This document shows, one piece after another, positions 1 through 64,000 of a stretch of 64,000 nucleotides of DNA. Location of the stretch: sequence record MZ501075; one strand, 5' to 3'. The notes below the pieces were generated by a model. It made no database searches and had not been told where the DNA came from. It saw nothing but the letters and a program-made list of their open reading frames with translations. The first letter of the stretch is position 1. Each line of letters starts with the position of its first letter. The position numbers and the translations under genes are program-made. Source of the stretch: Escherichia phage IrisVonRoten.

Positions 1-483
1 ATGGCAAATGATGTATTAGTACCAGATCTTATGTCCCCTGAAGGGATGGATGTGATTGAAGCTTATTTACAGTGTGGTAGCGATGTGCCTTCTGCCGCAC
101 GTAGTCTTGGAATGTCCGAAATTGCTTTCCGAGATATTATGAATCGTAGTGAAGTTAAGAACTACTTAAATGATATTTTTATGGAAAGTGGATTCCGTAA
201 TAGGGATCGTTTGTTCGGTGTTCTAGATGAAGTTATTAAGCGTAAGCTGGAGGAACTAGAAGAAACCGGCATGGGTTCTGATCAAGATATTATGGATATT
301 CTCTGGAAAGCACATAAAATGAAAATGGAAGAAATGAAAATGATGGTGGAGTTAGAAAAAGCTAAAGCTGCTGTCCGTGCTCCTGCTAATCAGACTAATA
401 TCCAGAATAATATTATTGCTGGAGCTGGGGATCAAAACTACATGGACTTAATTACTTCCCTAGCTACTGGAGGTAAGAAGTAA
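1..483 (+). CDS. putative terminase small subunit (may be 5'-truncated at window edge)
   Basis: 160-aa ORF overlapping the large terminase start (TAATG); HTH-like segment [18 protein letters not shown]; position directly upstream of terL. Confidence 0.4.
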
Positions 484-1799
484 TGGAAGTATCAAGACCC
501 TATGTTAATACAGTAGATGTTATAGATTTCGGTATAGATAAACGTTTCTTTCGTCTACCTGTTTCTGGAATACTGGCGCAAGAAGGTATTACACCTAATG
601 GTCCTCAAATAGCAATTATCAATGCGCTAGAAGATCCTAGACATCGTTTTGTAACGGCATGTGTATCACGCCGTGTAGGTAAATCTTTCATCGCATACAC
701 ACTTGGGTTCCTAAAGTTGCTGGAACCTAACGTGAAGGTGCTAGTAGTTGCTCCTAATTACTCACTGGCCAACATCGGTTGGTCTCAGATTCGTGGCCTT
801 ATTAAAAAGTACGGCCTACAGACCGAACGTGAGAACGCTAAAGATAAAGAGATTGAGTTAGCTAATGGTTCTCTATTTAAACTAGCTTCCGCGGCTCAGG
901 CTGACTCCGCGGTTGGACGTTCATATGATTTTATCATCTTTGACGAGGCGGCAATTTCCGATGTGGGTGGTGATGCCTTTAGAGTTCAGCTGCGTCCTAC
1001 TCTAGATAAGCCTAATTCTAAGGCTTTATTTATCTCTACTCCTCGTGGTGGTAACTGGTTTAAAGAGTTTTATGCCTATGGATTTGATGATACGTTGCCT
1101 AACTGGGTATCTATTCATGGTACATATCGTGATAACCCACGTGCTGATCTGAATGACATTGAGGAAGCACGTCGTACAGTTAGTAAAAACTACTTCCGCC
1201 AGGAATACGAGGCTGACTTCTCTGTATTCGAAGGCCAGATCTTTGATACCTTTAATGCTATCGATCATGTTAAAGACCTCAAAGGTATGCGTCACTTCTT
1301 TAAAGATGATGAAGCATTCGAAACGTTGCTTGGTATTGACGTTGGTTATCGTGATCCTACAGCAGTTCTTACTATTAAATATCATTACGACACTGATACT
1401 TACTATGTATTAGAAGAGTACCAGCAGGCGGAAAAAACTACAGCTCAGCATGCTGCTTATATTCAGCATTGTATAGATCGTTATAAAGTTGATCGTATTT
1501 TTGTTGACTCCGCGGCAGCTCAGTTCCGTCAAGACTTAGCTTATGAGCATGAAATTGCATCAGCTCCAGCTAAAAAATCTGTCCTAGATGGCCTAGCATG
1601 TTTGCAAGCGTTATTTCAGCAGGGCAAGATTATTGTAGATGCCTCATGTTCCTCCTTAATTCATGCATTGCAGAATTATAAGTGGGACTTCCAGGAAGGT
1701 GAAGAAAAATTATCACGTGAAAAACCACGTCATGATGCTAACTCTCACCTTTGTGATGCGCTCCGCTATGGAATTTACTCTATTTCCCGTGGTAAATAA
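483..1799 (+). CDS. terL: terminase large subunit
   Basis: 438 aa; P-loop-like RRVGKSF and Walker-B-like DFIIFDEAA; same size as T5 TerL as recalled; followed by hairpin. Confidence 0.8.
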   Translation: MEVSRPYVNTVDVIDFGIDKRFFRLPVSGILAQEGITPNGPQIAIINALEDPRHRFVTACVSRRVGKSFIAYTLGFLKLLEPNVKVLVVAPNYSLANIGWSQIRGLIKKYGLQTERENAKDKEIELANGSLFKLASAAQADSAVGRSYDFIIFDEAAISDVGGDAFRVQLRPTLDKPNSKALFISTPRGGNWFKEFYAYGFDDTLPNWVSIHGTYRDNPRADLNDIEEARRTVSKNYFRQEYEADFSVFEGQIFDTFNAIDHVKDLKGMRHFFKDDEAFETLLGIDVGYRDPTAVLTIKYHYDTDTYYVLEEYQQAEKTTAQHAAYIQHCIDRYKVDRIFVDSAAAQFRQDLAYEHEIASAPAKKSVLDGLACLQALFQQGKIIVDASCSSLIHALQNYKWDFQEGEEKLSREKPRHDANSHLCDALRYGIYSISRGK

Positions 1800-1807
1800 A
1801 TAAGTAT

Positions 1808-1848
1808 AGGATGGGATACTACTCAGTTGGTATCCCATTCCTGTATTT
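1808..1848 (+). terminator. putative hairpin terminator after terL
   Basis: imperfect inverted repeat ATGGGATAC/GTATCCCAT with 10-nt loop followed by T-rich run. Confidence 0.35.
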
Positions 1849-1858
1849 TAAAATCCCC

Positions 1859-1887
1859 TTTACAAATTCGATACGATTATGTATACT
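1859..1887 (+). promoter_or_regulatory. sigma70-like promoter for endonuclease cassette
   Basis: TTTACA-N17-TATACT, followed by RBS TAGGAGA 7 nt before ATG at 1971. Confidence 0.45.
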
Positions 1888-1970
1888 ATATTCATTGATC
1901 GGGAGAACTTCTCCCATAATAGAACGTAAACAAGAAAAATTAATGCTCTACATGAGGTGTAGGAGATTCT

Positions 1971-2645
1971 ATGGGTCGACAAAAGCTAACAATAAAAGAT
2001 ATAAATATTAGATTAGCTGATCGTGGAATCCAAATTGTCGGTGAATATGTAAACCAACGTACAAAAACAGTATTTAAGTGCCAGAGAGCACACGTTTGGG
2101 AAGCAACACCACATTCTATACTCCATATGAGGAGAGGTTGTCCGCACTGCTCCAATAATACAATATCGTTAGATGAAGTTAGTAACAGAATATCTAATAT
2201 AGGGTATACTCTGTTAAGCAGCTATACTAATGCTAAAACAAAACTACATCTACGCTGCAATAATGGGCATGACTGTTTCATTACCTTAGATGGATTGACT
2301 CAAGGTAAAAGATGTCCTTATTGTTCTCTTAAGTGGGAGAATGGCGGATTCCTCTATATCATGTCCTCCTCTAGTGGTACTAAAGTAGGCATAAGCTTAT
2401 ACCCTGAGAAACGGCTGAATGAAGTTAAAAGAGAATCTGGATTTTCTGACCTATACTTGTTCACCATGTATCATCTGCCAGATAGAGAGACTGCTTTAGA
2501 TTTAGAAAAGGAAGTTCACAGAGAATATTATAATAAAAACTGTGGGTTTTCTAATTTTACGGGAAGCACAGAATTTTTTAATGTTGCTCCTGAGGACATA
2601 GTAATCTTTCTAAGTAGCTTTGGATTGGAGGAGTATGGCCACTAA
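1971..2645 (+). CDS. putative homing endonuclease, T5orf172/GIY-YIG-like catalytic domain with two N-terminal Cys-rich modules
   Basis: 224 aa; two repeated modules ending CPHCS / CPYCS; C-terminal GFLYIM..KVGIS..EKRLNE..TEFF resembles T5orf172-type GIY-YIG-like domain; own promoter and RBS. Confidence 0.5.
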   Translation: MGRQKLTIKDINIRLADRGIQIVGEYVNQRTKTVFKCQRAHVWEATPHSILHMRRGCPHCSNNTISLDEVSNRISNIGYTLLSSYTNAKTKLHLRCNNGHDCFITLDGLTQGKRCPYCSLKWENGGFLYIMSSSSGTKVGISLYPEKRLNEVKRESGFSDLYLFTMYHLPDRETALDLEKEVHREYYNKNCGFSNFTGSTEFFNVAPEDIVIFLSSFGLEEYGH

Positions 2646-3072
2646 TACTAAGTACAAACGTGATGCCATTTCCATAATGAGGGATGGTATAAAATCTAGG
2701 TATAGTAAGGATGGTTGCTGTGCTATATGTGGTAGTAGTGAAGACCTAGAACTTCATCATTATCATACTATATCTCAGCTAATAAAAAAATTTGCTAAAG
2801 AACTCCAGCTGGATTTCACTGATGAGAATATCGTCCTTTCAAATAGGGAAGCATTCTACAAGAAATATGAGCATGAGTTAGTTAGGGACGTGGTAACATT
2901 GTGCCAGCACCATCACCAACTATTACATAAGGTTTACACGAAAGAACCTCCCTTATTTTCTGCTAATAAGCAAAAAGCGTGGGTTCAAAAGCAGAAAGAC
3001 AAAATACAGAATCCTCAAGAAAAGACACAAGTCAAGACTGAAACAAAATCAGGATTCGCAAGGTTCTTATAA
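2635..3072 (+). CDS. HNH homing endonuclease
   Basis: CCAICGSSEDLELHHYH ... LCQHHHQLLH (HNH-type motifs); strong RBS GGAGGAG before ATG at 2635 (track ORF begins at upstream TTG 2620). Confidence 0.6.
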   Translation: MATNTKYKRDAISIMRDGIKSRYSKDGCCAICGSSEDLELHHYHTISQLIKKFAKELQLDFTDENIVLSNREAFYKKYEHELVRDVVTLCQHHHQLLHKVYTKEPPLFSANKQKAWVQKQKDKIQNPQEKTQVKTETKSGFARFL

Positions 3073-4289
3073 TGGGTTTTAAAAGCTGGATTACTGAAAA
3101 GCTAAATCCGGGTCAACGTATTATAAGAGACATGGAACCAGTTAGTCATCGCACTAACCGTAAGCCTTTTACCACTGGACAAGCCTATAGCAAGATTGAG
3201 ATTCTCAATCGAACTGCCAATATGGTTATAGATAGTGCGGCGGAGTGTTCTTATACTGTCGGAGATAAATATAATATTGTTACGTACGCTAATGGCGTCA
3301 AAACAAAGACTCTAGACACTCTCTTAAATGTACGACCTAATCCATTCATGGATATAAGCACATTCCGTAGACTTGTAGTCACTGACCTACTTTTTGAAGG
3401 TTGTGCATACATCTATTGGGATGGCACATCGCTTTACCATGTCCCGGCTGCTCTTATGCAGGTCGAGGCAGATGCCAATAAGTTTATCAAAAAATTTATA
3501 TTTAATAATCAGATAAACTATCGCGTAGATGAGATTATCTTTATAAAGGATAACAGTTACGTGTGTGGCACAAATTCTCAAATTTCTGGACAATCTCGTG
3601 TTGCTACTGTTATTGACTCTCTTGAAAAGCGTTCTAAAATGCTTAACTTTAAAGAGAAATTCCTAGATAACGGAACCGTGATTGGTCTTATTCTTGAGAC
3701 GGATGAAATCCTGAACAAGAAATTGCGTGAGCGTAAACAAGAAGAATTACAACTCGATTATAATCCTAGTACTGGTCAGTCTTCTGTCCTGATTCTAGAT
3801 GGTGGTATGAAAGCTAAACCGTACTCCCAAATATCCTCTTTTAAAGATCTAGACTTTAAGGAAGACATCGAAGGATTTAATAAATCTATTTGTCTAGCCT
3901 TTGGAGTTCCGCAAGTACTGCTTGATGGTGGTAATAATGCGAATATTCGACCAAACATCGAATTGTTCTATTATATGACTATCATTCCTATGCTGAACAA
4001 ACTGACTAGTTCTCTTACTTTCTTTTTTGGTTATAAGATTACTCCTAATACTAAGGAAGTAGCTGCATTAACACCAGATAAAGAAGCTGAGGCTAAACAT
4101 TTAACCTCATTGGTTAATAATGGTATTATGACTGGTAACGAAGCTCGTTTAGAGCTGAACCTTGAACCTTTAGATGATGAGCAGATGGATAGGATTCGTA
4201 TTCCTGCTAACGTTGCTGGTTCTGCAACAGGTGTATCTGGTCAAGAAGGTGGTAGACCTCAAGGTTCCACCGAGGGAGATAAAGAATGA
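3072..4289 (+). CDS. portal protein
   Basis: 405 aa; position between terminase and head genes; size matches T5 portal as recalled; start overlaps upstream stop (TAATG). Confidence 0.8.
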   Translation: MGFKSWITEKLNPGQRIIRDMEPVSHRTNRKPFTTGQAYSKIEILNRTANMVIDSAAECSYTVGDKYNIVTYANGVKTKTLDTLLNVRPNPFMDISTFRRLVVTDLLFEGCAYIYWDGTSLYHVPAALMQVEADANKFIKKFIFNNQINYRVDEIIFIKDNSYVCGTNSQISGQSRVATVIDSLEKRSKMLNFKEKFLDNGTVIGLILETDEILNKKLRERKQEELQLDYNPSTGQSSVLILDGGMKAKPYSQISSFKDLDFKEDIEGFNKSICLAFGVPQVLLDGGNNANIRPNIELFYYMTIIPMLNKLTSSLTFFFGYKITPNTKEVAALTPDKEAEAKHLTSLVNNGIMTGNEARLELNLEPLDDEQMDRIRIPANVAGSATGVSGQEGGRPQGSTEGDKE

Positions 4290-4780
4290 TTGATTATAAT
4301 GGTCTAAAGACCATTTTTGGTGAAAAACTGCCAGAATCTCATATCTTCTTTGCTACGGTTGCTGCGCATAAATATGTTCCTAGCTATGCTTTTCTGCGTA
4401 GAGAATTAGGACTTTCATCTGCGCATACTAACCGTAAAGTATGGAAGAAATTTGTAGAGGCCTATGGTAAAGCAGTTCCTCCTGCTCCACCGGCTCCACC
4501 ATTAACTCTTTCTAGAGATTTAACTGCTAGCATGTCAGTTGAAGAGGGAGCAGCATTAACACTTTCTGTTACTGCAACTGGTGGTACTGGTCCATATACT
4601 TATGCATGGACTAAAGATGGTTCTCCTATTCCTGGTGCTTCAGGAGCTACCTATACTAAGCCTGCAGCAGCTACGGAGGATGCCGGCTCTTATAAAGTAA
4701 CTGTAACAGATAGTAAGCAAGTAAGTAAGGATTCTACTGCATGTGCTGTGACAGTTAATCCTACTGTTCCTGGAGGCTAA
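4286..4780 (+). CDS. head decoration protein (pb10-like) with C-terminal Ig-like domain
   Basis: 164 aa; PPAPPAPP linker then Ig-like segment TYAWTKDGSPIPGASGATYT..YKVTVTD; ATGA start/stop coupling with portal gene. Confidence 0.6.
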   Translation: MIDYNGLKTIFGEKLPESHIFFATVAAHKYVPSYAFLRRELGLSSAHTNRKVWKKFVEAYGKAVPPAPPAPPLTLSRDLTASMSVEEGAALTLSVTATGGTGPYTYAWTKDGSPIPGASGATYTKPAAATEDAGSYKVTVTDSKQVSKDSTACAVTVNPTVPGG

Positions 4781-4783
4781 TAA

Positions 4784-5416
4784 ATGACACAAGCTGCTAT
4801 TGACTATAACAAGTTAAAATCAGCACCCGTTCATTTAGATGCTTATATTAAATCTATTGATAGCGAATCCAAAGAGGGCGTTGTAAAAATCCGTGGATTC
4901 GCTAATACAATTAGTAAAGATCGCGCTGGTGATGTAATTCCTGCTTCTGCGTGGAAAACATCTAATGCACTTGCTAACTATATGAAAAACCCGATTATTC
5001 TTTTCGGACACGATCATCGTCGTCCAATCGGTAAGTGTATTGATCTTAACCCTACTGAAATGGGTCTCGAAATAGAATGCGAGATCTATGAAAGTTCTGA
5101 CCCGGCTATCTTTTCACTAATTAAAAACGGTGTACTGAAAACTTTTAGTATCGGATTCCGCTGCCTAGATGCAGAGTGGGATGAAGCTACTGATATATTT
5201 ATTATTAAAGATTTAGAACTATACGAAGTTTCGGTAGTTTCTGTACCTTGTAATCAGGACTCAACGTTCAATCTCGCTAAGAGCATGAATGGTCATGATT
5301 ATACTGAATGGCGTAAATCTTTTACTGCAATAAGTTCTAAAGCTGTCCCAGCTCAAGAACGTAATCTTTCTGAACTAGAAAAACTTGCGATAGCTTTAGG
5401 CTACGTTAAAGAATAA
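4784..5416 (+). CDS. prohead maturation protease
   Basis: 210 aa, immediately upstream of major capsid gene; same size as T5 pb11 as recalled. Confidence 0.7.
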   Translation: MTQAAIDYNKLKSAPVHLDAYIKSIDSESKEGVVKIRGFANTISKDRAGDVIPASAWKTSNALANYMKNPIILFGHDHRRPIGKCIDLNPTEMGLEIECEIYESSDPAIFSLIKNGVLKTFSIGFRCLDAEWDEATDIFIIKDLELYEVSVVSVPCNQDSTFNLAKSMNGHDYTEWRKSFTAISSKAVPAQERNLSELEKLAIALGYVKE

Positions 5417-5433
5417 CGGAGAATTATTTAAAA

Positions 5434-6807
5434 ATGACTATTGATATTAATAAGCTGAAAGAAGAACTTGGTCTGGGTGATCTGGCTAAATCTCTGGAAG
5501 GTCTGACCGCTGCTCAGAAAGCTCAGGAAGCTGAACGTATGCGTAAAGAGCAGGAAGAAAAAGAACTGGCTCGTATGAATGACCTGGTTTCTAAAGCAGT
5601 TGGCGAAGATCGTAAGCGTCTGGAAGAGGCTCTGGATCTGGTTAAGTCTCTGGATGAGAAATCTAAGAAGAGCGCAGAACTGTTTGCACAAACTGTAGAA
5701 AAACAACAGGAAACTATTGTTGGTCTTCAGGATGAAATTAAATCTCTGCTGACAGCTCGTGAAGGTCGCTCCTTCGTCGGTGATAGCGTAGCTAAAGCAC
5801 TGTACGGTACTCAAGAAAACTTTGAAGATGAAGTTGAAAAACTAGTTCTGTTATCTTATGTAATGGAAAAGGGTGTATTCGAGACCGAACATGGTCAGAG
5901 ACACCTGAAAGCAGTGAATCAGTCCTCTTCTGTAGAAGTTTCTAGTGAAAGCTATGAAACTATTTTCTCCCAGCGTATTATCCGTGACCTGCAGAAAGAG
6001 CTGGTAGTTGGCGCACTGTTCGAAGAACTGCCGATGTCTAGTAAAATTCTTACTATGTTGGTTGAGCCAGACGCTGGTAAAGCTACTTGGGTTGCTGCTT
6101 CTACTTATGGTACTGATGCAACTACTGGTGATGAAGTTAAAGGTGCTCTTAAAGAAATCCACTTCAGTACTTACAAACTGGCTGCTAAGTCCTTCATTAC
6201 TGATGAAACTGAAGAAGATGCAATCTTCTCTCTGCTGCCTCTGCTGCGTAAGCGCCTGATTGAAGCACACGCTGTTTCTATCGAAGAAGCGTTTATGACT
6301 GGTGATGGTTCTGGTAAGCCGAAAGGCCTGTTGACTCTTGCTAGCGAAGATGGTGCTAAAGTTGCTACTGAAGCTAAAGCTGATGGTACTGTTCTGGTAA
6401 CTGCTAAAACTATCTCTAAACTGCGTCGTAAACTGGGTCGTCATGGTCTGAAACTGAGCAAACTGGTACTTATCGTATCTATGGATGCTTACTATGATCT
6501 TCTGGAAGATGAAGAATGGCAGGATGTTGCACAGGTTGGTAACGATGCTGTTAAACTGCAAGGTCAGGTTGGTCGTATTTACGGTCTGCCGGTTGTAGTT
6601 TCTGAGTACTTCCCAGCTAAAGCTGCTTCCGCAGAGTTCGCAGTTATTGTTTATAAAGATAACTTCGTAATGCCGCGTCAGCGTGCTGTTACTGTTGAGC
6701 GTGAGCGCCAAGCTGGTAAACAGCGTGACGCATACTACGTTACCCAGCGTGTTAACCTGCAACGTTACTTTGCAAATGGCGTTGTATCTGGTACTTACGC
6801 TGCTTAA
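5434..6807 (+). CDS. major capsid protein precursor (HK97-fold, with N-terminal scaffolding delta domain)
   Basis: 457 aa; N-terminal ~150 aa coiled-coil-rich (delta domain-like); strongly biased optimal codons (CTG, CGT, GGT); strong hairpin terminator downstream. Confidence 0.9.
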   Translation: MTIDINKLKEELGLGDLAKSLEGLTAAQKAQEAERMRKEQEEKELARMNDLVSKAVGEDRKRLEEALDLVKSLDEKSKKSAELFAQTVEKQQETIVGLQDEIKSLLTAREGRSFVGDSVAKALYGTQENFEDEVEKLVLLSYVMEKGVFETEHGQRHLKAVNQSSSVEVSSESYETIFSQRIIRDLQKELVVGALFEELPMSSKILTMLVEPDAGKATWVAASTYGTDATTGDEVKGALKEIHFSTYKLAAKSFITDETEEDAIFSLLPLLRKRLIEAHAVSIEEAFMTGDGSGKPKGLLTLASEDGAKVATEAKADGTVLVTAKTISKLRRKLGRHGLKLSKLVLIVSMDAYYDLLEDEEWQDVAQVGNDAVKLQGQVGRIYGLPVVVSEYFPAKAASAEFAVIVYKDNFVMPRQRAVTVERERQAGKQRDAYYVTQRVNLQRYFANGVVSGTYAA

Positions 6808-6828
6808 TACAGGCTTTTCAGCCGATAA

Positions 6829-6852
6829 GGAGAGCTTCGGCTCTCCTTTTTT
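6829..6852 (+). terminator. rho-independent terminator after major capsid gene
   Basis: GGAGAGC-TTCG-GCTCTCC stem-loop followed by TTTTTT. Confidence 0.75.
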
Positions 6853-6866
6853 ATTGGGAAAAATAA

Positions 6867-7379
6867 ATGCAAATCATCACAGCTGAAGATTATAGATTAT
6901 ACGGTGGTTTAAAACGACCTGAATTAGAATCTGGAGTAGAGATGATGATTACTGCTGCCAATGCGCTGATTACTAGCCTTTTAGGTATGGATGATGCTGA
7001 TGCGGTAGACCAGTTAATCAATACAAAACCTACTCGTAAAAAATACTTTTTAAGTTCTCCCTCGGCTACTTCAGTAACCAAAATAACTATTAACGACAAG
7101 GAGATAGACCCCGAGCAATATAGGCTGTACTCTGATGGGGTTATACTTCTTAAATTTAATCCTCCAGAAGGTTATATGGATGTAGCATATACACAAGGTG
7201 GATTTAATCCAATACCTGAGGATCTCAAACTTGCAGCATGTATGCTAGTAGATCATTGGCACAAACAGGATTATCGCCAAGCTAAAACAATTGGTGGAGA
7301 AACAGTTACTTTTAATAATACTAAGTCTGGTATTCCAGAGCATATTCGTACTATTATTGAAGTTTACAGGAGAGTATAA
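6867..7379 (+). CDS. head completion / connector protein (T5 p144-like)
   Basis: 170 aa; position after capsid gene; size and order match T5 late region as recalled. Confidence 0.4.
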   Translation: MQIITAEDYRLYGGLKRPELESGVEMMITAANALITSLLGMDDADAVDQLINTKPTRKKYFLSSPSATSVTKITINDKEIDPEQYRLYSDGVILLKFNPPEGYMDVAYTQGGFNPIPEDLKLAACMLVDHWHKQDYRQAKTIGGETVTFNNTKSGIPEHIRTIIEVYRRV

Positions 7380-8146
7380 TGTCTCTTTCTGATTTAGCTA
7401 CACAAATTATTAAGGAGCAGCTAGATAATGTTGGACGTTCCGAGAACAATAAGAATACTGTTGTATACTCTGTTGAAACAGGACTGAAAGATCCTACTAG
7501 AGATGGTACTGTTGCTCAGGTATCTTTTAAATTCTCAAAACCTGTATCCCAAGACCTCCTTAATGTTAGGACCGCTTCTATTCTAAAAGCAGTTTCTTCT
7601 AGCTTAGATCTAACAGGAGATTTAGGTGCTCTAGAGAATTTAATACAAGCAACCGCCGGTAAAAAATCTGCTGTAGGTAAAAAACGTTCTACTGGTAGAG
7701 TTCAAGTAAACTTTGGGGATCCTAGAGACGTAGAAGATGGATATTCTGGTGCAGTAACAGGTGCTTCTGGTCGTTTTGTATCAAATAGTAATATGAAGGT
7801 TATTCTGGAGTTGGTTGCTAAAGAATACTTAATAAAGGATATGAAAAAAGCAGGAGCTCCACTTAAATTTAGAACAGGTCGTTTTGCAAATTCTCTAAAA
7901 ATTAAAGATGTTATGCTTAGAGATGCTGGAACTAGCAAAGGTGCTCCTGAATTAAATGTTACATATAATTATATGGTACGTCCATATTCAGTATTTAATC
8001 CTGCAGTATCTACATATCGAAGATTGTCATTACGACCCTACCCAGGTGCTAGAAACCCCCAAAGACTAATTGGAGAGGCTATAGCTAAAGCTGCAAGAGA
8101 CTTAATTCACTCCAGATATAAAATTAAGGTTAATCAAGGAACCTAA
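7379..8146 (+). CDS. tail completion protein (T5 p143-like)
   Basis: 255 aa; ATGTCT start overlaps previous stop; synteny. Confidence 0.4.
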   Translation: MSLSDLATQIIKEQLDNVGRSENNKNTVVYSVETGLKDPTRDGTVAQVSFKFSKPVSQDLLNVRTASILKAVSSSLDLTGDLGALENLIQATAGKKSAVGKKRSTGRVQVNFGDPRDVEDGYSGAVTGASGRFVSNSNMKVILELVAKEYLIKDMKKAGAPLKFRTGRFANSLKIKDVMLRDAGTSKGAPELNVTYNYMVRPYSVFNPAVSTYRRLSLRPYPGARNPQRLIGEAIAKAARDLIHSRYKIKVNQGT

Positions 8147-8149
8147 TAA

Positions 8150-8635
8150 ATGGATCACAGAACAAGTATAGCACAAGCTCTGGTTGATCGAATAGCCAAA
8201 CAAATGGATGGCTCTCAACCAGATGAATATTTTAATAACTTGTATGGAAACGTCTCACGTCAAACTTATAAGTTTGAGGAGATACGAGAGTTTCCTTATG
8301 TTGCAGTTCATATCGGAACTGAAACTGGGCAGTATCTTCCCTCAGGTCAACAGTGGATGTTTTTAGAACTTCCTATCCTGGTGTATGATAAAGAGAAAAC
8401 AGACATTCAAGAGCAACTTGAAAAACTCGTAGCGGATATAAAAACCGTTATTGACACAGGTGGAAATTTAGAATATACTGTTAGTAAACCTAATGGATCG
8501 ACCTTCCCATGTGAGGCGACTGATATGAGCATTACATCAGTTAGTACAGATGAGGGTCTACTGGCCCCATATGGTTTAGCAGAAATAAATGTAACAGTGA
8601 GGTATCAGCCTCCACGTAGGTCACTTCGCAGATAA
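8150..8635 (+). CDS. tail terminator protein (T5 p142-like)
   Basis: 161 aa; directly upstream of tail tube gene; synteny and size. Confidence 0.4.
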   Translation: MDHRTSIAQALVDRIAKQMDGSQPDEYFNNLYGNVSRQTYKFEEIREFPYVAVHIGTETGQYLPSGQQWMFLELPILVYDKEKTDIQEQLEKLVADIKTVIDTGGNLEYTVSKPNGSTFPCEATDMSITSVSTDEGLLAPYGLAEINVTVRYQPPRRSLRR

Positions 8636-8661
8636 GTTACAGATTAGGAGAAAATAATTAA

Positions 8662-10059
8662 ATGTCTTTACAACTATTACGTAATACTCGAATCTTCGTG
8701 TCTACGGTTAAGACTGGTCATAATAAGACCAACACGCAAGAGATTCTAGTTCAGGATGATATTTCTTGGGGTCAGGACAGTAACTCAACAGATATTACTG
8801 TTAATGAAGCTGGTCCGCGTCCAACTCGTGGTTCTAAACGTTTTAATGACTCTTTAAACGCGGCTGAGTGGAGTTTCTCTACTTACATCCTGCCCTATAT
8901 CAATAAAGATGATCAGAAGCAAATCGTTCCTGACTATATGTTATGGCATGCACTTTCTAGTGGTAAAGCTATTAACTTAGAAGGTAATACAGGGGCACAC
9001 AATAACGAAGCTAACTTCATGGTTAACTTCAAAGATAACTCCTACCATGAGTTAGCAATGTTACATATTTATATTCTGACTGATAAAGCATGGAGTTATA
9101 TCGATTCCTGTCAGATTAATCAGGCAGAAGTTAACGTTGATATCGAAGATATTGGCCGTGTAACTTGGTCTGGTAATGGTAATCAGCTCATTCCTCTGGA
9201 TGCGCAACCATTTGACCCAGATGAGTTAGGTATTGATGATGAAACTTATATGACTATCCAGGGTTCTTATATTAAGAACAAACTAACGATTTTGAAGATC
9301 AAAGACATGGATACCAATAAGTCTTATGATATTCCTATTACTGGTGGTACTTTCACTATTAATAACAACATCACGTACCTAACCCCGAATATTATGTCTC
9401 GTGTTAATATTCCAATTGGTTCATTTACTGGTGCTTTTGAATTAACTGGTTCATTAACTGCTTATCTGAATGATAAGTCTCTTGGTTCTATGGAGCTGTA
9501 TAAAGATCTTATCAAAACTCTGAAGGTAGTTAACCGCTTCGAAATTGCTCTAGTACTTGGTGGTGAATACGATGAAGAACGTCCTGCGGCTATTCTGGTA
9601 GCTAAACAAGCACACGTTAATACTCCTACTATTGAAACTGATGATGTACTTGGTACTTCAGTAGAGTTTAAAGCTATTCCATCTGATCTGGATGCTGGTG
9701 ACGAAGGTTACTTAGGCTTCTCTAGTAAATATACCAAAACAACTATTAATAACTTGATTGTTAATGGTGATGGTGCTACTAATGCTGTAACTGCAATTAC
9801 TGTTAAATCTGCTGGTGATGCTACTACAGTAAATAACTCGGCTACTCTTCAAATGAGTGTTGAAGTTACTCCTTCTTCCGCAAAGAATAAGGAAGTTACT
9901 TGGGCTATCACTGCCGGTGATGCAGCTACAATTGATCCAGAATCTGGCCTATTAACTGCGGACACCACTAAAACTGGTGAAGTAACTGTAGAAGCTACTG
10001 CTAAAGATGGTTCTGGAGTTAAAGGTACTAAACAGATTACTGTAACAGCAGGTGGCTAA
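8662..10059 (+). CDS. major tail tube protein (pb6-like) with C-terminal Ig-like (Big_2-type) domain
   Basis: 465 aa; C-terminal TWAITAGDAATIDPESGLLTADTTKTGEVTVEATAKDGSG resembles Big_2 Ig-like domain; size as T5 pb6. Confidence 0.75.
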   Translation: MSLQLLRNTRIFVSTVKTGHNKTNTQEILVQDDISWGQDSNSTDITVNEAGPRPTRGSKRFNDSLNAAEWSFSTYILPYINKDDQKQIVPDYMLWHALSSGKAINLEGNTGAHNNEANFMVNFKDNSYHELAMLHIYILTDKAWSYIDSCQINQAEVNVDIEDIGRVTWSGNGNQLIPLDAQPFDPDELGIDDETYMTIQGSYIKNKLTILKIKDMDTNKSYDIPITGGTFTINNNITYLTPNIMSRVNIPIGSFTGAFELTGSLTAYLNDKSLGSMELYKDLIKTLKVVNRFEIALVLGGEYDEERPAAILVAKQAHVNTPTIETDDVLGTSVEFKAIPSDLDAGDEGYLGFSSKYTKTTINNLIVNGDGATNAVTAITVKSAGDATTVNNSATLQMSVEVTPSSAKNKEVTWAITAGDAATIDPESGLLTADTTKTGEVTVEATAKDGSGVKGTKQITVTAGG

Positions 10060-10063
10060 TTAA

Positions 10064-10966
10064 ATGTACTACTCTCTAATGAGAGAGTCAAAAGTTATAG
10101 TTGAGTATGATGGTAGGGCATTTCATTTTGATGCCCTATCAAACTATGATGTACAAACCTCCTACGAAGAATTTAAGACTCTTCGTAGGACTATTCATCG
10201 TAGAACTAACTATGCAGACTCTATTATAAATGCTCAAACTCCTTCTTCTATCTCTCTAGCAGTAAATTTTAGTAATACGCTTACCGAAGCTAATTTCTTC
10301 GAATGGCTAGGTTTTGATAGAAAAGGTAATACTTTCTTACTACCACTATATAGTAACAATATTGAACCTATTATGTTTAATATCTATATAGTAAATAAAG
10401 ATAATAACTGTGTATATTTTGAGAACTGCTATGTATCTACTGTAGATTTTTCTTTGGATAAGAATATACCAATTCTTAACGTTGGTATTGAGTCAGGGAA
10501 ATTCTCCGAGGTATCTACATATAGAGAAGCAGCTTCTATTATACAAGGTGAAGCAATGTCTTATAGCCCGGTAATAGTTTCTACTAACGGTAGCATCTTA
10601 CCTGGCCTTATTTCCGCCTCTTTATCTTTTCAACAGCAATGCTCTTGGAGAGAAGATAAGAGTGTTTTTGATATAAATAAAATCTATAATAATAAAAGAG
10701 CCTATGTAAATGAAATGAATGCTTCAGCAACCATTTCTCTATATTACTTAAAACGTTTTGCTGGAGATATGGTTTACAATATCGAACCAGAGACCGATGT
10801 ACCTTTAAATATAAGAAATAATAATATTTCTATAGATTTTCCTTTAGCACGTATTACAAAACGCCTAGATTTCTCAGATGTGTATAAAGTTGAGTGGGAT
10901 ATTATACCTACTGCTTCTTCAGACCCAGTGAGAATAGATTTCTTTGGAGAAATTAAAAATGATTAA
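10064..10966 (+). CDS. tail-associated protein of unknown function (T5 p140-like)
   Basis: 300 aa; AT-rich codon usage; position between tube and chaperone genes. Confidence 0.3.
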   Translation: MYYSLMRESKVIVEYDGRAFHFDALSNYDVQTSYEEFKTLRRTIHRRTNYADSIINAQTPSSISLAVNFSNTLTEANFFEWLGFDRKGNTFLLPLYSNNIEPIMFNIYIVNKDNNCVYFENCYVSTVDFSLDKNIPILNVGIESGKFSEVSTYREAASIIQGEAMSYSPVIVSTNGSILPGLISASLSFQQQCSWREDKSVFDINKIYNNKRAYVNEMNASATISLYYLKRFAGDMVYNIEPETDVPLNIRNNNISIDFPLARITKRLDFSDVYKVEWDIIPTASSDPVRIDFFGEIKND

Positions 10967-11363
10967 TTTAAAAGATATTACTCTTGATACCCGCACTATT
11001 ACTCTTTCATACCCAGGTATGCCGAACTTTAAGCTAGAACTTAACTATATGTCTCGTGCTACCTCTAAACGTGTTATTTCTTCTGCTAAACGTGACGAAT
11101 GGGTTAATGGTACGCTGATACAAGTACAGGATGACGATAAGTTTATTGAAGCTTTCGTTGATGCTGCAATTAAAGGTTGGACTGGTTTGACTGTAGGCGA
11201 CGTTGAAAAGCTGATGCTGATTGAAACAGATGCTGATCCTACTACTGAAGTTCCATTTAGTCGTGATAATGCTGTAATGCTTATGCAGAACTCTGCTGCG
11301 TTTGATTCTTGGATCAACCAGACAGTGTTCCACCTCGACACTTTTCGTAGCTCAAAAGCGTAA
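10959..11363 (+). CDS. putative tape-measure chaperone (gpG-like)
   Basis: ~134 aa from ATG 10959 (track ORF begins at TTG 10944); position upstream of tape measure; overlaps next ORF in another frame. Confidence 0.35.
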   Translation: MINLKDITLDTRTITLSYPGMPNFKLELNYMSRATSKRVISSAKRDEWVNGTLIQVQDDDKFIEAFVDAAIKGWTGLTVGDVEKLMLIETDADPTTEVPFSRDNAVMLMQNSAAFDSWINQTVFHLDTFRSSKA

Positions 11364-11793
11364 AGAACTACTAGATGCTGTTGCTGATTTTGCCGATAAG
11401 TGTATTAAAAGCTCAGCATCTAAAATGACTAAACAACAATATTTAATACTTTGTGAGTCAATGGGTATAGAACCTGATCCTAAGGCTATGCCTGTTGAAC
11501 TTGAAGACTTTCCACCTATTGTAGCTATTAGTATGAATATTTATAATAGTCTAGTTGACTGTTTCATACCTGGTGACTTTCCTATATTTATAGGTAAAGA
11601 CAAAGCTGCTTTAGGTGTTTTATTTGATATTTATGGGATTACTGATCCTATAGAGAAAGAATTTGTTCTACACATTATCAATATATTTGATGCTAAAGCT
11701 GTAGATGCTGCACGTAAACGTGCTGAGAAGCATAAACCGCAAAACGGAAGGATTCCTAACGTTAAGCCACATGCTAGATCTCGTGCACGGTAA
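11302..11793 (+). CDS. putative tape-measure chaperone extension (gpT-like) or independent small tail protein
   Basis: 163-aa ORF opening in the +1 frame ~60 nt before the stop of the preceding ORF; no convincing own RBS at the TTG start. Confidence 0.3.
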   Translation: MILGSTRQCSTSTLFVAQKRKELLDAVADFADKCIKSSASKMTKQQYLILCESMGIEPDPKAMPVELEDFPPIVAISMNIYNSLVDCFIPGDFPIFIGKDKAALGVLFDIYGITDPIEKEFVLHIINIFDAKAVDAARKRAEKHKPQNGRIPNVKPHARSRAR

Positions 11794-11829
11794 AAGTTTC
11801 CTCCAATGGGGCGTTCCACGATGAGGCTT

Positions 11830-11861
11830 GGCTCTGGGTGATATGCCCAGAGCCTTTTTTA
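11830..11861 (+). terminator. rho-independent terminator
   Basis: GGCTCTGGG-7nt-CCCAGAGCC followed by TTTTTT. Confidence 0.65.
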
Positions 11862-11887
11862 TTTATAAACATATAGGTTGGTATAGT

Positions 11888-12640
11888 ATGGGAAAGAAGA
11901 TTACTAAACAGGATAGAGAGTCTCAGATAAGCAACATTTGCAATGATAAAAATTTATCCTTTGTTGGCTGGATAGGTGAGTACACTAATATTAAAAGCAC
12001 CCTTACACTTAAGTGTAATAAATGTTATTACACCTGGTCTCCTAGGTTGGATAACTTTTTACGGATTACTGCCCAAAAATGCCCTGCATGCGCAGGCAAA
12101 GCTAGATGGACGAAGGAAGAAAGAGAAGAACAAATAAAAAGTAAGTGTGCCGAGAAAGGATATAACTTTCTATCTTGGTCTTCCACCTATATTAATAAAG
12201 ATTCTAAGATTATACTTAAATGTTTAAAAGATGGTTGTATCTGGGATGTGTCTATACACCATTTTATTAATCACGATACAGGGTGTCCTGATTGTGCTTC
12301 AGGAGGATTTAATCCTAATATACCAGCTACTTTTTATATACAGAAATTAACGTATCAAGGGACTCACTTTCTAAAATTTGGGATCACTGGTAAGGATGTA
12401 CTAGAGAGAATGAGGCAGCAAAGCAATAAATCACTATGCGAGCACTCGGTAATTTTTTCTCATACTTTTTCTTATGGTTCTATGGCTAGGGGGCTAGAAA
12501 AAGTAGTAAAGGACTCAGTAAACACAGGAGTATTAGATAAACATATCCTTCCAGATGGGTACACCGAAACTTGTCACTACTCTGAGCTAGAAACTATACT
12601 ATCTTTAACTAATAGTTTTATACAGGAAAACATTAGATGA
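11888..12640 (+). CDS. putative homing endonuclease, T5orf172/GIY-YIG-like (paralog of 1971-2645)
   Basis: two N-terminal Cys-rich modules (KCPACAG, GCPDCAS) aligning with those of ORF 1971-2645; C-terminal FYIQKL..FLKFGITGKDVLERMRQ; inserted between chaperone genes and tape measure; stop overlaps tape measure start. Confidence 0.5.
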   Translation: MGKKITKQDRESQISNICNDKNLSFVGWIGEYTNIKSTLTLKCNKCYYTWSPRLDNFLRITAQKCPACAGKARWTKEEREEQIKSKCAEKGYNFLSWSSTYINKDSKIILKCLKDGCIWDVSIHHFINHDTGCPDCASGGFNPNIPATFYIQKLTYQGTHFLKFGITGKDVLERMRQQSNKSLCEHSVIFSHTFSYGSMARGLEKVVKDSVNTGVLDKHILPDGYTETCHYSELETILSLTNSFIQENIR

Positions 12641-15600
12641 CTGATAAGCTAATACGAGAATTACTAATAGATGTTAAACAGAAAGGGGCAACCCGTACTG
12701 CAAAGTCTATTGAAAACGTATCTGATGCGTTGGAAAACGCTGCTGCTGCTTCCGAACTGACAAATGAGCAGTTAGGTAAAATGCCCAAAACCCTTTACTC
12801 CATTGAGAGGGCAGCGGATAGAGCAGCAAAAAGTCTTACTAAAATGCAAGCTAGTAGGGGTATGGCTGGTATCACTAAATCCATTGATGGTATTGGTGAT
12901 AAGCTAGATTACCTGGCTATCCAACTTATTGAAGTAACAGATAAACTAGAAATTGGATTCGATGGAGTTTCTAGATCTGTTAAAACAATGGGTAATGATG
13001 TTGCAGCTGCAACAGAAAAAGTCCAGGATAGATTATACGATACTAATAGGGCTTTAGGCGGTACATCTAGAGGGTTTAATGACACTGCTGGTGCTGCCGG
13101 TAGGGCTTCTAGAGCTTTAGGTAATACTTCCGGTTCCGCACGCGGAGCTACTCGTGACTTTGCAGCAATGGCTAAGATCGGCGGTAGGTTACCTATTATG
13201 TATGCAGCTCTTGCTTCTAACGTATTCGTCCTACAGACTGCTTTTGAGAGCCTAAAAGTAGGTGACCAGCTAAATAGGCTGGAACAGTTCGGCACTATTG
13301 TTGGCACCATGACAGGTACACCGGTACAGACACTAGCTTTATCACTACAAAACGCTACTAATGGTGCTATATCCTTTGAAGAGGCTATGCGTCAAGCATC
13401 CTCTGCTTCCGCTTATGGATTTGACAGCGAACAACTAGAGCAGTTCGGTTTAGTAGCACGTCGTGCGGCTGCTGTTCTTGGTGTTGATATGACTGACGCA
13501 CTTAACCGTGTAATTAAGGGTGTATCAAAGCAAGAAATCGAACTTCTGGATGAACTTGGTGTTACTATTCGTCTTAACGATGCGTATGAAAATTACGTTA
13601 AACAATTAAATGCTACCAGTACAGGTATTAAATATACTGTAGATAGTTTAACTACATACCAGAAACAACAAGCGTATGCAAATGAAGTTATTGCAGAGTC
13701 TACTCGTAGATTTGGATACCTAGATGATGCTCTTAAGGCAACCTCTTGGGAACAATTTGCTGCCAATGCTAACTCAGCTCTAAGAAGTTTACAACAAAGT
13801 GCTGCAACATACTTAAATCCTGTTATGGATACCCTTAATACTTTCTTATACCAAACTAAAGCTTCTCAGATGAGAGTTTCTGCAATGGCACGTAGTGCAT
13901 CCGCTAAAACTACTCCATCCGAAAACGTTACAGCTTTAATAGAGAATGCTGTAGGGGCACGAGAAGATCTAGATACGTATCTTAAAGAAAGCGAAGAACG
14001 TGTTAAGAAAGCTCAAGAGCTTAAGCAGAAATTGGATGATCTTAAGGCAAAACAGGCGGCTTCTGCTCCTGTCGCTAATGCTTTTGCTTCCCTCAGTATT
14101 GGGGGTGATGAGAGTAATAAGTTAGTAGCACAACTCACTAATGAATATATTCGTCAAAACAAAGAACTAGAAGAACGCGCCAAAACTGAGAAGGTTCTAA
14201 GACAAGCGGTACAGGATACTGGAGAAGCTCTATTACGTAACGGCAAACTAGCTGAGCAGTTAGGCGCTAAGATGAAGTATGCTGCTACTGCTGTTCCAGG
14301 AGACAAAGGAGTATTCGAAGTTGATCCTAATAACCTCAAAGCTGTATCAGAGATACAGAAGAACTTTGATTTTCTGAAGAAAAGCTCTAGTGATACTGCA
14401 AATAACATAAGAATGGCGGCAAGTAGTATTACTAACGCTAAAAAGGCCTCTAGTGACCTAAATAGTGTTGTAAAAGCAGTAGAAGATACTTCTAAAGTAA
14501 CCGGGCAAAGTGCAGATACTCTAGTTAAGAACCTAAATCTAGGTTTCTCAAGCCTAGATCAAATGAAGAATGCTCAGAAAGGCCTAGCAGAATATGTAGC
14601 TGTTATGGATAAGGATGAGCAGAACGCGCTAGAAGTAGCTAAACGTAAGGACGAAGTTTACACTCGGACTAAGGATAAGGCTAAAGCAGAAGCAGCAGCT
14701 AGAGAGGTATTACTACGACAGCAGCAGGAACAGCTTACGGCCGCAAAAGCGTTGCTAGCTATTAACCCTAATGATCCGGAAGCATTAAAACAAGTAGCTA
14801 AGATAGAGACAGAAATTCTTAATACTAAAGCCCAGGGATTCGAAAATGCTAAGAAGACTAAAGACTATACTGATAAGATTCTTGGTGTAGATCGTGAGAT
14901 AGCTCTTCTGAATGACCGTACTATGACGAGTACTCAGTATCGTTTGGCGCAGTTAAGACTAGAGCTGCAGTTAGAGCAGGAAAAAACGGAATTATACTCT
15001 AAACAAGCGGATGGTCAAGCTAAAGTAGAACAGTCAAGGCGTGCTCAGGCACAGATAAGTAGAGAGCTATGGGAAGCAGAAAATCAGGCAACTGCCTCAC
15101 ATGTGTCAGCCCTCATGGATGCACTAGAAGTCAGCCAAACACAAAGAAATGTTACTGGCCAATCCCAAATTCTTACGGAAAGACTATCCATTCTGCAGCA
15201 ACAGCTGGAACTATCTAAGGGTAATACGGAAGAGGAGCTTAAGTATCGTAATGAGATTTATAAAACTGCTGCCGCTTTAGAGCAACTTAGAAAGCAGAGA
15301 GAAAGTCAGATGCAGCAACAGGTAGGATCTTCTGTAGGTGCTGTATACACCCCTACTACTGGGTTAATCGGGGAAGATAAAGATTTTGCTGATATGCAAA
15401 ATAGAATGGCTTCTTATGATCAGGCAATCTCTAAGCTATCTGAATTAAATTCTGAAGCAACTGCAGTAGCACAAAGTATGGGTAACTTAACTAATGCTAT
15501 GATTCAGTTCTCAATGAAATCACTAGATACTACTTCCACGATCGCAGCAGGTATGCAAGCTGTATCTTCTGTGATTCAGTATAGTGCTAGTCAGCAGGTT

Positions 15601-16296
15601 AGTGCAATTGATCAGGCTATTGCAGCAGAACAGAAACGTGATGGTAAATCAGAAGCATCCAAAGCTAAGTTGAAGAAGTTGGAAGCTGAAAAGCTGAAGA
15701 TTCAACAAGACGCAGCTAAGAAGCAGATTATCATCCAAACTGCAGTAGCTGTAATGCAGGCGGCAACAGCTGTTCCATACCCGTTCTCTATTCCTTTGAT
15801 GGTGGCGGCAGGTTTGGCGGGTGCCTTAGCTCTTGCTCAAGCATCTTCTGCATCTGGTATGTCAAGTATTGCTGATTCTGGAGCGGATACAACTAGTTAC
15901 CTAACCTTAGGAGAGCGTCAGAAGAATATAGATGTGTCTATGTCTGCTAATGCTGGTGAATTATCTTATATCCGTGGTGATAAAGGCATAGGCGGTGCTA
16001 ACTCTTTCGTTCCTCGTGCTGAGGGTGGTAATATGTACCCTGGGGTTAGCTATCAAATGGGTGAGCATGGTACAGAAGTAGTTACCCCTATGGTTCCTAT
16101 GAAAGCTACGCCTAATGATGAGCTAAAAACCTCATCTAACTCAACTTCAGGAAGACCTATCATCCTGAATATTAGTGCTATGGATGCTGCAAGTTTTAGA
16201 GAGTTTGCTTCTAGTAATAGTGGTGCTCTAAGAGACGCAGTAGAATTAGCTCTGAACGAGAACGGTGCTAGTCTGAAAACATTAGGAAATTCTTAA
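12637..16296 (+). CDS. tail tape measure protein (pb2-like)
   Basis: 1219 aa, long helical/coiled-coil low-complexity protein; identical length to T5 pb2 as recalled; optimal codon bias. Confidence 0.9.
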   Translation: MTDKLIRELLIDVKQKGATRTAKSIENVSDALENAAAASELTNEQLGKMPKTLYSIERAADRAAKSLTKMQASRGMAGITKSIDGIGDKLDYLAIQLIEVTDKLEIGFDGVSRSVKTMGNDVAAATEKVQDRLYDTNRALGGTSRGFNDTAGAAGRASRALGNTSGSARGATRDFAAMAKIGGRLPIMYAALASNVFVLQTAFESLKVGDQLNRLEQFGTIVGTMTGTPVQTLALSLQNATNGAISFEEAMRQASSASAYGFDSEQLEQFGLVARRAAAVLGVDMTDALNRVIKGVSKQEIELLDELGVTIRLNDAYENYVKQLNATSTGIKYTVDSLTTYQKQQAYANEVIAESTRRFGYLDDALKATSWEQFAANANSALRSLQQSAATYLNPVMDTLNTFLYQTKASQMRVSAMARSASAKTTPSENVTALIENAVGAREDLDTYLKESEERVKKAQELKQKLDDLKAKQAASAPVANAFASLSIGGDESNKLVAQLTNEYIRQNKELEERAKTEKVLRQAVQDTGEALLRNGKLAEQLGAKMKYAATAVPGDKGVFEVDPNNLKAVSEIQKNFDFLKKSSSDTANNIRMAASSITNAKKASSDLNSVVKAVEDTSKVTGQSADTLVKNLNLGFSSLDQMKNAQKGLAEYVAVMDKDEQNALEVAKRKDEVYTRTKDKAKAEAAAREVLLRQQQEQLTAAKALLAINPNDPEALKQVAKIETEILNTKAQGFENAKKTKDYTDKILGVDREIALLNDRTMTSTQYRLAQLRLELQLEQEKTELYSKQADGQAKVEQSRRAQAQISRELWEAENQATASHVSALMDALEVSQTQRNVTGQSQILTERLSILQQQLELSKGNTEEELKYRNEIYKTAAALEQLRKQRESQMQQQVGSSVGAVYTPTTGLIGEDKDFADMQNRMASYDQAISKLSELNSEATAVAQSMGNLTNAMIQFSMKSLDTTSTIAAGMQAVSSVIQYSASQQVSAIDQAIAAEQKRDGKSEASKAKLKKLEAEKLKIQQDAAKKQIIIQTAVAVMQAATAVPYPFSIPLMVAAGLAGALALAQASSASGMSSIADSGADTTSYLTLGERQKNIDVSMSANAGELSYIRGDKGIGGANSFVPRAEGGNMYPGVSYQMGEHGTEVVTPMVPMKATPNDELKTSSNSTSGRPIILNISAMDAASFREFASSNSGALRDAVELALNENGASLKTLGNS

Positions 16297-16300
16297 AACT

Positions 16301-16330
16301 GGAGGAGGACTCAAAGTCCTCCTTTTCTTT
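16301..16330 (+). terminator. rho-independent terminator after tape measure gene
   Basis: GGAGGACT-CAA-AGTCCTCC followed by TTTTCTTT. Confidence 0.65.
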
Positions 16331-16349
16331 ATGGAAAAATAAAAATTTC

Positions 16350-16378
16350 TTGATAAAATTTTCTAATACTATTATAAT
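16350..16378 (+). promoter_or_regulatory. sigma70-like promoter upstream of Dit gene
   Basis: TTGATA-N17-TATAAT followed by ATTAAAGAGGAGAAATTAACTATG, which matches the T5-derived RBS used in pQE expression vectors as I recall it. Confidence 0.5.
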
Positions 16379-16405
16379 ATTGTTATTAAAGAGGAGAAAT
16401 TAACT

Positions 16406-17020
16406 ATGAGATTACCAGACCCATACACGAATCCAGAACTTTCAGGCTTAGGATTCGAAAGTGTTAACCTGATTGATAATGACCCAGTAATTCGTGATGA
16501 GTTACCAAATGGTAAAGTTAACGAAGTTAAGGTATCTGCTCAATACTGGGGTATAAATATTTCTTATCCAGAATTATTTCCAGATGAATATAGTGTTCTA
16601 GATGCTTTTATTCTAGAATACAAAAGGACTGGTGGTTATATAGATGTTATATTACCCCAATACGAAGCTTTTAGAGTTAGAGGTAATACTAGTCTAGTAA
16701 GTATACCTGCTGGACAGAAGGGTTCTAATATAACTATGGATACAAAAGGGCTTCTTACAGGTACTCCAAAACCAGGGGATCTATTTAAGCTATCTAACCA
16801 CCCAAAAGTATATAAAATAACATCATTTAACAAATCAGGTAATACATGGTCCATAAACTTATACCCTGATTTATTTATAACTACTACTGGAGCGGAGAAG
16901 CCAGTATTTAATGGAATACTATTTAGAACAAAACTCATGAATGGTGATGCTTTCGGATCTACATTAAATAATAACGGAACATATTCCGGCATCTCATTAA
17001 ATTTACGGGAAAGTTTATGA
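16406..17020 (+). CDS. distal tail protein Dit (pb9-like)
   Basis: 204 aa, same size as T5 pb9 as recalled; directly after tape measure. Confidence 0.7.
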   Translation: MRLPDPYTNPELSGLGFESVNLIDNDPVIRDELPNGKVNEVKVSAQYWGINISYPELFPDEYSVLDAFILEYKRTGGYIDVILPQYEAFRVRGNTSLVSIPAGQKGSNITMDTKGLLTGTPKPGDLFKLSNHPKVYKITSFNKSGNTWSINLYPDLFITTTGAEKPVFNGILFRTKLMNGDAFGSTLNNNGTYSGISLNLRESL

Positions 17021-19866
17021 AGAAAATACTAGATAGTGCTAGAAACTACTTAAAAAATAATAGCAGAATAAAAACTGCTAGTCTAATTTCTCTAGAATTA
17101 CCTGGCTCTACTGGTACTAGTACTGCTTTTATTTACTTAACTGATTATTTTAGAGATGTACTATATAATGGTATTTTGTACCAGGCCGGTAAAGTTAAGT
17201 CTATTAGCACACATAAACAAAATAGAGATTTATCTATTGGCAGTCTATCTTTTACTATTACGGGTACAGCGCAGGATGAAGTACTGAAATTAGTGCAGAA
17301 TGGTGTATCCTTTTTAGATAGACTAGTATCAATCCACCAAGCAATTATTACAGAGGATGGTTCTATTTTACCTGTAGACCCAGACACAAATGGCCCTTTA
17401 TTATACTTTAGAGGGAGAATTACTGGTGGGGGTATTAAGGACAATATTAGTACTTCTGGGGTTGGAACCTCCACAATTACTTGGAATTGTTCTAACCAAT
17501 TCTATGATTTTGATAGGGTTAATGGTAGATTTACTGATGATGCTTCTCACAGAGGGCTTGAAGTTGTGGCAGGACAATTAGTTCCATCTAACGGGGCTAA
17601 AAGACTTGAATACCAAGAAGATTATGGGTTCTTTCATGCTAATAAAAGTATCTCTATTCTAGCAAAATATCAGGTACAGGAAGAAAGATACAAGCTAAAG
17701 TCTAAGAAAAAGCTATTTGGCCTATCTAGAAGCTATAGTCTTAAAAAGTATTATGAGACTGTTACTAAAGAAGTAGATATAGATTTTAACCTTGCTGCTA
17801 AGTATATACCAGTAGTTTATGGTGTACAGAAAATACCGGGAATACCTATTTTTGCGGATACGGAATTACACAATCCTAATATAGTTTACGTAGTATATGC
17901 TTTTGCTGAAGGAGAGATAGACGGTTTTCTTGACTTTTCCTTCGGGGATAACCCTATGATTTGTATGGACTCTAATGATAGCTCTGCTAGAACCTGTTTC
18001 GGTGTTAAAAAAGTAGCTGGAGACACCATGCAAAGAATAGCATCAGGAGTATCTTCTAGTAGTCCTTCTGTGCATGGTCAGGAATATAAGTATAATGATG
18101 GTAATGGTGATATAAGGATTTGGACTTATCATGGAAAAGCAGACCAAACGGCTTCTGAAGTATTAGTAGACATAGCGAAAGAACGTGGGTTCTACCTTCA
18201 AAATATGAACGGTAATGGGCCTGAATACTGGGATGCTAGGTATAAACTACTAGATACTGCATACGCGGTAGTACGTTTTACTATTAATGAAAATAGGACT
18301 GAGATTCCAGAAGTTAGTGCTGAGATTCAGGGTAAGAAGATAAAAATCTATCATTCTGATGGTAGAGTAACTGCTAATAGTACTAGTTTAAATGGTATTT
18401 GGCAAACACTTGATTACTTAACTTCAGATAGATACGGAGCTAACATTACTATTGATCAGTTCCCTCTTCAACAATTGATACAAGAAGCTGCTATCCTAGA
18501 TATTATAGATGAATCTTACCAAGTATCCTGGCAACCATACTGGAGATACGTTGGGTGGACTGATCCATTAGCAGAAAATAGACAAATAGTACAAATGAAT
18601 ACTATTCTAGATACATCTGAATCAGTATTTAAAAACGTACAAGGTTTGTTAGAGTCCTACGGTGGGGCTATTAACAACTTATCCGGTCAGTATAGGATTA
18701 CTGTAGAAAAATATTCTAATACTCCATTAGAGATTAATTTTCTGGATACTTATGGTGATTTGGAGCTATCAGATACTACTGGTAGAAATAAATTCAACTC
18801 AGTTCAAGCATCTATCATAGACCCAGCTCTTAGCTGGAAAACTAATGCTATTACCTTTTACAACTCTAAATATAAAGAGCAAGATAAAAATCTAGACAAA
18901 AAATTACAGTTATCTTTTGCAAATATAACTAACTACTATACTGCTAGAAGTTTTGCAGACAGAGAACTTAAGAAATCTAGGTATTCTAGAACCCTCTCAT
19001 TTTCTTTACCATATCAATTCATTGGTATTGAGCCTAACGATGCTATTGCATTTACATACGACCGTTATGGATGGGATAAGAAATACTTTTTAGTAGATGA
19101 AGTAGAAAACTCTAGAGAAGGAAAGATAAACGTCACCCTACAGGAGTATGGAGAAGATGTATTTATCAACTCTGATCAAGTAGATAATAGTGGTAATGAT
19201 ATACCAGATATTAGTAACAATGTTCTTCCTCCTAGAGATTTTAAATATACTCCTACACCCGGTGGTTTAGTTGGCTCTATAGGAAAAAATGGTGAGCTAT
19301 CTTGGCTTCCAAGTTTAACTAATAACGTAGTTTATTACTCTATCGTGCATTCAGGTCATGCTGAACCCTATATCGTGCAACAACTAGAAACAAACCCCAA
19401 TGAACGCATGATCCAAGAGATAATTGGAGAGCCTGCAGGTTTAGCAATATTTGAAATAAGGGCTGTGGATATAAACGGTAGAAGAAGTTCTCCAGTAACA
19501 TTATCTATAGAACTTAACTCTGCTAAAAACCTAAGCGTAGTATCTAATTTTAGAGTAACTAATACGGCCTCTGGGGATGTAACTGAGTTTGTAGGCCCAG
19601 ATGTAAAACTAGCTTGGGATAGGATACCGGAAGAAGATATAATAGAAAGTATATTCTATACTCTGGAGATCTATGATTCTCAGAATAGAATGCTAAGAAG
19701 TGTACGCATTGAAAATCAGTATACTTATGACTATTTATTAACATATAATAAGGCAGATTTTGCTCTTCATAACAGTGGTGCTCTAGGGATCAATAGAAAA
19801 CTATATTTTCGTATTAGAGCAGAAGGAGATGATGGAGAACAGTCTGTGGAGTGGGCATCCATTTAA
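17017..19866 (+). CDS. baseplate hub protein (pb3-like)
   Basis: 949 aa, same size as T5 pb3 as recalled; follows Dit with ATGA overlap. Confidence 0.7.
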   Translation: MKKILDSARNYLKNNSRIKTASLISLELPGSTGTSTAFIYLTDYFRDVLYNGILYQAGKVKSISTHKQNRDLSIGSLSFTITGTAQDEVLKLVQNGVSFLDRLVSIHQAIITEDGSILPVDPDTNGPLLYFRGRITGGGIKDNISTSGVGTSTITWNCSNQFYDFDRVNGRFTDDASHRGLEVVAGQLVPSNGAKRLEYQEDYGFFHANKSISILAKYQVQEERYKLKSKKKLFGLSRSYSLKKYYETVTKEVDIDFNLAAKYIPVVYGVQKIPGIPIFADTELHNPNIVYVVYAFAEGEIDGFLDFSFGDNPMICMDSNDSSARTCFGVKKVAGDTMQRIASGVSSSSPSVHGQEYKYNDGNGDIRIWTYHGKADQTASEVLVDIAKERGFYLQNMNGNGPEYWDARYKLLDTAYAVVRFTINENRTEIPEVSAEIQGKKIKIYHSDGRVTANSTSLNGIWQTLDYLTSDRYGANITIDQFPLQQLIQEAAILDIIDESYQVSWQPYWRYVGWTDPLAENRQIVQMNTILDTSESVFKNVQGLLESYGGAINNLSGQYRITVEKYSNTPLEINFLDTYGDLELSDTTGRNKFNSVQASIIDPALSWKTNAITFYNSKYKEQDKNLDKKLQLSFANITNYYTARSFADRELKKSRYSRTLSFSLPYQFIGIEPNDAIAFTYDRYGWDKKYFLVDEVENSREGKINVTLQEYGEDVFINSDQVDNSGNDIPDISNNVLPPRDFKYTPTPGGLVGSIGKNGELSWLPSLTNNVVYYSIVHSGHAEPYIVQQLETNPNERMIQEIIGEPAGLAIFEIRAVDINGRRSSPVTLSIELNSAKNLSVVSNFRVTNTASGDVTEFVGPDVKLAWDRIPEEDIIESIFYTLEIYDSQNRMLRSVRIENQYTYDYLLTYNKADFALHNSGALGINRKLYFRIRAEGDDGEQSVEWASI

Positions 19867-21923
19867 TGATTTCGAATAATGCACCAGCCAAAATGGTCTT
19901 AAATAGTATAATGACTGGATATACAATGGCGTATGTCCAGCACTCCATTTATACTGATTATGATGTTATTGGTAGATCTTTTTGGTTAAAAATAGGAGAA
20001 AGTATAGATAGACGTGATTACACCGGTATAGATACTTTCTTCGTAATGATTAATAATTTAACCCCCTCTACCTCCTATGAGATTCAGGGGGCTTTCTATG
20101 ACTCAATTATTGACTCAGAGTTACTAGAAGCTAAGATTGGTATCAACCTCTCTAATGAAACTAACTTTAGAACAAAGGAAAAGCCAATAATTACTGCAGC
20201 AAGATCTGAATCAGAACCCGTTGACGTTGGTGTTGGTGCTCCAATAGTTGTTGTAGAGACTGCTGGTGAGGCTAGTTACTGCACTATTGAATTAAAAAGT
20301 ACTGCATCAGAAGATAGTGAATGGGTTAAATATTACATAGGAGCACTGGGACCTACTATCAAATTTGGTGGTGTTCCTGTTGGCAACTATAAGATCAGAA
20401 TATCTGGTCAAGTTACTATGCCAGATGGTGTTACAGTTGACTCATCTGGCTATTATGAATATCCTAGCGTTTTCACTGTAGCTTATAATTTCGTACCACC
20501 TACTGCACCTACTAACATTGACTTTAAAGCTGCACGAATCGCAGACGGTAAGGAACGATATGATGTTAGAATAGAGTGGGACTGGGAACGTGGTGGTGGT
20601 GCTAATGTTCGTGAGTTCTTGGTTACATATATAAATTCTGAAGAATACGCTAAGACTGGCTGGGCTAAAGCTCAAAAGATAAACGTTGGTGCTGCTAGAG
20701 CTGCAACAATTATATCATTCCCATGGAAAGTTGAACATACTTTTAAGGTATCATCAATTGCCTGGGGACCAAATAAACAAGATATAACAGAATCAGCTCC
20801 TGTAACATTTATATTGAATGAAGATACTCCTCTAGATAACAGCTTTGTCAATGAGACGGGTATTGATGTTAACTATGCCTTTATTAAGGGCAGCATGAAA
20901 GATGGAGAAATCTGGAGACAGACATTCTTAATCGATGCAGCTACTGGTGCTATTAACATTGGTCTGCTAGATGAAGAAGGAAAAGCACCTATTTCTTTTG
21001 ATCCTATAAACCGTGTTGTTAACGTTGATGGTAAAGTAATTACTAGAGATATTAATGCTGCGAACTTTATCATGACTAACTTATCTGGTAAGGATAATCC
21101 AGCAATTTACACTCAAGGTAAATCTTGGGGGGATAATAACTCAGGTATTTGGATGGGTATGGATAATACCTCTGCCAAAGCTAAACTAGACATTGGTAAC
21201 GCTACACAATGGATACGTTATGATGGTACTACTTTGCGTATCTCTAGTGGTGTAGTAATTGGGACACCAAATGGTGACGTAGATATTGAGACTGGTTTAC
21301 AAGGTAAACAGACAGTATTTGTTTATAAGTTAGCAACATCTCTACCTGCTAAACCACTAGAACAAGATTATCCACCTCCTGGTTGGTCAAAAACTCCACC
21401 TAACCGTACAGATATGACACAAAATATCTATGCGACTACGGGTACGCTTGATCCAGTTACTAACAAACTTCTTGAAGGTACTAGCTGGTCTGATGTAGTT
21501 CAGTGGAGTGGTACTGAAGGTACTATAGGACATGATGGACAACGTGGTCCTGGAATGTACTCCATAGGTATAGCAGGTTTAGGTGGTTGGGATGATGGAC
21601 AAGCTAATTCCTTCTTTCAAAGTAACTTCGGTTCTCCCCCAGTTAAATATGATGTATTAACTGAATTTAATAGTAATGCACCACAATCAGCATTTACAAG
21701 GCAATGGAATGGGTCTGGTTGGGTTAACCCTGCAATGGTTCTCCACGGAAACATGATTGTTAATGGGACGGTGACGGCAGATAAAATTGTAGCAGGAAAT
21801 GCTTTCTTATCTCAGATCGGTGTTAACATCATTTATGATAGGAACGCTGCGTTATCAGGAAACCCTGAGGCATACTACAAGATGAAGATAGACCTAAATA
21901 GTGGGTATATCCATATAAGGTAA
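19866..21923 (+). CDS. tail tip / central fibre protein (pb4-like)
   Basis: ~685 aa from ATG 19866 (TAATG overlap with pb3-like stop); synteny with T5 pb4. Confidence 0.6.
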   Translation: MISNNAPAKMVLNSIMTGYTMAYVQHSIYTDYDVIGRSFWLKIGESIDRRDYTGIDTFFVMINNLTPSTSYEIQGAFYDSIIDSELLEAKIGINLSNETNFRTKEKPIITAARSESEPVDVGVGAPIVVVETAGEASYCTIELKSTASEDSEWVKYYIGALGPTIKFGGVPVGNYKIRISGQVTMPDGVTVDSSGYYEYPSVFTVAYNFVPPTAPTNIDFKAARIADGKERYDVRIEWDWERGGGANVREFLVTYINSEEYAKTGWAKAQKINVGAARAATIISFPWKVEHTFKVSSIAWGPNKQDITESAPVTFILNEDTPLDNSFVNETGIDVNYAFIKGSMKDGEIWRQTFLIDAATGAINIGLLDEEGKAPISFDPINRVVNVDGKVITRDINAANFIMTNLSGKDNPAIYTQGKSWGDNNSGIWMGMDNTSAKAKLDIGNATQWIRYDGTTLRISSGVVIGTPNGDVDIETGLQGKQTVFVYKLATSLPAKPLEQDYPPPGWSKTPPNRTDMTQNIYATTGTLDPVTNKLLEGTSWSDVVQWSGTEGTIGHDGQRGPGMYSIGIAGLGGWDDGQANSFFQSNFGSPPVKYDVLTEFNSNAPQSAFTRQWNGSGWVNPAMVLHGNMIVNGTVTADKIVAGNAFLSQIGVNIIYDRNAALSGNPEAYYKMKIDLNSGYIHIR

Positions 21924-21929
21924 TAAATA

Positions 21930-22352
21930 ATGAGTACTGAAAATAGAGTTATAGACTTAGTGATAGATGAGAAAGTACCCTATGGTCTAATGATGCAATT
22001 CTTAGATGTTGATGATAGTACTTACCCACCTACAAATACCCCTGTTAATTTAACAGGGTATTCCCTAAGGGGTACTATAAAGGCCGGGCTTGACGAGAAT
22101 GCGGAAACTTTGGCATCTTTTACTACTAAAATTATTGATGCTGCTCAAGGTGCCATAGCTATAAGTTTACCTGTAGAGGCGGTAGATAATATTGGTGAAA
22201 AAGCCACCAAAGAGAGAGATAAGTATAACCCTCGCCAACGTTTTGCAGGATACTATGATATAATTATGACACGAGATGTCATAGGATCAGCTATTAGCTC
22301 TTTTCGTATAATGGAGGGTAAAGTATTTATCAGTGATGGGGTAACTAGATAA
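21930..22352 (+). CDS. collar protein (T5 p132-like)
   Basis: 140 aa, same size and position as T5 p132 as recalled. Confidence 0.55.
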
Positions 22353-24742
22353 TGGCAATAACTACTAAGATTATTGTACAACAAATATTAAATATTGATG
22401 ATACTAAAGCTACTGCTAGTAAGTTTCCTAGATACACAGTAACTCTTGGAAATTCTATTAGCTCTATTACTGCTAATGAGTTAGTATCCTCTATAGAGGC
22501 CGCTGCTAAATCTGCTGCGGCTGCAAAAGATTCTGAAATAGCAGCTAAGACTTCAGAGCTTAATGCTAAGAACTCTGAACAGGAAGCTGCTATTTCTGCC
22601 GGAGCTTCAGAAGCTTCTGCTACTCAGTCTGCTACATCTGCTACTCAATCTGCTGCATCAGCGGATAAATCTGCAGAATCAGCCGCAGCAGCTAAAGTAT
22701 CCGAGACTAACTCGAAGACTAGTGAGGCTGATGCAAAGACTAGCGAAACTAATGCAAAAACATCAGAAACTAATGCAAAGTCTAGTGAAACCAAAGCTAA
22801 GGCCTCCGAGACTAATGCTAAGGCTAGTGAAACTAATGCTGCTGCTTCGGCTGCAGCGGCAAAACTTAGTGAGACTAACGCAAAGGTCAGTGAGACTAAT
22901 GCTGCCGCTTCTGCTGCGGATTCCAGTGGTTTTAGGAATGAGGCGGAAACATTCTCTACACAAGCTGCTACATCAGCGTCTGCTGCAAAAACCTCCGAAA
23001 CAAAGGCTAAAACTAGCGAAACTAATGCAAAAACTAGTGAGACTAAAGCCAAAGCTAGTGAGACTAACGCAGCTAGTTCCGCAACCTCAGCTAGTCAGTC
23101 AGTAACTACTATACAAGGCTTAAAATCAGATGTTGAGCAACTAAAATCAGATACTCAGGCCATTAAAAACAGTGCTGTAACAGAGACAACAGCTATAAAG
23201 GCAGATGTTGCGCAGTTAAAAACAGACACACAAGGTATTAAGAATAGTGCGGTAACAGAAACTACCGCGTTAAAAAACCAAGCTGCAACTTCCGCAACTA
23301 ATGCAGCTAGTTCTGCAACAGAAGCAGGAAAACAAGCTACTAATGCTGCCAATAGTGCTAAGACTGCCAAGACTGAGGCCGACCGTTCAAAAACTGAGGC
23401 TGATAGATCAGAAGCTGCTGCTAATTCTACCCCCGACATTCAACCTCTTCCAGATGTATGGATACCTTTCAACGACTCGCTGGACATGCTAGCAGGATTT
23501 GCACCAGGCTATAAGCAAATAACTGTAGGTGATGATGTTATTAAAATGCCATCCGATAAGGTTGTGGATTTCAAACGGGCGTCAGGTGCGACGTACATTA
23601 ATAAATCTGGCGTTTTAACCGTTGCAGAGATTAACGAGCCTAGATTTGAACGAGACGGCTTATTAATTGAGGGGCAAAGAACTAACTATCATCTTAATTC
23701 ACTTACGCCATCTAAGTGGGGAGCTACAACAAGTGTAACTATAACAGAAAGTGGTGTTGATGAGTTTGGCTTTACTTATGGACGGTTTCAAATAAAGGAC
23801 GAAAAAATTGGGACAAATACGACAATGAATATCGCTGCGATTCCAGGAGGAAGAGGTGTCGATGTTACTGGAACCGAAAAGTATGTTACAACATCATGTC
23901 GTGTAAAAAGTGATAGTGCTAATATACAATGTCGTATAAGATTTGAAAGATATGACGGGTCCGCATATTTTTATCTGGCAGATGCATATCTTAATATAAC
24001 AGATATGTCCATTAGAAAAACTGGAGAAGGGGCTGCAAGAATAACCGCCAGAGCGGAGAAAGAATCTAATGGATGGATTTATTTCGAGGTTACATATCAA
24101 TCTGAAGCTATTGATAATATGGTTGGCTCTCAGATCCAAATTGCTCCACCTGTGTCTCCTGGCACTTATTCTGGTGGAGAGTATTTACAGGTAGCTACAC
24201 CACAATTTGAAGGCGGGGCGTGCGCTTCATCGTTTATTATTACAGAAGCGACTCCAGTAACACGGGCAAGCGATATGGTCACATTACCAATAAAAAACAA
24301 CCTTTACAATTTGCCGTTTACAGTACTTGTGGAAGCTCATAAAAACTGGAGTATAACGCCAAATGCAGCGCCACGTGTTTTTGATACCAGCGGTCATCAA
24401 ACCGGAGCGGCTATTATTCTTGCTTTCGGATCTGCCGAAGGCGATAATGATGGATTCCCTTATTGCGATATAGGTAAATCAAATAGAAGGGTTTACGAGA
24501 ATGCAAAACTAAAAAAGATGATCATGGGAATGAGAGTAAAGAGTGATTACAATAATTGCTGTGTAAGTAATGCCAGAATATCAAGCGAAACAAAAACGGA
24601 ATGGAGATACATACAATCAACGGCTACTATAAGGATTGGAGGACAAACAAATACTGGAGAACGACATTTATTTGGCCATATCCGAAACTTTAGAATCTGG
24701 CATAAGGAACTAACTGATAGACAAATGAAGGAGTATGTATGA
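22352..24742 (+). CDS. L-shaped tail fibre protein, proximal part (LtfA-like)
   Basis: 796 aa; N-terminal Ala/Ser-rich region with >15 SETNAK-type heptad repeats; C-terminal region ending HLFGHIRNFRIWHKELTDRQMKEY resembles LamG/concanavalin-like lectin fold. Confidence 0.65.
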   Translation: MAITTKIIVQQILNIDDTKATASKFPRYTVTLGNSISSITANELVSSIEAAAKSAAAAKDSEIAAKTSELNAKNSEQEAAISAGASEASATQSATSATQSAASADKSAESAAAAKVSETNSKTSEADAKTSETNAKTSETNAKSSETKAKASETNAKASETNAAASAAAAKLSETNAKVSETNAAASAADSSGFRNEAETFSTQAATSASAAKTSETKAKTSETNAKTSETKAKASETNAASSATSASQSVTTIQGLKSDVEQLKSDTQAIKNSAVTETTAIKADVAQLKTDTQGIKNSAVTETTALKNQAATSATNAASSATEAGKQATNAANSAKTAKTEADRSKTEADRSEAAANSTPDIQPLPDVWIPFNDSLDMLAGFAPGYKQITVGDDVIKMPSDKVVDFKRASGATYINKSGVLTVAEINEPRFERDGLLIEGQRTNYHLNSLTPSKWGATTSVTITESGVDEFGFTYGRFQIKDEKIGTNTTMNIAAIPGGRGVDVTGTEKYVTTSCRVKSDSANIQCRIRFERYDGSAYFYLADAYLNITDMSIRKTGEGAARITARAEKESNGWIYFEVTYQSEAIDNMVGSQIQIAPPVSPGTYSGGEYLQVATPQFEGGACASSFIITEATPVTRASDMVTLPIKNNLYNLPFTVLVEAHKNWSITPNAAPRVFDTSGHQTGAAIILAFGSAEGDNDGFPYCDIGKSNRRVYENAKLKKMIMGMRVKSDYNNCCVSNARISSETKTEWRYIQSTATIRIGGQTNTGERHLFGHIRNFRIWHKELTDRQMKEYV
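22670..23090 (+). repeat. imperfect 21-bp tandem repeats (encode SETNAK heptads)
   Basis: repeated units such as agtgaaactaatgcaaaaact / agcgaaactaatgcaaaaaca visible directly in the sequence. Confidence 0.8.
23113..23285 (+). repeat. degenerate ~78-bp direct duplication inside fibre gene
   Basis: two adjacent units encoding LKSDVEQLKSDTQAIKNSAVTETTAIK / ADVAQLKTDTQGIKNSAVTETTALK. Confidence 0.7.
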
Positions 24743-25017
24743 GAGATATAATCCTAAAATTCACGGATAAATCAGCATATAAAGATTTTCTCGTTCAAAT
24801 AGGGTGGGATACTAATGAAACTTTGCAAAATCAAATAATGCTTGATGAAATTGGCTATACTTATACTGAAATCTCTCCGCTAGGAGATGAGGAGCCTAGA
24901 TGCACCCGTAATGAAGGGTATTATGTTAATGTAAGGATTCTTGATGAATCCTTTACTTACGAATACTTCGAGCCTTTTATAGTTCAGCTAGAACAGCCTC
25001 TTAGAGTATGGGCATAA
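24739..25017 (+). CDS. small hypothetical protein between fibre genes
   Basis: 92-aa ORF with ATGA overlap with LtfA-like stop. Confidence 0.3.
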   Translation: MRDIILKFTDKSAYKDFLVQIGWDTNETLQNQIMLDEIGYTYTEISPLGDEEPRCTRNEGYYVNVRILDESFTYEYFEPFIVQLEQPLRVWA

Positions 25018-25026
25018 GGTTTTATA

Positions 25027-26751
25027 ATGGTAACTAAAACAGTAATTCCTACGGATATTACAAAACTTAAAAATGAGTCACTTAATAAAAATAATAACCT
25101 GAGTGACTTAGCAGACCGTGCAGCAGCGTGGCTAAACGTGCGTCCTATTGGGTCCACCCCTCTTGCGGGGGATCCTGTTGGGGACTATGATGCCGCAACT
25201 AAACGTTGGGTAGAGAATAAGATTAACACTGGTACAGTTGGACCCACTATGAGTGGTGTTATGAACTACGGTGTTGGTGATTTTCACCTCCGAGATAGTC
25301 GTGCGTATATTCAACCATACGAAGTCGTTTCTGACGGACAGCTTCTTAATAGGGCTGACTGGCCTGAACTTTGGGCGTATGCACAAATGGTTGGGGCTAT
25401 AGATGATTCAGTTTGGTTAGGAGATAAATTCCAGCGCGGTAAGTACTCATCAGGGAATGGAACAACAACCTTTCGTGTTCCAGATAGAAATGGTGTGCAG
25501 TCTGGTTCAGTATATGGTCTATTTGCTCGTGGTGATGGTGGTCAAAGTAGTATTAATGGAGCAATTTATGAATCTGGTGCACCTAATATAGTTTTTACTT
25601 CTCCGCATACTATGGTAACGCTTGCTTCAGCAGCTGGCCAAGTTGCAACAATTGGAGCGTTACAATCAACCACGTCAAGTGATGCTCCGGCACCAGTAGG
25701 TTCTGGTGGTAGGTACATTAATACAAATTTTGATGCGTCAAGATGTAGTTCTATATACGGGAGAACGGTATCCGAACTACGCCCTAATAACTTCATTGGC
25801 GTCTGGGTAATCCGTGCTTCTGGTGGGTTCGTGGCTGCAAAGACTTCGTGGAGTGTTATTAGTGGTGATGCTGTCAAACCTAATACTGGTACTACTGTTT
25901 ATGGCGGGAGTGTACTATCTGAGTATAAAGTAGGTACTAGTAGTGAGGCTGTAAGTACACTACGAGCTAAAGCTACTATTGGTGGCACCTACTCTACTGA
26001 ACTACTAATAGACAATAAATCTACCGGTAAATCGAATTCCGCCCAGCTTGTAGATAATGGAGATTTTGTAACGGATCGTTTTAAAGCTAGATTAGTTACT
26101 GGCATGGCGTGGTCTCAGACTGGCTGGGTACAAGGTACTCTTTCTCAGAACGAGGTCAATATAGGTAGTACATTTAACTTTAATAGTATATTGAGCGGTT
26201 CCCAGTCTTCTTCCGCAGGGTATAAGACATCTGCACATTTTGGATTAATTCATAATGACTTAGGCTCATTTGCAGATTCTTGTTGGCAGGTAGCGGGAGA
26301 TGATGATAATAAATTTGGTGTGCGTTTAAAAATTCAGCCGAATAATAATAGTATTTATTTTTATTCTTGGTGGCCCGGTGCTTCAGCAACCTATACTTTG
26401 CAATTAAATGCTGTATCTGATTCTCGCTTAAAGCATGATATTAAGGCTATAGACGCAACTAAGTCCATCGAGGTATTAAAAGGATTAGAATTCCAATCCT
26501 TTGTATATAATAACGATGAAAAATCTCGTGTCCGACGTGGGGTTATTGCTCAGCAAGTAGAGACTATAGAACCACTTTATGTAAAAACTAGAAGATTTTA
26601 TAATGATGACGGAATAGAGCAGGAGCAAAAGGAATTAGATACAACTCCAATGCTTCTTGACACTATGCATGTTGTGCAAGATCTTATTAAACGGATTGAA
26701 GATCTGGAGAAAGAGCTTGAGCAATTAAAGGTACAATTAGTATCACAATAA
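25027..26751 (+). CDS. distal tail fibre protein (LtfB-like) with tail-collar-type domain and C-terminal intramolecular chaperone
   Basis: 574 aa; PELWAYAQMVG..TTFRVPDRNG resembles phage tail collar domain; C-terminal SRLKHDIKAID..LEFQSFVYNNDE..RRGVIAQQVE resembles S74-type self-cleaving chaperone of fibre/endosialidase proteins. Confidence 0.65.
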   Translation: MVTKTVIPTDITKLKNESLNKNNNLSDLADRAAAWLNVRPIGSTPLAGDPVGDYDAATKRWVENKINTGTVGPTMSGVMNYGVGDFHLRDSRAYIQPYEVVSDGQLLNRADWPELWAYAQMVGAIDDSVWLGDKFQRGKYSSGNGTTTFRVPDRNGVQSGSVYGLFARGDGGQSSINGAIYESGAPNIVFTSPHTMVTLASAAGQVATIGALQSTTSSDAPAPVGSGGRYINTNFDASRCSSIYGRTVSELRPNNFIGVWVIRASGGFVAAKTSWSVISGDAVKPNTGTTVYGGSVLSEYKVGTSSEAVSTLRAKATIGGTYSTELLIDNKSTGKSNSAQLVDNGDFVTDRFKARLVTGMAWSQTGWVQGTLSQNEVNIGSTFNFNSILSGSQSSSAGYKTSAHFGLIHNDLGSFADSCWQVAGDDDNKFGVRLKIQPNNNSIYFYSWWPGASATYTLQLNAVSDSRLKHDIKAIDATKSIEVLKGLEFQSFVYNNDEKSRVRRGVIAQQVETIEPLYVKTRRFYNDDGIEQEQKELDTTPMLLDTMHVVQDLIKRIEDLEKELEQLKVQLVSQ

Positions 26752-26756
26752 AAGAA

Positions 26757-26790
26757 AACCCCAGTGGACAAAATCCACTGGGGTTTATTA
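26757..26790. terminator. bidirectional rho-independent terminator between convergent late (+) and early (-) modules
   Basis: CCCCAGTGGA-CAAAA-TCCACTGGGG with T-rich tract on + and A-rich (T-rich on -) tract upstream. Confidence 0.7.
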
Positions 26791-26807
26791 TTTATTTTAT
26801 ATGTAGA

Positions 26808-27254
26808 TTATTTACTTCCTGAACTTCCAAATCCGCCTTCCCCACGTACAGTCTCTTCTAACTCATCAACGATTTCAAAATTATGGGTTGAGTAGTGTGG
26901 TAGTACTACTAGCTGACAAAGTCTCTCGAAATTCTCCAGAGTTTGCATTTCAGAACCGTAATTATAGAGGTTCATCTTAATAGTACCACGATAGTCTGAG
27001 TCAATCACCCCTGCGGTATTTGCAATCATCAGATGACGCTTACCCAAAGAGCTGCGAGGAACCACCAAACCTAACCAACCCCGCGGAATTTCTACCGCGA
27101 CACCGGTGTCAATCATTAGGGACTTGCCTGGTGCAATAGCGCGTAAATCCGCTGCAGGGTTAGTACCAAAGAATGCCCGCAGATCCATACCTGCGGCATC
27201 TTCGGAACCAATCTTAGGCATACAATCTGGATGAGTTAATTTAATTTTAATCAT
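26808..27254 (-). CDS. dut: dUTPase
   Basis: 148 aa; motifs RSSLGKRHLMIANTAGVIDSDYRG and C-terminal RGEGGFGSSG typical of trimeric dUTPases. Confidence 0.85.
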   Translation of the reverse strand: MIKIKLTHPDCMPKIGSEDAAGMDLRAFFGTNPAADLRAIAPGKSLMIDTGVAVEIPRGWLGLVVPRSSLGKRHLMIANTAGVIDSDYRGTIKMNLYNYGSEMQTLENFERLCQLVVLPHYSTHNFEIVDELEETVRGEGGFGSSGSK

Positions 27255-28126
27255 TGTCCTGCAATCTCCAAAATATCTTTTGTAAACTTATCTAATACGT
27301 CTGGACCTACAGCAGCAATAGCATCTACACAGTAGGTAGGTAAATCAACCAGAATTAGGTTTCGGTAAAGCAATTCTTCCGAAGCATTTAAATTCTGTAT
27401 ATATTTCTGTTTTCCAGGTAGTGGAAGCTGATCAATAATATCCAGAACGTTACCAAATTCACGAATAATGTTATACCCGCGTTTTGCTCCAATTCCTTCA
27501 ACACCACGGATATTATCCCCTAAATCACCCATAATTGCTTTTAGAGAGATAAACTGCTCAACATCATCAACATTATGATGTTCATACATATCACGAAGAT
27601 GATACTCACGACGTGTAGTGAAGGAGAAACGAGAAACTTTATCAGTAAGTAGGGTGTCCCAGTCACCATCAGTAGATATTAGCCAAACATGGTCATATAA
27701 GTGACCAATTAGTTTAACAATATAAGCCGCCATATCATCTGCTTCTACGCCACGAATGGTAAAGGTTGGGAATGTGGTTTCACATAACTCGAAAGCATCA
27801 CGCAGGTACTCGAAGAACTGCTCATCTAGTGCTTTCTCCTCTTCCGTACGCTGAGAGTATTTCTCATCTCGATTCCCCTTATACTCAGGGAGATGCTCTA
27901 AGCGGAATGCGGACTTCCCTTTATCCCCTAAAACTATTGTAGTTCTAGCAGAATAAGATTTTGCTAGAGACTGAATAGTGGAAACATAACTTGAGGCAAA
28001 TGGTTTTTTACTGTTGTTATGTTTGAAGCGAAAGCCTAAGTTAGTTCCATCGACAATCATTAGGTTACGACGGGAAGCCATTTCAGCTTCCTCTTCTTCA
28101 ATAAATTTTCCCCAGGATTTACTCAT
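27251..28126 (-). CDS. flap endonuclease / 5'-3' exonuclease (T5 D15-like)
   Basis: 291 aa, same length as T5 D15 as recalled; 5'-nuclease-type motifs (IVDGTNL.., GDKGKSAFR, ISTDGDWDTLL, GVEGIGAKRG). Confidence 0.85.
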   Translation of the reverse strand: MSKSWGKFIEEEEAEMASRRNLMIVDGTNLGFRFKHNNSKKPFASSYVSTIQSLAKSYSARTTIVLGDKGKSAFRLEHLPEYKGNRDEKYSQRTEEEKALDEQFFEYLRDAFELCETTFPTFTIRGVEADDMAAYIVKLIGHLYDHVWLISTDGDWDTLLTDKVSRFSFTTRREYHLRDMYEHHNVDDVEQFISLKAIMGDLGDNIRGVEGIGAKRGYNIIREFGNVLDIIDQLPLPGKQKYIQNLNASEELLYRNLILVDLPTYCVDAIAAVGPDVLDKFTKDILEIAGQ

Positions 28127-28608
28127 TATTTAATTAAGTCCTCAACAGATGCATTATGTAGCCACGGCTCAAATAAACCGATTACGATTTCCATGCCTTT
28201 CTTATTTAACACCATATGGGTACGACTCATTAAGTTGTCAACCATCGGGTCTGAGCTATCCAAAGCTATTAACCACTGTCCTCTGTCTTTTTTGAATATT
28301 AATGCAGGTTTGGAGTTCATCTGCTCACCTTCACGTGAGCACTGCTGCCACCACTTCTCTAGAGTGGATTCACCAACATTAAATAAATTACTTGATATAT
28401 TATCATCTTTATACCACTTAACTTCGAAGCAGTATTTACTAATGTGTCCGCTTTGTGGGGGAAGGTAGATATCACCCTTTAGTCCATGACTCTGACCAAA
28501 AGCACCAGAGCCTGGAACACGTTCCCACTCAAGACCTGTACGTTCACGTAGTATATCTCTTACCTGATACTCACCACGTTTGCCTTTCTCTCTACTATCT
28601 ACGGCCAT
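28126..28608 (-). CDS. putative Holliday-junction resolvase, Hjc/PD-(D/E)xK-like
   Basis: 160 aa; KGKRGEYQVRDILRERTGLEWERVPGSGAFG..KGDIYL..CFEVKWYKD fits Hjc-type G-x-ER..SG..D-I..EVK pattern. Confidence 0.45.
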   Translation of the reverse strand: MAVDSREKGKRGEYQVRDILRERTGLEWERVPGSGAFGQSHGLKGDIYLPPQSGHISKYCFEVKWYKDDNISSNLFNVGESTLEKWWQQCSREGEQMNSKPALIFKKDRGQWLIALDSSDPMVDNLMSRTHMVLNKKGMEIVIGLFEPWLHNASVEDLIK

Positions 28609-28612
28609 GTTT

Positions 28613-30451
28613 TTATTCTAAGTAGGAAAATCCTTCTGCATCTTTTTTGACAGTAATCTTATGGGCTAATGGATGCGTATGCCCATGTGAAACAATGATA
28701 GAGTTAAGACTATCTTCCTTGTTTAACAATTCAACTAGAGTATCAAGTCCTTTCGTATCGATAAAGCTAATTACTTCATCAAGGAATAGAAGATTAATAT
28801 TAACTTTACTAATAGATGTTAACAGCATACGAATCGCTAACAATGTTGCTAGATTGATTCGACTTTGCTGACCAGTAGAGCAGTTCTCCATACTGGTACG
28901 ATTCCCATCATTGAAGATTACTACTTGTAATTTTGTTTCATCAAGTTCAAATCCAAGTGCGAATTTACCGCCAGTCATAATAGAAAGATATTTATTAATT
29001 AGCTCTTCAAATACTTTCACACTATGCTCTAGTTTATACCCCACCAGATTTTTCAATGCAGCAATTAGAATATCGAGATCAGCAACAGCTTCTGATACTT
29101 CATCCAGTTTGGAAGTAATTTCAGTCATTTCTGCTTCTGCTTTCTCAATCTGTTCTAGCTTTGCTTTATATTTTGCATTGGCTAATTCGACATTTGCATT
29201 ATGCTCTTTGGCAATTGCAACCTTAGAACGGCCATCAGCGATTTCCTGTTCTAATTGTCGGATTTGCACCTGTAGGATTTGCACATTGAGTTCTTCAAAA
29301 GAAGCATCACCCATTGAATTTTTGAACTCGTCTCTAGCTACCACCGCTTTATCCAAAGCATCCTTTGCTCTAGTATACACAACGTACTCAAGTTGTTCTT
29401 TCTTCAACTGTTCTAGCTTAGCTTCAAGAGATTGCTTCTCTTTGAACAGAGGATCATATTCTATTCTAGCCATATCCATTGCTTTTTGAGCAGCAGTTGT
29501 ATCCAGGTGAGTACCACAAGTAGGGCATTCAGTGTTTGAAGCCTCTTGCTTGAACTTCTGATAACGTTTCTTGACTTCACCTGCACGTGAGGTCACAATC
29601 GTTAGGTCACGCGTAACACTTGAGATCTCTTCATTTTGGTCGGTGGGCGCGGGAAGATTTTTATATGATTCGAAAGATTGTTCGGCAACTTGTACAGCTT
29701 TGTCCAAATTACGCAACTTAGTAATATTAGCCTCTTGAGACTTGGCTAATGCCGCCTTAATTTTCGATTCAGTAAGTTCTTGTGCTAATGGTTCTTCATC
29801 AAACTCCGGTACTTCTACAGGTTCCTGCAAAGTTCCTAGATTATTTCTTCCATTAAGGATTTTTGTAATTACAGCCATTTGGCCCTGCAAATTATTTAAG
29901 GTATTTGCTATTTCTTTACGGTCAGCCTTAATAGTTTCCGACATTTCTTTGTATTGTTCTTGATTGAACAAATTAACAAGAAAAGCCTTACGTGTTGCAT
30001 CCGTTGCTTTTAGAAAATCTAGGTTGGAACCCACTGATTGATAAATCAGTTTGGTGAATGTTTGAAAGTCACCACCCATAATCTCTTCAATCATCTTATA
30101 TGTTTGGGTTGCTGTATGCCCACTAATATCTTCGCCATTCTTAATGAGTGTAACTTTAGCAGTTGATTTAACTACTTTATGCAGCTCATACTCATCATCA
30201 TCTTTCGAGAAATAAGCGTGCATATCATACTCTTTCTTAGGGGCATTCCAAGAGAACAATGCATCCTTTTTAATACCGCGAGAATTTTTATTATAGAATA
30301 GCTCTTCTATAACCGTGGCGATAGTGGATTTCCCTAGTCCATTGCCACCAATTAGTTGAGTAACTGGATTCTTATCGAAATGAATTACGATGTCCTTACC
30401 GTAAGACATAACGTTACTAAATTTTAGTGTCTTAATTGTAATCTTTGACAT
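28613..30451 (-). CDS. SbcC/Rad50-like recombination ATPase (T5 D13-like)
   Basis: Walker A GGNGLGKST near N-terminus, long coiled-coil middle, C-terminal signature/Walker B region (LLFLDEVISFID); likely ATG at 30451 (track ORF extends to 30553). Confidence 0.75.
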   Translation of the reverse strand: MSKITIKTLKFSNVMSYGKDIVIHFDKNPVTQLIGGNGLGKSTIATVIEELFYNKNSRGIKKDALFSWNAPKKEYDMHAYFSKDDDEYELHKVVKSTAKVTLIKNGEDISGHTATQTYKMIEEIMGGDFQTFTKLIYQSVGSNLDFLKATDATRKAFLVNLFNQEQYKEMSETIKADRKEIANTLNNLQGQMAVITKILNGRNNLGTLQEPVEVPEFDEEPLAQELTESKIKAALAKSQEANITKLRNLDKAVQVAEQSFESYKNLPAPTDQNEEISSVTRDLTIVTSRAGEVKKRYQKFKQEASNTECPTCGTHLDTTAAQKAMDMARIEYDPLFKEKQSLEAKLEQLKKEQLEYVVYTRAKDALDKAVVARDEFKNSMGDASFEELNVQILQVQIRQLEQEIADGRSKVAIAKEHNANVELANAKYKAKLEQIEKAEAEMTEITSKLDEVSEAVADLDILIAALKNLVGYKLEHSVKVFEELINKYLSIMTGGKFALGFELDETKLQVVIFNDGNRTSMENCSTGQQSRINLATLLAIRMLLTSISKVNINLLFLDEVISFIDTKGLDTLVELLNKEDSLNSIIVSHGHTHPLAHKITVKKDAEGFSYLE

Positions 30452-31409
30452 ATTTCGCAGCTCTAGCCAAGATTCTATCAATGTCGCCTTGAGATAGCTT
30501 CTCGACTTCACGGAAGTAAAGTTCAAGTTCGCCCAACATATCAAGATCAACAAGATTTAACTTAGCATCTTTAGTAACTCGATGGTTAATCTTCTTATCT
30601 AGTAAATCAGAGTCTTTAATAGACTTTAATTGAACAACGTCACCAGTAACTTCGTAGACTACACGATCATAATCACTAGGTTCCATCTCTTCACCTGCTC
30701 CGATTGTTTTACGAATCAGTTGTGGTAAATCACCTAGTTCAATCCATTCTACTTTTAATGTGTTGGTATCAATGATAAAGCAACCATTTGTACCTTTTGT
30801 GCGTTCTCTATGGAACGATGTAGTTAATGGAGACCCTGGGTAGAGGAGTCTAGTAGGTCCGATAGTTTGGCTATTAGTATAAGAATGTAAATCACCAGCA
30901 ATTACAGTATCATAACAGTTGTACTTAGTTAGATCAATTTCTGGTTTTACATGTGGAGGGATTTCACCACGAATATGCGTGAAACATAGTTTTGATTCAG
31001 CAGGTTTCCACTTGGGTTTATGAATCTCATCATACGGAACAATATCAAATTCAGGGGAACGATATGGTTTGGTAATTACTTCCCACTTCCCACTAGTTAC
31101 TTTATTAATAACTCCCGCATAATGGTACAGACATGAAATGGTTTTAGTTAACATTTCATGATTTCCAGTAAAGATTTTGCCTGGATGGTCAAGTCTTGAC
31201 ATGAACTGTTCAAGCAGTTCTATTTCTTCTGACGACGGGTCGGCAACATCAAGTATATCACCACCAGCAATATGAAGATCACAGTTATGATTATGGAATA
31301 TATCATTTAACCGTTCTCCTAGCATCAGGAAGCGACGCTTCTGCCATTCCTTTGGAACTTTATCTTGTCCTAGTTTGATATGATGATCAGCACTAAATAA
31401 TATTCTCAT
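30432..31409 (-). CDS. SbcD/Mre11-like nuclease (T5 D12-like)
   Basis: 325 aa; calcineurin-like phosphoesterase motifs MRILFSADHH, GDILD, GNHE. Confidence 0.75.
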   Translation of the reverse strand: MRILFSADHHIKLGQDKVPKEWQKRRFLMLGERLNDIFHNHNCDLHIAGGDILDVADPSSEEIELLEQFMSRLDHPGKIFTGNHEMLTKTISCLYHYAGVINKVTSGKWEVITKPYRSPEFDIVPYDEIHKPKWKPAESKLCFTHIRGEIPPHVKPEIDLTKYNCYDTVIAGDLHSYTNSQTIGPTRLLYPGSPLTTSFHRERTKGTNGCFIIDTNTLKVEWIELGDLPQLIRKTIGAGEEMEPSDYDRVVYEVTGDVVQLKSIKDSDLLDKKINHRVTKDAKLNLVDLDMLGELELYFREVEKLSQGDIDRILARAAKYVKDYN

Positions 31410-31415
31410 TGGTTA

Positions 31416-31442
31416 AAAAGAAAGGGGCCGAAGCCCCTCTAT
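31416..31442 (-). terminator. rho-independent terminator (minus strand)
   Basis: minus-sense AGGGGC-TTCG-GCCCCT followed by TTCTTTTT. Confidence 0.6.
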
Positions 31443-31445
31443 TTA

Positions 31446-32219
31446 TTAGTCATCCAGATCGCTTGCAGCTTCGTGGTCAATACCTTTCTGGGAACCAGCA
31501 TTGCTGTTACCAGATTTGGCATCATCATCTTTATTCTCACGACCTTCCATGAAGGCTTGAATTGCTTCTTTCTGCTCTTCATAGGTAGGAACCGGATAGG
31601 TTTGTTCCAGAGAAGGAACTTTCTCAAACTTAATGATGTCGCCATCTTCATCACACATAGCTTCACCAATCAGATCTACATCCGCAGCATATTGCTTAGA
31701 TTCTGCACTGTTAGGATCTTGTAGCTTAATCTGGAACTGCATAGCAGCAATCTGCTGTACATCATACTCAGTATCGAAACCTTTGCCTTTTTTCTCGATA
31801 GAAATATCAATATCAAACGGAGTTGCCAGGTTCAACTGCTTCATGATAGACTGGATGCCTTTCAGAATAGTAGCTTTGACTTCCATTACTTTCAGTTTGT
31901 TATCGGAACGGTCGATAACAAAAGCGATATAGTTTTTCTTCGGTTTCAGCGGAACACGATTGCCATCTTTATCCAGCTCTTTCTCAAAGAAGCCCATCTC
32001 ATGAACCGGATCAGCTTTACCACGAACAAAGCTCTCTTTGTCGCGGTTAAAACGGAGACATTCGAAAGGAGCTACGCTACCTTCTTTATTAGTCAGCCAA
32101 TAGACATAACGTGGAAGAACACCAGAAACGATACGAACACGAGTGATACCGTTGTTGAACTTCAGGAATTCGATTTTATCGTTAGAACCGCCAGTAGTTT
32201 CGCCCCAAGACTTAGCCAT
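31446..32219 (-). CDS. hypothetical protein with acidic C-terminal tail (possible ssDNA-binding/recombination accessory protein)
   Basis: 257 aa; optimal codon bias suggesting high expression; C-terminus rich in D/E (..EAASDLDD); adjacent to SbcCD-like genes. Confidence 0.3.
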   Translation of the reverse strand: MAKSWGETTGGSNDKIEFLKFNNGITRVRIVSGVLPRYVYWLTNKEGSVAPFECLRFNRDKESFVRGKADPVHEMGFFEKELDKDGNRVPLKPKKNYIAFVIDRSDNKLKVMEVKATILKGIQSIMKQLNLATPFDIDISIEKKGKGFDTEYDVQQIAAMQFQIKLQDPNSAESKQYAADVDLIGEAMCDEDGDIIKFEKVPSLEQTYPVPTYEEQKEAIQAFMEGRENKDDDAKSGNSNAGSQKGIDHEAASDLDD

Positions 32220-32496
32220 ATTTTATTTCCTCTTTAAAGATTAATTTCGATTTGTTAATTGCGATTAGTGGGTTAGTGTCGATTACTAAACGTGGTATCC
32301 ATACTGGAACATATTGTATGTCCAAACTAGGATCGTTTGTAAACTTGTATTCGGCATAATTTCGTAGACTTAAAATTCCTAGATATTCTGCCAGTTGTCT
32401 ATTAGACAATTTATTTGGATTATCAACTATTGTTGATTCATTCAAAATGAATGAGGAACCGACCAATAATTGGTGAGCATCAGGCTCTGTAAGCAT
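32212..32496 (-). CDS. hypothetical protein
   Basis: 94-aa ORF; weak RBS. Confidence 0.25.
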   Translation of the reverse strand: MLTEPDAHQLLVGSSFILNESTIVDNPNKLSNRQLAEYLGILSLRNYAEYKFTNDPSLDIQYVPVWIPRLVIDTNPLIAINKSKLIFKEEIKYG

Positions 32497-32603
32497 TCTT
32501 TTGAATAACTTAATAATTAGGTCGGAATTTCCTCTAGCTAGTAAGTATAGCTTTTCATAATCGAAGAATTTAATTTTTGTTTTCTCCTCGAATTTATGTA
32601 TAT

Positions 32604-32633
32604 ATTATACTAGATTTCGAGAGAATTTAGCAA
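32604..32633 (-). promoter_or_regulatory. T5 early-type promoter (copy 1 of tandem pair)
   Basis: minus-sense TTGCTA-N18-TATAAT followed by ATATACATAAATTCGAGGAGAAA. Confidence 0.5.
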
Positions 32634-32704
32634 CTAAAATTTTTATTTTTCTGCTTCGGACTTTCTTATCAATCCGAAACTTTCTCTCTCAAATTTATGT
32701 ATAT

Positions 32705-32733
32705 ATTATACATCATTTATAAGCTGTTGCCAA
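32705..32733 (-). promoter_or_regulatory. T5 early-type promoter (copy 2 of tandem pair)
   Basis: minus-sense TTGGCA-N17-TATAAT followed by ATATACATAAATTTGAGAGAGAAAG; overlaps 3' end of helicase gene. Confidence 0.4.
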
Positions 32734-34069
32734 ATGCAATTTTAGCTAATTGAACTGCTTTCTCCGGAGTCATAGTAATAGTTTTCCATCCGTTGTTACG
32801 ATATACTGCCATACGTCCAGAAGCCTGTCTTAGTCCAGTGCCACCTTTCATAATTAGATCTACAACAATAGGGTCGAGTTTACCCTCGACAATACGTTGA
32901 ACACGGCCTGCAAGCTGTTCAATGAGAGATTCATTATTAATGAGGCTTCCCATTATTAAACAAGATAGCTCATTAAGGGAAATACCTTCAGAGAAGATAC
33001 TTTGAGCTGCTGCAAGTACACAAGGGGCACCTTTTGCTATATCTTTCTGAATTTTTAACCGATCATCAAGTGGGGTTGCGCCAATAATCTCATAGGTTGT
33101 GACGCCTCGCTGAGATAGTGCTTCTAGTACTGTTTGGATTAACTCTGTTCTATCACTTACAATGAGTACTTTATGTCCCATATTCACATATAAATGTGCT
33201 AGGTTTATAATAGTCTCTCGATATTCAGGATGATTATACACATCGTTAGCACGTAATGCCCACGGTACGTTTTGGTTTCCTGATAGCTCAACAGGCACGG
33301 AGTACCTATGGATTGTAGGTGCAACAGTATTATTAACCGGCGGGCTAAATATCTTATATCCAAAGAAATCTTTGAACATAACTTGCAAGCCATCCTTCCG
33401 TTTTAATGTTCCAGATAGTCCGATCTTATAGCGAGCACAGGATATTTCTAGGAAGTTAGTGAAAGTTGTAGCTACACAATGGTGAACTTCATCAACTATA
33501 ACAGTACCGAATACTTTAGAAAGATTATTCGCATGTTTATTCACTGTTTGAATATTACTGACTACAATTGGTGGATCAATATTATATTTCCCAGAACCTA
33601 TGATACCTGGTTCAAACCCAAACCATTTACGAACTTCTGCCGCCCACATTTCACGAATAGATGTGTTGGTACAAATTACCAAAGTTTTTTGGCCAAATTT
33701 ATACGCAAGTGCAAGGGCTAGGATAGTTTTACCAAATCCAGGCTTACCATTAATAATACAGGTATCATCGCATTCTTCGTATATTGGGAGCTGATCTTCT
33801 TCACGCAGTTTGAACTTAGGTTTTGGTATATCTACAGGAGCTAATGTGCGTTTATCGACTAATTCGTATTTTACTCCTTTAGCATCTAGTAAATCCAGAC
33901 GCGTGATAGGAATCCACTTAATCTCTTTAGCAACAACACCACTATTCTTATACATAATAGGGTATTTACTAGTCATTGTCTCAATGTGATAAGTGGTTTG
34001 CTTACTACAATAATCCCAAAGTTCATCATCGGGCTTGAAATAGGCTTTATTAGATATAACAACCTTCAT
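32717..34069 (-). CDS. SF2 DNA helicase (T5 D10-like)
   Basis: 450 aa (same as T5 D10 as recalled); Walker A GKPGFGKT, DEVHH box, C-terminal helicase domain. Confidence 0.75.
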   Translation of the reverse strand: MKVVISNKAYFKPDDELWDYCSKQTTYHIETMTSKYPIMYKNSGVVAKEIKWIPITRLDLLDAKGVKYELVDKRTLAPVDIPKPKFKLREEDQLPIYEECDDTCIINGKPGFGKTILALALAYKFGQKTLVICTNTSIREMWAAEVRKWFGFEPGIIGSGKYNIDPPIVVSNIQTVNKHANNLSKVFGTVIVDEVHHCVATTFTNFLEISCARYKIGLSGTLKRKDGLQVMFKDFFGYKIFSPPVNNTVAPTIHRYSVPVELSGNQNVPWALRANDVYNHPEYRETIINLAHLYVNMGHKVLIVSDRTELIQTVLEALSQRGVTTYEIIGATPLDDRLKIQKDIAKGAPCVLAAAQSIFSEGISLNELSCLIMGSLINNESLIEQLAGRVQRIVEGKLDPIVVDLIMKGGTGLRQASGRMAVYRNNGWKTITMTPEKAVQLAKIAFGNSL

Positions 34070-34563
34070 AATTTTATTCTAAGTCTAGGAATTTCAGGCT
34101 CCTCTTGATGGACTTGATAAATAACAGGGCTATTATTTATCAGGATATAGCTTATATAAGCTGGAACGTAGGATAATACAAATGGATAAGGGACTTTAGC
34201 CACATAGCATTGGTATTTTCCATTATAAATTCTAGCTGAATGCAAAACTTTAGAGGTGACAACATCATAGAACGTAGTTTTCTTCCAATTAATAAGATTT
34301 CCATCAGAATCTATAAATTGGTTACGCTTTGACCCAACTAATTGAGACAACATTGATATTCTACCCCTAATAGGATAGAGCTTATAGGGTAATTCTTTCC
34401 GTTTCTCAAATAGAATAAGCCTACGTTGAGAAAACGTGCCAGGCAACTTCCTGTTATCTAGCACATATTTATTATATCTTGTTGTAATTACGGAATAATC
34501 ACCTTCTTGCTCAATTGATACAAACGCCCGTAACGCATAGACGGGCAATTTGAAATTAAGCAC
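34066..34563 (-). CDS. hypothetical protein
   Basis: 165-aa ORF, AT-rich codon usage, overlaps neighbours by a few nt. Confidence 0.3.
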   Translation of the reverse strand: MLNFKLPVYALRAFVSIEQEGDYSVITTRYNKYVLDNRKLPGTFSQRRLILFEKRKELPYKLYPIRGRISMLSQLVGSKRNQFIDSDGNLINWKKTTFYDVVTSKVLHSARIYNGKYQCYVAKVPYPFVLSYVPAYISYILINNSPVIYQVHQEEPEIPRLRIKL

Positions 34564-37123
34564 CGAGAATCCTTTTCACGTTATCCAGATCTTTACATAC
34601 AGCAATAAACTTATCATCCTTGTACTTGCTGTGGTCTGGATGCTCTTTATCCATCGCAGCTAATTTCTTATACTCGAAATCTGCATCAAGTAGCATTTCT
34701 TTAACGTAACGAGTATATTCGTCATCATCAATACAAGCGATTGATGGGTGCTGTTTCTTCATCTTACCACAAGAATAGTCACGAGAACCTCCAGCTTCAG
34801 AATCTGAATCAATACCAATCGGACAGCCAGGAATACTGATACCACGGTCTTTCTGAATATTACGAATCAGGATTTCATTGTATTGGTCGATCAAATCCTC
34901 ACGAACAATAGCAACTACGGAGTCATGAACCAGCATAACAATCTTCATCTCTTGTTCTAAACCAAGAGAAATGATTTCATTATCTGCATCTACAGCACCT
35001 AAAAGGAGACTATCAGAAGAAGCAGACTGAATGATTGCGTTAAATCCAGAACGAATTTCTTCACCCTGAACGCCACGGTCCTCGGAGTGGATATTATGTA
35101 GACGACGTTTGCGACCAAAGTGACTATAGATAAATCCATGATTCTTGATCTGATCGTGGCACTTATCAATCCAACGCTTAAGCTGTGGGAATTGACTAAA
35201 GTAAGTCTCAATGTACTCTTTAGCATCTGCAACAGTACATTCAACAAACGGTTCACCAGTTTTGGCTGCTTGTTCGAGCAATGCTTCGTTAACAGAATGT
35301 GCTACTTTAGCCGGGCCAGAACCATACAAAATACCAAAGGTAATTGCCTTAGCTGCCTGACGTAGAGCTGGGAACAGCTTCTTAACATCACGAGGTTCAC
35401 ATTGCAATTTAAATACCATGTGGGCGATGTTAGAGTGGAAGTCAGGGTATTTATCAGGTTCATTTCTCATGTTGATAAATACTTGTTGCATATTTCTATC
35501 ACCAGATAGAACAGCAGCATAATAAACTTCCGCAGTTGTTAAGTCCCATGCGATTACACGGTATCCAGGTGGTGCAACTACACAACCCTTAATGATAGAT
35601 TCATCACGGGGTAACTGTTGCAGGTTCAGTTTACCAGAAGAACTCAGACGACCAGAAGTAGTCATGTGTTCGTGGAAACCAGTACGAATGCAACCATCAG
35701 CATCAATGCTCAGAAGAATCTTCTCAACGTAAGTAGAGATCAGCTTAGTCAGCTTACGAATCTCTAGTAGAGTCTTAGCAATTGGATGCTGTGTAGACAA
35801 TTCGTTCAGAGCTTCTGCGTCTGTAGAGTCTGCTCCAGTATCCGTCAATTTACCCGTTGGAGTTAAGCCAACATAATCAAACAGAAGAACACGGAGTTGT
35901 TTAACAGAGTTTGGGTTAAACGCTTCGTTCTGATCTTTCTCTAGCTGAACGACTTCTGGATAAGTATACAGCTTTTCACGAGCTTTATTCAGATTATGGG
36001 TTAACTGGTACTGAGCTTCTTTTAAACGATCAATAGAAATAGGTACACCACGATCCTCAACACGCTGGAGAAATACACAACCAGGCATTAGGACATCATA
36101 ATACAGACTGCAAAGTTTTTCATTCTTCTCAATTTTTGGTAAGAAGAAGTTGTGCAAACGTATGGTGGCATCGGTATCTTTTGCAGCGTAAGGCCACATA
36201 ATATCAAACGGAATTAAATCATAGGTGAAATCTTCTTTCTTGATTTTATGTGCTTTGCAGTAATCATCTTTGAACTTATCTAGTTCAAAGTCATAGTCAC
36301 CCATATCTGTATACTTCATTGCTAGAGATTTCAAGCCATGAGTACCACGACGCTCATCTAGAACATAATGCTGCAACATTGTATCATGGAGTCTGCGTTC
36401 TTTATGTGCTTTATCAAAAGTAAGTCCCAGATGGTACTTATAAAAGTGCATATCAAACTTCAAGTTGTGAAAAACAATAGTGTGGTTTTCACTATCCAGA
36501 ATTTTCTGGAGATAATATACTGCAACCTCTGTGAGACAATCAGAATCGATATATACACCCTGATACTCTTGGTGAGATATAGAAACACCAAGCAGATAAC
36601 CATCTCGACAGTATAGTGCTGAGGTTTCGGAGTCGAATGCGACAGGTCCGATAACCATATTATACACCATCTTGATATATTCTTCTGCCTCATCAGGGTC
36701 AGTAATAGGGCGGTAATCACCAGCTTTTGCAATCTTCTCACGACCATTGATAATATCGTGGATATTCTCTACTGTTGCATCAAAAACTGGTTTCATTTCA
36801 GGTTTAAAGTGTAACTGGGCTGGGCTGATACTCGCAATCCAGTTAGCATATCCATTATACTCTACACGTTTACCGGTATAATCACCAATACCTTTCTTAC
36901 CTGCAAAGTACAAGAAAGGTTCGGCACCTACCAGTATAACAAAATCATAGTCACTCGGGTCAAATGGGTTTTCCGGAGTCCCGATAGTAATATGCTTTTT
37001 GAGCAAACGACCGGACAACTTCTCGTTACACATATGGAATACATCAACTTCCTCGCCGTATAGCTGGAAATGTTTATCATAACGAGTGTTGTTTAGAGCT
37101 TTATCAACTACTGCGATTTTCAA
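34556..37123 (-). CDS. DNA polymerase, family A (T5 DNA polymerase-like)
   Basis: 855 aa (same as T5 polymerase as recalled); 3'-5' exonuclease and PolA palm motifs; TTG start preceded by AAGAGGAGA RBS. Confidence 0.9.
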   Translation of the reverse strand: MKIAVVDKALNNTRYDKHFQLYGEEVDVFHMCNEKLSGRLLKKHITIGTPENPFDPSDYDFVILVGAEPFLYFAGKKGIGDYTGKRVEYNGYANWIASISPAQLHFKPEMKPVFDATVENIHDIINGREKIAKAGDYRPITDPDEAEEYIKMVYNMVIGPVAFDSETSALYCRDGYLLGVSISHQEYQGVYIDSDCLTEVAVYYLQKILDSENHTIVFHNLKFDMHFYKYHLGLTFDKAHKERRLHDTMLQHYVLDERRGTHGLKSLAMKYTDMGDYDFELDKFKDDYCKAHKIKKEDFTYDLIPFDIMWPYAAKDTDATIRLHNFFLPKIEKNEKLCSLYYDVLMPGCVFLQRVEDRGVPISIDRLKEAQYQLTHNLNKAREKLYTYPEVVQLEKDQNEAFNPNSVKQLRVLLFDYVGLTPTGKLTDTGADSTDAEALNELSTQHPIAKTLLEIRKLTKLISTYVEKILLSIDADGCIRTGFHEHMTTSGRLSSSGKLNLQQLPRDESIIKGCVVAPPGYRVIAWDLTTAEVYYAAVLSGDRNMQQVFINMRNEPDKYPDFHSNIAHMVFKLQCEPRDVKKLFPALRQAAKAITFGILYGSGPAKVAHSVNEALLEQAAKTGEPFVECTVADAKEYIETYFSQFPQLKRWIDKCHDQIKNHGFIYSHFGRKRRLHNIHSEDRGVQGEEIRSGFNAIIQSASSDSLLLGAVDADNEIISLGLEQEMKIVMLVHDSVVAIVREDLIDQYNEILIRNIQKDRGISIPGCPIGIDSDSEAGGSRDYSCGKMKKQHPSIACIDDDEYTRYVKEMLLDADFEYKKLAAMDKEHPDHSKYKDDKFIAVCKDLDNVKRILGA

Positions 37124-37184
37124 ATTTAATCTCCTCTTGGTAAGTAAGTATAACTTCAGTGTTTCTTCTCTAACTTACCAATAT

Positions 37185-37214
37185 ATTATACCAAATCTTT
37201 AAGCGATTCAGCAA
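37185..37214 (-). promoter_or_regulatory. T5 early-type promoter upstream of DNA polymerase gene
   Basis: minus-sense TTGCTG-N18-TATAAT, overlapping 3' end of primase gene. Confidence 0.45.
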
Positions 37215-38076
37215 CTAAAATTTCAATACGTTTTGCTAACATATCAATCTCTTCTTTATTTAAGTCCCCAGGGTCTTTACCTTCAGGCAGAAGAAAGTTA
37301 GCAACTACAGGTGTTAAACGCGTTTTTGTACGAATTAGCTTGGCCAGTGCTTGTGCAGCTTTATTACCAGAAGCATCATTATCTAGTAAGATAACAACAA
37401 CTTTTACACCGGCAATAATATAAGGACTGAACTTATCTGCAATGTTATCTGAAGTAAACTGATGTGTACCAAAGCAGCAGGAAGCATAGTCTATACCATT
37501 ATCCTCTAGGTTCAGCATATCAAAGATACCTTCAACTAGAATAAGAACTGGAGTATTATATCGTACAGGAAAAATTGGTGGTGAAACTTGTTTTGGTTTT
37601 ACTAAGTATTTAGGAGGGGCAGAACTGTTTATAGAACGACCCAAAAATAGGATATTGCGTCCAACAGCATCTGTGATTGGGAATACAATTCTGCCTTCCC
37701 AGTCTGCTTGGTGTTGGAAAGCAAAATATTTCTTCAAGGTCTTAGAACTTATACCCCGGAAATCACCTTCGAAAAGGTAAGCAGATTCAGGGATTGCAAG
37801 ATTCGTTGATCCATTCCTAATCTCTGAAATCTTTTTACGTACTTGCGATAGCCTTGGGGACTGTCGGTACTGAGTCTCATTAAAATAATGGTAAATGCTC
37901 GGTATACCTTTACCGAAGCCACAACTCAAGCAGTGCATAATACCTGTTTCAGGGTCAATACGCAAACTTGGGTGTTTATCGTCATGATCTGGATTGAGAC
38001 AACAGATGAGGATGTCCCCACCTGTGTCCTTATATTCAATGCCTTTCAGATCAAGTAGTTCTGTTATTCTACTCAT
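37186..38076 (-). CDS. DNA primase (zinc-finger + TOPRIM)
   Basis: 296 aa; N-terminal CCLNPDHDDKHPS..CLSCG zinc finger; TOPRIM-like VEGIFD and DNDASG motifs. Confidence 0.7.
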   Translation of the reverse strand: MSRITELLDLKGIEYKDTGGDILICCLNPDHDDKHPSLRIDPETGIMHCLSCGFGKGIPSIYHYFNETQYRQSPRLSQVRKKISEIRNGSTNLAIPESAYLFEGDFRGISSKTLKKYFAFQHQADWEGRIVFPITDAVGRNILFLGRSINSSAPPKYLVKPKQVSPPIFPVRYNTPVLILVEGIFDMLNLEDNGIDYASCCFGTHQFTSDNIADKFSPYIIAGVKVVVILLDNDASGNKAAQALAKLIRTKTRLTPVVANFLLPEGKDPGDLNKEEIDMLAKRIEILVAESLKDLV

Positions 38077-39596
38077 ATATCGCTGGCCTGTTCACCTGTT
38101 GAATTTTCAGCTTTGTCTTTCTTAGCACGTTTAGATTGAGCCGGCTTATCCTTCTCAATAGGGATAACGAACTCAGCTTCCATTTGAGATATATCTTCCA
38201 TTGCTAGGTTGGTAGTGTTATCCATCCGCAGGGTTTCCCAGTTCATTTTAGGCATAAACTTCACGCTATCAGAAGAACGGGTCTTAACGAAGTCAAACAT
38301 AATAGCACCTTGACCATTATCAGCTTTTGCAGCATTAAGATTAGCAGCCATGTCTGCGGAATCAAGAATCCCCTTTGACATACGTGTTCTACCATCTTGA
38401 TCAATCTGGTAAGGAGCTACACCAGCCACGTTATGCTTCTGGCAGATGGATTTGAAAGACGAGCTAACAACCATCTGTTCTTTCCAGTCGTACATATCAA
38501 TGGTTTTAGAATCTGGAAGTCGGGTTTGGTTAATATAGTCAAGTAAAGCTACTGTAACTTTATCCCCATATCTAGCAACTAATTTATTTAATTCTACGTC
38601 AACTGTTGTAATAGACAGCTCAGGGTCATAAACAATAATCATAGGAGTATGTAGTTCATACCCTTCTATTAGCTTACTTTCCATATCGTAGAAATCACTC
38701 ATCTTAGCCATTGTGTACTGTTTAACGAAGTTATCGAAAAGCTCTTCACCACCGTTAAACATCCTAGCTCTAGTTCTGGCTAATCTCAACAGAGCTGCAC
38801 CTTCTAGAGTATTATTACGCATTGCTAGTGCTGATACACCAGCTAACATGGCTAGATTACGTCTAAATACTTCATGTTCTTTCATCTCAATTGAGAAGTA
38901 TGGAGCAATATCCCCATTCAAATATTGCTGAACCTGTATGTTTGAACAGATAATGGATTTACCAGTACCACGCCAACCACCAAGCAGTAACGTTTCTGTG
39001 CGAGCTAAACCAATTTGAGCGTCGAACTCATTACAAATACCAAGAGCGATTAAGTTCAGTTTGGTATCTTCTTCTCTCTGGAAAATACGCATGTTATCTG
39101 CGTTGAATACTTTTCCAGTATTCGTTACTTTCTCTTCTAATTTTAAGTGAAGGGAGGCAACTCGGTTAAGAATTTCTCCCTGATCCAGCATTGTTAAATC
39201 TTGAAGCACGTCTGTTTCTAGAAGCTTCAGGAATAAATCCTGTGTATACTCGGCCTCTAGGACTTCAAGTGCCTGTTCCATGCTAACTTCTGGAATTTGA
39301 GTGTTAGCTAAAACGACTAGAGCTTGAGAAAGGCGGGCGTTCCTATTAGCCTCAAGCATCAGTGCGTCAATGGACGGCATTGTGTTATATTTTTTATAAT
39401 AATTCTGGACGGCTTGGTAAATTGAGGAGAAAGCGTCACTAAAATGATCTTTATGCAGTTTTGAGAATGTTTCCAATGCTATTTGCTTCTGTTCGGAAGC
39501 TAGAAGCATCTTCAACACTACAGCTTGCACGTTAAACAAGGTCATTCTCCTTTGCACGCTTTCGTGCCTTCTAAATGCAAAAAGGGGAAGGAGCAT
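38073..39596 (-). CDS. replicative DNA helicase, DnaB-like
   Basis: Walker A GGWRGTGKS, RecA-like C-terminal domain; start uncertain (alternative ATG at 39545). Confidence 0.65.
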   Translation of the reverse strand: MLLPLFAFRRHESVQRRMTLFNVQAVVLKMLLASEQKQIALETFSKLHKDHFSDAFSSIYQAVQNYYKKYNTMPSIDALMLEANRNARLSQALVVLANTQIPEVSMEQALEVLEAEYTQDLFLKLLETDVLQDLTMLDQGEILNRVASLHLKLEEKVTNTGKVFNADNMRIFQREEDTKLNLIALGICNEFDAQIGLARTETLLLGGWRGTGKSIICSNIQVQQYLNGDIAPYFSIEMKEHEVFRRNLAMLAGVSALAMRNNTLEGAALLRLARTRARMFNGGEELFDNFVKQYTMAKMSDFYDMESKLIEGYELHTPMIIVYDPELSITTVDVELNKLVARYGDKVTVALLDYINQTRLPDSKTIDMYDWKEQMVVSSSFKSICQKHNVAGVAPYQIDQDGRTRMSKGILDSADMAANLNAAKADNGQGAIMFDFVKTRSSDSVKFMPKMNWETLRMDNTTNLAMEDISQMEAEFVIPIEKDKPAQSKRAKKDKAENSTGEQASDI

Positions 39597-39612
39597 AGCC
39601 CCCTCCCCTTAG
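39580..39612 (-). terminator. putative terminator (minus strand) after D5-like gene
   Basis: minus-sense AAGGGGAGG..CCTTCCCCTT imperfect hairpin followed by TTTTTG. Confidence 0.4.
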
Positions 39613-39627
39613 GTTTAATTTACCAGA

Positions 39628-40395
39628 TTATTCAGCAGCCGCAGCTTTTGCATCCAGTTTAGCACGCTTAGCGGCACCATCATAGTCCTTAGCAACCAGA
39701 CCACGACGAGACAGCATAGATTTAACACCGCGCTCAGACTTACCAGTTTTCTCAGCGATCTCAGCAACAGTCATGTTAGCCAGATCCAGACCTTCTAAAA
39801 GATCTTCACGAGTTTTAGCACTTGAAGTTTCCTGTACCGGCATAGCAGCGATACGACCTTCACGAAGCAGACTCAGAGCTTTACCACGGATCTGCTTGAT
39901 ATTACGACCGAAGTGAGCAGCGATAGCTTCAATAGTAGCTCCAGCAACAACCTGATTAACAAAGTCAGTTTCTTCATCCGGAGTGAAGGAACGAACAGCA
40001 GCAGCTTTTTCGGTCGGCTTAACAGATGCGGTCATTTCCAGACTCAAGATTTTACCCTGTACCTGCTTAGCACCGAACTGACCACCAGCTACAGCAGCAG
40101 CGATTTCAGCATAAGTATACTGACCAGCATGAGCGTTCAGGAAATCAACCAGTTCAGCTTCCTGCTCAGGAGTCCATGGGGATTTCTGTACTTCGTTAGC
40201 TTTCTGTACTTCGAAACCTTCTTTACGCAGCTTAGAGCCAACAGAGCGAGCGGTAACGTCTTTGCCAGTTTCAGCAGCCAGTTCAGCAGCGATAGCAGCT
40301 ACTTGTTCTTGAGAGATTACAGCAACACCCAGAGCAGTGGCTTTTGCTTTCAGAGACTCGGTTACACCTTCTACGTTCCAGTTCAGTTTAGACAT
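39628..40395 (-). CDS. DNA-binding protein with three HTH-like repeats (T5 D5-like)
   Basis: 255 aa; three repeats of pattern E-IAxxxG..........LxxxGL; strongly optimal codon usage. Confidence 0.45.
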   Translation of the reverse strand: MSKLNWNVEGVTESLKAKATALGVAVISQEQVAAIAAELAAETGKDVTARSVGSKLRKEGFEVQKANEVQKSPWTPEQEAELVDFLNAHAGQYTYAEIAAAVAGGQFGAKQVQGKILSLEMTASVKPTEKAAAVRSFTPDEETDFVNQVVAGATIEAIAAHFGRNIKQIRGKALSLLREGRIAAMPVQETSSAKTREDLLEGLDLANMTVAEIAEKTGKSERGVKSMLSRRGLVAKDYDGAAKRAKLDAKAAAAE

Positions 40396-41167
40396 TATTA
40401 TTTTTCTCCAATAGTTCTTTAATCGACAGGATTTCTATCCCATTCGTTTCGGCTTTCTTATAAGATGAGGAAGAACGCTTCGATTCATCCTCACAGATTA
40501 GGTATTTGACGTCTTTGGTAACGGATTTCTTAACCGTATATCCTAGACCTTCTAAATAGTTTGTTGCATCCGTTCTATTTGCAAAATCTTGCAAAGATCC
40601 GGTAATACATACCGTTATTCCGTTTGGTTGGGCTACTAGACCATCAGTGATGATGACCTCAGCTTTAGCACCTTTAATACCAGTTGTGAATTTCCACGGT
40701 AATTCGATAACATCCTTGCCTTGTGGGGAATTTAGCCAGGCTTTATAATTTTCTCCAGCTCTGCCATCAGCTCTCACATCTTGAAAACTGGTGCAATTTT
40801 GGGACAATTTCTTTGCTGCAACCTCTCCGATTAGAGGGATTCCTAAAGAACCGAGAACTGAACCAAAGTCAATGTCTCCGCGAACTTTATTATTTAATTC
40901 GCTAATTAACTTAGCGGCAACCTTGCTACCCACGACTCTAACCAAATCTTCTTCGGTTAGGTAAAATAGTTCTGAAATCTTCGTCAGCTCCAGCTTCTCA
41001 ATAGTTTTTGGGCCAAAGCCCTTTAACTTCATTTTTGTACAGAAGTTCTCAATTAACTTACTTGATTGCGCTGGACAGTTGGACTTATTACGACAGAATA
41101 ATTGTCCGTTGACAAGATCTAGTTTAGAACCACAAGAGGGACATTGTGTTGGAATTTCGATTTTCAT
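40388..41167 (-). CDS. NAD-dependent DNA ligase, C-terminal subunit (Zn-finger/HhH/BRCT part)
   Basis: ~259 aa from ATG 41167; CPSCGSKL..C zinc finger, helix-hairpin-helix segments, C-terminal BRCT-like region. Confidence 0.7.
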   Translation of the reverse strand: MKIEIPTQCPSCGSKLDLVNGQLFCRNKSNCPAQSSKLIENFCTKMKLKGFGPKTIEKLELTKISELFYLTEEDLVRVVGSKVAAKLISELNNKVRGDIDFGSVLGSLGIPLIGEVAAKKLSQNCTSFQDVRADGRAGENYKAWLNSPQGKDVIELPWKFTTGIKGAKAEVIITDGLVAQPNGITVCITGSLQDFANRTDATNYLEGLGYTVKKSVTKDVKYLICEDESKRSSSSYKKAETNGIEILSIKELLEKNNNV

Positions 41168-41197
41168 CAAATTTCTTCCTTATCAATTTATATAAAT

Positions 41198-41226
41198 ATT
41201 ATAGCAAGTATTTAAGCATTTAGCAA
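41198..41226 (-). promoter_or_regulatory. T5 early-type promoter inside the ligase split
   Basis: minus-sense TTGCTA-N17-TATAAT followed by RBS AAGGAAG and the C-terminal ligase subunit start. Confidence 0.5.
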
Positions 41227-41369
41227 CTACAATTTTAACTAACTTTGCTTACCCTCGCCATAACTTTCTATCCCTCAACTGAATGATAATAGTATATACC
41301 TAAGCGGCGAAAATGTCAATAACCACTTTATAATTCCGATATGGTAGATGGGTAGCAAAGGGTTGTGTA

Positions 41370-42344
41370 TTAATCGTATACTCGCTCTACTATGCACGGG
41401 ATTACACCACCAGCACGAATCACTCGAATCTGGCAACCGATCTCTAGATCAAGAGAGTTAATATAATCAACGTTATTAAGAGTCGCTTTAACAATTGTAG
41501 CATCATCAATAATTACCGGTTCGAAATAACCAACTGGAGTTACTTTACCAGAAGCCCCTACCTGCCATTCAACTTTAGTAAGAGTTGTAATCTCGCCTTC
41601 TTCATCCTCTTTAATAGCGAATGCTCCACGAGGGAATTTATTAGTCCAGCCTTCGCGGAAGAATTTGTTGTTGTCATTAATACGAACAACTTTACCGTCC
41701 GTTGGAATCCATTTAAAGAAGGAACGCACATTAACAACTGTTAAGAAGTTCTCATTCTCTAGCCAAAGCATATCTTTTAAATATGCTTCTGTAATACCCA
41801 CAGATTCAGCAGAACATTGGATACCATAAGCAACAAAGATTAAACCACCTTCCCCAATACGTTGTACGAAATCATCGCTATCTTTGAGGTTAATAGCACC
41901 AGAGGCAAAGTTACGTTTATTTTCTACTTCTTTTGTAATTAGAACTTCACCAGTGATTTGAGTAGGTACTTTTTGGGAAATCTTTTTAGGAATGTTCAGC
42001 AATCTTACGTTGCTTGTGACATCATTCCCCAGAATACCATTACCACGAGTTAGTGCTTGAACAAATTCACCGTTAATATATAACAGAGAAATTGCACAAC
42101 CATCTAACTTATCGGTTTCCACCTGACCTAAAGGATTGAAGGGTGGTTTATCACCACGGTTATAGTAAACTTTCTGTAAAGAATACATACGATATAGATG
42201 TGGAATATCACCCTTAGGCCCGATCTCTTCCTCTAACGGGAAGCGTTTTACCAGGCAATCATACTCCTCATCAGAGATTAAAGACATGCCTTGATAATAT
42301 GCTTCTTGACAACGCTTAATAAAGCCTTTTACATTATTCATCAT
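41370..42344 (-). CDS. NAD-dependent DNA ligase, N-terminal adenylation subunit
   Basis: 324 aa; adenylation motif TDKLDGCAISL (KxDG), OB-fold region; ends with stop 199 bp upstream of the C-terminal subunit start. Confidence 0.7.
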   Translation of the reverse strand: MMNNVKGFIKRCQEAYYQGMSLISDEEYDCLVKRFPLEEEIGPKGDIPHLYRMYSLQKVYYNRGDKPPFNPLGQVETDKLDGCAISLLYINGEFVQALTRGNGILGNDVTSNVRLLNIPKKISQKVPTQITGEVLITKEVENKRNFASGAINLKDSDDFVQRIGEGGLIFVAYGIQCSAESVGITEAYLKDMLWLENENFLTVVNVRSFFKWIPTDGKVVRINDNNKFFREGWTNKFPRGAFAIKEDEEGEITTLTKVEWQVGASGKVTPVGYFEPVIIDDATIVKATLNNVDYINSLDLEIGCQIRVIRAGGVIPCIVERVYD

Positions 42345-42552
42345 CGGCGATTTCCATCTTGAGTTCTTTATTATATTGTGTAACCATATCCATCAAATCA
42401 GCAGATTCTTTCAGAAACGCATCTTTGTACACCTTTTGATTTACTGTGCCTATGTTATCCTGATAATTAATGCGTGCTGTGGAAAGTAGATTAAGTTTTG
42501 CTTGAATCTTGGGAAGTGTTACTGTCATTGCCATGATTGATCCTCTTATCAA
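42334..42552 (-). CDS. hypothetical small protein
   Basis: 72-aa ORF with RBS AGAGGA and own upstream promoter. Confidence 0.3.
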   Translation of the reverse strand: MIRGSIMAMTVTLPKIQAKLNLLSTARINYQDNIGTVNQKVYKDAFLKESADLMDMVTQYNKELKMEIADDE

Positions 42553-42563
42553 TTTATATAAAT

Positions 42564-42592
42564 ATTATATAACAAAACTGAGTTGAAAGCAA
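42564..42592 (-). promoter_or_regulatory. T5 early-type promoter
   Basis: minus-sense TTGCTT-N17-TATAAT. Confidence 0.5.
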
Positions 42593-42619
42593 ATACATTT
42601 ATAAAGAAAAAGCCAAGAA

Positions 42620-42928
42620 CTAGGCATTCTTGGCTTTGAGTTCTTCAGCTCGTTTCTGTACTTCATGTAAAACCTCAGATTCGCTAAGAATCTGTGTAAA
42701 CGCATAGAAAAGCTGTGATGTTGTTTCTAGGGTGTAAGGAAAAGAGAAGCCAGATTTCGTTGGAAACCATTCATCATTAATATCAAGAAGCCAGTAACGA
42801 ATACCCATGTATAGATTCCCACGAAATTCAGATACTGTTAATCTTACTTGTTCCCCCTCCTTCTCCCAAAGTATGATGGACTGGTCATCAACGTGTCCTT
42901 CATAGTTTTGATTTACCTGTTCGCTCAT
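42620..42928 (-). CDS. PC4-like ssDNA-binding protein
   Basis: 102 aa; IILWEKEGEQVRLTVSEFRGNLYMGIRYW fits the PC4/YdbC fold pattern; a PC4-like protein has been described in T5 (recalled, not verified here). Confidence 0.45.
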   Translation of the reverse strand: MSEQVNQNYEGHVDDQSIILWEKEGEQVRLTVSEFRGNLYMGIRYWLLDINDEWFPTKSGFSFPYTLETTSQLFYAFTQILSESEVLHEVQKRAEELKAKNA

Positions 42929-42944
42929 TTACATATCCCAAATA

Positions 42945-42970
42945 CACAAAAAGCCCCATATAGGGGCTAA
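42945..42970 (-). terminator. rho-independent terminator (minus strand)
   Basis: minus-sense AGCCCC-TATAT-GGGGCT followed by TTTTTGTG. Confidence 0.5.
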
Positions 42971-42978
42971 TTGTTTTC

Positions 42979-43275
42979 TTATCGGCCTACTGGAGAAGCA
43001 CGATCTAACTCTGATTGGAGGCTAGTCACACGACGAACTTTCTCGACAGGAATAAAACGGAAGCTATCATTAGTACGAGAGAAGACAAGGATTTCATCAT
43101 CTTTCGCTTTACGAATACGTTCACGTTTAATACGCTCAGCCAGATATTTATCCTGGGCTGGATCAAATTCCATTGTACCCTGAAGGTACGTGGTTCCTTT
43201 CTGACGAAGTTTCTCGTAATGAAGATAAAACTCACCAAATTTTTCACACTGTGCGATAATTTCAGCTTTGGTCAT
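42979..43275 (-). CDS. hypothetical protein
   Basis: 98-aa ORF, basic/charged. Confidence 0.3.
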   Translation of the reverse strand: MTKAEIIAQCEKFGEFYLHYEKLRQKGTTYLQGTMEFDPAQDKYLAERIKRERIRKAKDDEILVFSRTNDSFRFIPVEKVRRVTSLQSELDRASPVGR

Positions 43276-43312
43276 AACTGTAGTTCCTTTTGTTGGTGGA
43301 TTTATCTAAATA

Positions 43313-43723
43313 TTACTTAGTGATAGCTCGGATTGCTTCTGCCAGATGAGCAGCCGCTTTACCGGTCAGTTTGTCGATAATTGCATCATCCAGAAAATCT
43401 GGTGCTAAGCCAGCATCAGAGAACGCTGAACGAAGGTCGGCATGAGCTTGGGCTTTGGAGGTGCGAGAACCACCGGAAGCTTTTTCTCCAGTAGATGCGC
43501 TAGATTTAGAAGTAGAACCAGCAGCTTTCTTAATATACAAACCTGCTTTAGTCAGCTTCATACGAAAACCGTTCGGAGTTACACCATTTTCCTGGGCAAT
43601 TTCACTAACAATTTCCATGCTAACACTCGGACGTTCATCCTCTGGGAATTGCTCCATACGAGCAACGTATTCGGAAGACATTTTTTCGAACAGTTCATCA
43701 GTCCACTGAGTTGGAGTAGTCAT
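43313..43723 (-). CDS. hypothetical protein with HTH-like repeat related to the D5-like protein
   Basis: 136 aa; EIVSEIAQENGVTPNGFRMKLTKAGL resembles repeats in ORF 39628-40395; RBS AAGGAAA; own promoter. Confidence 0.35.
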   Translation of the reverse strand: MTTPTQWTDELFEKMSSEYVARMEQFPEDERPSVSMEIVSEIAQENGVTPNGFRMKLTKAGLYIKKAAGSTSKSSASTGEKASGGSRTSKAQAHADLRSAFSDAGLAPDFLDDAIIDKLTGKAAAHLAEAIRAITK

Positions 43724-43780
43724 ATTTTATATTTCCTTAATTAAGAATTAAACAGAATAGTTCTTTCAAACTATGAGAAT

Positions 43781-43809
43781 ATTATATCAAGAATTGTAGG
43801 ATTAAGCAA
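43781..43809 (-). promoter_or_regulatory. T5 early-type promoter
   Basis: minus-sense TTGCTT-N17-TATAAT. Confidence 0.5.
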
Positions 43810-43829
43810 CTGAAATTTTTAAGTAGTTA

Positions 43830-44102
43830 CTACACCAGGCCAACAGCGAGCATATCATCAATGCTGGCAGCCTCCCAATCGTCCGCAATAGCTTCACATA
43901 CTGTTAATGAAACAACTTCGCTATACGGATAGTTACCAGCTACCCAAGTATGCTGAGTAGCTACATCCGAGTCAGCGTCTAAAGTTAGTAACACTAAGCC
44001 ATTATTGTCATTATCCCAGCTTCTACGATATAGAGTTTTTACTTCTCCATCTTTAAGTAAATCAGTTAGTTTACTCACGGCGTTTTCCTTTTTCTTTATC
44101 AA
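43830..44102 (-). CDS. hypothetical protein
   Basis: 90-aa ORF. Confidence 0.3.
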   Translation of the reverse strand: MIKKKENAVSKLTDLLKDGEVKTLYRRSWDNDNNGLVLLTLDADSDVATQHTWVAGNYPYSEVVSLTVCEAIADDWEAASIDDMLAVGLV

Positions 44103-44775
44103 GTTTCAAGGCAGCCTTAACAGCTTCGTTAATCAACGTAATAACTTCTTCACGAGTCCACTTGTACCCCAGGGATTTTACGTCAACCCCTAACTTTTCC
44201 AGATGTTTAACAGAAGCCAGCTCGTAATTCATATAATGAACGTTCTGTTGTTTGCCTTCTGATAGAAGCCATACACGGTAACAACCAACAGGATTATCCA
44301 TTGCTTTTTTGATTTCACCGATACACTGGTATCCAGGAACCCAAACAAGCTCGCCTATCTCAAATTCTTCTGCTACAGCATCGTCAGGAATAATTGGAGG
44401 ATTCAATGGGTCTACAATATCGTTCAAACGAAGTAGAGCACCATATCGTTCCAGGACAGATTTAACCATTGCTACAGAGCGATAATTACGATCAGCAATC
44501 TCTTCAAAAGAATCACCAGATAAATACTGTTCAATAACGTTAGCTAACTCGATGCCTTCAATGAGTGTACCACGTTTCTTTTTCTTCATCTCGGCAACTT
44601 GAATTTGGCGATCTTGCCATTCTTCAATCATCCTTTCCATAGTTGGATTGGATGATACGCCGAGCATTTCGCATGCTGCTTTCTTAGTACCACCGTTTTC
44701 CAGATGCTCTATAACTTTTTTAAAGACTTCATCCGGGATTTCATGGATATGTTTCTTTCTGCGAGAACCAGCCAT
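44071..44775 (-). CDS. putative HTH DNA-binding regulator
   Basis: 234 aa; N-terminal HTH-like segment GTKKAACEMLGVSSNPTMERMIEEW; first gene downstream of PN25-like promoter. Confidence 0.35.
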   Translation of the reverse strand: MAGSRRKKHIHEIPDEVFKKVIEHLENGGTKKAACEMLGVSSNPTMERMIEEWQDRQIQVAEMKKKKRGTLIEGIELANVIEQYLSGDSFEEIADRNYRSVAMVKSVLERYGALLRLNDIVDPLNPPIIPDDAVAEEFEIGELVWVPGYQCIGEIKKAMDNPVGCYRVWLLSEGKQQNVHYMNYELASVKHLEKLGVDVKSLGYKWTREEVITLINEAVKAALKLDKEKGKRRE

Positions 44776-44806
44776 ATTTAAACTCCTCTCTCAAATTTAT
44801 GAATCT

Positions 44807-44835
44807 ATTATACAGAAAAATTTTCCTGAAAGCAA
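44807..44835 (-). promoter_or_regulatory. T5 PN25-like early promoter
   Basis: minus-sense AAAATTTATTTGCTTTCAGGAAAATTTTTCTGTATAATAGATTCATAAATTTGAGAGAGGAG matches the T5 PN25 promoter sequence as I recall it; TTGCTT-N17-TATAAT. Confidence 0.75.
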
Positions 44836-44843
44836 ATAAATTT

Positions 44844-45077
44844 TTACGATTCCTTGAGCAAAGAAGAAAGTTCAGCATATACTTTATCTAACTCAAACCC
44901 TATGCGAAGAGATACGTTAGTCCTCCGTTGTTTAAGTAACCACTCGGATATGTTAGGGATACCAGCTAATCTATGTGGTACCACTCTACATAGCTTTTCC
45001 GAAGTATCATAAACAGGAACTTTACGTTCTTTTACTGGAAACTTCCTTGTTTCCCATTTTTTATTCTTCACTGTCAT
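44844..45077 (-). CDS. hypothetical small protein
   Basis: ~77 aa from ATG 45077 with RBS GGAGAGAT (track ORF extends to 45185 inside the neighbouring gene). Confidence 0.3.
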   Translation of the reverse strand: MTVKNKKWETRKFPVKERKVPVYDTSEKLCRVVPHRLAGIPNISEWLLKQRRTNVSLRIGFELDKVYAELSSLLKES

Positions 45078-45591
45078 ATCTCTCCGAGGGATTAAATTCA
45101 CCAAACAATTCTTTAACTCCCCTAAGGTATAGCTGATGGGCTTCTTCCGGGGTATCTCGTCTACCAAAAATATGCTGCTTTCCATCGCAGTAAGCGTAGG
45201 CCATATACCTATTACCTCGTTTTACAACTCCAGTGAATCCGGTAGAATTAGTAGAACACTTCTTATTCTTTCCATTTTCGGAATAGGTAGCCTTACGTAA
45301 ATTATCCCACAAGTTGTTTAAACTATCACCGTCTTTATGGTCGATAGTTTTATCTCCAGGATCTTCGCCTGTCTTTATAAACCAGATTATTCTATGGGCT
45401 AAGTAAGCTGTCCGCTCCCCATTTATCGTAAACTCTAACTGTCTCCCAGTTTTCATTTTGGAGCCCGCTACCTTTCCCTTCCTTGGGCCAGATAACCAAA
45501 TTAAGTCCCCAGTACTTTCGTCATACCTAAGCTTTTCTAGGATAAATTCCATAGGAGGCATTGGTTTATGCATCTTCATTAGTTGCTCCAA
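45061..45591 (-). CDS. HNH homing endonuclease with AP2-like DNA-binding domain
   Basis: 176 aa; HNH segment IDHKDGDSLNNLWDNLR; AP2-like segment STGFTGVVKRGNRYMAYAY. Confidence 0.55.
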   Translation of the reverse strand: MEQLMKMHKPMPPMEFILEKLRYDESTGDLIWLSGPRKGKVAGSKMKTGRQLEFTINGERTAYLAHRIIWFIKTGEDPGDKTIDHKDGDSLNNLWDNLRKATYSENGKNKKCSTNSTGFTGVVKRGNRYMAYAYCDGKQHIFGRRDTPEEAHQLYLRGVKELFGEFNPSERYDSEE

Positions 45592-48352
45592 GTTCGGACA
45601 TTACTTCTTCTGCCATAGCTTTCTCCTCCTCTGTCATGAATTTGAAAGGAATTGGCATACACTCTATTTTACAATAGGTTCTGTACCAGTCTACGATATT
45701 CTCCGTGTTCATATCTTTACCAATACCCATCATACCAAGATACATTCTAGCATATTTTGGGTTCGCACTCTGACCTGTTTTAAGGAAGAAGTCCTTCTTC
45801 TTACCTTTCAGAGCTTCTATGAATGGTTTAATGGTCACATTTGAACATTTCTTAATATCTTCCCAGAACATCTCGTGCATCTTATGGAAGAATGCAGCTC
45901 GATCATTCGGCTTATCTTTGATATATTGTTCAACATGCTCAACTGTTACATCTTTAATAGACTCAAGATGATAGTAGCGAACAAGAAGTAGTTTAGCTTC
46001 ATACGCATCCACATGACGTGGAGCACAATAATCCGGAGTTGAATGTAGAATAGCTTTGATTCGCTCTTCTGTGTACTCTTTACCAGCACCTTCAATAGTT
46101 CCCCAGCTTTCGCTGAAAATATCAATAGTTGCACCCTGATCAAGCAAGTAATAACGTAAGGTACTAGTATAGTTTCTAGATTCCAGCTCCCTGCGACGTG
46201 CATATAATTGCTGTGCTAACTCCAGCCAACCCTCATCAATATTATATTGTTCAGAACCTGCAGAGAATCCACTCGTAGATTTATCAATAAAATAATAGAT
46301 ATTCTGAGCACCACGGTCGCGCCTGATTGCTTGAAAACGCATGTTTGGCGCTTGATTACTAGTTCTCGTAATAACAAATACGTTATCGAAGTAGTTGAAG
46401 TCAACGCCACTCGTTACGGATGGACTACATAATAAGCAATCAATTTGTTGATCAATTAGCTCATTAGTTGTGTAATCCAGAATACGTCTAATATCCACAT
46501 CAGATGTAGAGTTTGAATGGATTTCCTTAACTAACGCACCAGTATTGCGACGTAGTGCCATACCCTTCTCATTAAGCTCATCAGGCCCACAATCAGATAC
46601 TAGAATAGATTTCTCACCCATCTCTAGAGAAGTCTGAAGTGCAACCCAAATACTGGACTCATCAGGGAACTCATAAGCATGAGCTTTTGACAGCATTTTA
46701 CGGTGATGATTGTAAAATGCTACTGGTTTATCGAACTCAATCAAAGAACCATATGCTTCAATTGTTTCAGCACTAATATCACCATCTGATAGTATAATGA
46801 TTTTTGCAGTTGCAAGAATATCACGAAGAACCTGAATACACTCACGACGTTGCTTAACAACCGGGGCGAATAATAGGTCATTCATTACTGCATCACATTC
46901 ATCTATAAAGATTGCATCAATTTGACCAATAAAACTCTTAAACTTATGCAAAGAGTGAATGGTTGTGGACATACGGTCAATAGCACCACGCTTGAAATTA
47001 AGCATATCTACAGACTTATCATATTGTCCTGCACTAAATTTCTTAGCATTTGAAGATACCAGTGCTCTAGTGTTGGTAATTGCTAAGAAATTACCTTTAA
47101 TAACTCCTGAATCCAGCCAACGAACAACAGCTGTTGTTTTACCCGTGCCTAGACTTGCTTTTACAAAAGTCATATAGCCTTCTGGTGGTACAGTATTTAA
47201 TTTCAAGAAGTTGTCGGTCTCTAGTGAATTAGTTTCTAGCTTTTTAAGGGGGATACCTTTTAATATTTCAGGGATCTCACGCTTAGAGTTATTCACAAAG
47301 GCTTTTAATGCCTGCTTCCGTCCGTTATTGAAATAATCCTGAATATTACGGCTATTATCTTTAGTTGCAATATATTCTGATAAAGCTGGGCGGATTTCTT
47401 TTTCTAGCCAACCAAAATCTACCCCATCCTCTAACGCTCGGTGATATAGCTTTGGAATAATACGTAAGTATACCCCATCATCAGCCTCTTCTAGCTCACT
47501 GATAGTTTCCTCTACTTTATCAGAGGCAGCTTTTTTACCTTTAATTTGATCGAGTAAAGAGTAGAATTCCTCTTTAAACTCTCCTCTAGTTGTTTCATAG
47601 TCAACTAGATTATTAGGTAAATTTACTTTTGAGCCTTTAACAAATACCAGACGTGAAGCACCCTCCGCTTTAAACGGATCAACTATACCATCAGTAAATA
47701 AAGGATCTGCAAAATAGTGGAGCTGTACGGAAGAGTAATAAGCTAAGTCGGCAATATCAAAGCCATACTTTTGTCTACTACTTTCGTTGATAGATGTAAA
47801 TAAGAACTTGATCTGACCCTGTGTAACTTTAACATTAGATTCTAGTATTAAGTGCATTCGGATACCTGGTTTTAGTCCAGCCGAAGACGATGCATGAGCA
47901 ATAAACCCTGCATCAAGAGGAAACATATCCTCACTAATACTATTCAACATCCTAATAATAAGACGCGCCATGCCAACAAGATCAAACTTGTTACAACCTC
48001 CTGTATCTACAATACCATCCACATCCATTGCGATTATATGACTTGGATTAGATACATTAAAGTTGCCCTTCTTACGTCGCACATTATTTTTGGGTGCAAG
48101 ACATCGACCTCGCACCGCAACGATATGAGGGTCAGACGTTAAACGTCTCATAAGAGGAAGCATTTCTACTAGGGTTTGAGGATCAACTTCGTCAATTACA
48201 TCAAACTTGAAGGGCATTGAAGCTGGTTTACCTTCAGGATGCTTTGAGGAAAATCTTTTAGCAAAAAGATAATCTTCTGCTTTAACTTCTCGCCAATTGC
48301 CTGTGGCTAAATCGCGATGAAATCCTGCATGACCTTGTAGGATTGAAAACAC
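45566..48352 (-). CDS. large replication protein: N-terminal primase-like (AEP DxD) region plus Walker A/B ATPase/helicase
   Basis: Walker A ASLGTGKTT, Walker B FIDECDAV; N-terminal IIAMDVDG (DxD); start uncertain, proposed GTG at 48352 preceded by AGGAG (track ORF begins at 48430). Confidence 0.5.
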   Translation of the reverse strand: MFSILQGHAGFHRDLATGNWREVKAEDYLFAKRFSSKHPEGKPASMPFKFDVIDEVDPQTLVEMLPLMRRLTSDPHIVAVRGRCLAPKNNVRRKKGNFNVSNPSHIIAMDVDGIVDTGGCNKFDLVGMARLIIRMLNSISEDMFPLDAGFIAHASSSAGLKPGIRMHLILESNVKVTQGQIKFLFTSINESSRQKYGFDIADLAYYSSVQLHYFADPLFTDGIVDPFKAEGASRLVFVKGSKVNLPNNLVDYETTRGEFKEEFYSLLDQIKGKKAASDKVEETISELEEADDGVYLRIIPKLYHRALEDGVDFGWLEKEIRPALSEYIATKDNSRNIQDYFNNGRKQALKAFVNNSKREIPEILKGIPLKKLETNSLETDNFLKLNTVPPEGYMTFVKASLGTGKTTAVVRWLDSGVIKGNFLAITNTRALVSSNAKKFSAGQYDKSVDMLNFKRGAIDRMSTTIHSLHKFKSFIGQIDAIFIDECDAVMNDLLFAPVVKQRRECIQVLRDILATAKIIILSDGDISAETIEAYGSLIEFDKPVAFYNHHRKMLSKAHAYEFPDESSIWVALQTSLEMGEKSILVSDCGPDELNEKGMALRRNTGALVKEIHSNSTSDVDIRRILDYTTNELIDQQIDCLLCSPSVTSGVDFNYFDNVFVITRTSNQAPNMRFQAIRRDRGAQNIYYFIDKSTSGFSAGSEQYNIDEGWLELAQQLYARRRELESRNYTSTLRYYLLDQGATIDIFSESWGTIEGAGKEYTEERIKAILHSTPDYCAPRHVDAYEAKLLLVRYYHLESIKDVTVEHVEQYIKDKPNDRAAFFHKMHEMFWEDIKKCSNVTIKPFIEALKGKKKDFFLKTGQSANPKYARMYLGMMGIGKDMNTENIVDWYRTYCKIECMPIPFKFMTEEEKAMAEEVMSELGATNEDA

Positions 48353-48853
48353 AACAATACTCCTGTGTTGGAAATGAAATAAGTTTTCTTTAGGACTATT
48401 CAGAAAGAATAGAACAACTGTTACTGTCAATTTCTCAACAAATTAATTGCAAATACTGAAGTGGGGTGGCAACTTCCACTTTCACGCTGCGCTGCTGCCT
48501 CATTATATCGCACAAATCCTTGAGGATGGCCGCTAAGCCAGATTTGCTCACCTAATGCTTCATATACTAGCTCATACTAGATGCAATATAACTTACAGAA
48601 TCACGTCTCGGTAGTTTTTCACTCCTCCCATCTCACTTCACAACCACCTCATACTAGGTTGCTTCGAGGCCTTACCAGGGTTCCTATGGGACGCAGATCG
48701 CTAAGTATTCTATTAACTATTTGTTTAAAAACTAACACGTAACAGTTAAAACAACCCTTAATGGGGCAGCCTAACTGTTCCGTATCGCGGATTGTAAACA
48801 AGAAAAATTAGTAAAACCAATTTTTACTAATGTCTCTCAATTCAATATAAATA

Positions 48854-48881
48854 TTATATCAAGATTTTGAGTATCATGCAA
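48854..48881 (-). promoter_or_regulatory. T5 early-type promoter preceding an ORF-free ~500-nt region
   Basis: minus-sense TTGCAT-N16-TATAAT with conserved downstream ATTTATATTGAATTGAGAGA. Confidence 0.4.
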
Positions 48882-48918
48882 GTAAAATTTTCCGGATGGT
48901 GCTATCAGTGTCTTTGAG

Positions 48919-48945
48919 TACAGAGAAAACCGAGCCAAAATGACT
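48919..48945 (-). terminator. putative terminator (minus strand)
   Basis: minus-sense AACCGAG-9nt-CTCGGTT followed by TTCTCTG. Confidence 0.4.
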
Positions 48946-48957
48946 CGGTTATACGGA

Positions 48958-49152
48958 TTAATCATAAAAAAGACCACGAATAGTATTAGCAAATTTAAGT
49001 ATAATAGCGCGGTTTGAGCTACTTAACTTTTTAATATCGAAAGTGGGATCAGTCAAATATCTCGCCATAAATTTTACTTGTTTAGCGGAAAGTTGACCCT
49101 TATTCCACTTTTTAATTTTACCATAACATACCCAATATTCTTTATTCATCAT
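48958..49152 (-). CDS. hypothetical small protein
   Basis: 64-aa ORF. Confidence 0.3.
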   Translation of the reverse strand: MMNKEYWVCYGKIKKWNKGQLSAKQVKFMARYLTDPTFDIKKLSSSNRAIILKFANTIRGLFYD

Positions 49153-49534
49153 TTAGTCCCGGAACATAGATTCCAACACGATTTAATTGTTCTTTAGCTT
49201 CTTTGAGAATACCTGGAGTGTACTCCCAAATATCATCTTCCACCTGTAAAAGATGGGGCGAACAACCGTCACCAGGCACACGACATATGGCCAAACCACG
49301 TGGATGGAACAAAGAGAAATTTAGTGCAACAATTAAACCCATAGCAGACAATTCATTCCAATCCAATTCCCATTCCCTAGCGTAGCCTGATAGGAAAACA
49401 CCAACACAGGGATCATCTATTTGCTGCTCTGGAAAAGTGAAGGAGGCTTGTCTTACCCCCAACCAACGTTGTAGCAGCTTCTCCGCACGCTTCACCAAAC
49501 TAGGATCAATCTGACGCCAATATACTTGTTTCAT
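49142..49534 (-). CDS. hypothetical protein, tandem paralog A
   Basis: 130 aa; shares MGL[IV]xALN[FY]xLF.P and G[IY]x[VI]PGL motifs with the adjacent ORF 49543-49971. Confidence 0.4.
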   Translation of the reverse strand: MKQVYWRQIDPSLVKRAEKLLQRWLGVRQASFTFPEQQIDDPCVGVFLSGYAREWELDWNELSAMGLIVALNFSLFHPRGLAICRVPGDGCSPHLLQVEDDIWEYTPGILKEAKEQLNRVGIYVPGLNDE

Positions 49535-49542
49535 TGTGCCCC

Positions 49543-49971
49543 TTAGGCAGTTAAACCCGGAATTTGATAACCAAAACGACGAAGTTTTTGGATACCATCA
49601 TTTACTTCTTCCGGTGAGTAAGACCAACCGTAATGTTCATTAATTTGAAAGCCTGGAGATTCACTGGTTTTATAATTAACAACAATACGGTGTTTATTGG
49701 GCATAAATAGCTTATAGTTTAATGCAAAAACCAAGCCCATTTCATCTAACTCTTTCCAGCCGACAATCTCTTCAAGACCATCCTCTACCTGCACAATTAA
49801 ACCAATACAGGGAGCTTCTTCAATCTCACCTTTAAAAGCAAAGGAGATTTCATTATTCTCACACCATATTTTCAGAGCATTAATAGCCTCATTGTACAGG
49901 TTGTCTGGAAGAGTACGCCAAAAATTAACCAATATTGGGTTAGCTTCTTTAGAGAATACATTATTGAACAT
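49543..49971 (-). CDS. hypothetical protein, tandem paralog B
   Basis: 142 aa; alignable with ORF 49142-49534 over ~90 residues. Confidence 0.4.
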   Translation of the reverse strand: MFNNVFSKEANPILVNFWRTLPDNLYNEAINALKIWCENNEISFAFKGEIEEAPCIGLIVQVEDGLEEIVGWKELDEMGLVFALNYKLFMPNKHRIVVNYKTSESPGFQINEHYGWSYSPEEVNDGIQKLRRFGYQIPGLTA

Positions 49972-49973
49972 AT

Positions 49974-50480
49974 TTACACCTTAAATTGTTGTAGGGCTTT
50001 ACACATTTCAAGATCTGGACTAAATTCTAACATATAGCTAACAGCTTTTAAATCTTGAAGATTTATTCCAGTTCTACCGTTGACTATAACCGTTGGATAC
50101 TGGTACATCATAGCACCAGCGTCATCCAGCACACACCAATGTTTGAGCTTATGCTTTTCAACAAAGCGAAGAACAGAATTACCCCTAGATAGCCCACCAC
50201 CAGTAAAATCCGTTGTACCAAGAAAACGATCGATAAGATCTAATCCGGTCATAATCTGAACGTTCTCCATCTCATTCCTAACAGAGAACCATGAAGATAC
50301 CCCAACAATCATTATTGGAGAAGGACTAATAAAGTCCTGAAAAGCCTTGAGAAGCGGTTTAAAAACCCAGTCACTTCCAAAGAAAATCTTTTCATCATCA
50401 GGTGCATGGTGATGGGAGATGCTCGAGTTGAGCACCCCATCAATATCTAGAAAAATAATTGGAGTATTACTTATTTCCAT
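49974..50480 (-). CDS. HAD-superfamily phosphatase-like protein
   Basis: 168 aa; N-terminal IIFLDIDGVLN (HAD motif I DxDGx). Confidence 0.45.
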   Translation of the reverse strand: MEISNTPIIFLDIDGVLNSSISHHHAPDDEKIFFGSDWVFKPLLKAFQDFISPSPIMIVGVSSWFSVRNEMENVQIMTGLDLIDRFLGTTDFTGGGLSRGNSVLRFVEKHKLKHWCVLDDAGAMMYQYPTVIVNGRTGINLQDLKAVSYMLEFSPDLEMCKALQQFKV

Positions 50481-50649
50481 TTTTGTTCCTTTCTAAGAAC
50501 GTATCATACTCAACTGTATCAACATATATGACACCATAGTCATCGGATTTATAGTCCATTTCCCATAGCTCACATCGATAGCACCAACTACCATCCGCCC
50601 ATACAAATATATCATCGGGATGTGTATATACAGATTTAACTATGGACAT
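50467..50649 (-). CDS. hypothetical small protein
   Basis: 60-aa ORF bridging the HAD and Sir2-like genes with overlaps. Confidence 0.25.
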   Translation of the reverse strand: MSIVKSVYTHPDDIFVWADGSWCYRCELWEMDYKSDDYGVIYVDTVEYDTFLERNKNGNK

Positions 50650-51464
50650 ATCTGTTTCCCCGGCATATAAGGTCTACCCTCTAGATGAGCTTCCACACGA
50701 GCAATAAAACCAGGGTCACTGAAAGCATCTACCGCACCTTTACTCCAGTAAGGAATACCACGATCTTCCAGTTGGTACATATCACTACGAGTCATACCTT
50801 GATAGCCTGGTTCCGCCGCTAAGGCACTATCGTAGTAGTTAACTACCATAAGTTTCGCAGCAGTCCGATTAAGAACAGGGAATAATTCCCAGTAGAAGTT
50901 AATTACTTGGTTAGAGCAACCAACCACCACAATCATATCTTGACTGGTAATACCATCAAAAACATTGTACATCTCAGCGTATGCTGGAGCACACTCCCCA
51001 AAGAAGATTACATTAGGTTTAACCCATTTATAATCATCAGGGTCAATAGAGCTATACCCAACATCAATAACTCGTTTATTACTACTATTGTAGCTATCAG
51101 CTACAACAACCTCTTTTAAATACCCGTGAATGTGCAGAATGTCACTATGTGGAACGCCAGCACGCTCAATAAGGTCATCAACGTTGGTAGTTAAGTTTAC
51201 TACTTGACCCGGATATTTCTTATACCATTCACCAATACGCAGGTGTGCAAGATTGGGCTCAACAGTTTCTAACTCTTCACGACGTTTGTTGTAAAACATG
51301 TGGGTTTTATGATAAAAGTTACCACGAAAGGCATGAATATTACATACCTCTTCTAAGTCATAATCATCCCACAATGCTTTACCACTAGCAGTATCAGTAC
51401 GAAAAGCTCGTACACCACTTTCAACACTCAAACCCGCACCGCTAATAATAATTAATCTACGCAC
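50640..51464 (-). CDS. Sir2-family (sirtuin-like) NAD-binding protein lacking the zinc-ribbon cysteines
   Basis: 274 aa; ISGAGLSVESGVRAFR, NLTTNVDDLIERAG, HIHG, VIFFGE, VVGCSNQV align with the canonical sirtuin motifs (as in CobB); no Cys pairs where the Zn module normally sits. Confidence 0.65.
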   Translation of the reverse strand: MRRLIIISGAGLSVESGVRAFRTDTASGKALWDDYDLEEVCNIHAFRGNFYHKTHMFYNKRREELETVEPNLAHLRIGEWYKKYPGQVVNLTTNVDDLIERAGVPHSDILHIHGYLKEVVVADSYNSSNKRVIDVGYSSIDPDDYKWVKPNVIFFGECAPAYAEMYNVFDGITSQDMIVVVGCSNQVINFYWELFPVLNRTAAKLMVVNYYDSALAAEPGYQGMTRSDMYQLEDRGIPYWSKGAVDAFSDPGFIARVEAHLEGRPYMPGKQICP

Positions 51465-51658
51465 TATACGATTCCTTGCTTAAATCCTTCGATAATATTT
51501 CGGAGTAAAATTGCTTCCTCCGGGCGTACCTTTTCTTGTTTAATAAGCATATCCAATCTAGCAATACAAGTAGCTACACCAGCATTATAACCAAAGTTCC
51601 ACTGCTCAATAAGCATGTTTTCTGGATTACTTTTTAGATTCTGATTCAAGAAGTCCAT
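51464..51658 (-). CDS. hypothetical small protein
   Basis: 64-aa ORF. Confidence 0.25.
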   Translation of the reverse strand: MDFLNQNLKSNPENMLIEQWNFGYNAGVATCIARLDMLIKQEKVRPEEAILLRNIIEGFKQGIV

Positions 51659-51830
51659 AAAGTTTCTCCTCTAGTTCCATAACACGATTTTCATAAGAAG
51701 CACGCAACTTTTCAATTGCCAGTGCACGCACTGTAACCTCATTAGAATTAATAGCTAGTTGGGCCAGATCTTCTGTTTCCATACGTCCGTTGTAAATTAA
51801 GCGATATTTAAGATGTTTTACGTTTTTCAT
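51627..51830 (-). CDS. hypothetical small protein
   Basis: 67-aa ORF. Confidence 0.25.
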   Translation of the reverse strand: MKNVKHLKYRLIYNGRMETEDLAQLAINSNEVTVRALAIEKLRASYENRVMELEEKLYGLLESESKK

Positions 51831-51895
51831 TCTTGTTCCTCAAACATTTCAATTTCTGCATTAGCAATAGAAAGGGCGGGCTCAGATAAGCACAA

Positions 51896-52039
51896 TCACG
51901 CCCTAAGATCAATCTTCTCTTCGTCCATCCAAGTATTTACTAAACATAATTTAGTTATACCCTCACGGAGAATGGAACCATATGCCCCAGAATCCATAAT
52001 AAAATAGATACGTTCTTTATCTACCTTGTGAACTCTCAT
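51896..52039 (-). CDS. small ORF (47 aa) directly behind an early promoter, not in the ORF track
   Basis: hand translation MRVHKVDKERIYFIMDSGAYGSILREGITKLCLVNTWMDEEKIDLRA; strong RBS GAGAGGAGAAAG; coordinates approximate to within a few nt. Confidence 0.35.
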   Translation of the reverse strand: MRVHKVDKERIYFIMDSGAYGSILREGITKLCLVNTWMDEEKIDLRA

Positions 52040-52067
52040 ATCTTTCTCCTCTCAAATTTATAAATCT

Positions 52068-52096
52068 ATTATATATAAATTTTTGGCTGAAAGCAA
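52068..52096 (-). promoter_or_regulatory. T5 early-type promoter
   Basis: minus-sense TTGCTT-N17-TATAAT followed by AGATTTATAAATTTGAGAGGAGA. Confidence 0.55.
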
Positions 52097-52138
52097 ATAA
52101 AATAAAAGCCAGGTCGACTAGCAACCCGGCTGATTAGC

Positions 52139-54013
52139 TTATTTAGCTCGAATATCCTGATGTTTCACCCTGCCCATAACCTCGTGCTGTTTGCCGGGGT
52201 TAAATGGACGAGCACCTGGATTTCCAAGATACCCACAAACTCGACGAGTTACTTCAAGAGTTTCGGGGTCATGATTACCACAGATAGGGCACTTAAACCC
52301 ATCTTCGGATGCTACTGTTTCACCTAAGAATCCACATTTACCGCAAGAATCCACTGGAGTATTAATACCGAAGTAATGAACTTTACTAGCAGCATAATTA
52401 ATAACCCATTCCAGTGCATCTGGGAATCGTTTCATATCTGGTAGTTCTACATAGGAAATACACCCACCAGAAGCAATAGGAGTAAAGTTAGATTCATAAT
52501 CAAATTTCACGTTAGGAGCAACTTTACGTTCCACATCAAGGTGGTGAGAGTTGGTGTAGTATCCTTTGGACAGAATATCTTCATGCTCCGGGAAATATTC
52601 ACGGTCTAGACGACAAAAGCGATCACATAGGGACTCTGATGGTGTAGCATACAGGCTATAACCTAACTTAGTCTCTTCCTTCTTCTGATCGACCCTATCC
52701 CGCATGTACTGCAATACACGCTGAACAAACTTGATGCAGGTCTCAGACATTGTATCTACATCTTTGCCAAACATGAACTGTAGCATTTCATGGCAACCAA
52801 TATACCCCAGAGATACAGAAGCACGGTTATAGAAATGATCGAATACATATTCATCCGGCCCTAAGCGTAGTCCAAAGGCTCCTGACATATAGAGGATGGG
52901 TGCGGCTTTAGCTTGAATGTACTTTAAGCGATCAACTCTCCACTCCAATGCTTTTAACGCTGTATCCACACGTAGCTCGAGCAAATCAAAGAATAGATCA
53001 ATATTCCCTTCAGCTTCGATAGCAATTCTAGGCAGGTTTACAGAAACAACACCTAAGTTATTACGACCTGCAGTTTCACCATCTTCTGTAGCAGCCAGGA
53101 ATGAACGGCAGCCCATAGAAACTTTATAGTCACCAGTAACTTCCACAACCTTATCGTAGCTGATATAGTCGGGATACATACGTTCAGCAGTACATTTCAT
53201 AGCTAACTTCTTGACGTCATAATTAACATCTCCTGGCTTCATATTTACGCCATCACGCAGAACAAACACCAGTTTCGGGAAGATAGCTGTACGTTTATTG
53301 ATACCTAAACCATCCATGCGTACTTTCAGTATTGCTTTCTGTACTAGACGTGCTTCCCAAGAAGTTCCTAGACCAAAACCAAAGGTAATAAATGGACTCT
53401 GACCATTAGAGTTGAACATGGTATTGATTTCATATTCTAAACCCTGACAAGCGTCATAGACTTCTTTTTCAGTCATCTCCGTAGCCATTACGGATGCTTT
53501 GGCTTCATCCTTAGTCCAACGTTTTGCAAACGCATGATTTTTGTCATAGGATTTACGAACATAAGGGGCTAATACTTCATCAAGGCGATCTACAGAAGTA
53601 CCACCATACTGATGGGAGCTAACCTGAGTGATAATCTGAGCAGTAATAGCCGCCGCAGTAGTGATAGAGTTTGGAGTGCTAATTTCAGCATTACCAACCT
53701 TCATACCATTCTTCAACATATCTTCCAAAGCTACCAGACAACAGTTAGTCATACCTAATGCAGCATAATCAGCATCATGGAAATGAATATCTCCAATCAT
53801 ATGAGCATTTCGAATCTGAATTGGCATTTCTTCTAGAATCAGATATTTACTTAACTCCCCTGCAAGCATATCCCTTTGTGTAGGGAAACGCTCAGAGGGT
53901 TTATTCGCATTATTAAAGAGAAGCTCTTCATCAGCAGAACCCTCAATAATTTCTTTGCAGTTTCTAATCAAGGACTGCATTTCCTTGTATTTTAGTTCAT
54001 CATTGCGATTCAT
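52139..54013 (-). CDS. nrdD: anaerobic ribonucleoside-triphosphate reductase
   Basis: 624 aa; C-terminal glycyl-radical motif RRVCGYLG and Zn-site cysteines (CGKCG, CPICG). Confidence 0.9.
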   Translation of the reverse strand: MNRNDELKYKEMQSLIRNCKEIIEGSADEELLFNNANKPSERFPTQRDMLAGELSKYLILEEMPIQIRNAHMIGDIHFHDADYAALGMTNCCLVALEDMLKNGMKVGNAEISTPNSITTAAAITAQIITQVSSHQYGGTSVDRLDEVLAPYVRKSYDKNHAFAKRWTKDEAKASVMATEMTEKEVYDACQGLEYEINTMFNSNGQSPFITFGFGLGTSWEARLVQKAILKVRMDGLGINKRTAIFPKLVFVLRDGVNMKPGDVNYDVKKLAMKCTAERMYPDYISYDKVVEVTGDYKVSMGCRSFLAATEDGETAGRNNLGVVSVNLPRIAIEAEGNIDLFFDLLELRVDTALKALEWRVDRLKYIQAKAAPILYMSGAFGLRLGPDEYVFDHFYNRASVSLGYIGCHEMLQFMFGKDVDTMSETCIKFVQRVLQYMRDRVDQKKEETKLGYSLYATPSESLCDRFCRLDREYFPEHEDILSKGYYTNSHHLDVERKVAPNVKFDYESNFTPIASGGCISYVELPDMKRFPDALEWVINYAASKVHYFGINTPVDSCGKCGFLGETVASEDGFKCPICGNHDPETLEVTRRVCGYLGNPGARPFNPGKQHEVMGRVKHQDIRAK

Positions 54014-54043
54014 TATACTCTCCTTCTCTAACTAAGACTACTA

Positions 54044-54072
54044 TTATAGCTTATTCAAGGGCAAATGTCAAT
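54044..54072 (-). promoter_or_regulatory. consensus sigma70 promoter for nrdD
   Basis: minus-sense TTGACA-N17-TATAAT, then RBS GAGAAGGAGAG before the nrdD ATG. Confidence 0.6.
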
Positions 54073-54140
54073 ATAATTTTTCTCTTAGATATTGTATTTT
54101 GATCTGTGCTAAAAGGTTAGCAAATTGTTAAAAAATTTAT

Positions 54141-54169
54141 TTGCTATTTTGTACTTAAAATAGTATAAT
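54141..54169 (+). promoter_or_regulatory. T5 early-type promoter (upstream member of tandem pair)
   Basis: TTGCTA-N17-TATAAT. Confidence 0.45.
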
Positions 54170-54281
54170 CACGCGCCTATGTACGCGGTATAAAATGATT
54201 ATCTAATACCATACATTTCCCATTAAAAGCAAGCAAATTTTTTATTTAAATGCAATATCATAGGCTTATTTAAAATTGTAG

Positions 54282-54310
54282 TTGCTTTTTACTGTATATA
54301 CTGGTATAAT
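54282..54310 (+). promoter_or_regulatory. T5 early-type promoter for phoH
   Basis: TTGCTT-N17-TATAAT followed by GTAAGTTGATAAACAAG leader and RBS TAGGAG. Confidence 0.55.
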
Positions 54311-54383
54311 ATATTTGTAAGTTGATAAACAAGATCTTTTTGTTGATCCTCTGTTAGCGAAGTACACTATAGGAGTGTTATTT

Positions 54384-55136
54384 ATGGGAAAAGCACGTCA
54401 AAAAAGAGAGAACCGCAATGGTTCAAGAAAGCGTGGCAACAAATATGAGAATAACGTAATTCAGGCTGATTTTTCTAATGATTACGCTAACCCAGTTGCT
54501 AAATCCCTAGTAGGTAAAAACCGAGAGCAAAAATCATATATCAATATGATCAAGAACAACACAGTGACTGTGGGTATCGGTGAGCCAGGTACTGGTAAAA
54601 CCTTTATCCCGTCTGTTCTTGCAGCTCAGGAACTCGTAGACATTCACTCAGATATTGAGCAAGTGATCCTCGTACGTCCTAACGAACCTCTAGGTAAGTC
54701 TCTTGGTATGCTTCCTGGTGACCTAGCAGAAAAGCTAGAGCCTTGGTTAGAGCCAATAGCTGATGGTATGAAATGGGCCATCGGTGATCATGCCTATAAG
54801 GGATATGTCGAACGTCAGAAAATTAAATTTTTGGCTATAGAACATGCTCGTGGCAGAACTTTCAACAACTCCTATGTAATTGTCGATGAAGCTCAGAATA
54901 TTTCCGTTGAGGCAATGGTTTGTCTCCTAACTCGTGTAGGACAAGACTGCCGTTTAATTATCTGCGGGGATATAGCTCAAAAAGACATTAAAGGTGACTC
55001 AGGTCTAGCACTTCTTATGGAAGTTTATGAGAAATATGAAAATGCTCCATTCTCAATGATCGAATTAATTGATAACGTTCGTTCTGCTGAGTCTAAAGCA
55101 TTCTACGATATTTTTAAAGACATGGGGAAGGTGTAA
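54384..55136 (+). CDS. phoH: PhoH-like ATPase
   Basis: Walker A GIGEPGTGKTF, Walker B VIVDEAQN; ATG 54384 with RBS (track ORF begins at 54375). Confidence 0.8.
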   Translation: MGKARQKRENRNGSRKRGNKYENNVIQADFSNDYANPVAKSLVGKNREQKSYINMIKNNTVTVGIGEPGTGKTFIPSVLAAQELVDIHSDIEQVILVRPNEPLGKSLGMLPGDLAEKLEPWLEPIADGMKWAIGDHAYKGYVERQKIKFLAIEHARGRTFNNSYVIVDEAQNISVEAMVCLLTRVGQDCRLIICGDIAQKDIKGDSGLALLMEVYEKYENAPFSMIELIDNVRSAESKAFYDIFKDMGKV

Positions 55137-55137
55137 T

Positions 55138-55335
55138 ATGGGAGACGTTGTACATCTACACCGAAAAACTAAAATACATCGTACTTCACTGAGTGCTGCT
55201 AATATGATTACACGTAAGGAAGGGGAAGAAAGTCCTAAGACTACCCTAGCGTGGAAAATTGTAACCTCAAATCCAAATCGGCCCTTCAATTATAATGAAC
55301 TAAGTACCTCAATAGATATTCTGCTGAGAACTTAA
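55138..55335 (+). CDS. hypothetical small protein
   Basis: ~65 aa from ATG 55138 immediately after phoH stop. Confidence 0.25.
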   Translation: MGDVVHLHRKTKIHRTSLSAANMITRKEGEESPKTTLAWKIVTSNPNRPFNYNELSTSIDILLRT

Positions 55336-55476
55336 GTGGCCAAAAACTAGACTGACAACACAGAAGGCCTGGGTATGAAAATACTCGGGCCTTTTCTATC
55401 AGAAAATTTTATTTGCCAAATGACTGAGAATAAAGTAGAATATTCCTTAAATCCTGATAACTATAAAAAGGAAAAC

Positions 55477-57810
55477 CAAATGAGCCATCGCATTGAAAAA
55501 GTAATTAAACGTGACGGTACTGTAGAAGACTTTGCTCCTGAAAAACTCAATGGTTGGGCAGAGTATGGTTGCAAAACAGTTGATGTAAGTTGGTCAGCCA
55601 TTACTATGGCTGCTCAAAAAACTCTGCCTAAAGGGGTTGTAGATTCCGACACTCTGATGGATGCTTTAATTAAGGCTGCTGAAAGTCTTATCAAAGATAA
55701 TCCAGCATACGACGTGCCAGCAAAGGAATTACGTCTTGCGCAAATGCGTAAACGCCTTTATGATTCCTTCGAACCACCTTCTCTGCGCTTTTTCCACGAT
55801 CATATGGTTAGTGTAGGTGCATGGGAAGACATGAGTGCATGGATTACCAATGAGCAATTTGAAGCTCTGAATCAGGTTATCGACCATGATCGCGACCGTC
55901 TTTTCACTAGCGGAGGATTGAAACAATTCTTTGATAAGTATTCTCGTCGTAATATCGCAACTGGCGAAATTTACGAAACCCCGCAATTTGCCTATATGGG
56001 TATGGCAATGGCGATGTTATCTCAACCTAATTGGACAATTCTAGATGCAATCGACCTCTACAACGCAATGTCGCTACACAAAATCAACGTTCCTACGCCG
56101 CCATTGGTTGGCTTGCGCTCTAGTGACCGTGGATTTGCTAGTTGCTGCCTCGTGGATTCCACTGACACGTTGGATTCAATCGACACAGCCGAGCACATCG
56201 TCTTCAAAATGGTCGCAGCCAGAGCGGGAATCGGGTATCATCTTGAAAGCCGATCAATTGCTGATCCGGTGCGAAATGGGGCATTCCCGCATTCCGGAAA
56301 ACTGCCATATTATCGACACATTGACCGATCAGTAAAGGCTAATACTCAGCAAACTCGTGGCGGTTCTGCTACAGTGTCTTATCCTTACTTTGACCCTGAA
56401 ATCATTCAGTTGATGCAGGTTAAGCAACAACGTGCTACAGATGAGAATAAAATCGATAAGATGGATTATTCTCTGAGCTTCAACAATCTTTTGTTAAAAC
56501 GTTATCTGAAAAATGAAGATATTACGCTAATGTCATACTTCTATGCTCCAGAAGTTCATGAAGCGTTTTATAGTGATGACGAGGCTAAATTTGAAGAAAT
56601 CTATGTGGCAGCGGAGAAACGTGTGGCATCTCTTACAAAGATCGACCACGAAGGAAAAACAGTTCCAGCAGCTCCTAAAGTCTCTGCAAAAGAAATCCTA
56701 GATACTTGGCTACGTATCCGAATGGAAACAGGACGTATGTATGCTCACCACATCGGGGAATCTAATCGTCATGGTAACTTCCTTGATCCGATCCGTATGA
56801 CAAACCTTTGTGTTGAAATTACTCAGCCTACACGCCCATTCCACCACATTACAGAGCTGTATAAAACAAAAGAACAACTTGATCAAATGAAGCCGGAGGA
56901 TATTGGGGAAGTATCTCTGTGTAACTTAGGTGGTGTTGTACTAGGACGCATGGAATCTCTGGCTGAGTGGGAAAAGACTTGCTATATTCTTCTGAAATTC
57001 GTTGATACCATCATTGAAATTCAGGACTATCCGTTCCCAACTATGGAATATACAGCTAAGAAACGTCGTAACGTTGGTATTGGCCTTATGAACGCAGCAG
57101 GTGCAATGGCAGCAGAAGGTCTGGCTTATGAAGGCGTTGAAGCACGTAACTGGATCCATCGTGAAGCTGAAAAACTGTCCTACTTCCTGCATAAAGCTTC
57201 TGTACGTCTGGCTAAAGAACAAGGTGCATGTGAATGGTTTAATCGTACTAAACCATCTAAAGGAACTCTGGTAATCGATACGTATAAGAAAACTGTTGAT
57301 GAGCTGGTATCAGTAGGCCTAGAAATGGATTGGGAATCTCTGCGTGCAGATATTCTGAAATACGGTATGCGTAACTCTGTTCTGACGGCACAGATGCCGG
57401 GAGAAAGTTCTTCCGTTCTGTTAGGGGTTACTAACTCTATTGAACCACCTCGTAAGATTGTATCTATCAAGGGTAGTGCAGTGAATAAAGTAATTGCAAT
57501 TGCTCCCGGTGCAACCGATTGGGAAACTTTAATGAGCTATAAACTGGCTTATGATGTGGATCGTATTGAATGGATCAAATGGGTAGCAACTATGCAGAAA
57601 TTCTTCAGCCAGTCTATCAGTACTAATATGTACTACGACTACACCAAGTTTGAGAATGAAATCATTCCTGGCCCAGTAGTAGTTCGTGATTTCATGACTG
57701 CTGTTAAATATGGTTGGAAGACTTGGTACTACGCAAACTTCAACACTGCGAATGGTGGAGGAGCGGGTGAAGAAGCAGCGGGTTGTGCTTCTGGTGGTTG
57801 CCAGTTGTAA
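55477..57810 (+). CDS. nrdA: ribonucleotide reductase class Ia large subunit
   Basis: N-terminal ATP-cone (VIKRDGTVEDF); catalytic-site region (NLCVEI) and C-terminal Cys pair; ATG 55477 with RBS AAGGAAA (track ORF begins at 55375). Confidence 0.9.
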   Translation, partial: QMSHRIEKVIKRDGTVEDFAPEKLNGWAEYGCKTVDVSWSAITMAAQKTLPKGVVDSDTLMDALIKAAESLIKDNPAYDVPAKELRLAQMRKRLYDSFEPPSLRFFHDHMVSVGAWEDMSAWITNEQFEALNQVIDHDRDRLFTSGGLKQFFDKYSRRNIATGEIYETPQFAYMGMAMAMLSQPNWTILDAIDLYNAMSLHKINVPTPPLVGLRSSDRGFASCCLVDSTDTLDSIDTAEHIVFKMVAARAGIGYHLESRSIADPVRNGAFPHSGKLPYYRHIDRSVKANTQQTRGGSATVSYPYFDPEIIQLMQVKQQRATDENKIDKMDYSLSFNNLLLKRYLKNEDITLMSYFYAPEVHEAFYSDDEAKFEEIYVAAEKRVASLTKIDHEGKTVPAAPKVSAKEILDTWLRIRMETGRMYAHHIGESNRHGNFLDPIRMTNLCVEITQPTRPFHHITELYKTKEQLDQMKPEDIGEVSLCNLGGVVLGRMESLAEWEKTCYILLKFVDTIIEIQDYPFPTMEYTAKKRRNVGIGLMNAAGAMAAEGLAYEGVEARNWIHREAEKLSYFLHKASVRLAKEQGACEWFNRTKPSKGTLVIDTYKKTVDELVSVGLEMDWESLRADILKYGMRNSVLTAQMPGESSSVLLGVTNSIEPPRKIVSIKGSAVNKVIAIAPGATDWETLMSYKLAYDVDRIEWIKWVATMQKFFSQSISTNMYYDYTKFENEIIPGPVVVRDFMTAVKYGWKTWYYANFNTANGGGAGEEAAGCASGGCQL

Positions 57811-57820
57811 TAAAAGACAA

Positions 57821-57846
57821 GGAGATCTTCGGGTCTCCTTTTTCTT
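57821..57846 (+). terminator. rho-independent terminator after nrdA
   Basis: GGAGAUC-UUCG-GGUCUCC (one G-U pair) followed by TTTTTCTTT. Confidence 0.7.
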
Positions 57847-57857
57847 TGAAATTTTAC

Positions 57858-57886
57858 TTGCTAATCGCTACCTGATTTGCTATAAT
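57858..57886 (+). promoter_or_regulatory. T5 early-type promoter for nrdB
   Basis: TTGCTA-N17-TATAAT, RBS GAGAAAGAGGAAA. Confidence 0.55.
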
Positions 57887-57917
57887 ATTCCTGAAATAGT
57901 GAGAAAGAGGAAAATCA

Positions 57918-59063
57918 ATGACTACTTTACTAAACCTGAATTGGGATCATACTAACGCTGATCTTTTCCTGGGCGATTCTCTAGGTATCGCAGATTATGT
58001 ACGTGTAGCACATCCAGAACTAGAACGTCTGGCACTTCTGCAACGCTCTCAATTTTGGACTGAGACAGAAATCAGTTTAGAAGCTGATAAGAAACAATGG
58101 CCTAACCTCCCACGTGAAATTCAGGAAATTACACTTCTGAATTTAGCATGGCAGACTCAAACTGATTCCTTTATCAGTCGAGCGCCTGAAGCAGCTATTA
58201 TGCCACTTGTAAGTCGTCCAGAACTAGAGGGTATGCTCAAGCAGTGGAGCTACTTTGAAGACCTGCATAGTCGTGCTTATAGTAATATTATTCGTAATGT
58301 GCTGACTGATCCAGCAGAATTTATTGATTCTGTAACTAAAAACCAAGAAGCATTTGCACGTATTGCAGATTCTGTTGAACTGTTCGATGAACTGTACCAG
58401 TTAGGTCAGTATTTCATCGCAGTACGTGATCATCGTGGTGACAATACATATCCAGAAACTGAGTTCCCTGAAGTTAAGCGTGAAACTCAGGCTAAACTGT
58501 TAGATGCTTATTTTGCAATCTACGGTCTGGAAGCAATGCAGTTCTACGCATCCTTTGCGTGTACTTTTGCTCTAGCAGAGAACGATATTCTGCAGGGTAT
58601 TGCTAAAAATCTGCAATTAATCGCTAAAGATGAGGCTCTGCACACCCAGATGTCTAAAGCAATCATCCAGATTATGTTCCAGCAGTTTGACAAAGATCTG
58701 GTAGATGAAGCAGTGGCTAAAGCACCAGCACAGCTCCTGAAAACTCTGAAAACTGAAATTGAATGGGGTCATTTCATCTTCAAAGGTCGTAGTCTAATCG
58801 GTTTGAATGCAGAACTTCTAGAAGAATACTTGTACTTTGTGGGGCGTAATGCATTTATGCACATTGGTGTAGAATGGCCTAGTCACTTACCAGTAATCAC
58901 TAAAAACCCTATTCCGTGGATCATGAACTGGTTGGATACTACTTCTCTACAGCCTGCTCCACAAGAAATCCAGATTGGCGCAGCCTACCGTGTAGGTCAG
59001 GTAACTGAGACCTCTACTGATACTCTGAAAGATCTGGGCAATGAATTTGGAGATTTCCTATGA
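57918..59063 (+). CDS. nrdB: ribonucleotide reductase class Ia small subunit
   Basis: 381 aa; di-iron/tyrosyl radical protein family features; follows nrdA. Confidence 0.9.
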   Translation: MTTLLNLNWDHTNADLFLGDSLGIADYVRVAHPELERLALLQRSQFWTETEISLEADKKQWPNLPREIQEITLLNLAWQTQTDSFISRAPEAAIMPLVSRPELEGMLKQWSYFEDLHSRAYSNIIRNVLTDPAEFIDSVTKNQEAFARIADSVELFDELYQLGQYFIAVRDHRGDNTYPETEFPEVKRETQAKLLDAYFAIYGLEAMQFYASFACTFALAENDILQGIAKNLQLIAKDEALHTQMSKAIIQIMFQQFDKDLVDEAVAKAPAQLLKTLKTEIEWGHFIFKGRSLIGLNAELLEEYLYFVGRNAFMHIGVEWPSHLPVITKNPIPWIMNWLDTTSLQPAPQEIQIGAAYRVGQVTETSTDTLKDLGNEFGDFL

Positions 59064-59593
59064 TTACAGCAATGTATGCAGTTGGGCCGAATGGGGAGTT
59101 CGGCCTCCGAGGTAAGCTTCCCTGGGGTTCTTTTAAAGAAGAACTAGATGCTTTTTATTCACAATTAGATGTACTAAATCCTGATAATATTATTATTGGG
59201 GCGGGTACTTATTTAGCTCTTCCATATGCCGTTAGGGAACGTATGATTGGAGCTTCTGACCTATTTATTCGTGCTGATCGTCCATTGCCAGACGATATTA
59301 CACATGATATTTACACTCCCATATCAATGATAGGTGATACACTACCTACTTTTCTAAAAGATCAGCAAACAGTAGTTCTAGGTGGAGCTAATCTTCTTCT
59401 AGAAATGTACCAACATGGACATATTGAAAGTGCTTTTGTATCTACAATTTTTAGCGAGCAGAAGCTAGAGGCAGATACACACCTAGATAGTATGATACTG
59501 GATTATAACTATGAATCCACTCGATTAGTCTATGCAGTTGGCGCAAACAGTGATAACAGCCTGCGATTTGTACAGGAATTGGTTACTTATTAA
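59060..59593 (+). CDS. dihydrofolate reductase
   Basis: 177 aa; N-terminal MITAMYAVGPNGEFGLRGKLPW typical of DHFR; ATGA coupling with nrdB. Confidence 0.8.
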   Translation: MITAMYAVGPNGEFGLRGKLPWGSFKEELDAFYSQLDVLNPDNIIIGAGTYLALPYAVRERMIGASDLFIRADRPLPDDITHDIYTPISMIGDTLPTFLKDQQTVVLGGANLLLEMYQHGHIESAFVSTIFSEQKLEADTHLDSMILDYNYESTRLVYAVGANSDNSLRFVQELVTY

Positions 59594-60432
59594 TGCAACA
59601 ATACTTAAAAATTTTGACAGATGTAATTTTACTAGGTGAACCCCGTAATGACCGTACAGGAACAGGCACAGTTTCAATTTTTGATTCCTATGCTAAGTTT
59701 GACCTACGTGAAGGGTTCCCGGCTGTAACTACTAAACGCCTGGCCTGGAAATCAGTAGTAGGAGAACTTTTATGGTTCTTGTCTGGCTCCACAAATCTTC
59801 ATGATCTACGTGTATTCACATTTGGGCGTGACGAAGGACAGTGGACCATCTGGACTCCAAATTATGAAGACCAAGCTATAAGTATGGGGTATGATAAGGG
59901 TAATCTAGGACCAGTATATGGTAAACAGTGGCGTAACTTTGGTGGGCGAGATCAGATTCTAGAACTTATTGAAGGACTCAAGAATAATCCTCATGGCCGC
60001 AGACATCTAGTTTCTGCGTGGAACGTAGCTGAACTTGATAAAATGGCATTACCACCTTGTCACTACGGCTTCCAGTGTTATGTAAGTAACGATGGATACC
60101 TAGATCTTAAATGGACACAACGCTCTGTGGATTGTTTCCTCGGTTTACCTTTCAATATTGCTAGTTATGCTTTATTAACGCATATATTAGCAAAACTGAC
60201 AGGATTAAAACCTCGTTATCTTATCTTTAGTGGCGGTGATACTCATATCTATAATGACCACATGGAACAGGTAGAAGAACAGGTAAAACGCAAGCCACGC
60301 CCTCTACCAACTCTAGTAATGCCAGAGTTTGTAGATCTTTACGATTTATTAGAAAACAATACAGCAGCTTGGTCATTCCATTTAGAGGGGTACGATCCTC
60401 ATCCAGCTCTTAAAGCTAAAATGTCCTCTTAA
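59593..60432 (+). CDS. thymidylate synthase
   Basis: 279 aa; ThyA-like motifs (PPCH at the catalytic Cys, DRTGTG); TAATG coupling with DHFR. Confidence 0.85.
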   Translation: MQQYLKILTDVILLGEPRNDRTGTGTVSIFDSYAKFDLREGFPAVTTKRLAWKSVVGELLWFLSGSTNLHDLRVFTFGRDEGQWTIWTPNYEDQAISMGYDKGNLGPVYGKQWRNFGGRDQILELIEGLKNNPHGRRHLVSAWNVAELDKMALPPCHYGFQCYVSNDGYLDLKWTQRSVDCFLGLPFNIASYALLTHILAKLTGLKPRYLIFSGGDTHIYNDHMEQVEEQVKRKPRPLPTLVMPEFVDLYDLLENNTAAWSFHLEGYDPHPALKAKMSS

Positions 60433-60437
60433 CTTAA

Positions 60438-60462
60438 ATAGCCCTTCGGGGCTATTATATTT
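60438..60462 (+). terminator. rho-independent terminator after thymidylate synthase
   Basis: ATAGCCC-TTCG-GGGCTAT followed by TATATTT. Confidence 0.5.
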
Positions 60463-60471
60463 AAATTTCAT

Positions 60472-60500
60472 TTGCTTATTTAGTGAAATTTAAATATAAT
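60472..60500 (+). promoter_or_regulatory. T5 early-type promoter
   Basis: TTGCTT-N17-TATAAT, RBS TTGGAGG. Confidence 0.55.
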
Positions 60501-60525
60501 ATATTTTATAAATTGGAGGTATACA

Positions 60526-60807
60526 ATGATTTCAGCCAAAGAAGCCCAAGAACTTGCAGGATTAACAGAAGTACCTGCATTTCTAAAGTTTATAGAAGAA
60601 AAGATTGTAGAAGCTGCTAAGTCTGGAAATACAGAAGTAATTATTCGAGATAATCCTTACGCTAGGTGGCTATATAATCCTAGAGAAATGCCAGGAGCCG
60701 CTAAATCGGTACTAAAAACCTTATCGGATAAGGGGTATCATCTCTCACAATACTACCGAGAAGCCACCTTTGTAGACATGGGTCTTAAAATTAGTTGGGA
60801 GGTATAA
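60526..60807 (+). CDS. hypothetical protein
   Basis: 93-aa ORF. Confidence 0.3.
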   Translation: MISAKEAQELAGLTEVPAFLKFIEEKIVEAAKSGNTEVIIRDNPYARWLYNPREMPGAAKSVLKTLSDKGYHLSQYYREATFVDMGLKISWEV

Positions 60808-61283
60808 TGTCGGTTTTCCACATTTATACAGATGGTGCTTGTAAGTCTAACCCAGGTCCAGGCGCTTGGGGTTTTATTGTCTATGATGATAACGACGATC
60901 GTTTAGGTTCTAAATCTGGTTATAACCCTAAAACTACAAATAATGAGATGGAACTCACAGCTATCGTAGAAGCCCTACGTTGGTCTGTTAAAAAAGATAA
61001 TAGACCAATTGCTATCTATACTGACTCTGCTTATTGCAAAAATGGCATGGAAAGTTGGATGTTTTCTTGGCAAAGGAAAGGCTGGAAGAAAGCAGATGGT
61101 GAAGTTCCTCTTAATCTAGAACTTTGGCAGGAAGCATTTAAATTAACACAGCAGTATATCAACTTTCATAATACTAACCCTACTTTTATTAAGGTTAAAG
61201 GACATTCTGGTATTAGTGGTAATGAAGCTGTAGACGCCTTATGTAACACAGTTATTACTGAAGCTGAAATGGCTGAGATGTGA
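60807..61283 (+). CDS. rnh: ribonuclease H
   Basis: RNase HI motifs YTDGAC..GPGAWGF, NNEMEL, YTDSAYC, GHSGISGNEAVD; ATG 60807 (TAATG coupling; track ORF begins at TTG 60795). Confidence 0.8.
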   Translation: MSVFHIYTDGACKSNPGPGAWGFIVYDDNDDRLGSKSGYNPKTTNNEMELTAIVEALRWSVKKDNRPIAIYTDSAYCKNGMESWMFSWQRKGWKKADGEVPLNLELWQEAFKLTQQYINFHNTNPTFIKVKGHSGISGNEAVDALCNTVITEAEMAEM

Positions 61284-61301
61284 TAAATAAGTTAAAAATC
61301 T

Positions 61302-61330
61302 TCTTGCTTAAAGCCCTCTAATTTAGTATA
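61302..61330 (+). promoter_or_regulatory. T5 early-type promoter flanked by an inverted repeat
   Basis: TTGCTT-N17-TATAAT; AAAGCCCTC (61308-61316) and GAGGGCTTT (61349-61357) form an inverted repeat around the -10 and RBS. Confidence 0.5.
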
Positions 61331-61359
61331 ATATTCGTATTGAAAGTGAGGAGGGCTTT

Positions 61360-61644
61360 ATGCGAATTTATAACTCAAATTCATTAGGATTTAAACCGTT
61401 GAGAAAACGTGCACAATCACCTCGTCAAATAAGAAAGGCTAATATTGGTGAGCCAGAAACACGTCTTCCACCTCCTCCAGAACAACGTTTAGTTTATCTG
61501 GATGAAGAATTAGCTGAACGCGAAGGAAAAGCTCAAGAAGAGATTGAGCGTAAGAAAATGTGTACTGCTCCAGCCTACTCCAAAGGGGCTTATCAGTATA
61601 TCTATACAGCCGAAGAGGCTAAAGATGCGGGGCGTAAAAAATGA
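61360..61644 (+). CDS. hypothetical protein (basic, Pro-rich centre)
   Basis: 94-aa ORF with RBS GAGGAGGG. Confidence 0.3.
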   Translation: MRIYNSNSLGFKPLRKRAQSPRQIRKANIGEPETRLPPPPEQRLVYLDEELAEREGKAQEEIERKKMCTAPAYSKGAYQYIYTAEEAKDAGRKK

Positions 61645-62090
61645 AGATTACTGAATTTAAAGGTGCTTATAGTTTCTTATCTAACTTTTATTTATCACCA
61701 ATTACTTTCGAATATCTAAATGAAATATGGCATGCTGATACTGTAGAACATGCTTTTCAGGCTATGAAATCCGACCAAAAAGATGATGTAGCTCATGTAC
61801 TACGCTCCCTAAATGCAGGAGTTGCTAAACGTAGAGGACGTAAATTAACTCTACGCTCTGACTGGGATAAGGTAAAAGATGATGTAATGCTAGAGCTTTT
61901 ACGGTTAAAGTTTGCAATCCCTGATTTGAGAGATAAACTGTTAGCAACAGAAAATGCAACTTTGATTGAAGGAAATACCTGGGGAGATACATATTGGGGT
62001 GTTTGCCGAGGCATCGGGGATAATACTTTAGGAGTTCTTTTGATGCAGGTAAGGTCTGAAATTAAAAGAAGCTTACAGTTAATAAATTAA
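61641..62090 (+). CDS. NADAR/YbiA-family protein (DUF1768-like)
   Basis: 149 aa; FLSNFY, EHAFQAMK, LLATENATLIEGNTWGDTYWG, NTLGVLLMQVR align with YbiA-type motifs. Confidence 0.6.
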   Translation: MKITEFKGAYSFLSNFYLSPITFEYLNEIWHADTVEHAFQAMKSDQKDDVAHVLRSLNAGVAKRRGRKLTLRSDWDKVKDDVMLELLRLKFAIPDLRDKLLATENATLIEGNTWGDTYWGVCRGIGDNTLGVLLMQVRSEIKRSLQLIN

Positions 62091-62098
62091 AAATTCAT

Positions 62099-62127
62099 TT
62101 GCTAAACGCTTCAAATTCTCGTATAAT
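62099..62127 (+). promoter_or_regulatory. T5 early-type promoter
   Basis: TTGCTA-N17-TATAAT followed by leader ATAAATTGATAAACAA and RBS AAGGAAA. Confidence 0.55.
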
Positions 62128-62165
62128 ATACTTCATAAATTGATAAACAAAAAGGAAAACAAATA

Positions 62166-62681
62166 ATGGCTAAGCAGAAAAACGCAAAAACTCAAGCAGC
62201 TACTACAGTTAAAACTTTCCCGCAGACTGAGGCTAACCGCAAAGCTCGTCTGGAACGCCATCTGCGCAAGCACCCTACTGATGCTCAAGCTGCACAGGCA
62301 CTGAATCGTCCGGCTCCGATTCGTCAAAAGCCGAAGGCTAAGAATGCTACTCGTTCTGTAGCCCGCCTTGTGACCTATGTACAGGGTTATGGCCACAAAT
62401 CTGTTCCAGTAACACTGAGTTTCAATGCTGGAGCTGAATTGTTCTCTCGTAATGGCATGGCCATGAAAGATTATGAGAAAGCAGTTAACCAGAAGCGTAA
62501 ACCAACGGCAGATGTACTGCGTGATACTCGCGGACAGTTCGGTTCTGTTAAACCAAATATCTTTGGTGTAGAATATAGCAAAGATAACGTTCGTGCTCTG
62601 TGTTATGGTGTGGGGATTAAATTCACAGGCGATTCTGCTCGTAAATCTGCTAAACCAGCTCGCAAGCGTAAAGCGAAGTAA
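62166..62681 (+). CDS. highly basic hypothetical protein, likely highly expressed
   Basis: 171 aa; Lys/Arg-rich N- and C-termini; strongly optimal codon usage (CGT, CTG, GCT); bracketed by GGGGCGAAAGCCCC-type hairpins. Confidence 0.4.
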   Translation: MAKQKNAKTQAATTVKTFPQTEANRKARLERHLRKHPTDAQAAQALNRPAPIRQKPKAKNATRSVARLVTYVQGYGHKSVPVTLSFNAGAELFSRNGMAMKDYEKAVNQKRKPTADVLRDTRGQFGSVKPNIFGVEYSKDNVRALCYGVGIKFTGDSARKSAKPARKRKAK

Positions 62682-62740
62682 TAGATAGGGGCGAAAGCCC
62701 CTACAGTCAACTAATTCTCTAACCAATCCAGGATATTTTT

Positions 62741-62956
62741 ATGTTCTCTAAGAAACCACGTTCCGTTACTGAAATCGTTGCTTCCTTTACTACTATTACT
62801 GATGAACTTCAAGCTCGTATTGAGGCTGATCAGAAAATTGCTGCTGATATTCAGAAACAGCAGGAAGAACTCGCTCTGAAGTTGGCTGAAACCAACAAGA
62901 GCGAAAAATCTGCCCAAACTATTATGGAAAATATCCTTAAACTGCTTGGCAAGTAA
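62741..62956 (+). CDS. small coiled-coil protein
   Basis: 71-aa ORF, helical heptad-like composition; followed by hairpin. Confidence 0.3.
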   Translation: MFSKKPRSVTEIVASFTTITDELQARIEADQKIAADIQKQQEELALKLAETNKSEKSAQTIMENILKLLGK

Positions 62957-62964
62957 TTTAAATC

Positions 62965-62990
62965 AGGGGGCGAAAGCCCCTCTTATTTGG
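62965..62990 (+). terminator. putative terminator hairpin
   Basis: GGGGC-GAAA-GCCCC followed by TCTTATTT; near-identical stem also at 62686-62703. Confidence 0.45.
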
Positions 62991-62997
62991 AGAAATT

Positions 62998-63234
62998 ATG
63001 CGTAATTTTGTAGCAAAGAATGATTTTAACCGTGCTAGCACTCATAAGTCCGCTAGAGATTATACACGACTTTCTAGTCATGAGGTAATGGATACCTGTT
63101 ATGAAGAGCTGGAAGGTAGTTGGAATGAATGGCCTGACTTCTCTATGGAAGAGAACTGGGATGTCAGTGAGGATATGCTTCCTGGTTTCAAAGACCCCAA
63201 GAAGTGGGAGTCTATTAAAGAGACAGCTCTTTAA
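62998..63234 (+). CDS. small acidic hypothetical protein
   Basis: 78-aa ORF rich in E/D/W. Confidence 0.3.
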   Translation: MRNFVAKNDFNRASTHKSARDYTRLSSHEVMDTCYEELEGSWNEWPDFSMEENWDVSEDMLPGFKDPKKWESIKETAL

Positions 63235-63262
63235 TAGTTTTCTACACAATAAAGGATAAGTT

Positions 63263-63964
63263 ATGAAAGTAAAACCATTTGGTATGCTAGATATTGAATC
63301 TCTAGGAACTCCAGGAGATTGTGGTACTACTCATATCGCAATGCCTTCTTTCGCTTTTGTGGCTATGCACGGAATTGATAAAGACCCTGATCTAGTGTTT
63401 GTTACTTTGGATGTACAAGATCAGCTTAACTCTGGAGCTAAAGTTACGGCATCTACTCTAGCATTCTGGATGGATCAAGCTAAGAATAGCCCATCAGCTC
63501 TACATATTATGGAAGCTATGAAGGAATGCAATCCAAAGCTGATTGCTTTTCAAGATGGTAAACATCACTGTACTAATAAGCTAGGCTCTAACTATGCAGC
63601 TTATTCTATGGCTAAAAACATTATGGAGTTGGCTCTAGGTGAGAATGCTTTGTATTATGGCAATGGCCCAGAGTTTGATATGACTATCTACTCTGCAAAC
63701 ACTTTCCATGCTGGAACCAATGAAGAAATAGTTCCGTGGAAATTCTGGAACTTAGGCAATGTTCGATCTCTCCGCAATCTCTGGATGCAGGCTGGTTATA
63801 GTTACAAAGACCTAGAAGCAGAGGGAATTAGCTGGGCAAAAGCTAAGATGGAGAAGATGGACACTATTCGTTATGGGATCTATCCGGTTAAGCATGATCC
63901 AGCATTCGATGCCTTAGTTGAGAGCTATTGTGTTGCAGCTATGGTCGAAAAAATCAAAATTTGA
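63263..63964 (+). CDS. putative DEDDh-type 3'-5' exonuclease (DnaQ-like fold)
   Basis: 233 aa; N-terminal FGMLDIESLG (D-x-E) and C-terminal HDPAFDALVESY (H-x4-D) resemble Exo I and Exo III motifs. Confidence 0.4.
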   Translation: MKVKPFGMLDIESLGTPGDCGTTHIAMPSFAFVAMHGIDKDPDLVFVTLDVQDQLNSGAKVTASTLAFWMDQAKNSPSALHIMEAMKECNPKLIAFQDGKHHCTNKLGSNYAAYSMAKNIMELALGENALYYGNGPEFDMTIYSANTFHAGTNEEIVPWKFWNLGNVRSLRNLWMQAGYSYKDLEAEGISWAKAKMEKMDTIRYGIYPVKHDPAFDALVESYCVAAMVEKIKI

Positions 63965-63965
63965 T

Positions 63966-63994
63966 TTGCTTCCAGCTTCAAAATTCTGTATAAT
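63966..63994 (+). promoter_or_regulatory. T5 early-type promoter at window end
   Basis: TTGCTT-N17-TATAAT. Confidence 0.5.
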
Positions 63995-64000
63995 ATACTC

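Follow-up and report, generated by a model that had tools for sequence, protein, structure and literature searches.

What do two adjacent and plainly paralogous genes do in the early region of a T5-like phage, and do they serve one pathway with the HAD-superfamily phosphatase and the Sir2-like protein encoded beside them? We addressed this question in a 64,000-nucleotide stretch of Escherichia phage IrisVonRoten (record MZ501075; hereafter the window), where the locus lies in the early region, between nrdD and the gene of the origin-binding helicase. A preliminary description had listed ORFs of 130, 142 and 168 aa, and all three are present on the minus strand, at 49142-49534 (paralog B), 49543-49971 (paralog A) and 49974-50480 (the HAD phosphatase). 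The same description had placed this island immediately upstream of the Sir2-like gene. However, every gene of the locus is on the minus strand, so transcription starts from Sir2 and that order has to be reversed; the island is downstream of Sir2 with a 60-aa ORF in between, and along the minus strand the order is Sir2, 60-aa ORF, HAD, paralog A, paralog B, 64-aa ORF and terminator.

We then delimited the transcription unit to which these genes belong, all features of which are on the minus strand. Its upstream boundary is an intrinsic terminator after nrdD (52107..52131; 10-bp stem and T-run) that aligns with a terminator annotated in T5. It is followed by a sigma-70-type early promoter (52068..52096; -35 TTGCTT at 52096-52091, 17-nt spacer, -10 TATAAT at 52073-52068), which aligns with the promoter annotated at 55708-55782 in the T5 record. 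The first gene encodes 47 aa (51896..52039), has GAGAGGAG upstream of its ATG and has a homologue in a Klebsiella T5-like phage; ORFs of 67 aa (51627..51830; phrog_5236, T5.101 family) and 64 aa (51464..51658; phrog_5827) come next. Then follow the Sir2-like gene (274 aa, 50640..51464; orthologue of T5.102) and the 60-aa ORF (50467..50649; phrog_5116, T5.104 family), which overlaps both Sir2 and HAD; its place right behind Sir2 is conserved in T5, in the Klebsiella T5-like phage and in two T5-like contigs from metagenomes. HAD, paralog A and paralog B are orthologues of T5.105, T5.106 and T5.107, respectively. The last gene of the unit is a further 64-aa ORF (48958..49152; phrog_29527), which occurs in phage ESCO40 and lies in a stretch absent from T5; it had been left out of the island as first described. 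The unit ends at an intrinsic terminator (48928..48950; 10-bp stem and T-run) identical in sequence to the one annotated after T5.107, and the sole match in an Rfam scan was a sub-threshold MicF hit on this terminator hairpin.

From promoter to terminator the unit spans about 3.1 kb and holds nine same-strand ORFs that are closely packed or overlapping, and the tight packing with overlaps noted earlier is borne out by the junctions from Sir2 to the last ORF (-10, -14, +2, +8 and -11 nt). Co-transcription, which had been suggested from the packing, is supported by the promoter and terminator that bracket the unit and are shared with T5. Sir2, HAD and both paralogous genes lie in the half of this T5-like early unit that is distal to the promoter; they share a transcript but are probably not an obligate single pathway.

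The paralogy of the 130-aa and 142-aa proteins is upheld by BLASTP (31% identity over 124 aa, E 2e-18), and the motifs quoted for them, MGLVFALNYKLFMP / MGLIVALNFSLFHP and GYQIPGL / GIYVPGL, are present. The statement that they have no recognisable domain has to be withdrawn, as both match phrog_2502 and Pfam DUF7415 (PF24187), B with 106.8 bits and A with 112.6 bits (gathering score, 27 bits). The halves of the proteins also match this profile separately (C-terminal halves, 52.3 and 51.2 bits; N-terminal halves, 65.3 and 58.3 bits). When the N-terminal lobe was examined as a second DUF7415 domain, hhalign gave an E of 0.09 and hmmsearch scored -1 to -2 bits with a profile built on the single-domain members, neither value being significant; the AlphaFold models of A and B contain a repeated W-helix-strand-strand pattern, and BLAST for internal repeats found none. 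There are no further DUF7415 copies within the window. The profile of single-domain members matches B with 68.7 bits and A weakly, with 31.3 bits, and B keeps 19 of the 30 conserved family positions while A keeps 10 of the 30. Likewise, the canonical single-domain motif DWNELS..GL..IN.EILHP.GLA..R.P.TG.S.G...DG.WEY is present in B and only faintly recognisable in A. A and B go back to an old tandem duplication within the DUF7415 family; copy B retains the canonical C-terminal domain and copy A has lost most of the conserved polar positions. The order A then B is retained in the Klebsiella T5-like phage (A-type gene 46, B-type gene 45), A/B pairs are also found in the T5-like contigs L104 and L106, and the Vibrio T5-like phage pVp-1 has a B-type copy only.

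Structure prediction with AlphaFold gave a two-lobed alpha/beta fold with secondary-structure elements in the same order for both proteins (A, pLDDT 89.1 and pTM 0.83; B, pLDDT 95.2 and pTM 0.89). The profile and structure comparison that had been proposed for the paralogs assigned a Pfam family; a fold search against the PDB detected no relative, and the paralog profile had no match among PDB sequences. DUF7415 has strongly conserved polar residues (N, H, R, S, D, W and Y), as well as conserved aromatic residues and a Gly/Ser-rich loop; the polar residues would also suit a catalytic or a ligand-binding site, which weighs against the non-catalytic reading favoured below. Several T5-like records name the paralogs 'exonuclease', 'Phage exonuclease (ACLAME 70)' or 'tail tube protein'. 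That they are such proteins is extremely improbable, since Pfam, NCBIfam, PHROGs and the PDB (sequence and fold searches) returned no nuclease or structural family match and the genes are situated in the early region, between the two neighbours already mentioned. A nuclease domain accompanies DUF7415 only in fusion proteins such as P0187, and the name 'exonuclease' was probably inherited from proteins that fuse a genuine Rv2179c-like exonuclease domain to DUF7415.

Both of the enzymes encoded upstream keep their catalytic motifs. The Sir2-like protein scores 86 bits against Pfam SIR2 (PF02146; cut-off 24), has E. coli CobB (1s5p) as its best PDB match (E 9e-18), and carries GAGLS at residue 9, TTNVD at 92 and HIHG at 111, corresponding to the GAGxS, TxNxD and HG motifs. 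Its cysteines are only at 41, 158, 183 and 273, and inspection of the CobB alignment showed the four-Cys zinc module to be absent, the Cys-rich segment of CobB aligning with no cysteines of the phage protein. PADLOC models of anti-phage defence proteins matched none of Sir2, HAD, A, B, the 60-aa ORF and five other DUF7415 proteins. In the 168-aa protein the HAD motif FLDIDGVLN reported earlier was found, and the protein scores 73.9 bits against Pfam HAD_SAK_2 (PF18143; cut-off 27.5) over profile positions 1-138 of 139. None of the four catalytic motifs is disrupted: DIDGV at 12 (motif I, DxDx[TV]), VSSW at 61 (motif II, S/T), SRGNS at 98 (motif III, K/R) and LDDAG at 118 (motif IV, acidic pair). 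In addition, D12, D14, S62/S63, R99, R105, D119 and D120 are invariant across three distant homologues (Aeromonas and Proteus phages). The gene encodes an apparently active HAD_SAK_2 phosphatase, and we infer that it acts on a nucleotide or on the phosphorylated end of a nucleic acid. The HAD_SAK families were reportedly defined in a paper on RNA repair by Burroughs and Aravind.

Do these enzymes and the DUF7415 proteins work together? In each of the Demerecviridae lineages examined, which range from E. coli to Vibrio phages, Sir2 precedes a DUF7415 gene and is separated from it by small ORFs and, where present, HAD; this linkage was seen only in this family, that of T5. As for the conservation of the four-gene arrangement across T5-like genomes, Sir2 and DUF7415 are kept, but HAD is absent from some lineages (Klebsiella-type) that retain Sir2 and both paralogs, and in contig L104 HAD is upstream of Sir2 with the gene set still clustered. 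Conceivably, the Sir2, HAD and two DUF7415 proteins could act in a common pathway for the synthesis or breakdown of a metabolite derived from NAD; for instance, Sir2 might use up NAD, HAD might remove a phosphate from an ADP-ribose derivative and DUF7415 might bind that derivative. The common transcript, the constant order of Sir2 and DUF7415, the relocated HAD that remains in the same cluster and the intact catalytic motifs of Sir2 are all consistent with such a pathway. However, the entire early region of Demerecviridae is syntenic, so the co-occurrence of these genes is not independent evidence. In 71 viral and prophage DUF7415 loci outside Demerecviridae, where mainly P2 replication gene A, methyltransferases and portal genes are nearby, neither Sir2 nor HAD was found within 4 kb (0/71), and Sir2 is not near DUF7415 in Straboviridae contexts either. 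HAD is, moreover, dispensable in some lineages, and the fitness calls of a T5 screen are discordant: in the genome-wide T5 CRISPRi-ART knockdown screen only 17 genes scored as fitness-relevant, T5.107 being among them ('Fit') and Sir2, HAD and T5.106 not, although the T5.107 call is borderline (p 0.02) and known replication genes, e.g., T5.108, escape the screen (PMC11879866 supplements). The absence of HAD from Klebsiella-type phages, together with its 'Not Fit' call against the 'Fit' call of T5.107, argues that HAD is not an obligate partner. The collective function in NAD or nucleotide-metabolite processing that the preliminary description named as possible is not shown by these observations, and we regard a joint NAD pathway as unlikely.

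Among 1.84 billion proteins we found 61 DUF7415 clusters, and the domain is present in about 860-910 phage records, nearly all of phages of Gammaproteobacteria. It is almost confined to phages and prophages and is patchy across unrelated phage families, with frequent re-shuffling. Its fusion partners are an Rv2179c-like 3'-5' exoribonuclease, DUF3850/ASCH, a thymidylate-kinase-like domain and the Cox HTH domain; a 'MazG-like' N-terminal domain in 185-aa Klebsiella prophage fusions was unconfirmed by NCBIfam and Pfam. Some of these fusions may reflect adjacency and not function, because Cox, Orf83 (DUF5405) and Orf91 (DUF3850/ASCH-like) adjoin in the P2 early operon. As a single-domain gene, DUF7415 is located between nrdD and nrdG in Jiaodavirus and one ORF downstream of a NUDIX gene in Slopekvirus and Pseudotevenvirus. 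A link to NrdD, suggested by adjacency in T5-like phages and by the nrdD-DUF7415-nrdG arrangement of Jiaodavirus, was rejected as unsupported because other T4-like genera place the DUF7415 gene elsewhere. In Aeh1-like phages the order is td, HAD_SAK_2, nrdA.1, denA, rnlA and DUF7415, and the start of DUF7415 overlaps the stop of rnlA (RNA ligase 1). Outside Demerecviridae and Aeh1-like phages, the DUF7415 contexts are heterogeneous blocks of small early ORFs. The Aeh1 context and the domain fusions leave room for a looser link of DUF7415 to nucleotide or RNA processing.

This context also brings RNA repair into consideration. The phosphatase domain of T4 Pnk heals 3'-phosphate or 2',3'-cyclic phosphate RNA ends, and the HAD protein could heal the same ends as part of an accessory repair set in which DUF7415 binds broken RNA (e.g., tRNA) or the repair enzymes. 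In the Aeh1-like phages, DUF7415 directly follows RNA ligase 1, with HAD_SAK_2 2 kb upstream and a CCA-adding enzyme nearby, and the fusions to the 3'-5' exoribonuclease domain and to ASCH-like DUF3850 point in the same direction. A published phage annotation table likewise pairs, for one polynucleotide kinase ORF, a HAD_SAK CDD hit with T4 Pnk (5UJ0) (PMC7765460). Nevertheless, neither an RNA ligase nor a polynucleotide kinase is encoded within this operon or close to it, and no RNA-repair gene was found beside HAD in this operon or in that of T5. HAD_SAK_2 has an RNA-repair context only in Aeh1-like and phiAS5-like Aeromonas phages, of which Aeh1 has a separate full pseT and phiAS5 has HAD and rnlA with DUF7415 absent. 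Most DUF7415 contexts are without an RNA-repair gene, the PDB fold search detected no RNA-binding fold for DUF7415, and no chain matched HAD in a search against PDB sequences, T4 Pnk included. A dedicated role of these genes in RNA repair is accordingly doubtful.

A small early protein that is nearly restricted to phages and prophages, patchy and often re-shuffled, could also act in counter-defence or host takeover, with the B-type DUF7415 protein sequestering a nucleotide immune signal or blocking a host protein and its position in the operon being incidental. The conserved aromatic residues and Gly/Ser-rich loop would suit such a protein, DUF7415 is fused to or beside nucleotide-hydrolysing enzymes, and the pairing of a degenerate with a canonical copy may resemble duplicated inhibitor pairs. 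However, the fold of A and B resembles none of the phage nucleotide sponges or inhibitors solved in the PDB. The effect of T5.107 knockdown in a laboratory host (PMC11879866 supplements) further argues for a general role and against a defence-specific one, and we hold counter-defence to be an improbable function. A broader proposal would combine several of these elements: DUF7415 would represent a novel small fold with a nucleotide-type ligand, such as an immune second messenger or a product derived from NAD, and phages would use it by itself or attached to enzymes that degrade nucleotides. In T5-like phages the ligand would be held by copy B, with copy A as its degenerate scaffold, and the Sir2 and HAD enzymes from the same transcript would clear or convert molecules of that class, the whole being an unrecognised counter-defence or nucleotide-homeostasis module. 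We consider this combination quite improbable.

The reading that we favour, with low confidence (roughly 40%), is that DUF7415 serves as a small binding module without catalytic activity and is connected with the processing of nucleic acids or nucleotides. Early in infection it would work alongside enzymes whose substrates are nucleic-acid ends or nucleotides. Of the two copies, B would do the binding and A would be a degenerate partner or scaffold, and the likeliest functional companion of the pair in this operon would be the HAD phosphatase rather than Sir2.

In essence, the locus is a correctly spotted block of conserved hypothetical genes that was already catalogued, the HAD gene and the two paralogs being the uncharacterised T5.105, T5.106 and T5.107. 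In the papers searched, DUF7415, PF24187, PF18143, the PHROG numbers and the T5.10x tags go unmentioned in the main text. The domain is carried by about 900 sequenced phages of enteric and aquatic Gammaproteobacteria, including the T5 family, several T4-like genera and P2-like prophages. The long-retained canonical/degenerate pair in T5-like phages and the travelling of the domain with nucleotide- and RNA-processing enzymes offer experimental handles. Our analysis also flags database errors that are propagating, namely the naming of the HAD gene as 'Sir2' and of the paralogs as 'exonuclease' or 'tail tube protein'.

The phage Sir2 shares the Rossmann core and the GAGxS, TxNxD and HG motifs with CobB-type sirtuins (E. 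coli CobB, 1s5p), but it scores 100 bits against an NCBIfam equivalog cut-off of 243, is without the four-Cys zinc module, and is not a defence-type SIR2 by PADLOC. The HAD protein can be likened to the HAD-type 3'-phosphatase domain of T4 polynucleotide kinase by analogy, without a sequence-level match; unlike that enzyme, it is a stand-alone protein of 168 aa, and the operon holds neither a kinase nor a ligase to partner it. In P2-like prophages, DUF7415 comes after replication gene A and is often fused C-terminally to Orf91, Orf83 or Cox, whereas P2 itself is without DUF7415 and the T5 DUF7415 proteins are fused to none of these domains. DUF7415 mostly occurs as single-domain proteins of 60-110 aa or as a C-terminal extension of other early proteins. 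Both paralogs are well over the cut-off of Pfam DUF7415, the family to which phrog_2502 and phrog_3954 correspond, and the family motif DWNELS..GL...N...HP.GLA..R.P..G.SP is found in the C-terminal domain of B. The T5-type proteins differ from the rest in an added N-terminal lobe, a conserved C-terminal tail (G-x-x-[VI]-P-G-L) and the canonical/degenerate pairing. Phage T5 itself (AY543070 / NC_005859) is the closest counterpart: it has two copies of the 60-aa ORF (T5.103 and T5.104) where the window has one, and it is without the additional 64-aa ORF before the terminator, but it otherwise carries the same genes in the same order, at about 95% DNA identity, between the same flanking promoter and terminator.

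The DNA belongs to a T5-like phage (Tequintavirus), and all the genes considered here lie on its minus strand. In transcription order, nrdD (52139-54013) comes first and is followed by a terminator with a strong hairpin and T-run (52131-52107) and, directly after it, by a promoter (TTGCTT-17-TATAAT, 52096-52068) which aligns nearly base for base with a promoter annotated in the T5 record. Three ORFs of 47, 67, and 64 aa then lead to the Sir2-like gene (50640-51464, GTG start), a 60-aa ORF (50467-50649, phrog_5116) overlapping both the Sir2-like gene and HAD, the HAD gene itself (168 aa, 49974-50480, T5.105), paralog A (142 aa, 49543-49971, T5.106), paralog B (130 aa, 49142-49534, T5.107), and another 64-aa ORF (48958-49152, phrog_29527). 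The latter stands between paralog B and a second terminator (48950-48928), identical in sequence to one annotated after T5.107; downstream of it, ∼0.5 kb without coding sequence leads up to the origin-binding helicase gene. A sequence scan found no convincing promoter or terminator signal inside this unit. From sequence, a single co-transcribed unit of ∼3.1 kb is well supported by the bracketing promoter and terminators and by nine same-strand ORFs that overlap or are separated by small gaps (junctions of -10, -14, +2, +8, and -11 nt from Sir2 onward). The tight packing noted in the preliminary description holds and the co-transcription it proposed is supported, but the paralogs and HAD, which it placed upstream of and immediately beside Sir2, are actually downstream with the 60-aa ORF in between, as plus-strand order had been mistaken for the direction of transcription.

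Past the operon terminator (48431-48927, minus strand), we noticed a second promoter (-35 TTGCAT, 48881-48876; -10 TATAAT, 48858-48853), separated from the origin-binding helicase gene by ∼400 nt without an ORF. This long leader is also found in T5, and in phage mar003J3 it harbors a homing endonuclease gene. A sub-threshold Rfam MicF match at 48922-49009 (minus strand; 33.7 bits, gathering score 79), located on the operon terminator hairpin, was taken as chance.

The HAD protein belongs to HAD_SAK_2 by sequence (PF18143; 73.9 bits, cut-off 27.5, whole profile covered), and no sequence-level relative was found in the PDB. All four catalytic motifs are present, with no variation in distant homologues from Aeromonas and Proteus T4-like phages; activity as a phosphatase is very likely. 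Its ‘RNA repair’ label derives from the Pfam family name, and the only support we found for that label is the gene order of Aeromonas phages (td, HAD, nrdA.1, denA, RNA ligase 1, and, further on, the CCA-adding enzyme). An RNA-repair gene context was not found at the T5-type locus, and we consider it unlikely that these genes form a dedicated RNA-repair set. In RefSeq and several GenBank T5-like records, the HAD protein (NC_005859 57588-58094) is called ‘Sir2 (NAD-dependent deacetylase)’. The misnaming likely stems from phrog_18062 (92 positions, Sir2 label), whose E value is 2e-58 for the C-terminal half of HAD but only 2e-06 for the genuine Sir2.

The Sir2-like protein retains the NAD-binding and catalytic motifs and is a sirtuin by its catalytic motifs. 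With only four, scattered cysteines, it appears to be devoid of the usual sirtuin zinc module. Its score falls far short of the CobB equivalog cut-offs, and no PADLOC defence SIR2 model matched it. None of the PADLOC defence-system models matched A, B, HAD, or the Sir2-like protein.

The two paralogs share 31% identity over 124 residues (E 2e-18), and the motifs originally quoted for them and for HAD are found in the proteins. They had been described as lacking a recognisable domain; both are, however, members of Pfam DUF7415 (B 107 bits, A 113 bits; cut-off 27) and of phrog_2502. The family occurs almost exclusively in phages and prophages. Only 61 clusters emerged when 1.84 billion representative proteins were searched with a DUF7415 profile, and tblastn hits came from some 860-910 phage records, the hosts being mostly Klebsiella, Salmonella, Escherichia, Enterobacter, Cronobacter, Aeromonas, Citrobacter, and Yersinia. 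A typical member is a single-domain protein of 60-110 aa with the motif DWNELS..GL..IN.EILHP.GLA..R.P.TG.S.G...DG.WEY, whereas the T5-type proteins have an extra N-terminal lobe and a conserved tail, G-x-x-[VI]-P-G-L. Confident AlphaFold models of A (pLDDT 89.1, pTM 0.83) and B (pLDDT 95.2, pTM 0.89) have the same order of elements (helix-strand-strand, then strand-helix-helix-strand-strand-helix), and no relatives were found among solved PDB structures; the pair has a fold of its own. The Pfam PF24187 profile (53 positions) matches the N-terminal and C-terminal halves of T5-type proteins separately, although a profile built from single-domain members only gave no match to the N-terminal halves and an internal duplication found no confirmation in our own profile comparisons. 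Either two kinds of segments are combined in the Pfam seed, or the duplication is too old for the profile tests used.

In various records, orthologues of A and B (49142-49971, minus strand) go by the product names ‘exonuclease’, ‘Phage exonuclease (ACLAME 70)’, or ‘tail tube protein’. As no nuclease or structural family matches the paralogs, we rejected these roles, and it is extremely improbable that such labels are correct. The name ‘exonuclease’ probably spread from a genuine Rv2179c-like exonuclease fused to DUF7415.

With the profile of single-domain members only, B-type copies scored 58-69 bits and A-type copies 14-31 bits. Of the 30 positions that other family members conserve, 19 are kept in B and 10 in A, which no longer has the His, the Gly-Leu-Ala, the Arg, and the Asp. 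By both measures, B is the canonical and A the degenerate copy. Klebsiella T5-like phage vB_Kpn13-P2 (reciprocal comparisons) and two more distant metagenomic T5-like contigs likewise carry an A-type gene and then a B-type one, which indicates that the duplication is older than the split of these lineages and that the A-then-B order was retained. Vibrio T5-like phage pVp-1 carries only one DUF7415 gene, of B-type. In the same phage (JX195166, 6070-7017), the ORFs of 62 and 90 aa flanking HAD look hydrophobic and membrane-like, and unrelated to the 60-aa family or DUF7415-A. In a genome-wide CRISPRi-ART knockdown of T5, T5.107 is among 17 ‘Fit’ genes, marginally (mean -2.90, p 0.02), and T5.102 (Sir2) and T5.103 to T5.106 are ‘Not Fit’ (PMC11879866, supplementary files); the screen missed T5.108, and negative calls are therefore weak evidence.

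In the Demerecviridae examined (T5, Epseptimavirus, Klebsiella T5-like phages, Vibrio pVp-1, and metagenomic relatives), the DUF7415 gene is downstream of Sir2, the two being separated by at least one small ORF and, where it occurs, HAD. The ORF that follows Sir2 belongs to the 60-aa family in all but pVp-1, where a small unrelated ORF takes its place; the 60-aa ORF has the motif DGSWCYR...SDDY and is kept after Sir2 in enterobacterial T5-like phages. The Sir2/DUF7415 cluster is stable in Demerecviridae, but HAD is variable, being absent from Klebsiella-type phages and one metagenomic contig (L106) and relocated upstream of Sir2 in another (L104). This conservation is weak evidence for coupling because the entire early region (RNR, PhoH, NrdD, the Sir2/DUF7415 cluster, origin-binding helicase, and ligase) is syntenic. 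Outside Demerecviridae, a Sir2 or HAD gene was found within 4 kb of DUF7415 at none of 71 loci, and we doubt that the genes serve a single NAD or ADP-ribose pathway with Sir2. One independent co-localisation exists in Aeh1-like Aeromonas phages, where HAD_SAK_2 and a single-domain DUF7415 gene are 2.3 kb apart; in these phages, the DUF7415 gene (77 aa; Aeh1p318, 20958-21191 in Aeh1) begins at the final base of RNA ligase 1, and HAD_SAK_2 (Aeh1p322) is three genes upstream of it. In Jiaodavirus records (e.g., Klebsiella phage ValerieMcCarty04, 3995-4213), nrdD and nrdG both overlap a 72-aa single-domain DUF7415 gene located exactly between them, which is called ‘MazG-like family protein’ in one record. 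In Slopekvirus and Pseudotevenvirus, a NUDIX gene precedes DUF7415, which is located one ORF downstream, and in P2-like prophages DUF7415 follows replication gene A. DUF7415 was confirmed to be fused to an Rv2179c-like 3'-5' exoribonuclease, DUF3850/ASCH-like (P2 Orf91 type), DUF5405 (P2 Orf83 type), a Cox HTH domain, and a thymidylate-kinase-like domain. NCBI calls the common 185-aa prophage form ‘MazG-like’, a name for which NCBIfam and Pfam gave no confirmation.

In essence, the locus is one early operon with an intact HAD phosphatase and a canonical/degenerate DUF7415 pair. Tentatively, with a probability of about 0.4, DUF7415 would be a non-catalytic binding module accompanying enzymes that act on nucleic-acid ends or nucleotides, B being the active member and A its partner, and HAD would be a more plausible companion than Sir2. 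We consider it unlikely that DUF7415 is a counter-defence binder or sponge. The conserved polar cluster of the canonical domain leaves some room for a catalytic or ligand-binding role.

As sequence, the locus is known, being the already annotated T5.105-T5.107 block, and both DUF7415 and HAD_SAK_2 are already in Pfam and PHROGs. Per the literature searched, the canonical/degenerate split and its age, the lack of fold relatives, the Aeh1 co-localisation, and the source of the misleading product names are new. Bases 48900-51500 match a Salmonella phage S.Inf 5-2 fragment with 100% identity and T5 with about 95%, and the matching phage records number 436 in total. T5 lacks the ∼190-bp stretch of the 64-aa ORF at 48958-49152, which phage ESCO40 has, an indel just upstream of the otherwise identical terminator, and it carries two tandem copies of the 60-aa ORF (T5.103 and T5.104, 57243-57601, both phrog_5116) against the single copy present here.

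Follow-up and report, generated by a model that had tools for sequence, protein, structure and literature searches.

A Sir2-family protein without zinc ligands in a T5-like phage, its overlapping operon with a HAD_SAK_2 phosphatase and a possible role at RNA ends

The window, meaning the whole 64,000-nucleotide stretch of Escherichia phage IrisVonRoten (sequence record MZ501075) that was analysed, is a Tequintavirus-type genome and encodes what profile matches and structure prediction identify as a genuine Sir2-family protein, probably an NAD-using enzyme. It looks like a member of a phage-specific clade that derived from class III (CobB/SIRT5-like) sirtuins and is apparently catalytically competent. 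The role we prefer, tentatively and on the strength of its gene neighbourhood, would be Tpt1-like processing of RNA ends together with a HAD_SAK_2 phosphatase. The sirtuin gene, its zinc-less state and the RNA-repair hypothesis have all been published previously, and the present window is a confirmation rather than a discovery. The small additions made here are a secondary zinc loss that co-varies with the motif TTNVD, a recurrent small partner gene (orf60) and the finding that about a third of diverged loci have no recognised RNA-end enzyme nearby.

Table 1. Coordinates in the window of the sirtuin gene, its motifs and the surrounding cluster.
Feature	Position	Strand	Remarks
Terminator-like hairpin, 10 bp, 6 GC, T-run	52107..52131	minus	just after nrdD; upstream edge of cluster
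Three small upstream ORFs, 64/67/47 aa	51464..52039	minus	phrogs 5827/5236/20147, unknown function
Sirtuin gene, 274 aa, GTG start	50640..51464	minus	ortholog of T5 gene T5.102
GAGLS, residues 9-13	51426..51440	minus	NAD-binding Rossmann motif; G9, A10, G11, S13 invariant
Cys41	51342..51344	minus	71/71 close homologs, 125/151 wider-clade representatives; aligns with CobB A76
YNKRR, residues 58-62	51279..51293	minus	class III Tyr-x-x-Arg anion-binding pair; Y58, R61, R62 invariant
TTNVD, residues 92-96	51177..51191	minus	variant of canonical TQN(I/V)D; N94, D96 invariant
H113-G114	51123..51128	minus	catalytic histidine motif; invariant in close clade, 150/151 in wider clade
Small-module insert, residues 115-151	51012..51122	minus	in place of Cys4 zinc module; no Cys, predicted beta-hairpin, clade motif D-V-G-Y
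FFGE, residues 154-157	50994..51005	minus	substrate-tunnel and NAD motif; F154, F155, E157 invariant
VINF, residues 187-190	50895..50906	minus	aligned to CobB V219-Y220-P221 substrate loop
orf60, phrog_5116	50467..50649	minus	unknown function; overlaps sirtuin stop by 10 nt and HAD start by 14 nt
HAD_SAK_2 phosphatase, 168 aa	49974..50480	minus	PF18143; DxDGV motif
DUF7415 protein b, 142 aa	49543..49971	minus	co-conserved partner, no known fold
DUF7415 protein a, 130 aa	49142..49534	minus	paralog of b (31% identity)
Last small ORF of cluster, 64 aa	48958..49152	minus	phrog_29527
Terminator-like hairpin, 10 bp	48928..48950	minus	just after last cluster ORF; downstream edge

The reading frame had been reported in an earlier note on this DNA without its strand; it was recovered at full length, and the minus strand can now be added. 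Its GTG start lies about 8 nt downstream of an AAGGA Shine-Dalgarno sequence, overlaps the stop of the upstream ORF by one base (TAGTG) and yields an N-terminus, MRRLI, that is common to 71 sirtuin homologs. All four motifs quoted earlier, GAGLSVESGVRAFR, TTNVDDLIERAG, HIHG and VIFFGE, are present in the translation. The Pfam SIR2 profile (PF02146) matches residues 9-187 over profile positions 1-178 of 180 (E=3.8e-24, 86 bits against a gathering threshold of 24) and was the sole hit of a Pfam scan at E<=1, while PHROG 2162 matches at E=4.5e-120. The AlphaFold model (pLDDT 90.6, pTM 0.88) was compared with the PDB through Foldseek, and the top 50 matches were sirtuins without exception. The best of these was E. 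coli CobB (1s5p; E=2.8e-17 and TM 0.84 by fold, E=9e-18 by sequence), and the closest structures, CobB, Sir2Af1 and SIRT5, span E values of about 1e-17 to 1e-13. Membership of the SIR2 superfamily, proposed from motifs in the earlier note, is thus confirmed far beyond chance by profile searches and structure prediction; we also agree with that note that the activity is not readable from the sequence.

Conservation was assessed within a set of 71 close homologs, 55-93% identical to the sirtuin of the window. Invariant residues comprise G9, A10, G11, S13, F21, R22, N94, D96, H113, F155, E157, G182, S184 and N209, the catalytic His113 and Asn94 being kept in the alignment. The motifs GAGxS, (T)QNxD, HG, FGE and GxS were all found, with a single departure, the replacement of Gln by a Thr (T93) that is invariant in the close clade. 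Likeness to CobB and SIRT5 extends over the Rossmann and small-domain fold, the catalytic His, NxD, FGE and the acyl-carboxylate Tyr-x-x-Arg pair, where Y58 and R61 align with CobB Y92 and R95. In contrast to these enzymes, the phage protein has no zinc ligands, TTNVD in place of TQNID, VIN in place of VYP, about 60 extra C-terminal residues and an invariant cysteine at CobB A76, a position mutated in engineered CobB variants (PDB titles 6rxm, 6rxq and 6rxs). The proline of the substrate loop is Asn or Asp in every one of the 71 close homologs, so that VxP becomes VI(N/D)F (CobB numbering from PMC5107563).

The claim that the zinc ribbon is lacking holds for the ligands and not for the module that carries them. 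Only four cysteines occur in the whole sirtuin (41, 158, 183 and 273), none of them in the 37-residue stretch from HG to FFGE that holds the Cys-rich site in CobB, and a search for a zinc Cys4 across the close clade found none (0-2 Cys in 71/71). The insert itself is retained in length (37 aa; clade median 36) and is predicted to form a hairpin of two strands, residues 114-122 and 130-134, with pLDDT of 90-97. From sequence and model, the phage clade appears to have lost the four zinc-ligand cysteines yet kept the small beta module. The loss is secondary within the wider sirtuin clade and co-varies with the change from TQNxD to TTNVD. Zinc loss in phage Sir2 had already been described in 2016 (PMC5107563), a report that the earlier note missed; the Sir2/CobB proteins concerned, from KVP40-like Vibrio phages (phiSt2, phiGrn1 and nt-1), likewise lack the zinc ligands and form a distant subgroup, with about 40% identity in an alignment that spans about 75% of the protein. 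Within 10 kb of the nt-1 sirtuin, neither HAD_SAK, orf60 nor an RNA ligase was detected.

The sirtuin gene belongs to a nine-ORF unit bounded by terminator-like hairpins. Its most informative feature, overlooked in the earlier note, is the overlapping operon that joins the sirtuin through orf60 to the phosphatase gene, whose product matches PF18143 (E=2.1e-20, 73.9 bits against a cut-off of 27.5), a family labelled 'HAD domain in Swiss Army Knife RNA repair proteins'. Pfam scans of the sirtuin's neighbours named only HAD_SAK_2, DUF7415 and an origin-binding protein, and gave no defence-type partner. The sirtuin gene is surrounded by genes for replication and nucleotide metabolism, a position that we take to be the early region of T5, and the early-module setting given in the earlier note is borne out. 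The nearby NAD-dependent DNA ligase was likewise found, 8.3 kb from the sirtuin on the same strand, as a split enzyme (adenylation and OB domains at 41370-42344, HhH and BRCT at 40388-41170). A NADAR protein is encoded at 61641-62090, 10 kb from the sirtuin on the other strand. T5-like phages as a family carry many tRNA genes; none was found in the window, and in the related phage EC100 about 15 kb separate the sirtuin from the start of the tRNA block.

This neighbourhood is kept well beyond close relatives. The order sirtuin-orf60-HAD persists in T5-like lineages at 51-52% sirtuin identity (L041, L043, L045 and L046) and in L035, orf60 is a recurrent partner that follows the sirtuin immediately in Klebsiella T5-like and 7-11-like phages too, and a HAD_SAK gene appears again, at +3.0 kb, in a distant lineage with 44% identity (L060). 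It corresponds to the type 3 neighbourhood of Iyer et al. (2022; PMC9503650), exemplified by Escherichia phage SP15, in which a sirtuin and a Swiss-army-knife HAD occur without a Macro domain, as in the window; the SP15 HAD and DUF7415 proteins are 98.2% and 96% identical to ours. No Macro-domain gene was found beside the sirtuin, either among the scanned ORFs of the cluster or at the locus of Mydovirus KB57, and the same authors note the missing Macro partner of the phage clade (PMC9503650). Linkage to RNA-end genes without Macro, which marks their clade, holds for this sirtuin and is kept down to 51% identity.

The type 2 neighbourhood of the same survey (RNA ligase, cREC, kinase, MazG and calcineurin-like) was recovered around orthologs sharing 48-63% identity. 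At 14 loci of Vequintavirinae, an RNA ligase gene (RNA_lig_T4_1) is found on the strand of the ortholog and no more than 3.8 kb away from it. At the KB57 locus the ligase is accompanied by cREC_REC, which processes cyclic phosphates, by a kinase (AAA_33), by MazG and by a phosphoesterase of the calcineurin-like type (Metallophos), a full heal-and-seal kit minus the 2'-phosphate remover. NADAR lies 5.9 kb from the KB57 sirtuin, adjoining NAD-salvage genes. A third group, phages of about 145-150 kb (L039, L042, L044, L047, L048, L050, L052 and L054), has recurrent neighbours with no Pfam family or with DUF7275/7277, PHROGs of unknown function and a methyltransferase, which neither support nor contradict RNA repair. 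Across the 39 loci at <90% sirtuin identity, 13 (about a third) had no recognised RNA-end enzyme within 10 kb, and neither RNA ligase nor polynucleotide kinase was seen beside the sirtuin in T5-like phages. Fusion partners among 150 wider-clade representatives were limited to LRR, WG repeats and tandem SIR2, which are uninformative on substrate, RNA included. Record counts (HAD 497, DUF7415 522, sirtuin 992) mostly reflect vertical inheritance within Demerecviridae, and phyletic co-occurrence is therefore not counted as independent evidence. Synteny within a phage family likewise amounts to roughly one evolutionary observation, leaving only about 4-5 independent associations between sirtuin and RNA-end genes, a number without a background control.

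Following Iyer et al. (2022), the sirtuin and the translationally coupled HAD_SAK_2 phosphatase would jointly clean phosphorylated RNA ends. Such ends may be left by metal-independent host RNases such as the anticodon nucleases that cut tRNA. In chemistry analogous to that of Tpt1/KptA, an RNA 2'-phosphate rather than the acyl-lysine oxygen would attack C1'' of NAD+ and nicotinamide would be released. The Tyr-x-x-Arg pair of SIRT5 binds the carboxylate of succinyl-lysine; Tyr58 and Arg61 may hold the phosphate of the RNA substrate. The HAD enzyme might act first, opening or trimming cyclic or terminal phosphates, or last, degrading the by-product ADP-ribose phosphate. The sealing ligase would come from the host in the case of T5-like phages, and Vequintavirinae would rely on a ligase and kinase of their own. 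Tpt1 itself performs an NAD+-dependent two-step transfer in which nicotinamide is released and the 2''-OH of the ADP-ribose is then used (PMC6333775; PMC6097658). The analogy proposed is functional only, Tpt1/KptA being a family unrelated to the one Pfam domain that the sirtuin contains.

Several observations favour this RNA-repair reading: the overlaps among sirtuin, orf60 and HAD_SAK_2 with a context kept in diverged lineages, the RNA-end gene sets of Vequintavirinae and KB57, which match the published prediction (PMC9503650), and the absence of a fitness defect on a laboratory host, as expected of a conditional repair or counter-defence function. It is weakened by the closeness of the sirtuin to protein deacylases in sequence and fold with the full catalytic set kept, by an acidic predicted pI of 5.4, atypical of RNA-binding enzymes, by the lack of an adjoining RNA ligase or kinase in T5-like phages and of tRNA genes in the window, and by the diverged loci noted above without an RNA-end enzyme. 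We know of no sirtuin that acts on RNA, and HAD_SAK_2 owes its 'RNA repair' role to computational prediction only; both points also tell against this reading. The obvious competitor is a class III protein lysine deacylase like CobB or SIRT5 (deacetylase or desuccinylase/demalonylase), which early in infection would remove acyl groups from proteins of the host or the phage, for instance to activate acetyl-CoA synthetase or to retune metabolism and transcription, with packing or salt bridges substituting for zinc as proposed for the Vibrio phage Sir2 (PMC5107563). The closest relatives by sequence and structure are indeed class III deacylases, no variation occurs in the catalytic His, Asn and Asp, in the phenylalanine of FGE or in the Tyr-x-x-Arg pair, and the small module that helps to form the peptide cleft is kept; this function is assumed in hundreds of GenBank and PHROG annotations and was argued from a homology model (PMC5107563). 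However, all seven NCBIfam CobB models fall far below their cut-offs (the best scoring 100.6 bits against 243), which sets the sirtuin apart from housekeeping deacylases, both the VxP proline and the conserved Gln of TQNxD are replaced, the neighbours are RNA-end and nucleotide enzymes rather than acyl metabolism, the host already encodes CobB, and no phage member is known to be a deacylase. On balance a deacylase seems rather unlikely to us; were it correct, the zinc site would be dispensable for the fold and phages would have a tool for rewriting host protein acylation.

An ADP-ribosyltransferase, or an enzyme of NAD+/ADP-ribose metabolites serving host takeover or counter-defence, is in our view improbable. 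Such an enzyme might have a host protein or nucleic acid as its target, or it might use up or transform an immune signal derived from NAD, and HAD and NADAR would process the products. Some sirtuins are primarily ADP-ribosyltransferases (reviewed in PMC9503650), NADAR is encoded both in the window and near the KB57 sirtuin with its NAD-salvage genes, and a laboratory host poor in defences does not require the phage to have the gene. Against this, the adjacent Macro gene of the macrodomain-linked SirTM enzymes is absent from the cluster of the window, as from KB57, and NADAR is 10 kb off; the invariant His drives deacylation-type chemistry, no similarity to defence or toxin SIR2 profiles was found with the PADLOC models, and the present data suggest no target. 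Greater doubt attaches to the emphasis of the earlier note, a plain NADase like ThsA or DSR that would tune or deplete host NAD+, and we regard it as very improbable. The defence NADases (ThsA, DSR1/2, SIR2-HerA and SIR2-pAgo) share the NAD-binding superfamily and likewise lack the zinc module, and the phage does have other NAD-dependent functions; the link drawn to them is nevertheless not supported, since the phage-encoded sirtuin is of the canonical PF02146 type and matches that profile only, has class III deacylases as its nearest relatives and keeps Y58/R61 and the substrate-tunnel residues of transfer-type sirtuins. A defence-type SIR2 was also rejected on direct comparison, none of 5027 PADLOC models matching at E<=1. 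Depletion of NAD+ would moreover hurt the phage itself, because its own ligase needs NAD+ and related phages carry NAD-salvage genes beside the sirtuin.

Returning to the RNA-repair reading, a wider conjecture can be framed, which we consider open to considerable doubt: zinc-less TTNVD sirtuins, HAD_SAK and orf60 might form a nucleic-acid-directed system with the first sirtuin for RNA 2'- or terminal phosphates, a non-homologous replacement of Tpt1/KptA with which T5-like phages would reverse the cleavage of tRNA or other RNA by host defence nucleases. If RNA repair is the true function, sirtuin chemistry would reach from acyl-lysine to nucleic-acid phosphates, and phages would have an added counter-measure against defences that cleave tRNA or RNA.

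The literature on this gene is longer than the earlier note allowed, orthologs of T5.102 (PHROG 2162) being annotated as 'Sir2-like' in hundreds of phage records, T5 included. T5.102 is assigned to phrog_2162 (PMC11879866, supplementary file 8), the Tpt1/KptA-like RNA-repair role of the phage clade was predicted by Iyer et al. (2022; PMC9503650), and the T5-like neighbourhood with HAD_SAK was named there, with SP15 as example. Biochemical data on members of the clade were not found in the literature searched, and the sole experimental datum found on phage sirtuins is a CRISPRi-ART screen of T5, in which knock-down of T5.102-T5.105 caused no fitness defect on a laboratory host (supplementary file 16); the call was 'Not Fit', in a screen that also missed the origin-binding gene (PMC11879866).

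Among close relatives (EC100, SP15 and JLBYU40), the T5-like Sir2-like orthologs show 94-99.6% protein identity to the sirtuin of the window, and the gene order nrdD, small ORFs, sir2, orf60, HAD, two DUF7415 genes and origin-binding protein is shared. T5 differs in having two copies of orf60 (T5.103/104) against one in the window, and some T5-like relatives have an extra HNH endonuclease after the cluster; otherwise nothing of substance differs.

The 274-residue ORF proposed in the earlier note exists, although on the minus strand. Three features make its GTG start credible: an AAGGA Shine-Dalgarno sequence ~8 nt before it, a base shared with the preceding ORF's stop codon (TAGTG), and the N-terminal sequence MRRLI, conserved across 71 homologs. 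All four motifs cited for it were found, and profile searches place the protein firmly in the SIR2 superfamily (Pfam SIR2, 86 bits, cut-off 24; PHROG 2162 'Sir2', E=4.5e-120). The closest solved relative by sequence is CobB (1s5p, E=9e-18); every NCBIfam CobB model in the profile scan scored far under its own cut-off. An AlphaFold model, generated from an alignment of 71 sequences, was confident (pLDDT 90.6, pTM 0.88), and its best 50 Foldseek matches in the PDB were all sirtuins, headed by the class III enzymes CobB, Sir2Af1 and SIRT5.

The region shares 96% identity with Escherichia phage EC100 and 99.9% with a fragment of a Salmonella phage. Its annotated relatives are Tequintavirus (Demerecviridae), in which the gene is labelled 'Sir2-like / NAD-dependent deacetylase', and the T5 ortholog is T5.102. 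Homologs were detected by tblastn in 992 phage records, covering T5-like phages, Vequintavirinae, Klebsiella, Vibrio KVP40-like and jumbo phages.

The NAD/catalytic residues G9, A10, G11, S13, F21, R22, N94, D96, H113, F155, E157, G182, S184 and N209 are invariant in the 71-sequence alignment, so that the catalytic His and Asn, for which replacement had been considered, are both retained (H113, N94). The protein is a sirtuin-fold protein with purifying selection at each residue needed for NAD+ binding and nicotinamide-bond cleavage. Also invariant are the class III pair Tyr58/Arg61 and Cys41, which aligns to CobB A76, a position altered, among others, in engineered CobB variants, solved structures of which are among the Foldseek matches.

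The four cysteines of the protein lie at positions 41, 158, 183 and 273, and the 37-residue stretch separating HG from FFGE has none, whereas E. coli CobB has a Cys-rich zinc site between the equivalent motifs. The insert retains its length (clade median 36) and is predicted to form a beta hairpin (pLDDT 90-97); the proposed lack of a zinc ribbon thus holds for the metal ligands but not for the module itself. In contrast to canonical sirtuins, the close clade is fixed for absence of the four cysteines, TTNVD in place of TQNxD and VI(N/D)F in place of VxP. An exhaustive profile search of the wider clade yielded, at E<=1e-30, 164 clusters formed at 50% identity. When the 150 best representatives are taken together with the window sirtuin (n=151), 62 sequences have fewer than four module cysteines, including all 17 top-scoring matches, and 89 have four or more. 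Thr occupies position 93 in 38/62 of the former vs 6/89 of the latter, while Cys41 (125/151), Tyr58 (143/151), Arg61 (111/151) and His113 (150/151) are common to both groups. From these counts, zinc loss looks secondary, within an already distinct clade.

The gene belongs to a compact minus-strand cluster with the order three small ORFs, sirtuin, orf60 (a small ORF), HAD protein, two DUF7415 paralogs and one small ORF. The HAD protein matches PF18143 HAD_SAK_2 (73.9 bits, cut-off 27.5), described as 'HAD domain in Swiss Army Knife RNA repair proteins'. The nearby NAD-dependent ligase mentioned in the earlier note is present as a split gene; EC100 also annotates two 'DNA ligase' CDS.

Features of the sirtuin locus and of other genes in the window
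Feature	Position	Strand	Remarks
Sirtuin ORF	50640..51464	minus	274 aa, GTG start
orf60	50467-50649	minus	60 aa, phrog_5116
HAD_SAK_2 gene	49974-50480	minus	168 aa
Terminator-like hairpin, cluster edge	52131-52107	minus	just after nrdD
Terminator-like hairpin, other cluster edge	48950-48928	minus	
Split NAD-dependent DNA ligase	40388-42344	minus	two ORFs, gap ~200 nt
Ligase ORF	41370-42344	minus	adenylation + OB
Ligase ORF	40388-41170	minus	HhH + BRCT
nrdD	52139-54013		anaerobic ribonucleotide reductase
Sigma-70 promoter	54043-54071	minus	TTGACA-17-TATAAT, perfect 12/12 consensus, just upstream of nrdD
Gap, origin-binding gene to cluster	48430-48958		~530 nt, short ORFs only
NADAR-domain protein	61641-62090	plus	PF08719, 78.7 bits; ADP-ribose-processing family
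Exoribonuclease-domain ORF	63263-63964	plus	Rv2179c-like 3'-5', 34 bits, cut-off 27

Gene context was surveyed in 59 IMG/VR and four GenBank loci, the ORFs of which were searched with proteins of the window and of the Mydovirus KB57. The order sirtuin, orf60, HAD, two DUF7415 genes is kept in T5-like lineages even at 51-52% sirtuin identity; within one phage family, such synteny does not count as independent evidence. Klebsiella T5-like phages (48% identity) retain orf60 and DUF7415 and lack HAD, 7-11-like phages carry a metallophosphoesterase at about +2.1-2.3 kb, and HAD_SAK reappears at +3.0 kb in one distant lineage (L060, 44% identity). The 14 Vequintavirinae loci have an RNA ligase within 3.8 kb of the sirtuin ortholog, on the same strand. 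The KB57 partners include Metallophos, RNA_lig_T4_1, cREC_REC (cyclic-phosphate processing receiver), AAA_33 kinase and MazG by Pfam, together with NAD-salvage genes and a NADAR gene, 5.9 kb from the sirtuin and adjoining NAMPT and PRPP-synthase genes. With a NADAR gene in the window as well, its phage may have a broader set of NAD/ADP-ribose functions. In 13 of the 39 loci below 90% identity no RNA-end enzyme was recognised, these counts being without a background control.

In eight loci (L039, L042, L044, L047, L048, L050, L052 and L054), with contigs up to ~153 kb, the sirtuin has different conserved neighbours, namely phrogs 8514, 9509, 2141 (DUF7275/DUF7277) and 16551, all of unknown function, as well as a DNA methyltransferase-like gene; an RNA-end enzyme was not recognised beside it. 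These loci constitute a fourth neighbourhood type, beyond those described in the available parts of PMC9503650.

We tentatively favour an RNA 2'-phosphate as acceptor, by functional analogy with the unrelated Tpt1/KptA family, because the neighbouring genes suggest healing of RNA ends and the invariant anion-binding Tyr/Arg pair adjoins the catalytic His. The chemistry is a further reason, since that of sirtuins runs step for step the same course as that of Tpt1. In Tpt1, phosphate attacks NAD+ C1'' and ADP-ribose O2'' then transesterifies (PMC6333775, PMC6097658); in the sirtuin, the RNA 2'-phosphate would likewise attack C1'', with transesterification by O2'' to follow. However, a sirtuin acting on RNA is without precedent, HAD_SAK function is itself a prediction, in T5-like phages neither ligase nor kinase is near the sirtuin, and the pI of the protein is acidic (5.4).

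The main rival to this Tpt1-like activity, an ordinary class III deacylase that dispensed with zinc, appears somewhat unlikely, and an ADP-ribosyltransferase or NAD-metabolite enzyme improbable. A plain NADase is very improbable, since the protein matches no defence profile and the phage's own ligase is NAD-dependent. The suggested link to zinc-less defence-type NADases is not supported. The only experimental datum on the gene comes from a T5 CRISPRi-ART screen in a laboratory host, where knock-down of T5.102-T5.105 was 'Not Fit' (PMC11879866, supplementary file 16). This fits a conditional accessory function, but is weak because the origin-binding gene was not flagged either.

A KVP40-like phage Sir2/CobB without zinc ligands has been described, with T5 named among Sir2 carriers (Skliros et al., 2016; PMC5107563). 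According to Iyer et al. (2022; PMC9503650), most viral sirtuins form a clade of their own, predicted to act in RNA repair 'in a manner analogous to KptA', with three neighbourhood types; the third, exemplified by T5-like phage SP15, joins the sirtuin to a Swiss-army-knife HAD phosphatase. Our survey independently reproduces two of the three. Since databases and published work already contain the gene, its zinc-less state and a specific functional hypothesis, the finding is not new; the initial observation is confirmed and its interpretation partly supported. Our literature search found no experimental characterisation of any clade member, and the remaining interest lies in a biochemical function open to cheap tests. 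As far as can be told, two minor points go beyond the published record: the covariation of Thr93 with the zinc-less state and the recurrence of orf60 as a partner.

The orf60 product carries the motif W-x-DG-S/T-W-C-Y, and its gene overlaps both the sirtuin gene (10 nt) and the HAD gene (14 nt). In Klebsiella T5-like (L056/L057) and 7-11-like phages (L036/L038) a homolog immediately follows the sirtuin gene, and T5 has two copies (T5.103/T5.104). The orf60 product may act as partner or regulator of the sirtuin.

PHROG 18062 carries the label 'Sir2 (NAD-dependent deacetylase)', yet its match to the true sirtuin is only marginal (E=1.7e-6), and its strong one (E=2.4e-58) is to the HAD_SAK_2 protein, in the C-terminal half. 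This mislabel is probably the reason for a second 'Sir2' entry, the HAD gene, in many RefSeq T5-like genomes. The EC100 syntenic counterpart of the exoribonuclease-domain ORF is labelled 'metallopeptidase'. The gap between origin-binding gene and cluster looks like a homing-endonuclease presence/absence polymorphism, since in the relative JLBYU40 the matching place is occupied by an HNH endonuclease gene.

Follow-up and report, generated by a model that had tools for sequence, protein, structure and literature searches.

The closest described system to the gene analysed here is AdfN-Bas32, the name given to the identical NADARs of the BASEL phages Bas32 (IrisVonRoten) and Bas33 (HildyBeyeler), both described as "Markadamsvirinae closely related to T5" (Johannesman et al., Nat Commun 2025, PMC11825919; preprint PMC11257639). 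Ectopic expression of AdfN-Bas32 in E. coli neutralised DarT1 toxicity with no phage present, and it brought RB69, T5 and Bas25 back to full titre on DarTG1 hosts but did not rescue T5 from DarTG2 (PMC11825919). The published phylogeny joins AdfN-Bas32 to NADARs from archaea and not to the housekeeping group of YbiA, and it indicates that AdfN-T4 (gp30.3 of the T-even phages) and AdfN-Bas32 were acquired independently (PMC11825919). AdfN-T4 is also a stand-alone phage NADAR and counters DarTG1 by removing guanine-linked ADP-ribose, but it is fully effective only in Tevenvirus infection and on its own does not rescue from DarT1 toxicity, whereas AdfN-Bas32 does. Two bacterial proteins of the same superfamily are relevant as well, namely DarG1, the antitoxin of DarTG1 (E. 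coli C7; Geobacter lovleyi, PDB 8BAT), which hydrolyses ADPr-N2-guanine, and E. coli YbiA (2B3W), which is encoded in the LexA-regulated dinG-ybiB operon and gives no rescue from DarT1 toxicity in vivo.

The NADAR gene and its product

The window, by which we mean the whole analysed stretch of 64,000 nucleotides from sequence record MZ501075, contains the following gene:

61641..62090, + strand: NADAR-domain ORF with ATG start, 149 aa plus stop codon, ortholog of AdfN-Bas32

A NADAR/YbiA-family gene had been predicted at these positions from four motifs, and both the exact ORF and all of the motifs were found (SNFY at residues 14-17, EHAFQA at 36-41, YWG at 118-120 and LGVLLMQVR at 130-138). 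The product matches the Pfam NADAR profile PF08719 with E=8e-22 and 78.7 bits, the gathering cut-off being 35.1 bits, and residues 9-142 cover positions 9-163 of the 163 profile positions; it also matches PHROG 1017 (E=1.2e-44). Among the PDB sequences phmmer found E. coli YbiA (2B3W, E=3.7e-15) and the NADAR of Phytophthora nicotianae (PnNADAR; 8BAU, E=7e-7). An AlphaFold2 model built from the homologue alignment reached a mean pLDDT of 97.8 and a pTM of 0.91, and a Foldseek search of the PDB with this model returned the same two proteins as the only significant matches, YbiA with a TM score of 0.82 and 37% identity and the ADPr-bound PnNADAR with a TM score of 0.76. The model shows the YbiA-like alpha+beta fold with a helical core and small beta-hairpins on its flanks. 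From its sequence the protein can thus be assigned with confidence, and far beyond chance, to the NADAR superfamily.

The product of bas33_0070 from HildyBeyeler, also 149 aa long and encoded at a matching locus (rnh, T5.090 homolog, NADAR, DUF7022 gene), is identical to the window protein in 147 of the 149 residues (98.7%). The two differences, A9T and E104K, both lie in non-conserved columns of an alignment of 47 homologues, and all active-site residues of AdfN-Bas32 are unchanged. Because of this near-identity the window gene is an ortholog of a published and functionally validated anti-DarT1 factor, although the phage of the window is nearest to Salmonella phage MET_P1_179_112, whose NADAR copy is 100% identical. 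Compared with its Bas33 counterpart, the window ORF has synonymous differences at 12 of about 97 sites and nonsynonymous ones at 2 of about 350, and the resulting pN/pS of about 0.05 points to strong purifying selection.

The original prediction had also proposed that a phage NADAR would plausibly antagonise toxins such as DarT, and the properties of AdfN-Bas32, which neutralises DarT1 and restores plaquing on DarTG1 hosts, bear this out for DarT1 and its guanine modification; the proposal does not extend to the thymine-modifying DarTG2, from which T5 is not rescued. Rescue from DarT toxicity by expression of the gene, which had been suggested as a check, is already published for AdfN-Bas32 with a positive outcome, so the gene is not a new lead and the anti-DarT1 function of this NADAR is already known. 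We found no later literature on AdfN in T5-like phages and no description of a knockout in a native T5-like phage.

Active site and comparison with other NADARs

More than 1000 homologues were retrieved from a large protein collection, and the closest of them are about 50-60% identical when the window protein's own cluster and fragments are left out. In the alignment of 47 sequences (homologues 46-60% identical) the positions without any variation include E36, K43, E110, D116 and W119, while K63, G66 and W75 hardly vary. The equivalent residues in other NADARs were taken from phmmer pairwise alignments together with the residue roles given by Schuller et al. 2023:

E36, codon 61746-61748, + strand: PnNADAR E43, E. 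coli C7 NADAR E88, E. coli YbiA E48
K43, codon 61767-61769, + strand: PnNADAR K50, E. coli C7 NADAR K95
K63, codon 61827-61829, + strand: PnNADAR K75, E. coli C7 NADAR K115
R67: PnNADAR R79
W75: PnNADAR W89
E110, codon 61968-61970, + strand: PnNADAR E125
D116, codon 61986-61988, + strand: PnNADAR D130
W119, codon 61995-61997, + strand: PnNADAR W133

The catalytic glutamic acid of the NADARs, the phosphate-binding lysine, the acidic residue corresponding to PnNADAR E125 and the D130/W133 motif are all present in the window protein. The lysine equivalent to K63 is required for rescue from DarT1 in vivo (Schuller et al. 2023). By analogy with the 147/149-identical AdfN-Bas32, which neutralises DarT1 in vivo, we infer that the window protein would hydrolyse guanine-linked ADP-ribose.

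The residue at position 110 is informative about the subfamily, as a glutamic acid marks the YbiA type whereas the DarG1-type NADARs have an aspartic acid and the T4-like NADARs a histidine at this place (Schuller et al. 2023). The window protein shares with DarG1 the superfamily, the equivalents of E88, K95 and K115 and, presumably, the hydrolysis of ADPr-N2-guanine, but it carries Glu110 instead of the catalytic aspartic acid (D171 in E. coli C7). As the NADAR profile already begins at residue 9 of 149, the window protein also lacks the N-terminal beta1-beta2-alpha1 DNA-binding extension. The Foldseek comparison with the DarG1-type protein from Geobacter (8BAT) was weak (TM 0.52, E=0.77), PADLOC reported no match of a DarG model to the window protein and no DarT gene lies adjacent, the neighbours being rnh, the T5.090 homolog and the DUF7022 gene. 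Owing to Glu110, the missing extension, the lack of a DarT operon and the TM score of 0.52, we rejected membership in the DarG1/BC4488 antitoxin NADARs; the protein is instead an orphan, a phage-encoded NADAR with no neighbouring cognate DarT in a T5-like Demerecviridae genome.

A profile alignment places E36 and K43 of the window protein on E36 and K43 of AdfN-T4, which are the residues mutated by Johannesman et al. Pairwise similarity to T4 gp30.3 is not detectable (BLASTP E value of 1.1), the profile match is confined to the N-terminal part (89.7% probability), and the window protein has E110 where the T4-like NADARs have a histidine. Lacking pairwise similarity and this histidine, it was not placed in the AdfN-T4 sequence family and represents a separate lineage, in agreement with the independent co-option concluded from the published phylogeny.

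With E. coli YbiA, the closest solved structure, the window protein has in common the minimal core fold without an extension and the same glutamic acid at the E125/E110 position. The gene could consequently be read as encoding a housekeeping N-glycosidase of the YbiA type that destroys reactive intermediates of riboflavin biosynthesis, in line with names used in GenBank, among them 'YbiA', 'COG3236 / GTP cyclohydrolase II' and 'N-glycosidase', with YbiA as the best structural match (37%, TM 0.82) and with 66.3 bits against the NCBIfam model TIGR02464 (riboflavin biosynthesis intermediates N-glycosidase). However, this score is below the equivalog-domain cut-off of 73.7 bits, no riboflavin genes are located nearby (where rnh, the T5.090 homolog and the DUF7022 gene are found) and what a lytic phage would gain from flavin damage control is not evident. 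Furthermore, the near-identical AdfN-Bas32, which the published phylogeny sets apart from the YbiA housekeeping group, behaves opposite to YbiA in vivo as it neutralises DarT1, and its ortholog in the window is a phage gene and not part of the dinG-ybiB operon. The score, the missing rib genes and the in vivo behaviour make a role in riboflavin metabolism very improbable, and membership in the TIGR02464/COG3236 YbiA-type N-glycosidases was rejected because of the first two.

The locus and its distribution among T5-like phages

The DNA of the region is 95-98% identical to that of many T5-like Salmonella and E. coli phages (Demerecviridae, Markadamsvirinae), with Salmonella phage MET_P1_179_112 as the best match. 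The genes follow in the order nrdA, nrdB, frd, thyA, a 93-aa ORF, rnh, the T5.090 homolog, NADAR and the DUF7022 gene (T5.089 homolog), and this order, being syntenic with the nrdAB-frd-thy-rnh block in T5, is consistent with the location in the early region assumed originally. Around the NADAR gene we identified:

61304..61332, + strand: probable promoter of a two-gene unit (TTGCTT, 17 nt spacer, TATAAT), identical in T5
61360..61644, + strand: upstream 94-aa ORF, T5.090 homolog, PHROG 4593 (unknown function)
61505..62090, + strand: segment separating NADAR-bearing phages from classical T5, made up of the 3' end of the upstream ORF, which has diverged, and the complete NADAR ORF
62099..62127, + strand: strong sigma-70-type promoter (TTGCTA, 17 nt spacer, TATAAT), identical in T5, where it is 'promoter P-H 207'

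The stop codon of the upstream ORF overlaps the start codon of NADAR (ATGA), so the two genes are probably transcribed together and coupled in translation. The T5 counterpart of the stretch 61304..61332 is annotated as a promoter (46337..46411); a consensus promoter scan missed it, since the -35 hexamer fits in only three of the six positions, and we read it from the alignment. The same scan did list the promoter directly behind the NADAR stop codon, which serves the next gene, DUF7022, and forms the right boundary of the NADAR unit. With one promoter in front of the T5.090 homolog and the other right after its own stop codon, NADAR is the second of the two cistrons that make up a short unit. 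The upstream 94-aa ORF was considered as an obligate partner of NADAR and rejected, as T5 keeps this ORF without having a NADAR.

Classical T5 (NC_005859) does not carry the NADAR gene but proceeds directly from T5.090 via promoter P-H207 to T5.089. In a three-way alignment T5 shows a clean gap across the whole NADAR ORF and identity returns at the NADAR stop codon. On the left side, the identity of window and T5 per 30-nt block is 30 of 30 until about 61505 and then falls to 25, 27, 20 and 14 of 30. T5 is strongly restricted by DarTG1 (Johannesman et al.), and this natural variation, a DarTG1-sensitive phage without the gene, agrees with an anti-DarT1 role. Using megablast, the NADAR gene was found in 94 phage records with every copy at least 95% identical, whereas the downstream neighbour is present in 227 records and any part of the 2.5-kb region in 444. 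The NADAR gene is thus an accessory module. The contrast between the 94 uniform NADAR copies and the identities of 80-99% for the downstream gene might appear to speak for a cassette spreading recently and independently by horizontal transfer, but we do not claim this, as a sliding-window comparison shows the same degree of conservation for the upstream flank (96-100%) and traces the low identity of the downstream gene to a hypervariable core within the DUF7022 gene.

This core (62241..62390, in the DUF7022 gene at 62166..62681, + strand) is 74-76% identical to T5_ev212 and slur09 with flanks at 96-99%, a sign of mosaicism or of diversifying change confined to one part of a protein with no known function. 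Three further genes of the region deserve mention. A 71-aa ORF (62741..62956, + strand) with terminator-like hairpins on either side (at about 62685-62704 and 62966-62981) is a further accessory gene of small size, which slur09 and T5_ev212 have and Bas33 lacks, the alignment showing a gap at 62691-62990. The 93-aa ORF between thyA and rnh (60526..60807, + strand) has no Pfam match and occurs in Bas33, slur09 and T5_ev212, while classical T5 has no annotated gene at this site but a 133-bp gap with a promoter. A protein of 233 aa (63263..63964, + strand) contains an Rv2179c-like 3'-5' exoribonuclease domain (PF16473, 34 bits), and its relatives are labelled inconsistently as 'metallopeptidase' (Bas33, UTK0009) or 'exonuclease' (T5.087).

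The linkage of NADAR and rnh is kept across the Demerecviridae, although the slots differ among three loci. In Vibrio phage VPG01 the NADAR gene (3492..3938 of the examined locus, 34% identity) is located directly upstream of rnh, in Salmonella phage UTK0009 (Epseptimavirus; 2989..3438 of the examined locus, 60% identity) it lies between rnh and the T5.090 homolog, and the window copy sits one gene further from rnh than that of UTK0009. These differing slots suggest either an ancient presence followed by rearrangement and loss or a repeated gain at one hotspot.

An NAD/ADP-ribose theme among the early genes had also been proposed on account of a Sir2-like gene, which is indeed present in the window:

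50640..51464, - strand: Sir2-family gene (PF02146, 86.1 bits), 273 aa, corresponding to T5.102

While this gene is real, its functional link to NADAR found no support. A pair of the phage Sir2-like protein as writer and NADAR as eraser of ADP-ribosylation would fit the NAD/ADP-ribose chemistry common to both families and the genuine Sir2 gene in the window. Against such a pair, a distance of about 10 kb separates the two genes, which lie on opposite strands and belong to different transcription units, and AdfN-Bas32 works in E. coli without any other phage factor. As T5 has the Sir2 gene (T5.102) without a NADAR, the two are not co-inherited, and the presence/absence pattern largely refutes the pairing, which we therefore consider extremely improbable.

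Beside the Sir2 gene a 167-aa protein (49974..50480, - strand) is encoded that matches HAD_SAK_2 (PF18143, 74 bits), the type of HAD domain present in RNA-repair proteins of the 'Swiss Army Knife' kind. The label 'Sir2 (NAD-dependent deacetylase)' on its homolog T5.105 and on PHROG 18062 is probably wrong; the real Sir2 is the 273-aa neighbour. Directly downstream of these two genes follow tandem paralogs of unknown function (49142..49534 and 49543..49971, both - strand) with two DUF7415 repeats each (E values of about 1e-31 to 1e-33).

Proposed mode of action and significance

Adding to what was observed for the ORF, its family and fold, the conserved active site, the near-identity to AdfN-Bas32 and the accessory status, we propose that the gene very probably encodes a stand-alone NADAR ADP-ribosylglycohydrolase, an 'orphan antitoxin' orthologous to AdfN-Bas32, which is expressed early and reverses the guanine ADP-ribosylation caused by DarT1 so that replication is unblocked. 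NADAR would be made early in infection, as its position in the nucleotide-metabolism/replication block suggests, using the promoter that precedes the T5.090 homolog. Once the DarTG1 system of the host is triggered, DarT1 would attach ADP-ribose to N2 of guanines in the phage DNA and thereby block its replication. The NADAR would then hold the ADP-ribose via K43, K63, R67 and W119, with K43 on the phosphates, and in this lineage E36 and E110 would presumably hydrolyse the N-glycosidic bond between ribose and guanine. The unmodified DNA would be restored and replication could proceed, to the probable benefit of this particular phage. Without action on thymine-linked ADP-ribose no protection against DarTG2 is expected.

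In vitro hydrolysis and the mutants E36A and K43A have been reported for AdfN-T4 only, whereas the evidence for AdfN-Bas32 is the ectopic rescue in vivo (Johannesman et al.). Since hydrolysis and catalytic mutants are thus known only from an unrelated lineage, AdfN-Bas32 may in principle act by sequestration of the toxin and not by hydrolysis. Two further points speak against the proposal to some degree: A9T and E104K, though in non-conserved columns, set the window protein apart from the protein used in the experiments, and YbiA, its nearest relative of solved structure, gave no rescue from DarT1.

DarT1 may also not be the main natural target of this NADAR. Reversal of its modification could be a side activity of an enzyme that acts mainly on different conjugates of ADP-ribose, for example guanine- or cytidine-ADPr that other ART toxins place on RNA or DNA, or soluble immune signals derived from ADP-ribose, and the gene would then protect against defences other than, or besides, DarTG1. 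E110 is typical of the general NADAR/YbiA groups and not of DarG1 (Asp) or the T4-like proteins (His), NADAR-/YbiA-type enzymes removed cytidine-ADPr from DNA and RNA while DarG1 and the T4 NADAR did not, and other ADP-ribosylating defences are named as possible targets by Johannesman et al. too. It is the removal of cytidine-ADPr by enzymes bearing this glutamic acid that leaves room for broader substrates. On the other hand, the rescue to full titre on DarTG1 hosts is sufficient to explain why the gene is retained, and hydrolysis of a soluble signal by any NADAR was not found in the literature examined, and we regard other main substrates as unlikely compared with the reversal of DarT1 modification proposed above. 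Somewhat more room may be given to the tentative idea that the T5-like AdfN lineage is a broad-spectrum eraser of base-linked ADP-ribose (guanine and cytidine, in DNA and RNA), for which the YbiA/NADAR-type Glu110, the minimal core fold and the independence from a phage co-factor could speak; such an eraser would confer protection against ART-based defences beyond DarTG1. The lasting linkage to rnh, from Vibrio to Salmonella and E. coli phages, could mean that the enzyme acts on single-stranded DNA at the replication fork.

With a near-identical ortholog already validated experimentally, the gene has little value as a discovery and its main value lies in annotation and host-range prediction. 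In GenBank the orthologs are found as 'swarming motility protein YbiA', 'GTP cyclohydrolase II / COG3236', 'glycosylase', 'DUF1768' or 'hypothetical protein', and none of the examined records of relatives carries an anti-DarT1 (AdfN) label. About 94 deposited genomes of T5-like phages could be relabelled as encoding an anti-DarT1 NADAR (AdfN). Furthermore, knowing whether a T5-like phage carries the gene should allow its plaquing on strains bearing DarTG1 to be predicted, also for Salmonella and E. coli phages used in therapy or biocontrol.

Follow-up and report, generated by a model that had tools for sequence, protein, structure and literature searches.

The ORF that closes a plus-strand gene block in the T5-like Escherichia phage IrisVonRoten encodes a DEDDh 3'–5' exonuclease of the DexA/Rv2179c family, as shown by its fold, its complete catalytic pentad and its family placement. 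We consider it reasonably probable that this enzyme, predicted to be catalytically competent, is the T5-group counterpart of T4 DexA and trims the 3' ends of single-stranded DNA (ssDNA). The family is a known one, of which the gene is an uncharacterised member; 'exonuclease' is already its name in the RefSeq T5 genome and in PHROGs. What is new here is modest: (i) the correction of a widespread misannotation; (ii) a DUF7230 partner, either split from or fused to the exonuclease, with a near-invariant peptide; and (iii) a conserved intercistronic hairpin. The window analysed (record MZ501075) is 64,000 nucleotides long; its relevant features are listed in the table.

Table. Features of the exonuclease gene and its surroundings, with positions in the 64-kb window.
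Feature	Position	Strand	Evidence or remark
Sigma-70-like promoter TTGCTA, 17-nt spacer, TATAAT	62099..62127	+	promoter scan, 10/12 positions match
DUF7022 protein, 171 aa, T5.089 orthologue, first gene of three-gene block	62166..62681	+	PF22887, E 5e-77
GC-rich GNRA hairpin and T-rich tail resembling a terminator, 17 nt upstream of the 78-aa gene	62965..62981	+	terminator scan
78-aa gene, T5.088 orthologue, DUF7230/PHROG 4586	62998..63234	+	
18-bp RNA hairpin over the stop codon of the 78-aa gene, ending just before the exonuclease Shine-Dalgarno sequence	63204..63245	+	
Shine-Dalgarno sequence AAAGGA, 6 nt before the exonuclease ATG	63251..63256	+	read from sequence; invariant in five phages
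CDS, 233 aa, DexA/Rv2179c-family DEDDh 3'-5' exonuclease, T5.087 orthologue	63263..63964	+	
ExoI motif D10-I-E12, metal-binding carboxylates	63290..63298	+	invariant in alignment A1; aligns with DexA D7/E9
ExoII aspartate D139	63677..63679	+	invariant in alignment A1; aligns with DexA D119
W162 in KFWN motif, equivalent of DexA W152	63746..63748	+	invariant in alignment A1; aligned with W152
ExoIII motif H211-D-P-A-F-D216, general base His and metal-binding Asp	63893..63910	+	H211 and D216 invariant; align with DexA H186/D191
TTGCTT, 17-nt spacer, TATAAT	63966-63994	+	starts 2 nt past the exonuclease stop; -35 hexamer 3/6 matches

The ORF is intact, and its ends are exactly those given in an earlier sequence-only reading, which had proposed a stand-alone DnaQ-fold DEDDh 3'–5' exonuclease from a D-x-E and an H-x4-D motif. 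These two motifs alone are weak evidence, as similarly placed ones turn up in about 0.35% of shuffled sequences. Proper alignment strengthens the case: across 27 homologous sequences with identities down to 35% (alignment A1), the catalytic acidic residues D10, E12, D139 and D216 and the histidine H211 are all invariant, and the pentad is also kept in representatives more distant than these 27. The aspartate D139 sits in an invariant segment, G133-N-G-P-x-F-D139 (NGPEFD in the ORF), and the ExoIII motif has the H-x4-D form, with a histidine rather than a tyrosine, which defines the DEDDh subtype. No further copies of the MRNFVAKNDFNR motif were found elsewhere in the 64-kb window.

An AlphaFold2 model of the ORF built on the same alignment (pLDDT 90.9, pTM 0.90) has an RNase H-like alpha/beta fold, in which a predicted strand near the N-terminus (residues 6–12) carries D10-I-E12. 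The top Foldseek match of this model is RNase T (E 1e-4), and the closest solved structure is T4 DexA. Among predicted viral structures, the model matches T5-like "metallopeptidases", followed by exodeoxyribonuclease, DexA, DnaQ-like exonuclease and Rv2179c-like proteins.

Family profiles agree with this placement. The ORF matches Pfam PF16473, the Rv2179c-like 3'–5' exoribonuclease domain, over residues 8–180 with 34.0 bits (E 3.1e-8), above the gathering cut-off of 27 bits, and most of its homologues also bear a precomputed PF16473 match. It also matches the PHROG 255 'exonuclease' profile (E 6.1e-52, 178 bits). T4 DexA shares both assignments, with E 3.6e-91 for the PHROG and 79.9 bits for the Pfam family. 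The ORF has no match to the RNase_T model PF00929 at E<=1, none in NCBIfam and none among the PADLOC models for anti-phage defence, including CBASS-associated exonucleases such as Cap18. When the PDB was searched by sequence, the protein and the family profile yielded spurious matches only (i.e. designed armadillo repeats at residues 151–177, and PCNA at an E value of about 1), and structural relatives surfaced by fold comparison alone. Searched against 1.8 billion representative proteins, the family profile finds 12 at <1e-30, 34 at <1e-10 and 864 at <1e-3. By these counts, the T5-type exonucleases form a small and divergent subfamily on the margin of a large family. The original enzyme call is thus backed by family profiles, by residue conservation and by a structure predicted with high confidence; the profile and structure searches suggested with it as a check recover PF16473, PHROG 255 and a DnaQ/RNase H-like fold. 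The exonuclease is also, as had been proposed, not fused to a polymerase: the phage polymerase is encoded separately on the minus strand (34556–37123) and holds its own PF01612 proofreading domain (E 6e-40), so that the ORF represents a second, independent DEDD nuclease.

Most GenBank records give the gene another name. Hundreds of them carry the label "metallopeptidase" (peptidase M14), and the T5 record adds the note "match to InterPro IPR000834", the entry for the zinc carboxypeptidase family. Residues 149–159 of the ORF (HAGTNEEIVPW) do fit an old-style zinc-carboxypeptidase signature. However, this 11-residue segment is unconserved among homologues, a Pfam search of the ORF at E<=1 gives no peptidase family, its fold is that of a DnaQ/RNase H-like DEDD nuclease, and the T5 orthologue T5.087 (YP_006915.1) is now named "exonuclease" in RefSeq. 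A peptidase function is effectively refuted by the Pfam searches, the nuclease fold and the unconserved signature, and we give it practically no credence; the label is a propagated error. The main value of our analysis is therefore corrective, i.e. the gene should be annotated as a DexA-like DEDDh 3'–5' exonuclease; the findings leave the understanding of phage nucleases unchanged. Hundreds of T5-like phage genomes carry the mislabel, and many of these phages are candidates for use in therapy or in the biocontrol of Salmonella and E. coli. The 78-aa neighbour is also labelled "metallopeptidase", and other small ORFs nearby are mislabelled as "tape-measure" or "tail fiber". The latter name is carried, in the T5 RefSeq genome and many other records, by the second gene downstream of the exonuclease (212 aa; L001 of HildyBeyeler, 7010–7648), which is T5.085 in T5 and has equivalents in falkor (L006, 2752–3210+) and LmqsSP1 (L007, 2774–3234+). 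'Tail fiber protein' on this early-region gene is probably another propagated misannotation.

We then compared the genomic setting and the distribution of the gene. The window belongs to a T5-like phage: a megablast search with a 1.1-kb stretch around the gene matched 433 phage records (best 99.7% identical), mostly Salmonella and Escherichia phages of the genera Tequintavirus and Epseptimavirus, and the rest of the window holds a T5 gene set, with late structural genes and a minus-strand replication block (i.e. family A polymerase, D15 flap endonuclease, SbcCD-like proteins and dUTPase). On the plus strand, the exonuclease ORF closes a block of nrdA, nrdB, frd, thy, rnh and following genes. 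Its orthologue T5.087 lies within the T5 early region, which agrees with the early placement suggested beforehand. A tblastn search with the exonuclease found 580 phage records, 436 of them at 80% identity or above and 144 below 60%; 82 of the latter are Klebsiella phages. Within the collection, essentially every Markadamsvirinae and Klebsiella T5-like genome carries the gene, which is thus nearly universal in enterobacterial T5-like phages. By contrast, the core T5 gene for the flap endonuclease was found in 905 records, including 357 from Vibrio phages, whereas the exonuclease was detected by tblastn in only six Vibrio phage records. As it goes mostly undetected in Vibrio Demerecviridae, the exonuclease is not a universal component of replication.

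The gene directly upstream appears to be its functional companion. The 78-aa protein matches PHROG 4586 (E 1e-39), weakly DUF7230, and also the N-terminal part of the PHROG 255 profile. Across T5-like phages, 527 records hold its gene together with that of the exonuclease. In Tequintavirus and Epseptimavirus, DUF7230 and the exonuclease are separate genes, and five homologue clusters (P0015/17/21/22/23; 324–334 aa) have an N-terminal extension homologous to the 78-aa ORF. In Klebsiella phage Roth49 and in phage Eos, DUF7230 and the exonuclease are annotated as a single fused CDS, and neither translation is interrupted by a stop. The DUF7230 gene also lies directly upstream of the exonuclease in distant metagenomic relatives, two of which (L009 and L010) keep the order DUF7022, DUF7230, exonuclease. 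Fusion in Klebsiella T5-like phages and adjacency elsewhere make the DUF7230 protein a probable partner of the exonuclease, or a tether for it. We also considered whether programmed frameshifting could join the two products in the phage of the window, and rejected this because a TAA in the exonuclease frame (63257–63259) lies directly before the ATG.

Almost no variation is seen in the N-terminal 24 residues of the 78-aa protein (MRNFVAKNDFNRASTHKSxxDYxR), even though the more distant relatives, on shared contigs or in fused forms, have exonucleases only 35–40% identical to that of the window. The middle of the protein is acidic and aromatic, rich in tryptophan, with 11 D+E and no K+R in residues 31–62. 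In an AlphaFold2 model of the fused Klebsiella-type protein, residues 1–85 have pLDDT values of 34–58, i.e. low confidence except for one helix, so that no docking interface can be claimed and a tether or regulator role is conjecture. DUF7230 would probably be a flexible tether or regulator, whose N-terminal peptide would bind a conserved target. A bolder and rather doubtful version is a two-part device in which the near-invariant peptide docks the nuclease on a conserved host or phage target for a dedicated job unseen for DexA. If true, this would make the enzyme a targeted nuclease, e.g. one that matures the phage tRNA cluster or destroys defence-made nucleic acid. Through its peptide, the split or fused partner is a concrete handle for finding what the nuclease acts on. 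PHROGs 5724, 15229, 1359 and 31895 match the N-terminal peptide of DUF7230 only, and the motif may therefore head other phage protein families. The DUF7022 protein, encoded at the start of the three-gene block and always upstream of the DUF7230–exonuclease pair, is very basic (pI 10.9, 38 K+R) and may belong to the same module as a component that binds nucleic acid. In one record it bears the name 'virion structural protein'.

Several signals precede the exonuclease. The promoter upstream of the DUF7022 gene, at the position equivalent to the T5 promoter annotated as P-H 207 upstream of T5.089, is the likely source of the transcripts that reach it. The hairpin between the 78-aa gene and the exonuclease has a folding energy of -19.5 kcal/mol (z -3.68), and 0 of 200 shuffled sequences were as stable. 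T5, HildyBeyeler, LmqsSP1 and the Epseptimavirus falkor share it with 100% identity, whereas the flanking coding sequence diverges; the hairpin may be a processing site, an attenuator or a coupling element. The GNRA hairpin before the 78-aa gene is annotated as a putative terminator in phage HASG4. With the promoter and the hairpins preceding the gene, exonuclease transcripts have to pass several structured elements, including read-through of this terminator-like hairpin. The GGGGCGAAAGCCCC hairpin, of which the GNRA hairpin is one copy, occurs exactly twice in the 64 kb (62688–62701 and 62967–62980, plus strand), where none is expected by chance. The two copies flank a 71-aa ORF (62741–62956) that T5 and HildyBeyeler lack, and the arrangement resembles the insertion of a small cassette with a terminator-like hairpin at either end. 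Its GenBank label, 'tail length tape-measure protein', cannot be right for a 71-aa early-region ORF. Past the exonuclease stop, a T5 promoter is annotated for the next gene, T5.086, at the position equivalent to the second promoter-like sequence of the table, which the promoter scan did not list because of its poorly matching -35 hexamer.

Upstream of the block, at 61641–62090 on the plus strand, lies a gene for a 149-aa NADAR-domain protein (PF08719, E 8e-22), which is shared with HildyBeyeler and absent from T5 at the equivalent position. NADAR enzymes reverse ADP-ribosylation of guanine in DNA, and this gene could therefore be an anti-DarT counter-defence gene.

By analogy with its family, the exonuclease would hold two Mg2+ ions with its four carboxylates, use H211 as general base and release nucleoside 5'-monophosphates singly from the free 3'-OH end of single-stranded nucleic acid. 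A homodimer is probable, in which the invariant W162 would act on the substrate bound by the neighbouring subunit, in the manner of W152 in the DexA dimer (PMC12153337); the KFWN motif around W162 is itself invariant and shared with DexA. The most likely substrates would be ssDNA 3' ends or short oligonucleotides in early phage DNA metabolism. We favour ssDNA 3' ends because DexA, the closest characterised relative, prefers ssDNA and because the neighbours are DNA-precursor and replication genes. Possible jobs include the trimming of 3' tails, both in recombination-dependent replication and in the repair of breaks made by homing endonucleases, and the clearing of oligonucleotides. Homing endonucleases are numerous in T5-like phages, which makes the processing of break ends a plausible role.

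The fold fits DNA and RNA substrates alike, and the name of PF16473 does not fix the substrate either, because its members include the DNA exonuclease DexA. The sequence-only reading had rightly fixed no substrate. The main rival to ssDNA trimming is the 3' trimming of RNA or tRNA, in which the protein would be an exoribonuclease that processes the trailers of phage tRNAs and stable RNAs, as RNase T does, or that takes part in the decay of host or phage transcripts and nanoRNA. We regard this as possible and distinctly less likely than action on ssDNA. RNase T, PH, II and D are already available from the host, which speaks against it. The phage tRNA cluster does lie downstream of the exonuclease in the same direction, RNase T is a close structural neighbour and comes first in Foldseek, and Rv2179c, the founder of PF16473, has been described as an exoribonuclease (PMC10534295), but both the nearest structural match and the common PHROG lead to DexA, a DNA exonuclease, the immediate neighbours are DNA-precursor and replication genes, and the match to RNase_T is lacking. 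In T5, 22 of the 23 tRNA genes called by ARAGORN in the stretch 28000–41700 (L008) encode the 3' CCA. Genes for HNH homing endonucleases and several 'stable RNAs of unknown function' are scattered among these tRNA genes.

The nucleic-acid economy of T5 is unusual in that host DNA is destroyed and the products are excreted, and this is the setting in which a DexA-type enzyme would have to work. Destruction by pre-early functions takes place within minutes, and the products are not reused, unlike in T4 and T7 (bioRxiv 10.64898/2026.04.02.716235; PMC10644984); the pre-early protein A1 is both necessary and sufficient for it (bioRxiv 10.64898/2026.04.02.716235). Host-DNA salvage is therefore unlikely in T5, and the degradation of host DNA becomes the least likely of the roles that the sequence-only reading had listed. 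Scavenging in the manner of T4, i.e. the conversion of host-DNA fragments into mononucleotides for phage DNA synthesis, has a documented precedent in DexA itself (PMC12153337) and would suit a gene close to nrdAB, frd and thy. We nevertheless hold it to be improbable, since the gene lies on the DNA of the second transfer step and is expressed only after host DNA has been destroyed. Slightly more improbable still is a counter-defence nuclease, targeted by DUF7230 against immune products with a free 3' end (e.g. linear oligonucleotide signals, retron msDNA or cDNA of defence reverse transcriptases). The stable synteny in a nucleotide and replication block is unlike that of typical fast-turnover anti-defence loci, the PADLOC models gave no match, and our literature search found no paper naming T5.087, T5p085/086 or YP_006915/6 and nothing linking DexA to Tequintavirus. 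The cleavage of cyclic nucleotide signals, another of the roles listed beforehand, is mechanistically unfavourable because such molecules lack the free 3' end that DEDDh chemistry requires.

The trimming of ssDNA 3' ends thus remains our preferred reading, and comparison with known nucleases places the T5-type enzyme nearest to DexA. Proofreading exonucleases (e.g. the epsilon subunit of Pol III and the PF01612 exonuclease domain of Pol A) are polymerase-associated, whereas the ORF is not. E. coli RNase T and oligoribonuclease/REXO2 are dimeric DEDDh nucleases, from which the ORF differs in having no significant PF00929 profile match; the basic segments with which RNase T binds nucleic acid were not identified in it. 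Rv2179c of Mycobacterium tuberculosis (PDB 4HEC) is bacterial and shorter (155 residues in the solved chain), reportedly acts as an exoribonuclease on the 3' overhangs of dsRNA, and is structurally further from the ORF than DexA is.

T4 DexA (exonuclease A; PDB 8KEL/8KEN) is a dimeric 3'–5' DNA exonuclease with a preference for ssDNA over dsDNA, and it serves in intron homing and in the scavenging of DNA (PMC12153337). The ORF is only ~16% identical to it, and hhalign gives the pair a probability of only 62%. DexA has a gap where the T5-type protein has an extra segment, predicted to form a beta-hairpin around residues 92–106. Conversely, the DexA positions for 5hmC recognition (D169) and for the tetramer (S87/D90) align to gaps or variable segments of the ORF, and no clear equivalents were found there; as T5 DNA is unmodified, discrimination of 5hmC is irrelevant to the T5-type enzyme. 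The DUF7230 partner or fusion is a feature of the T5-type protein: DexA.1, encoded by a small gene that precedes dexA, was weighed as a possible analogue of the 78-aa protein and rejected, as inspection of its sequence revealed no evident similarity. Finally, the two enzymes serve phages with different economies, since T4 recycles host DNA and T5 does not.
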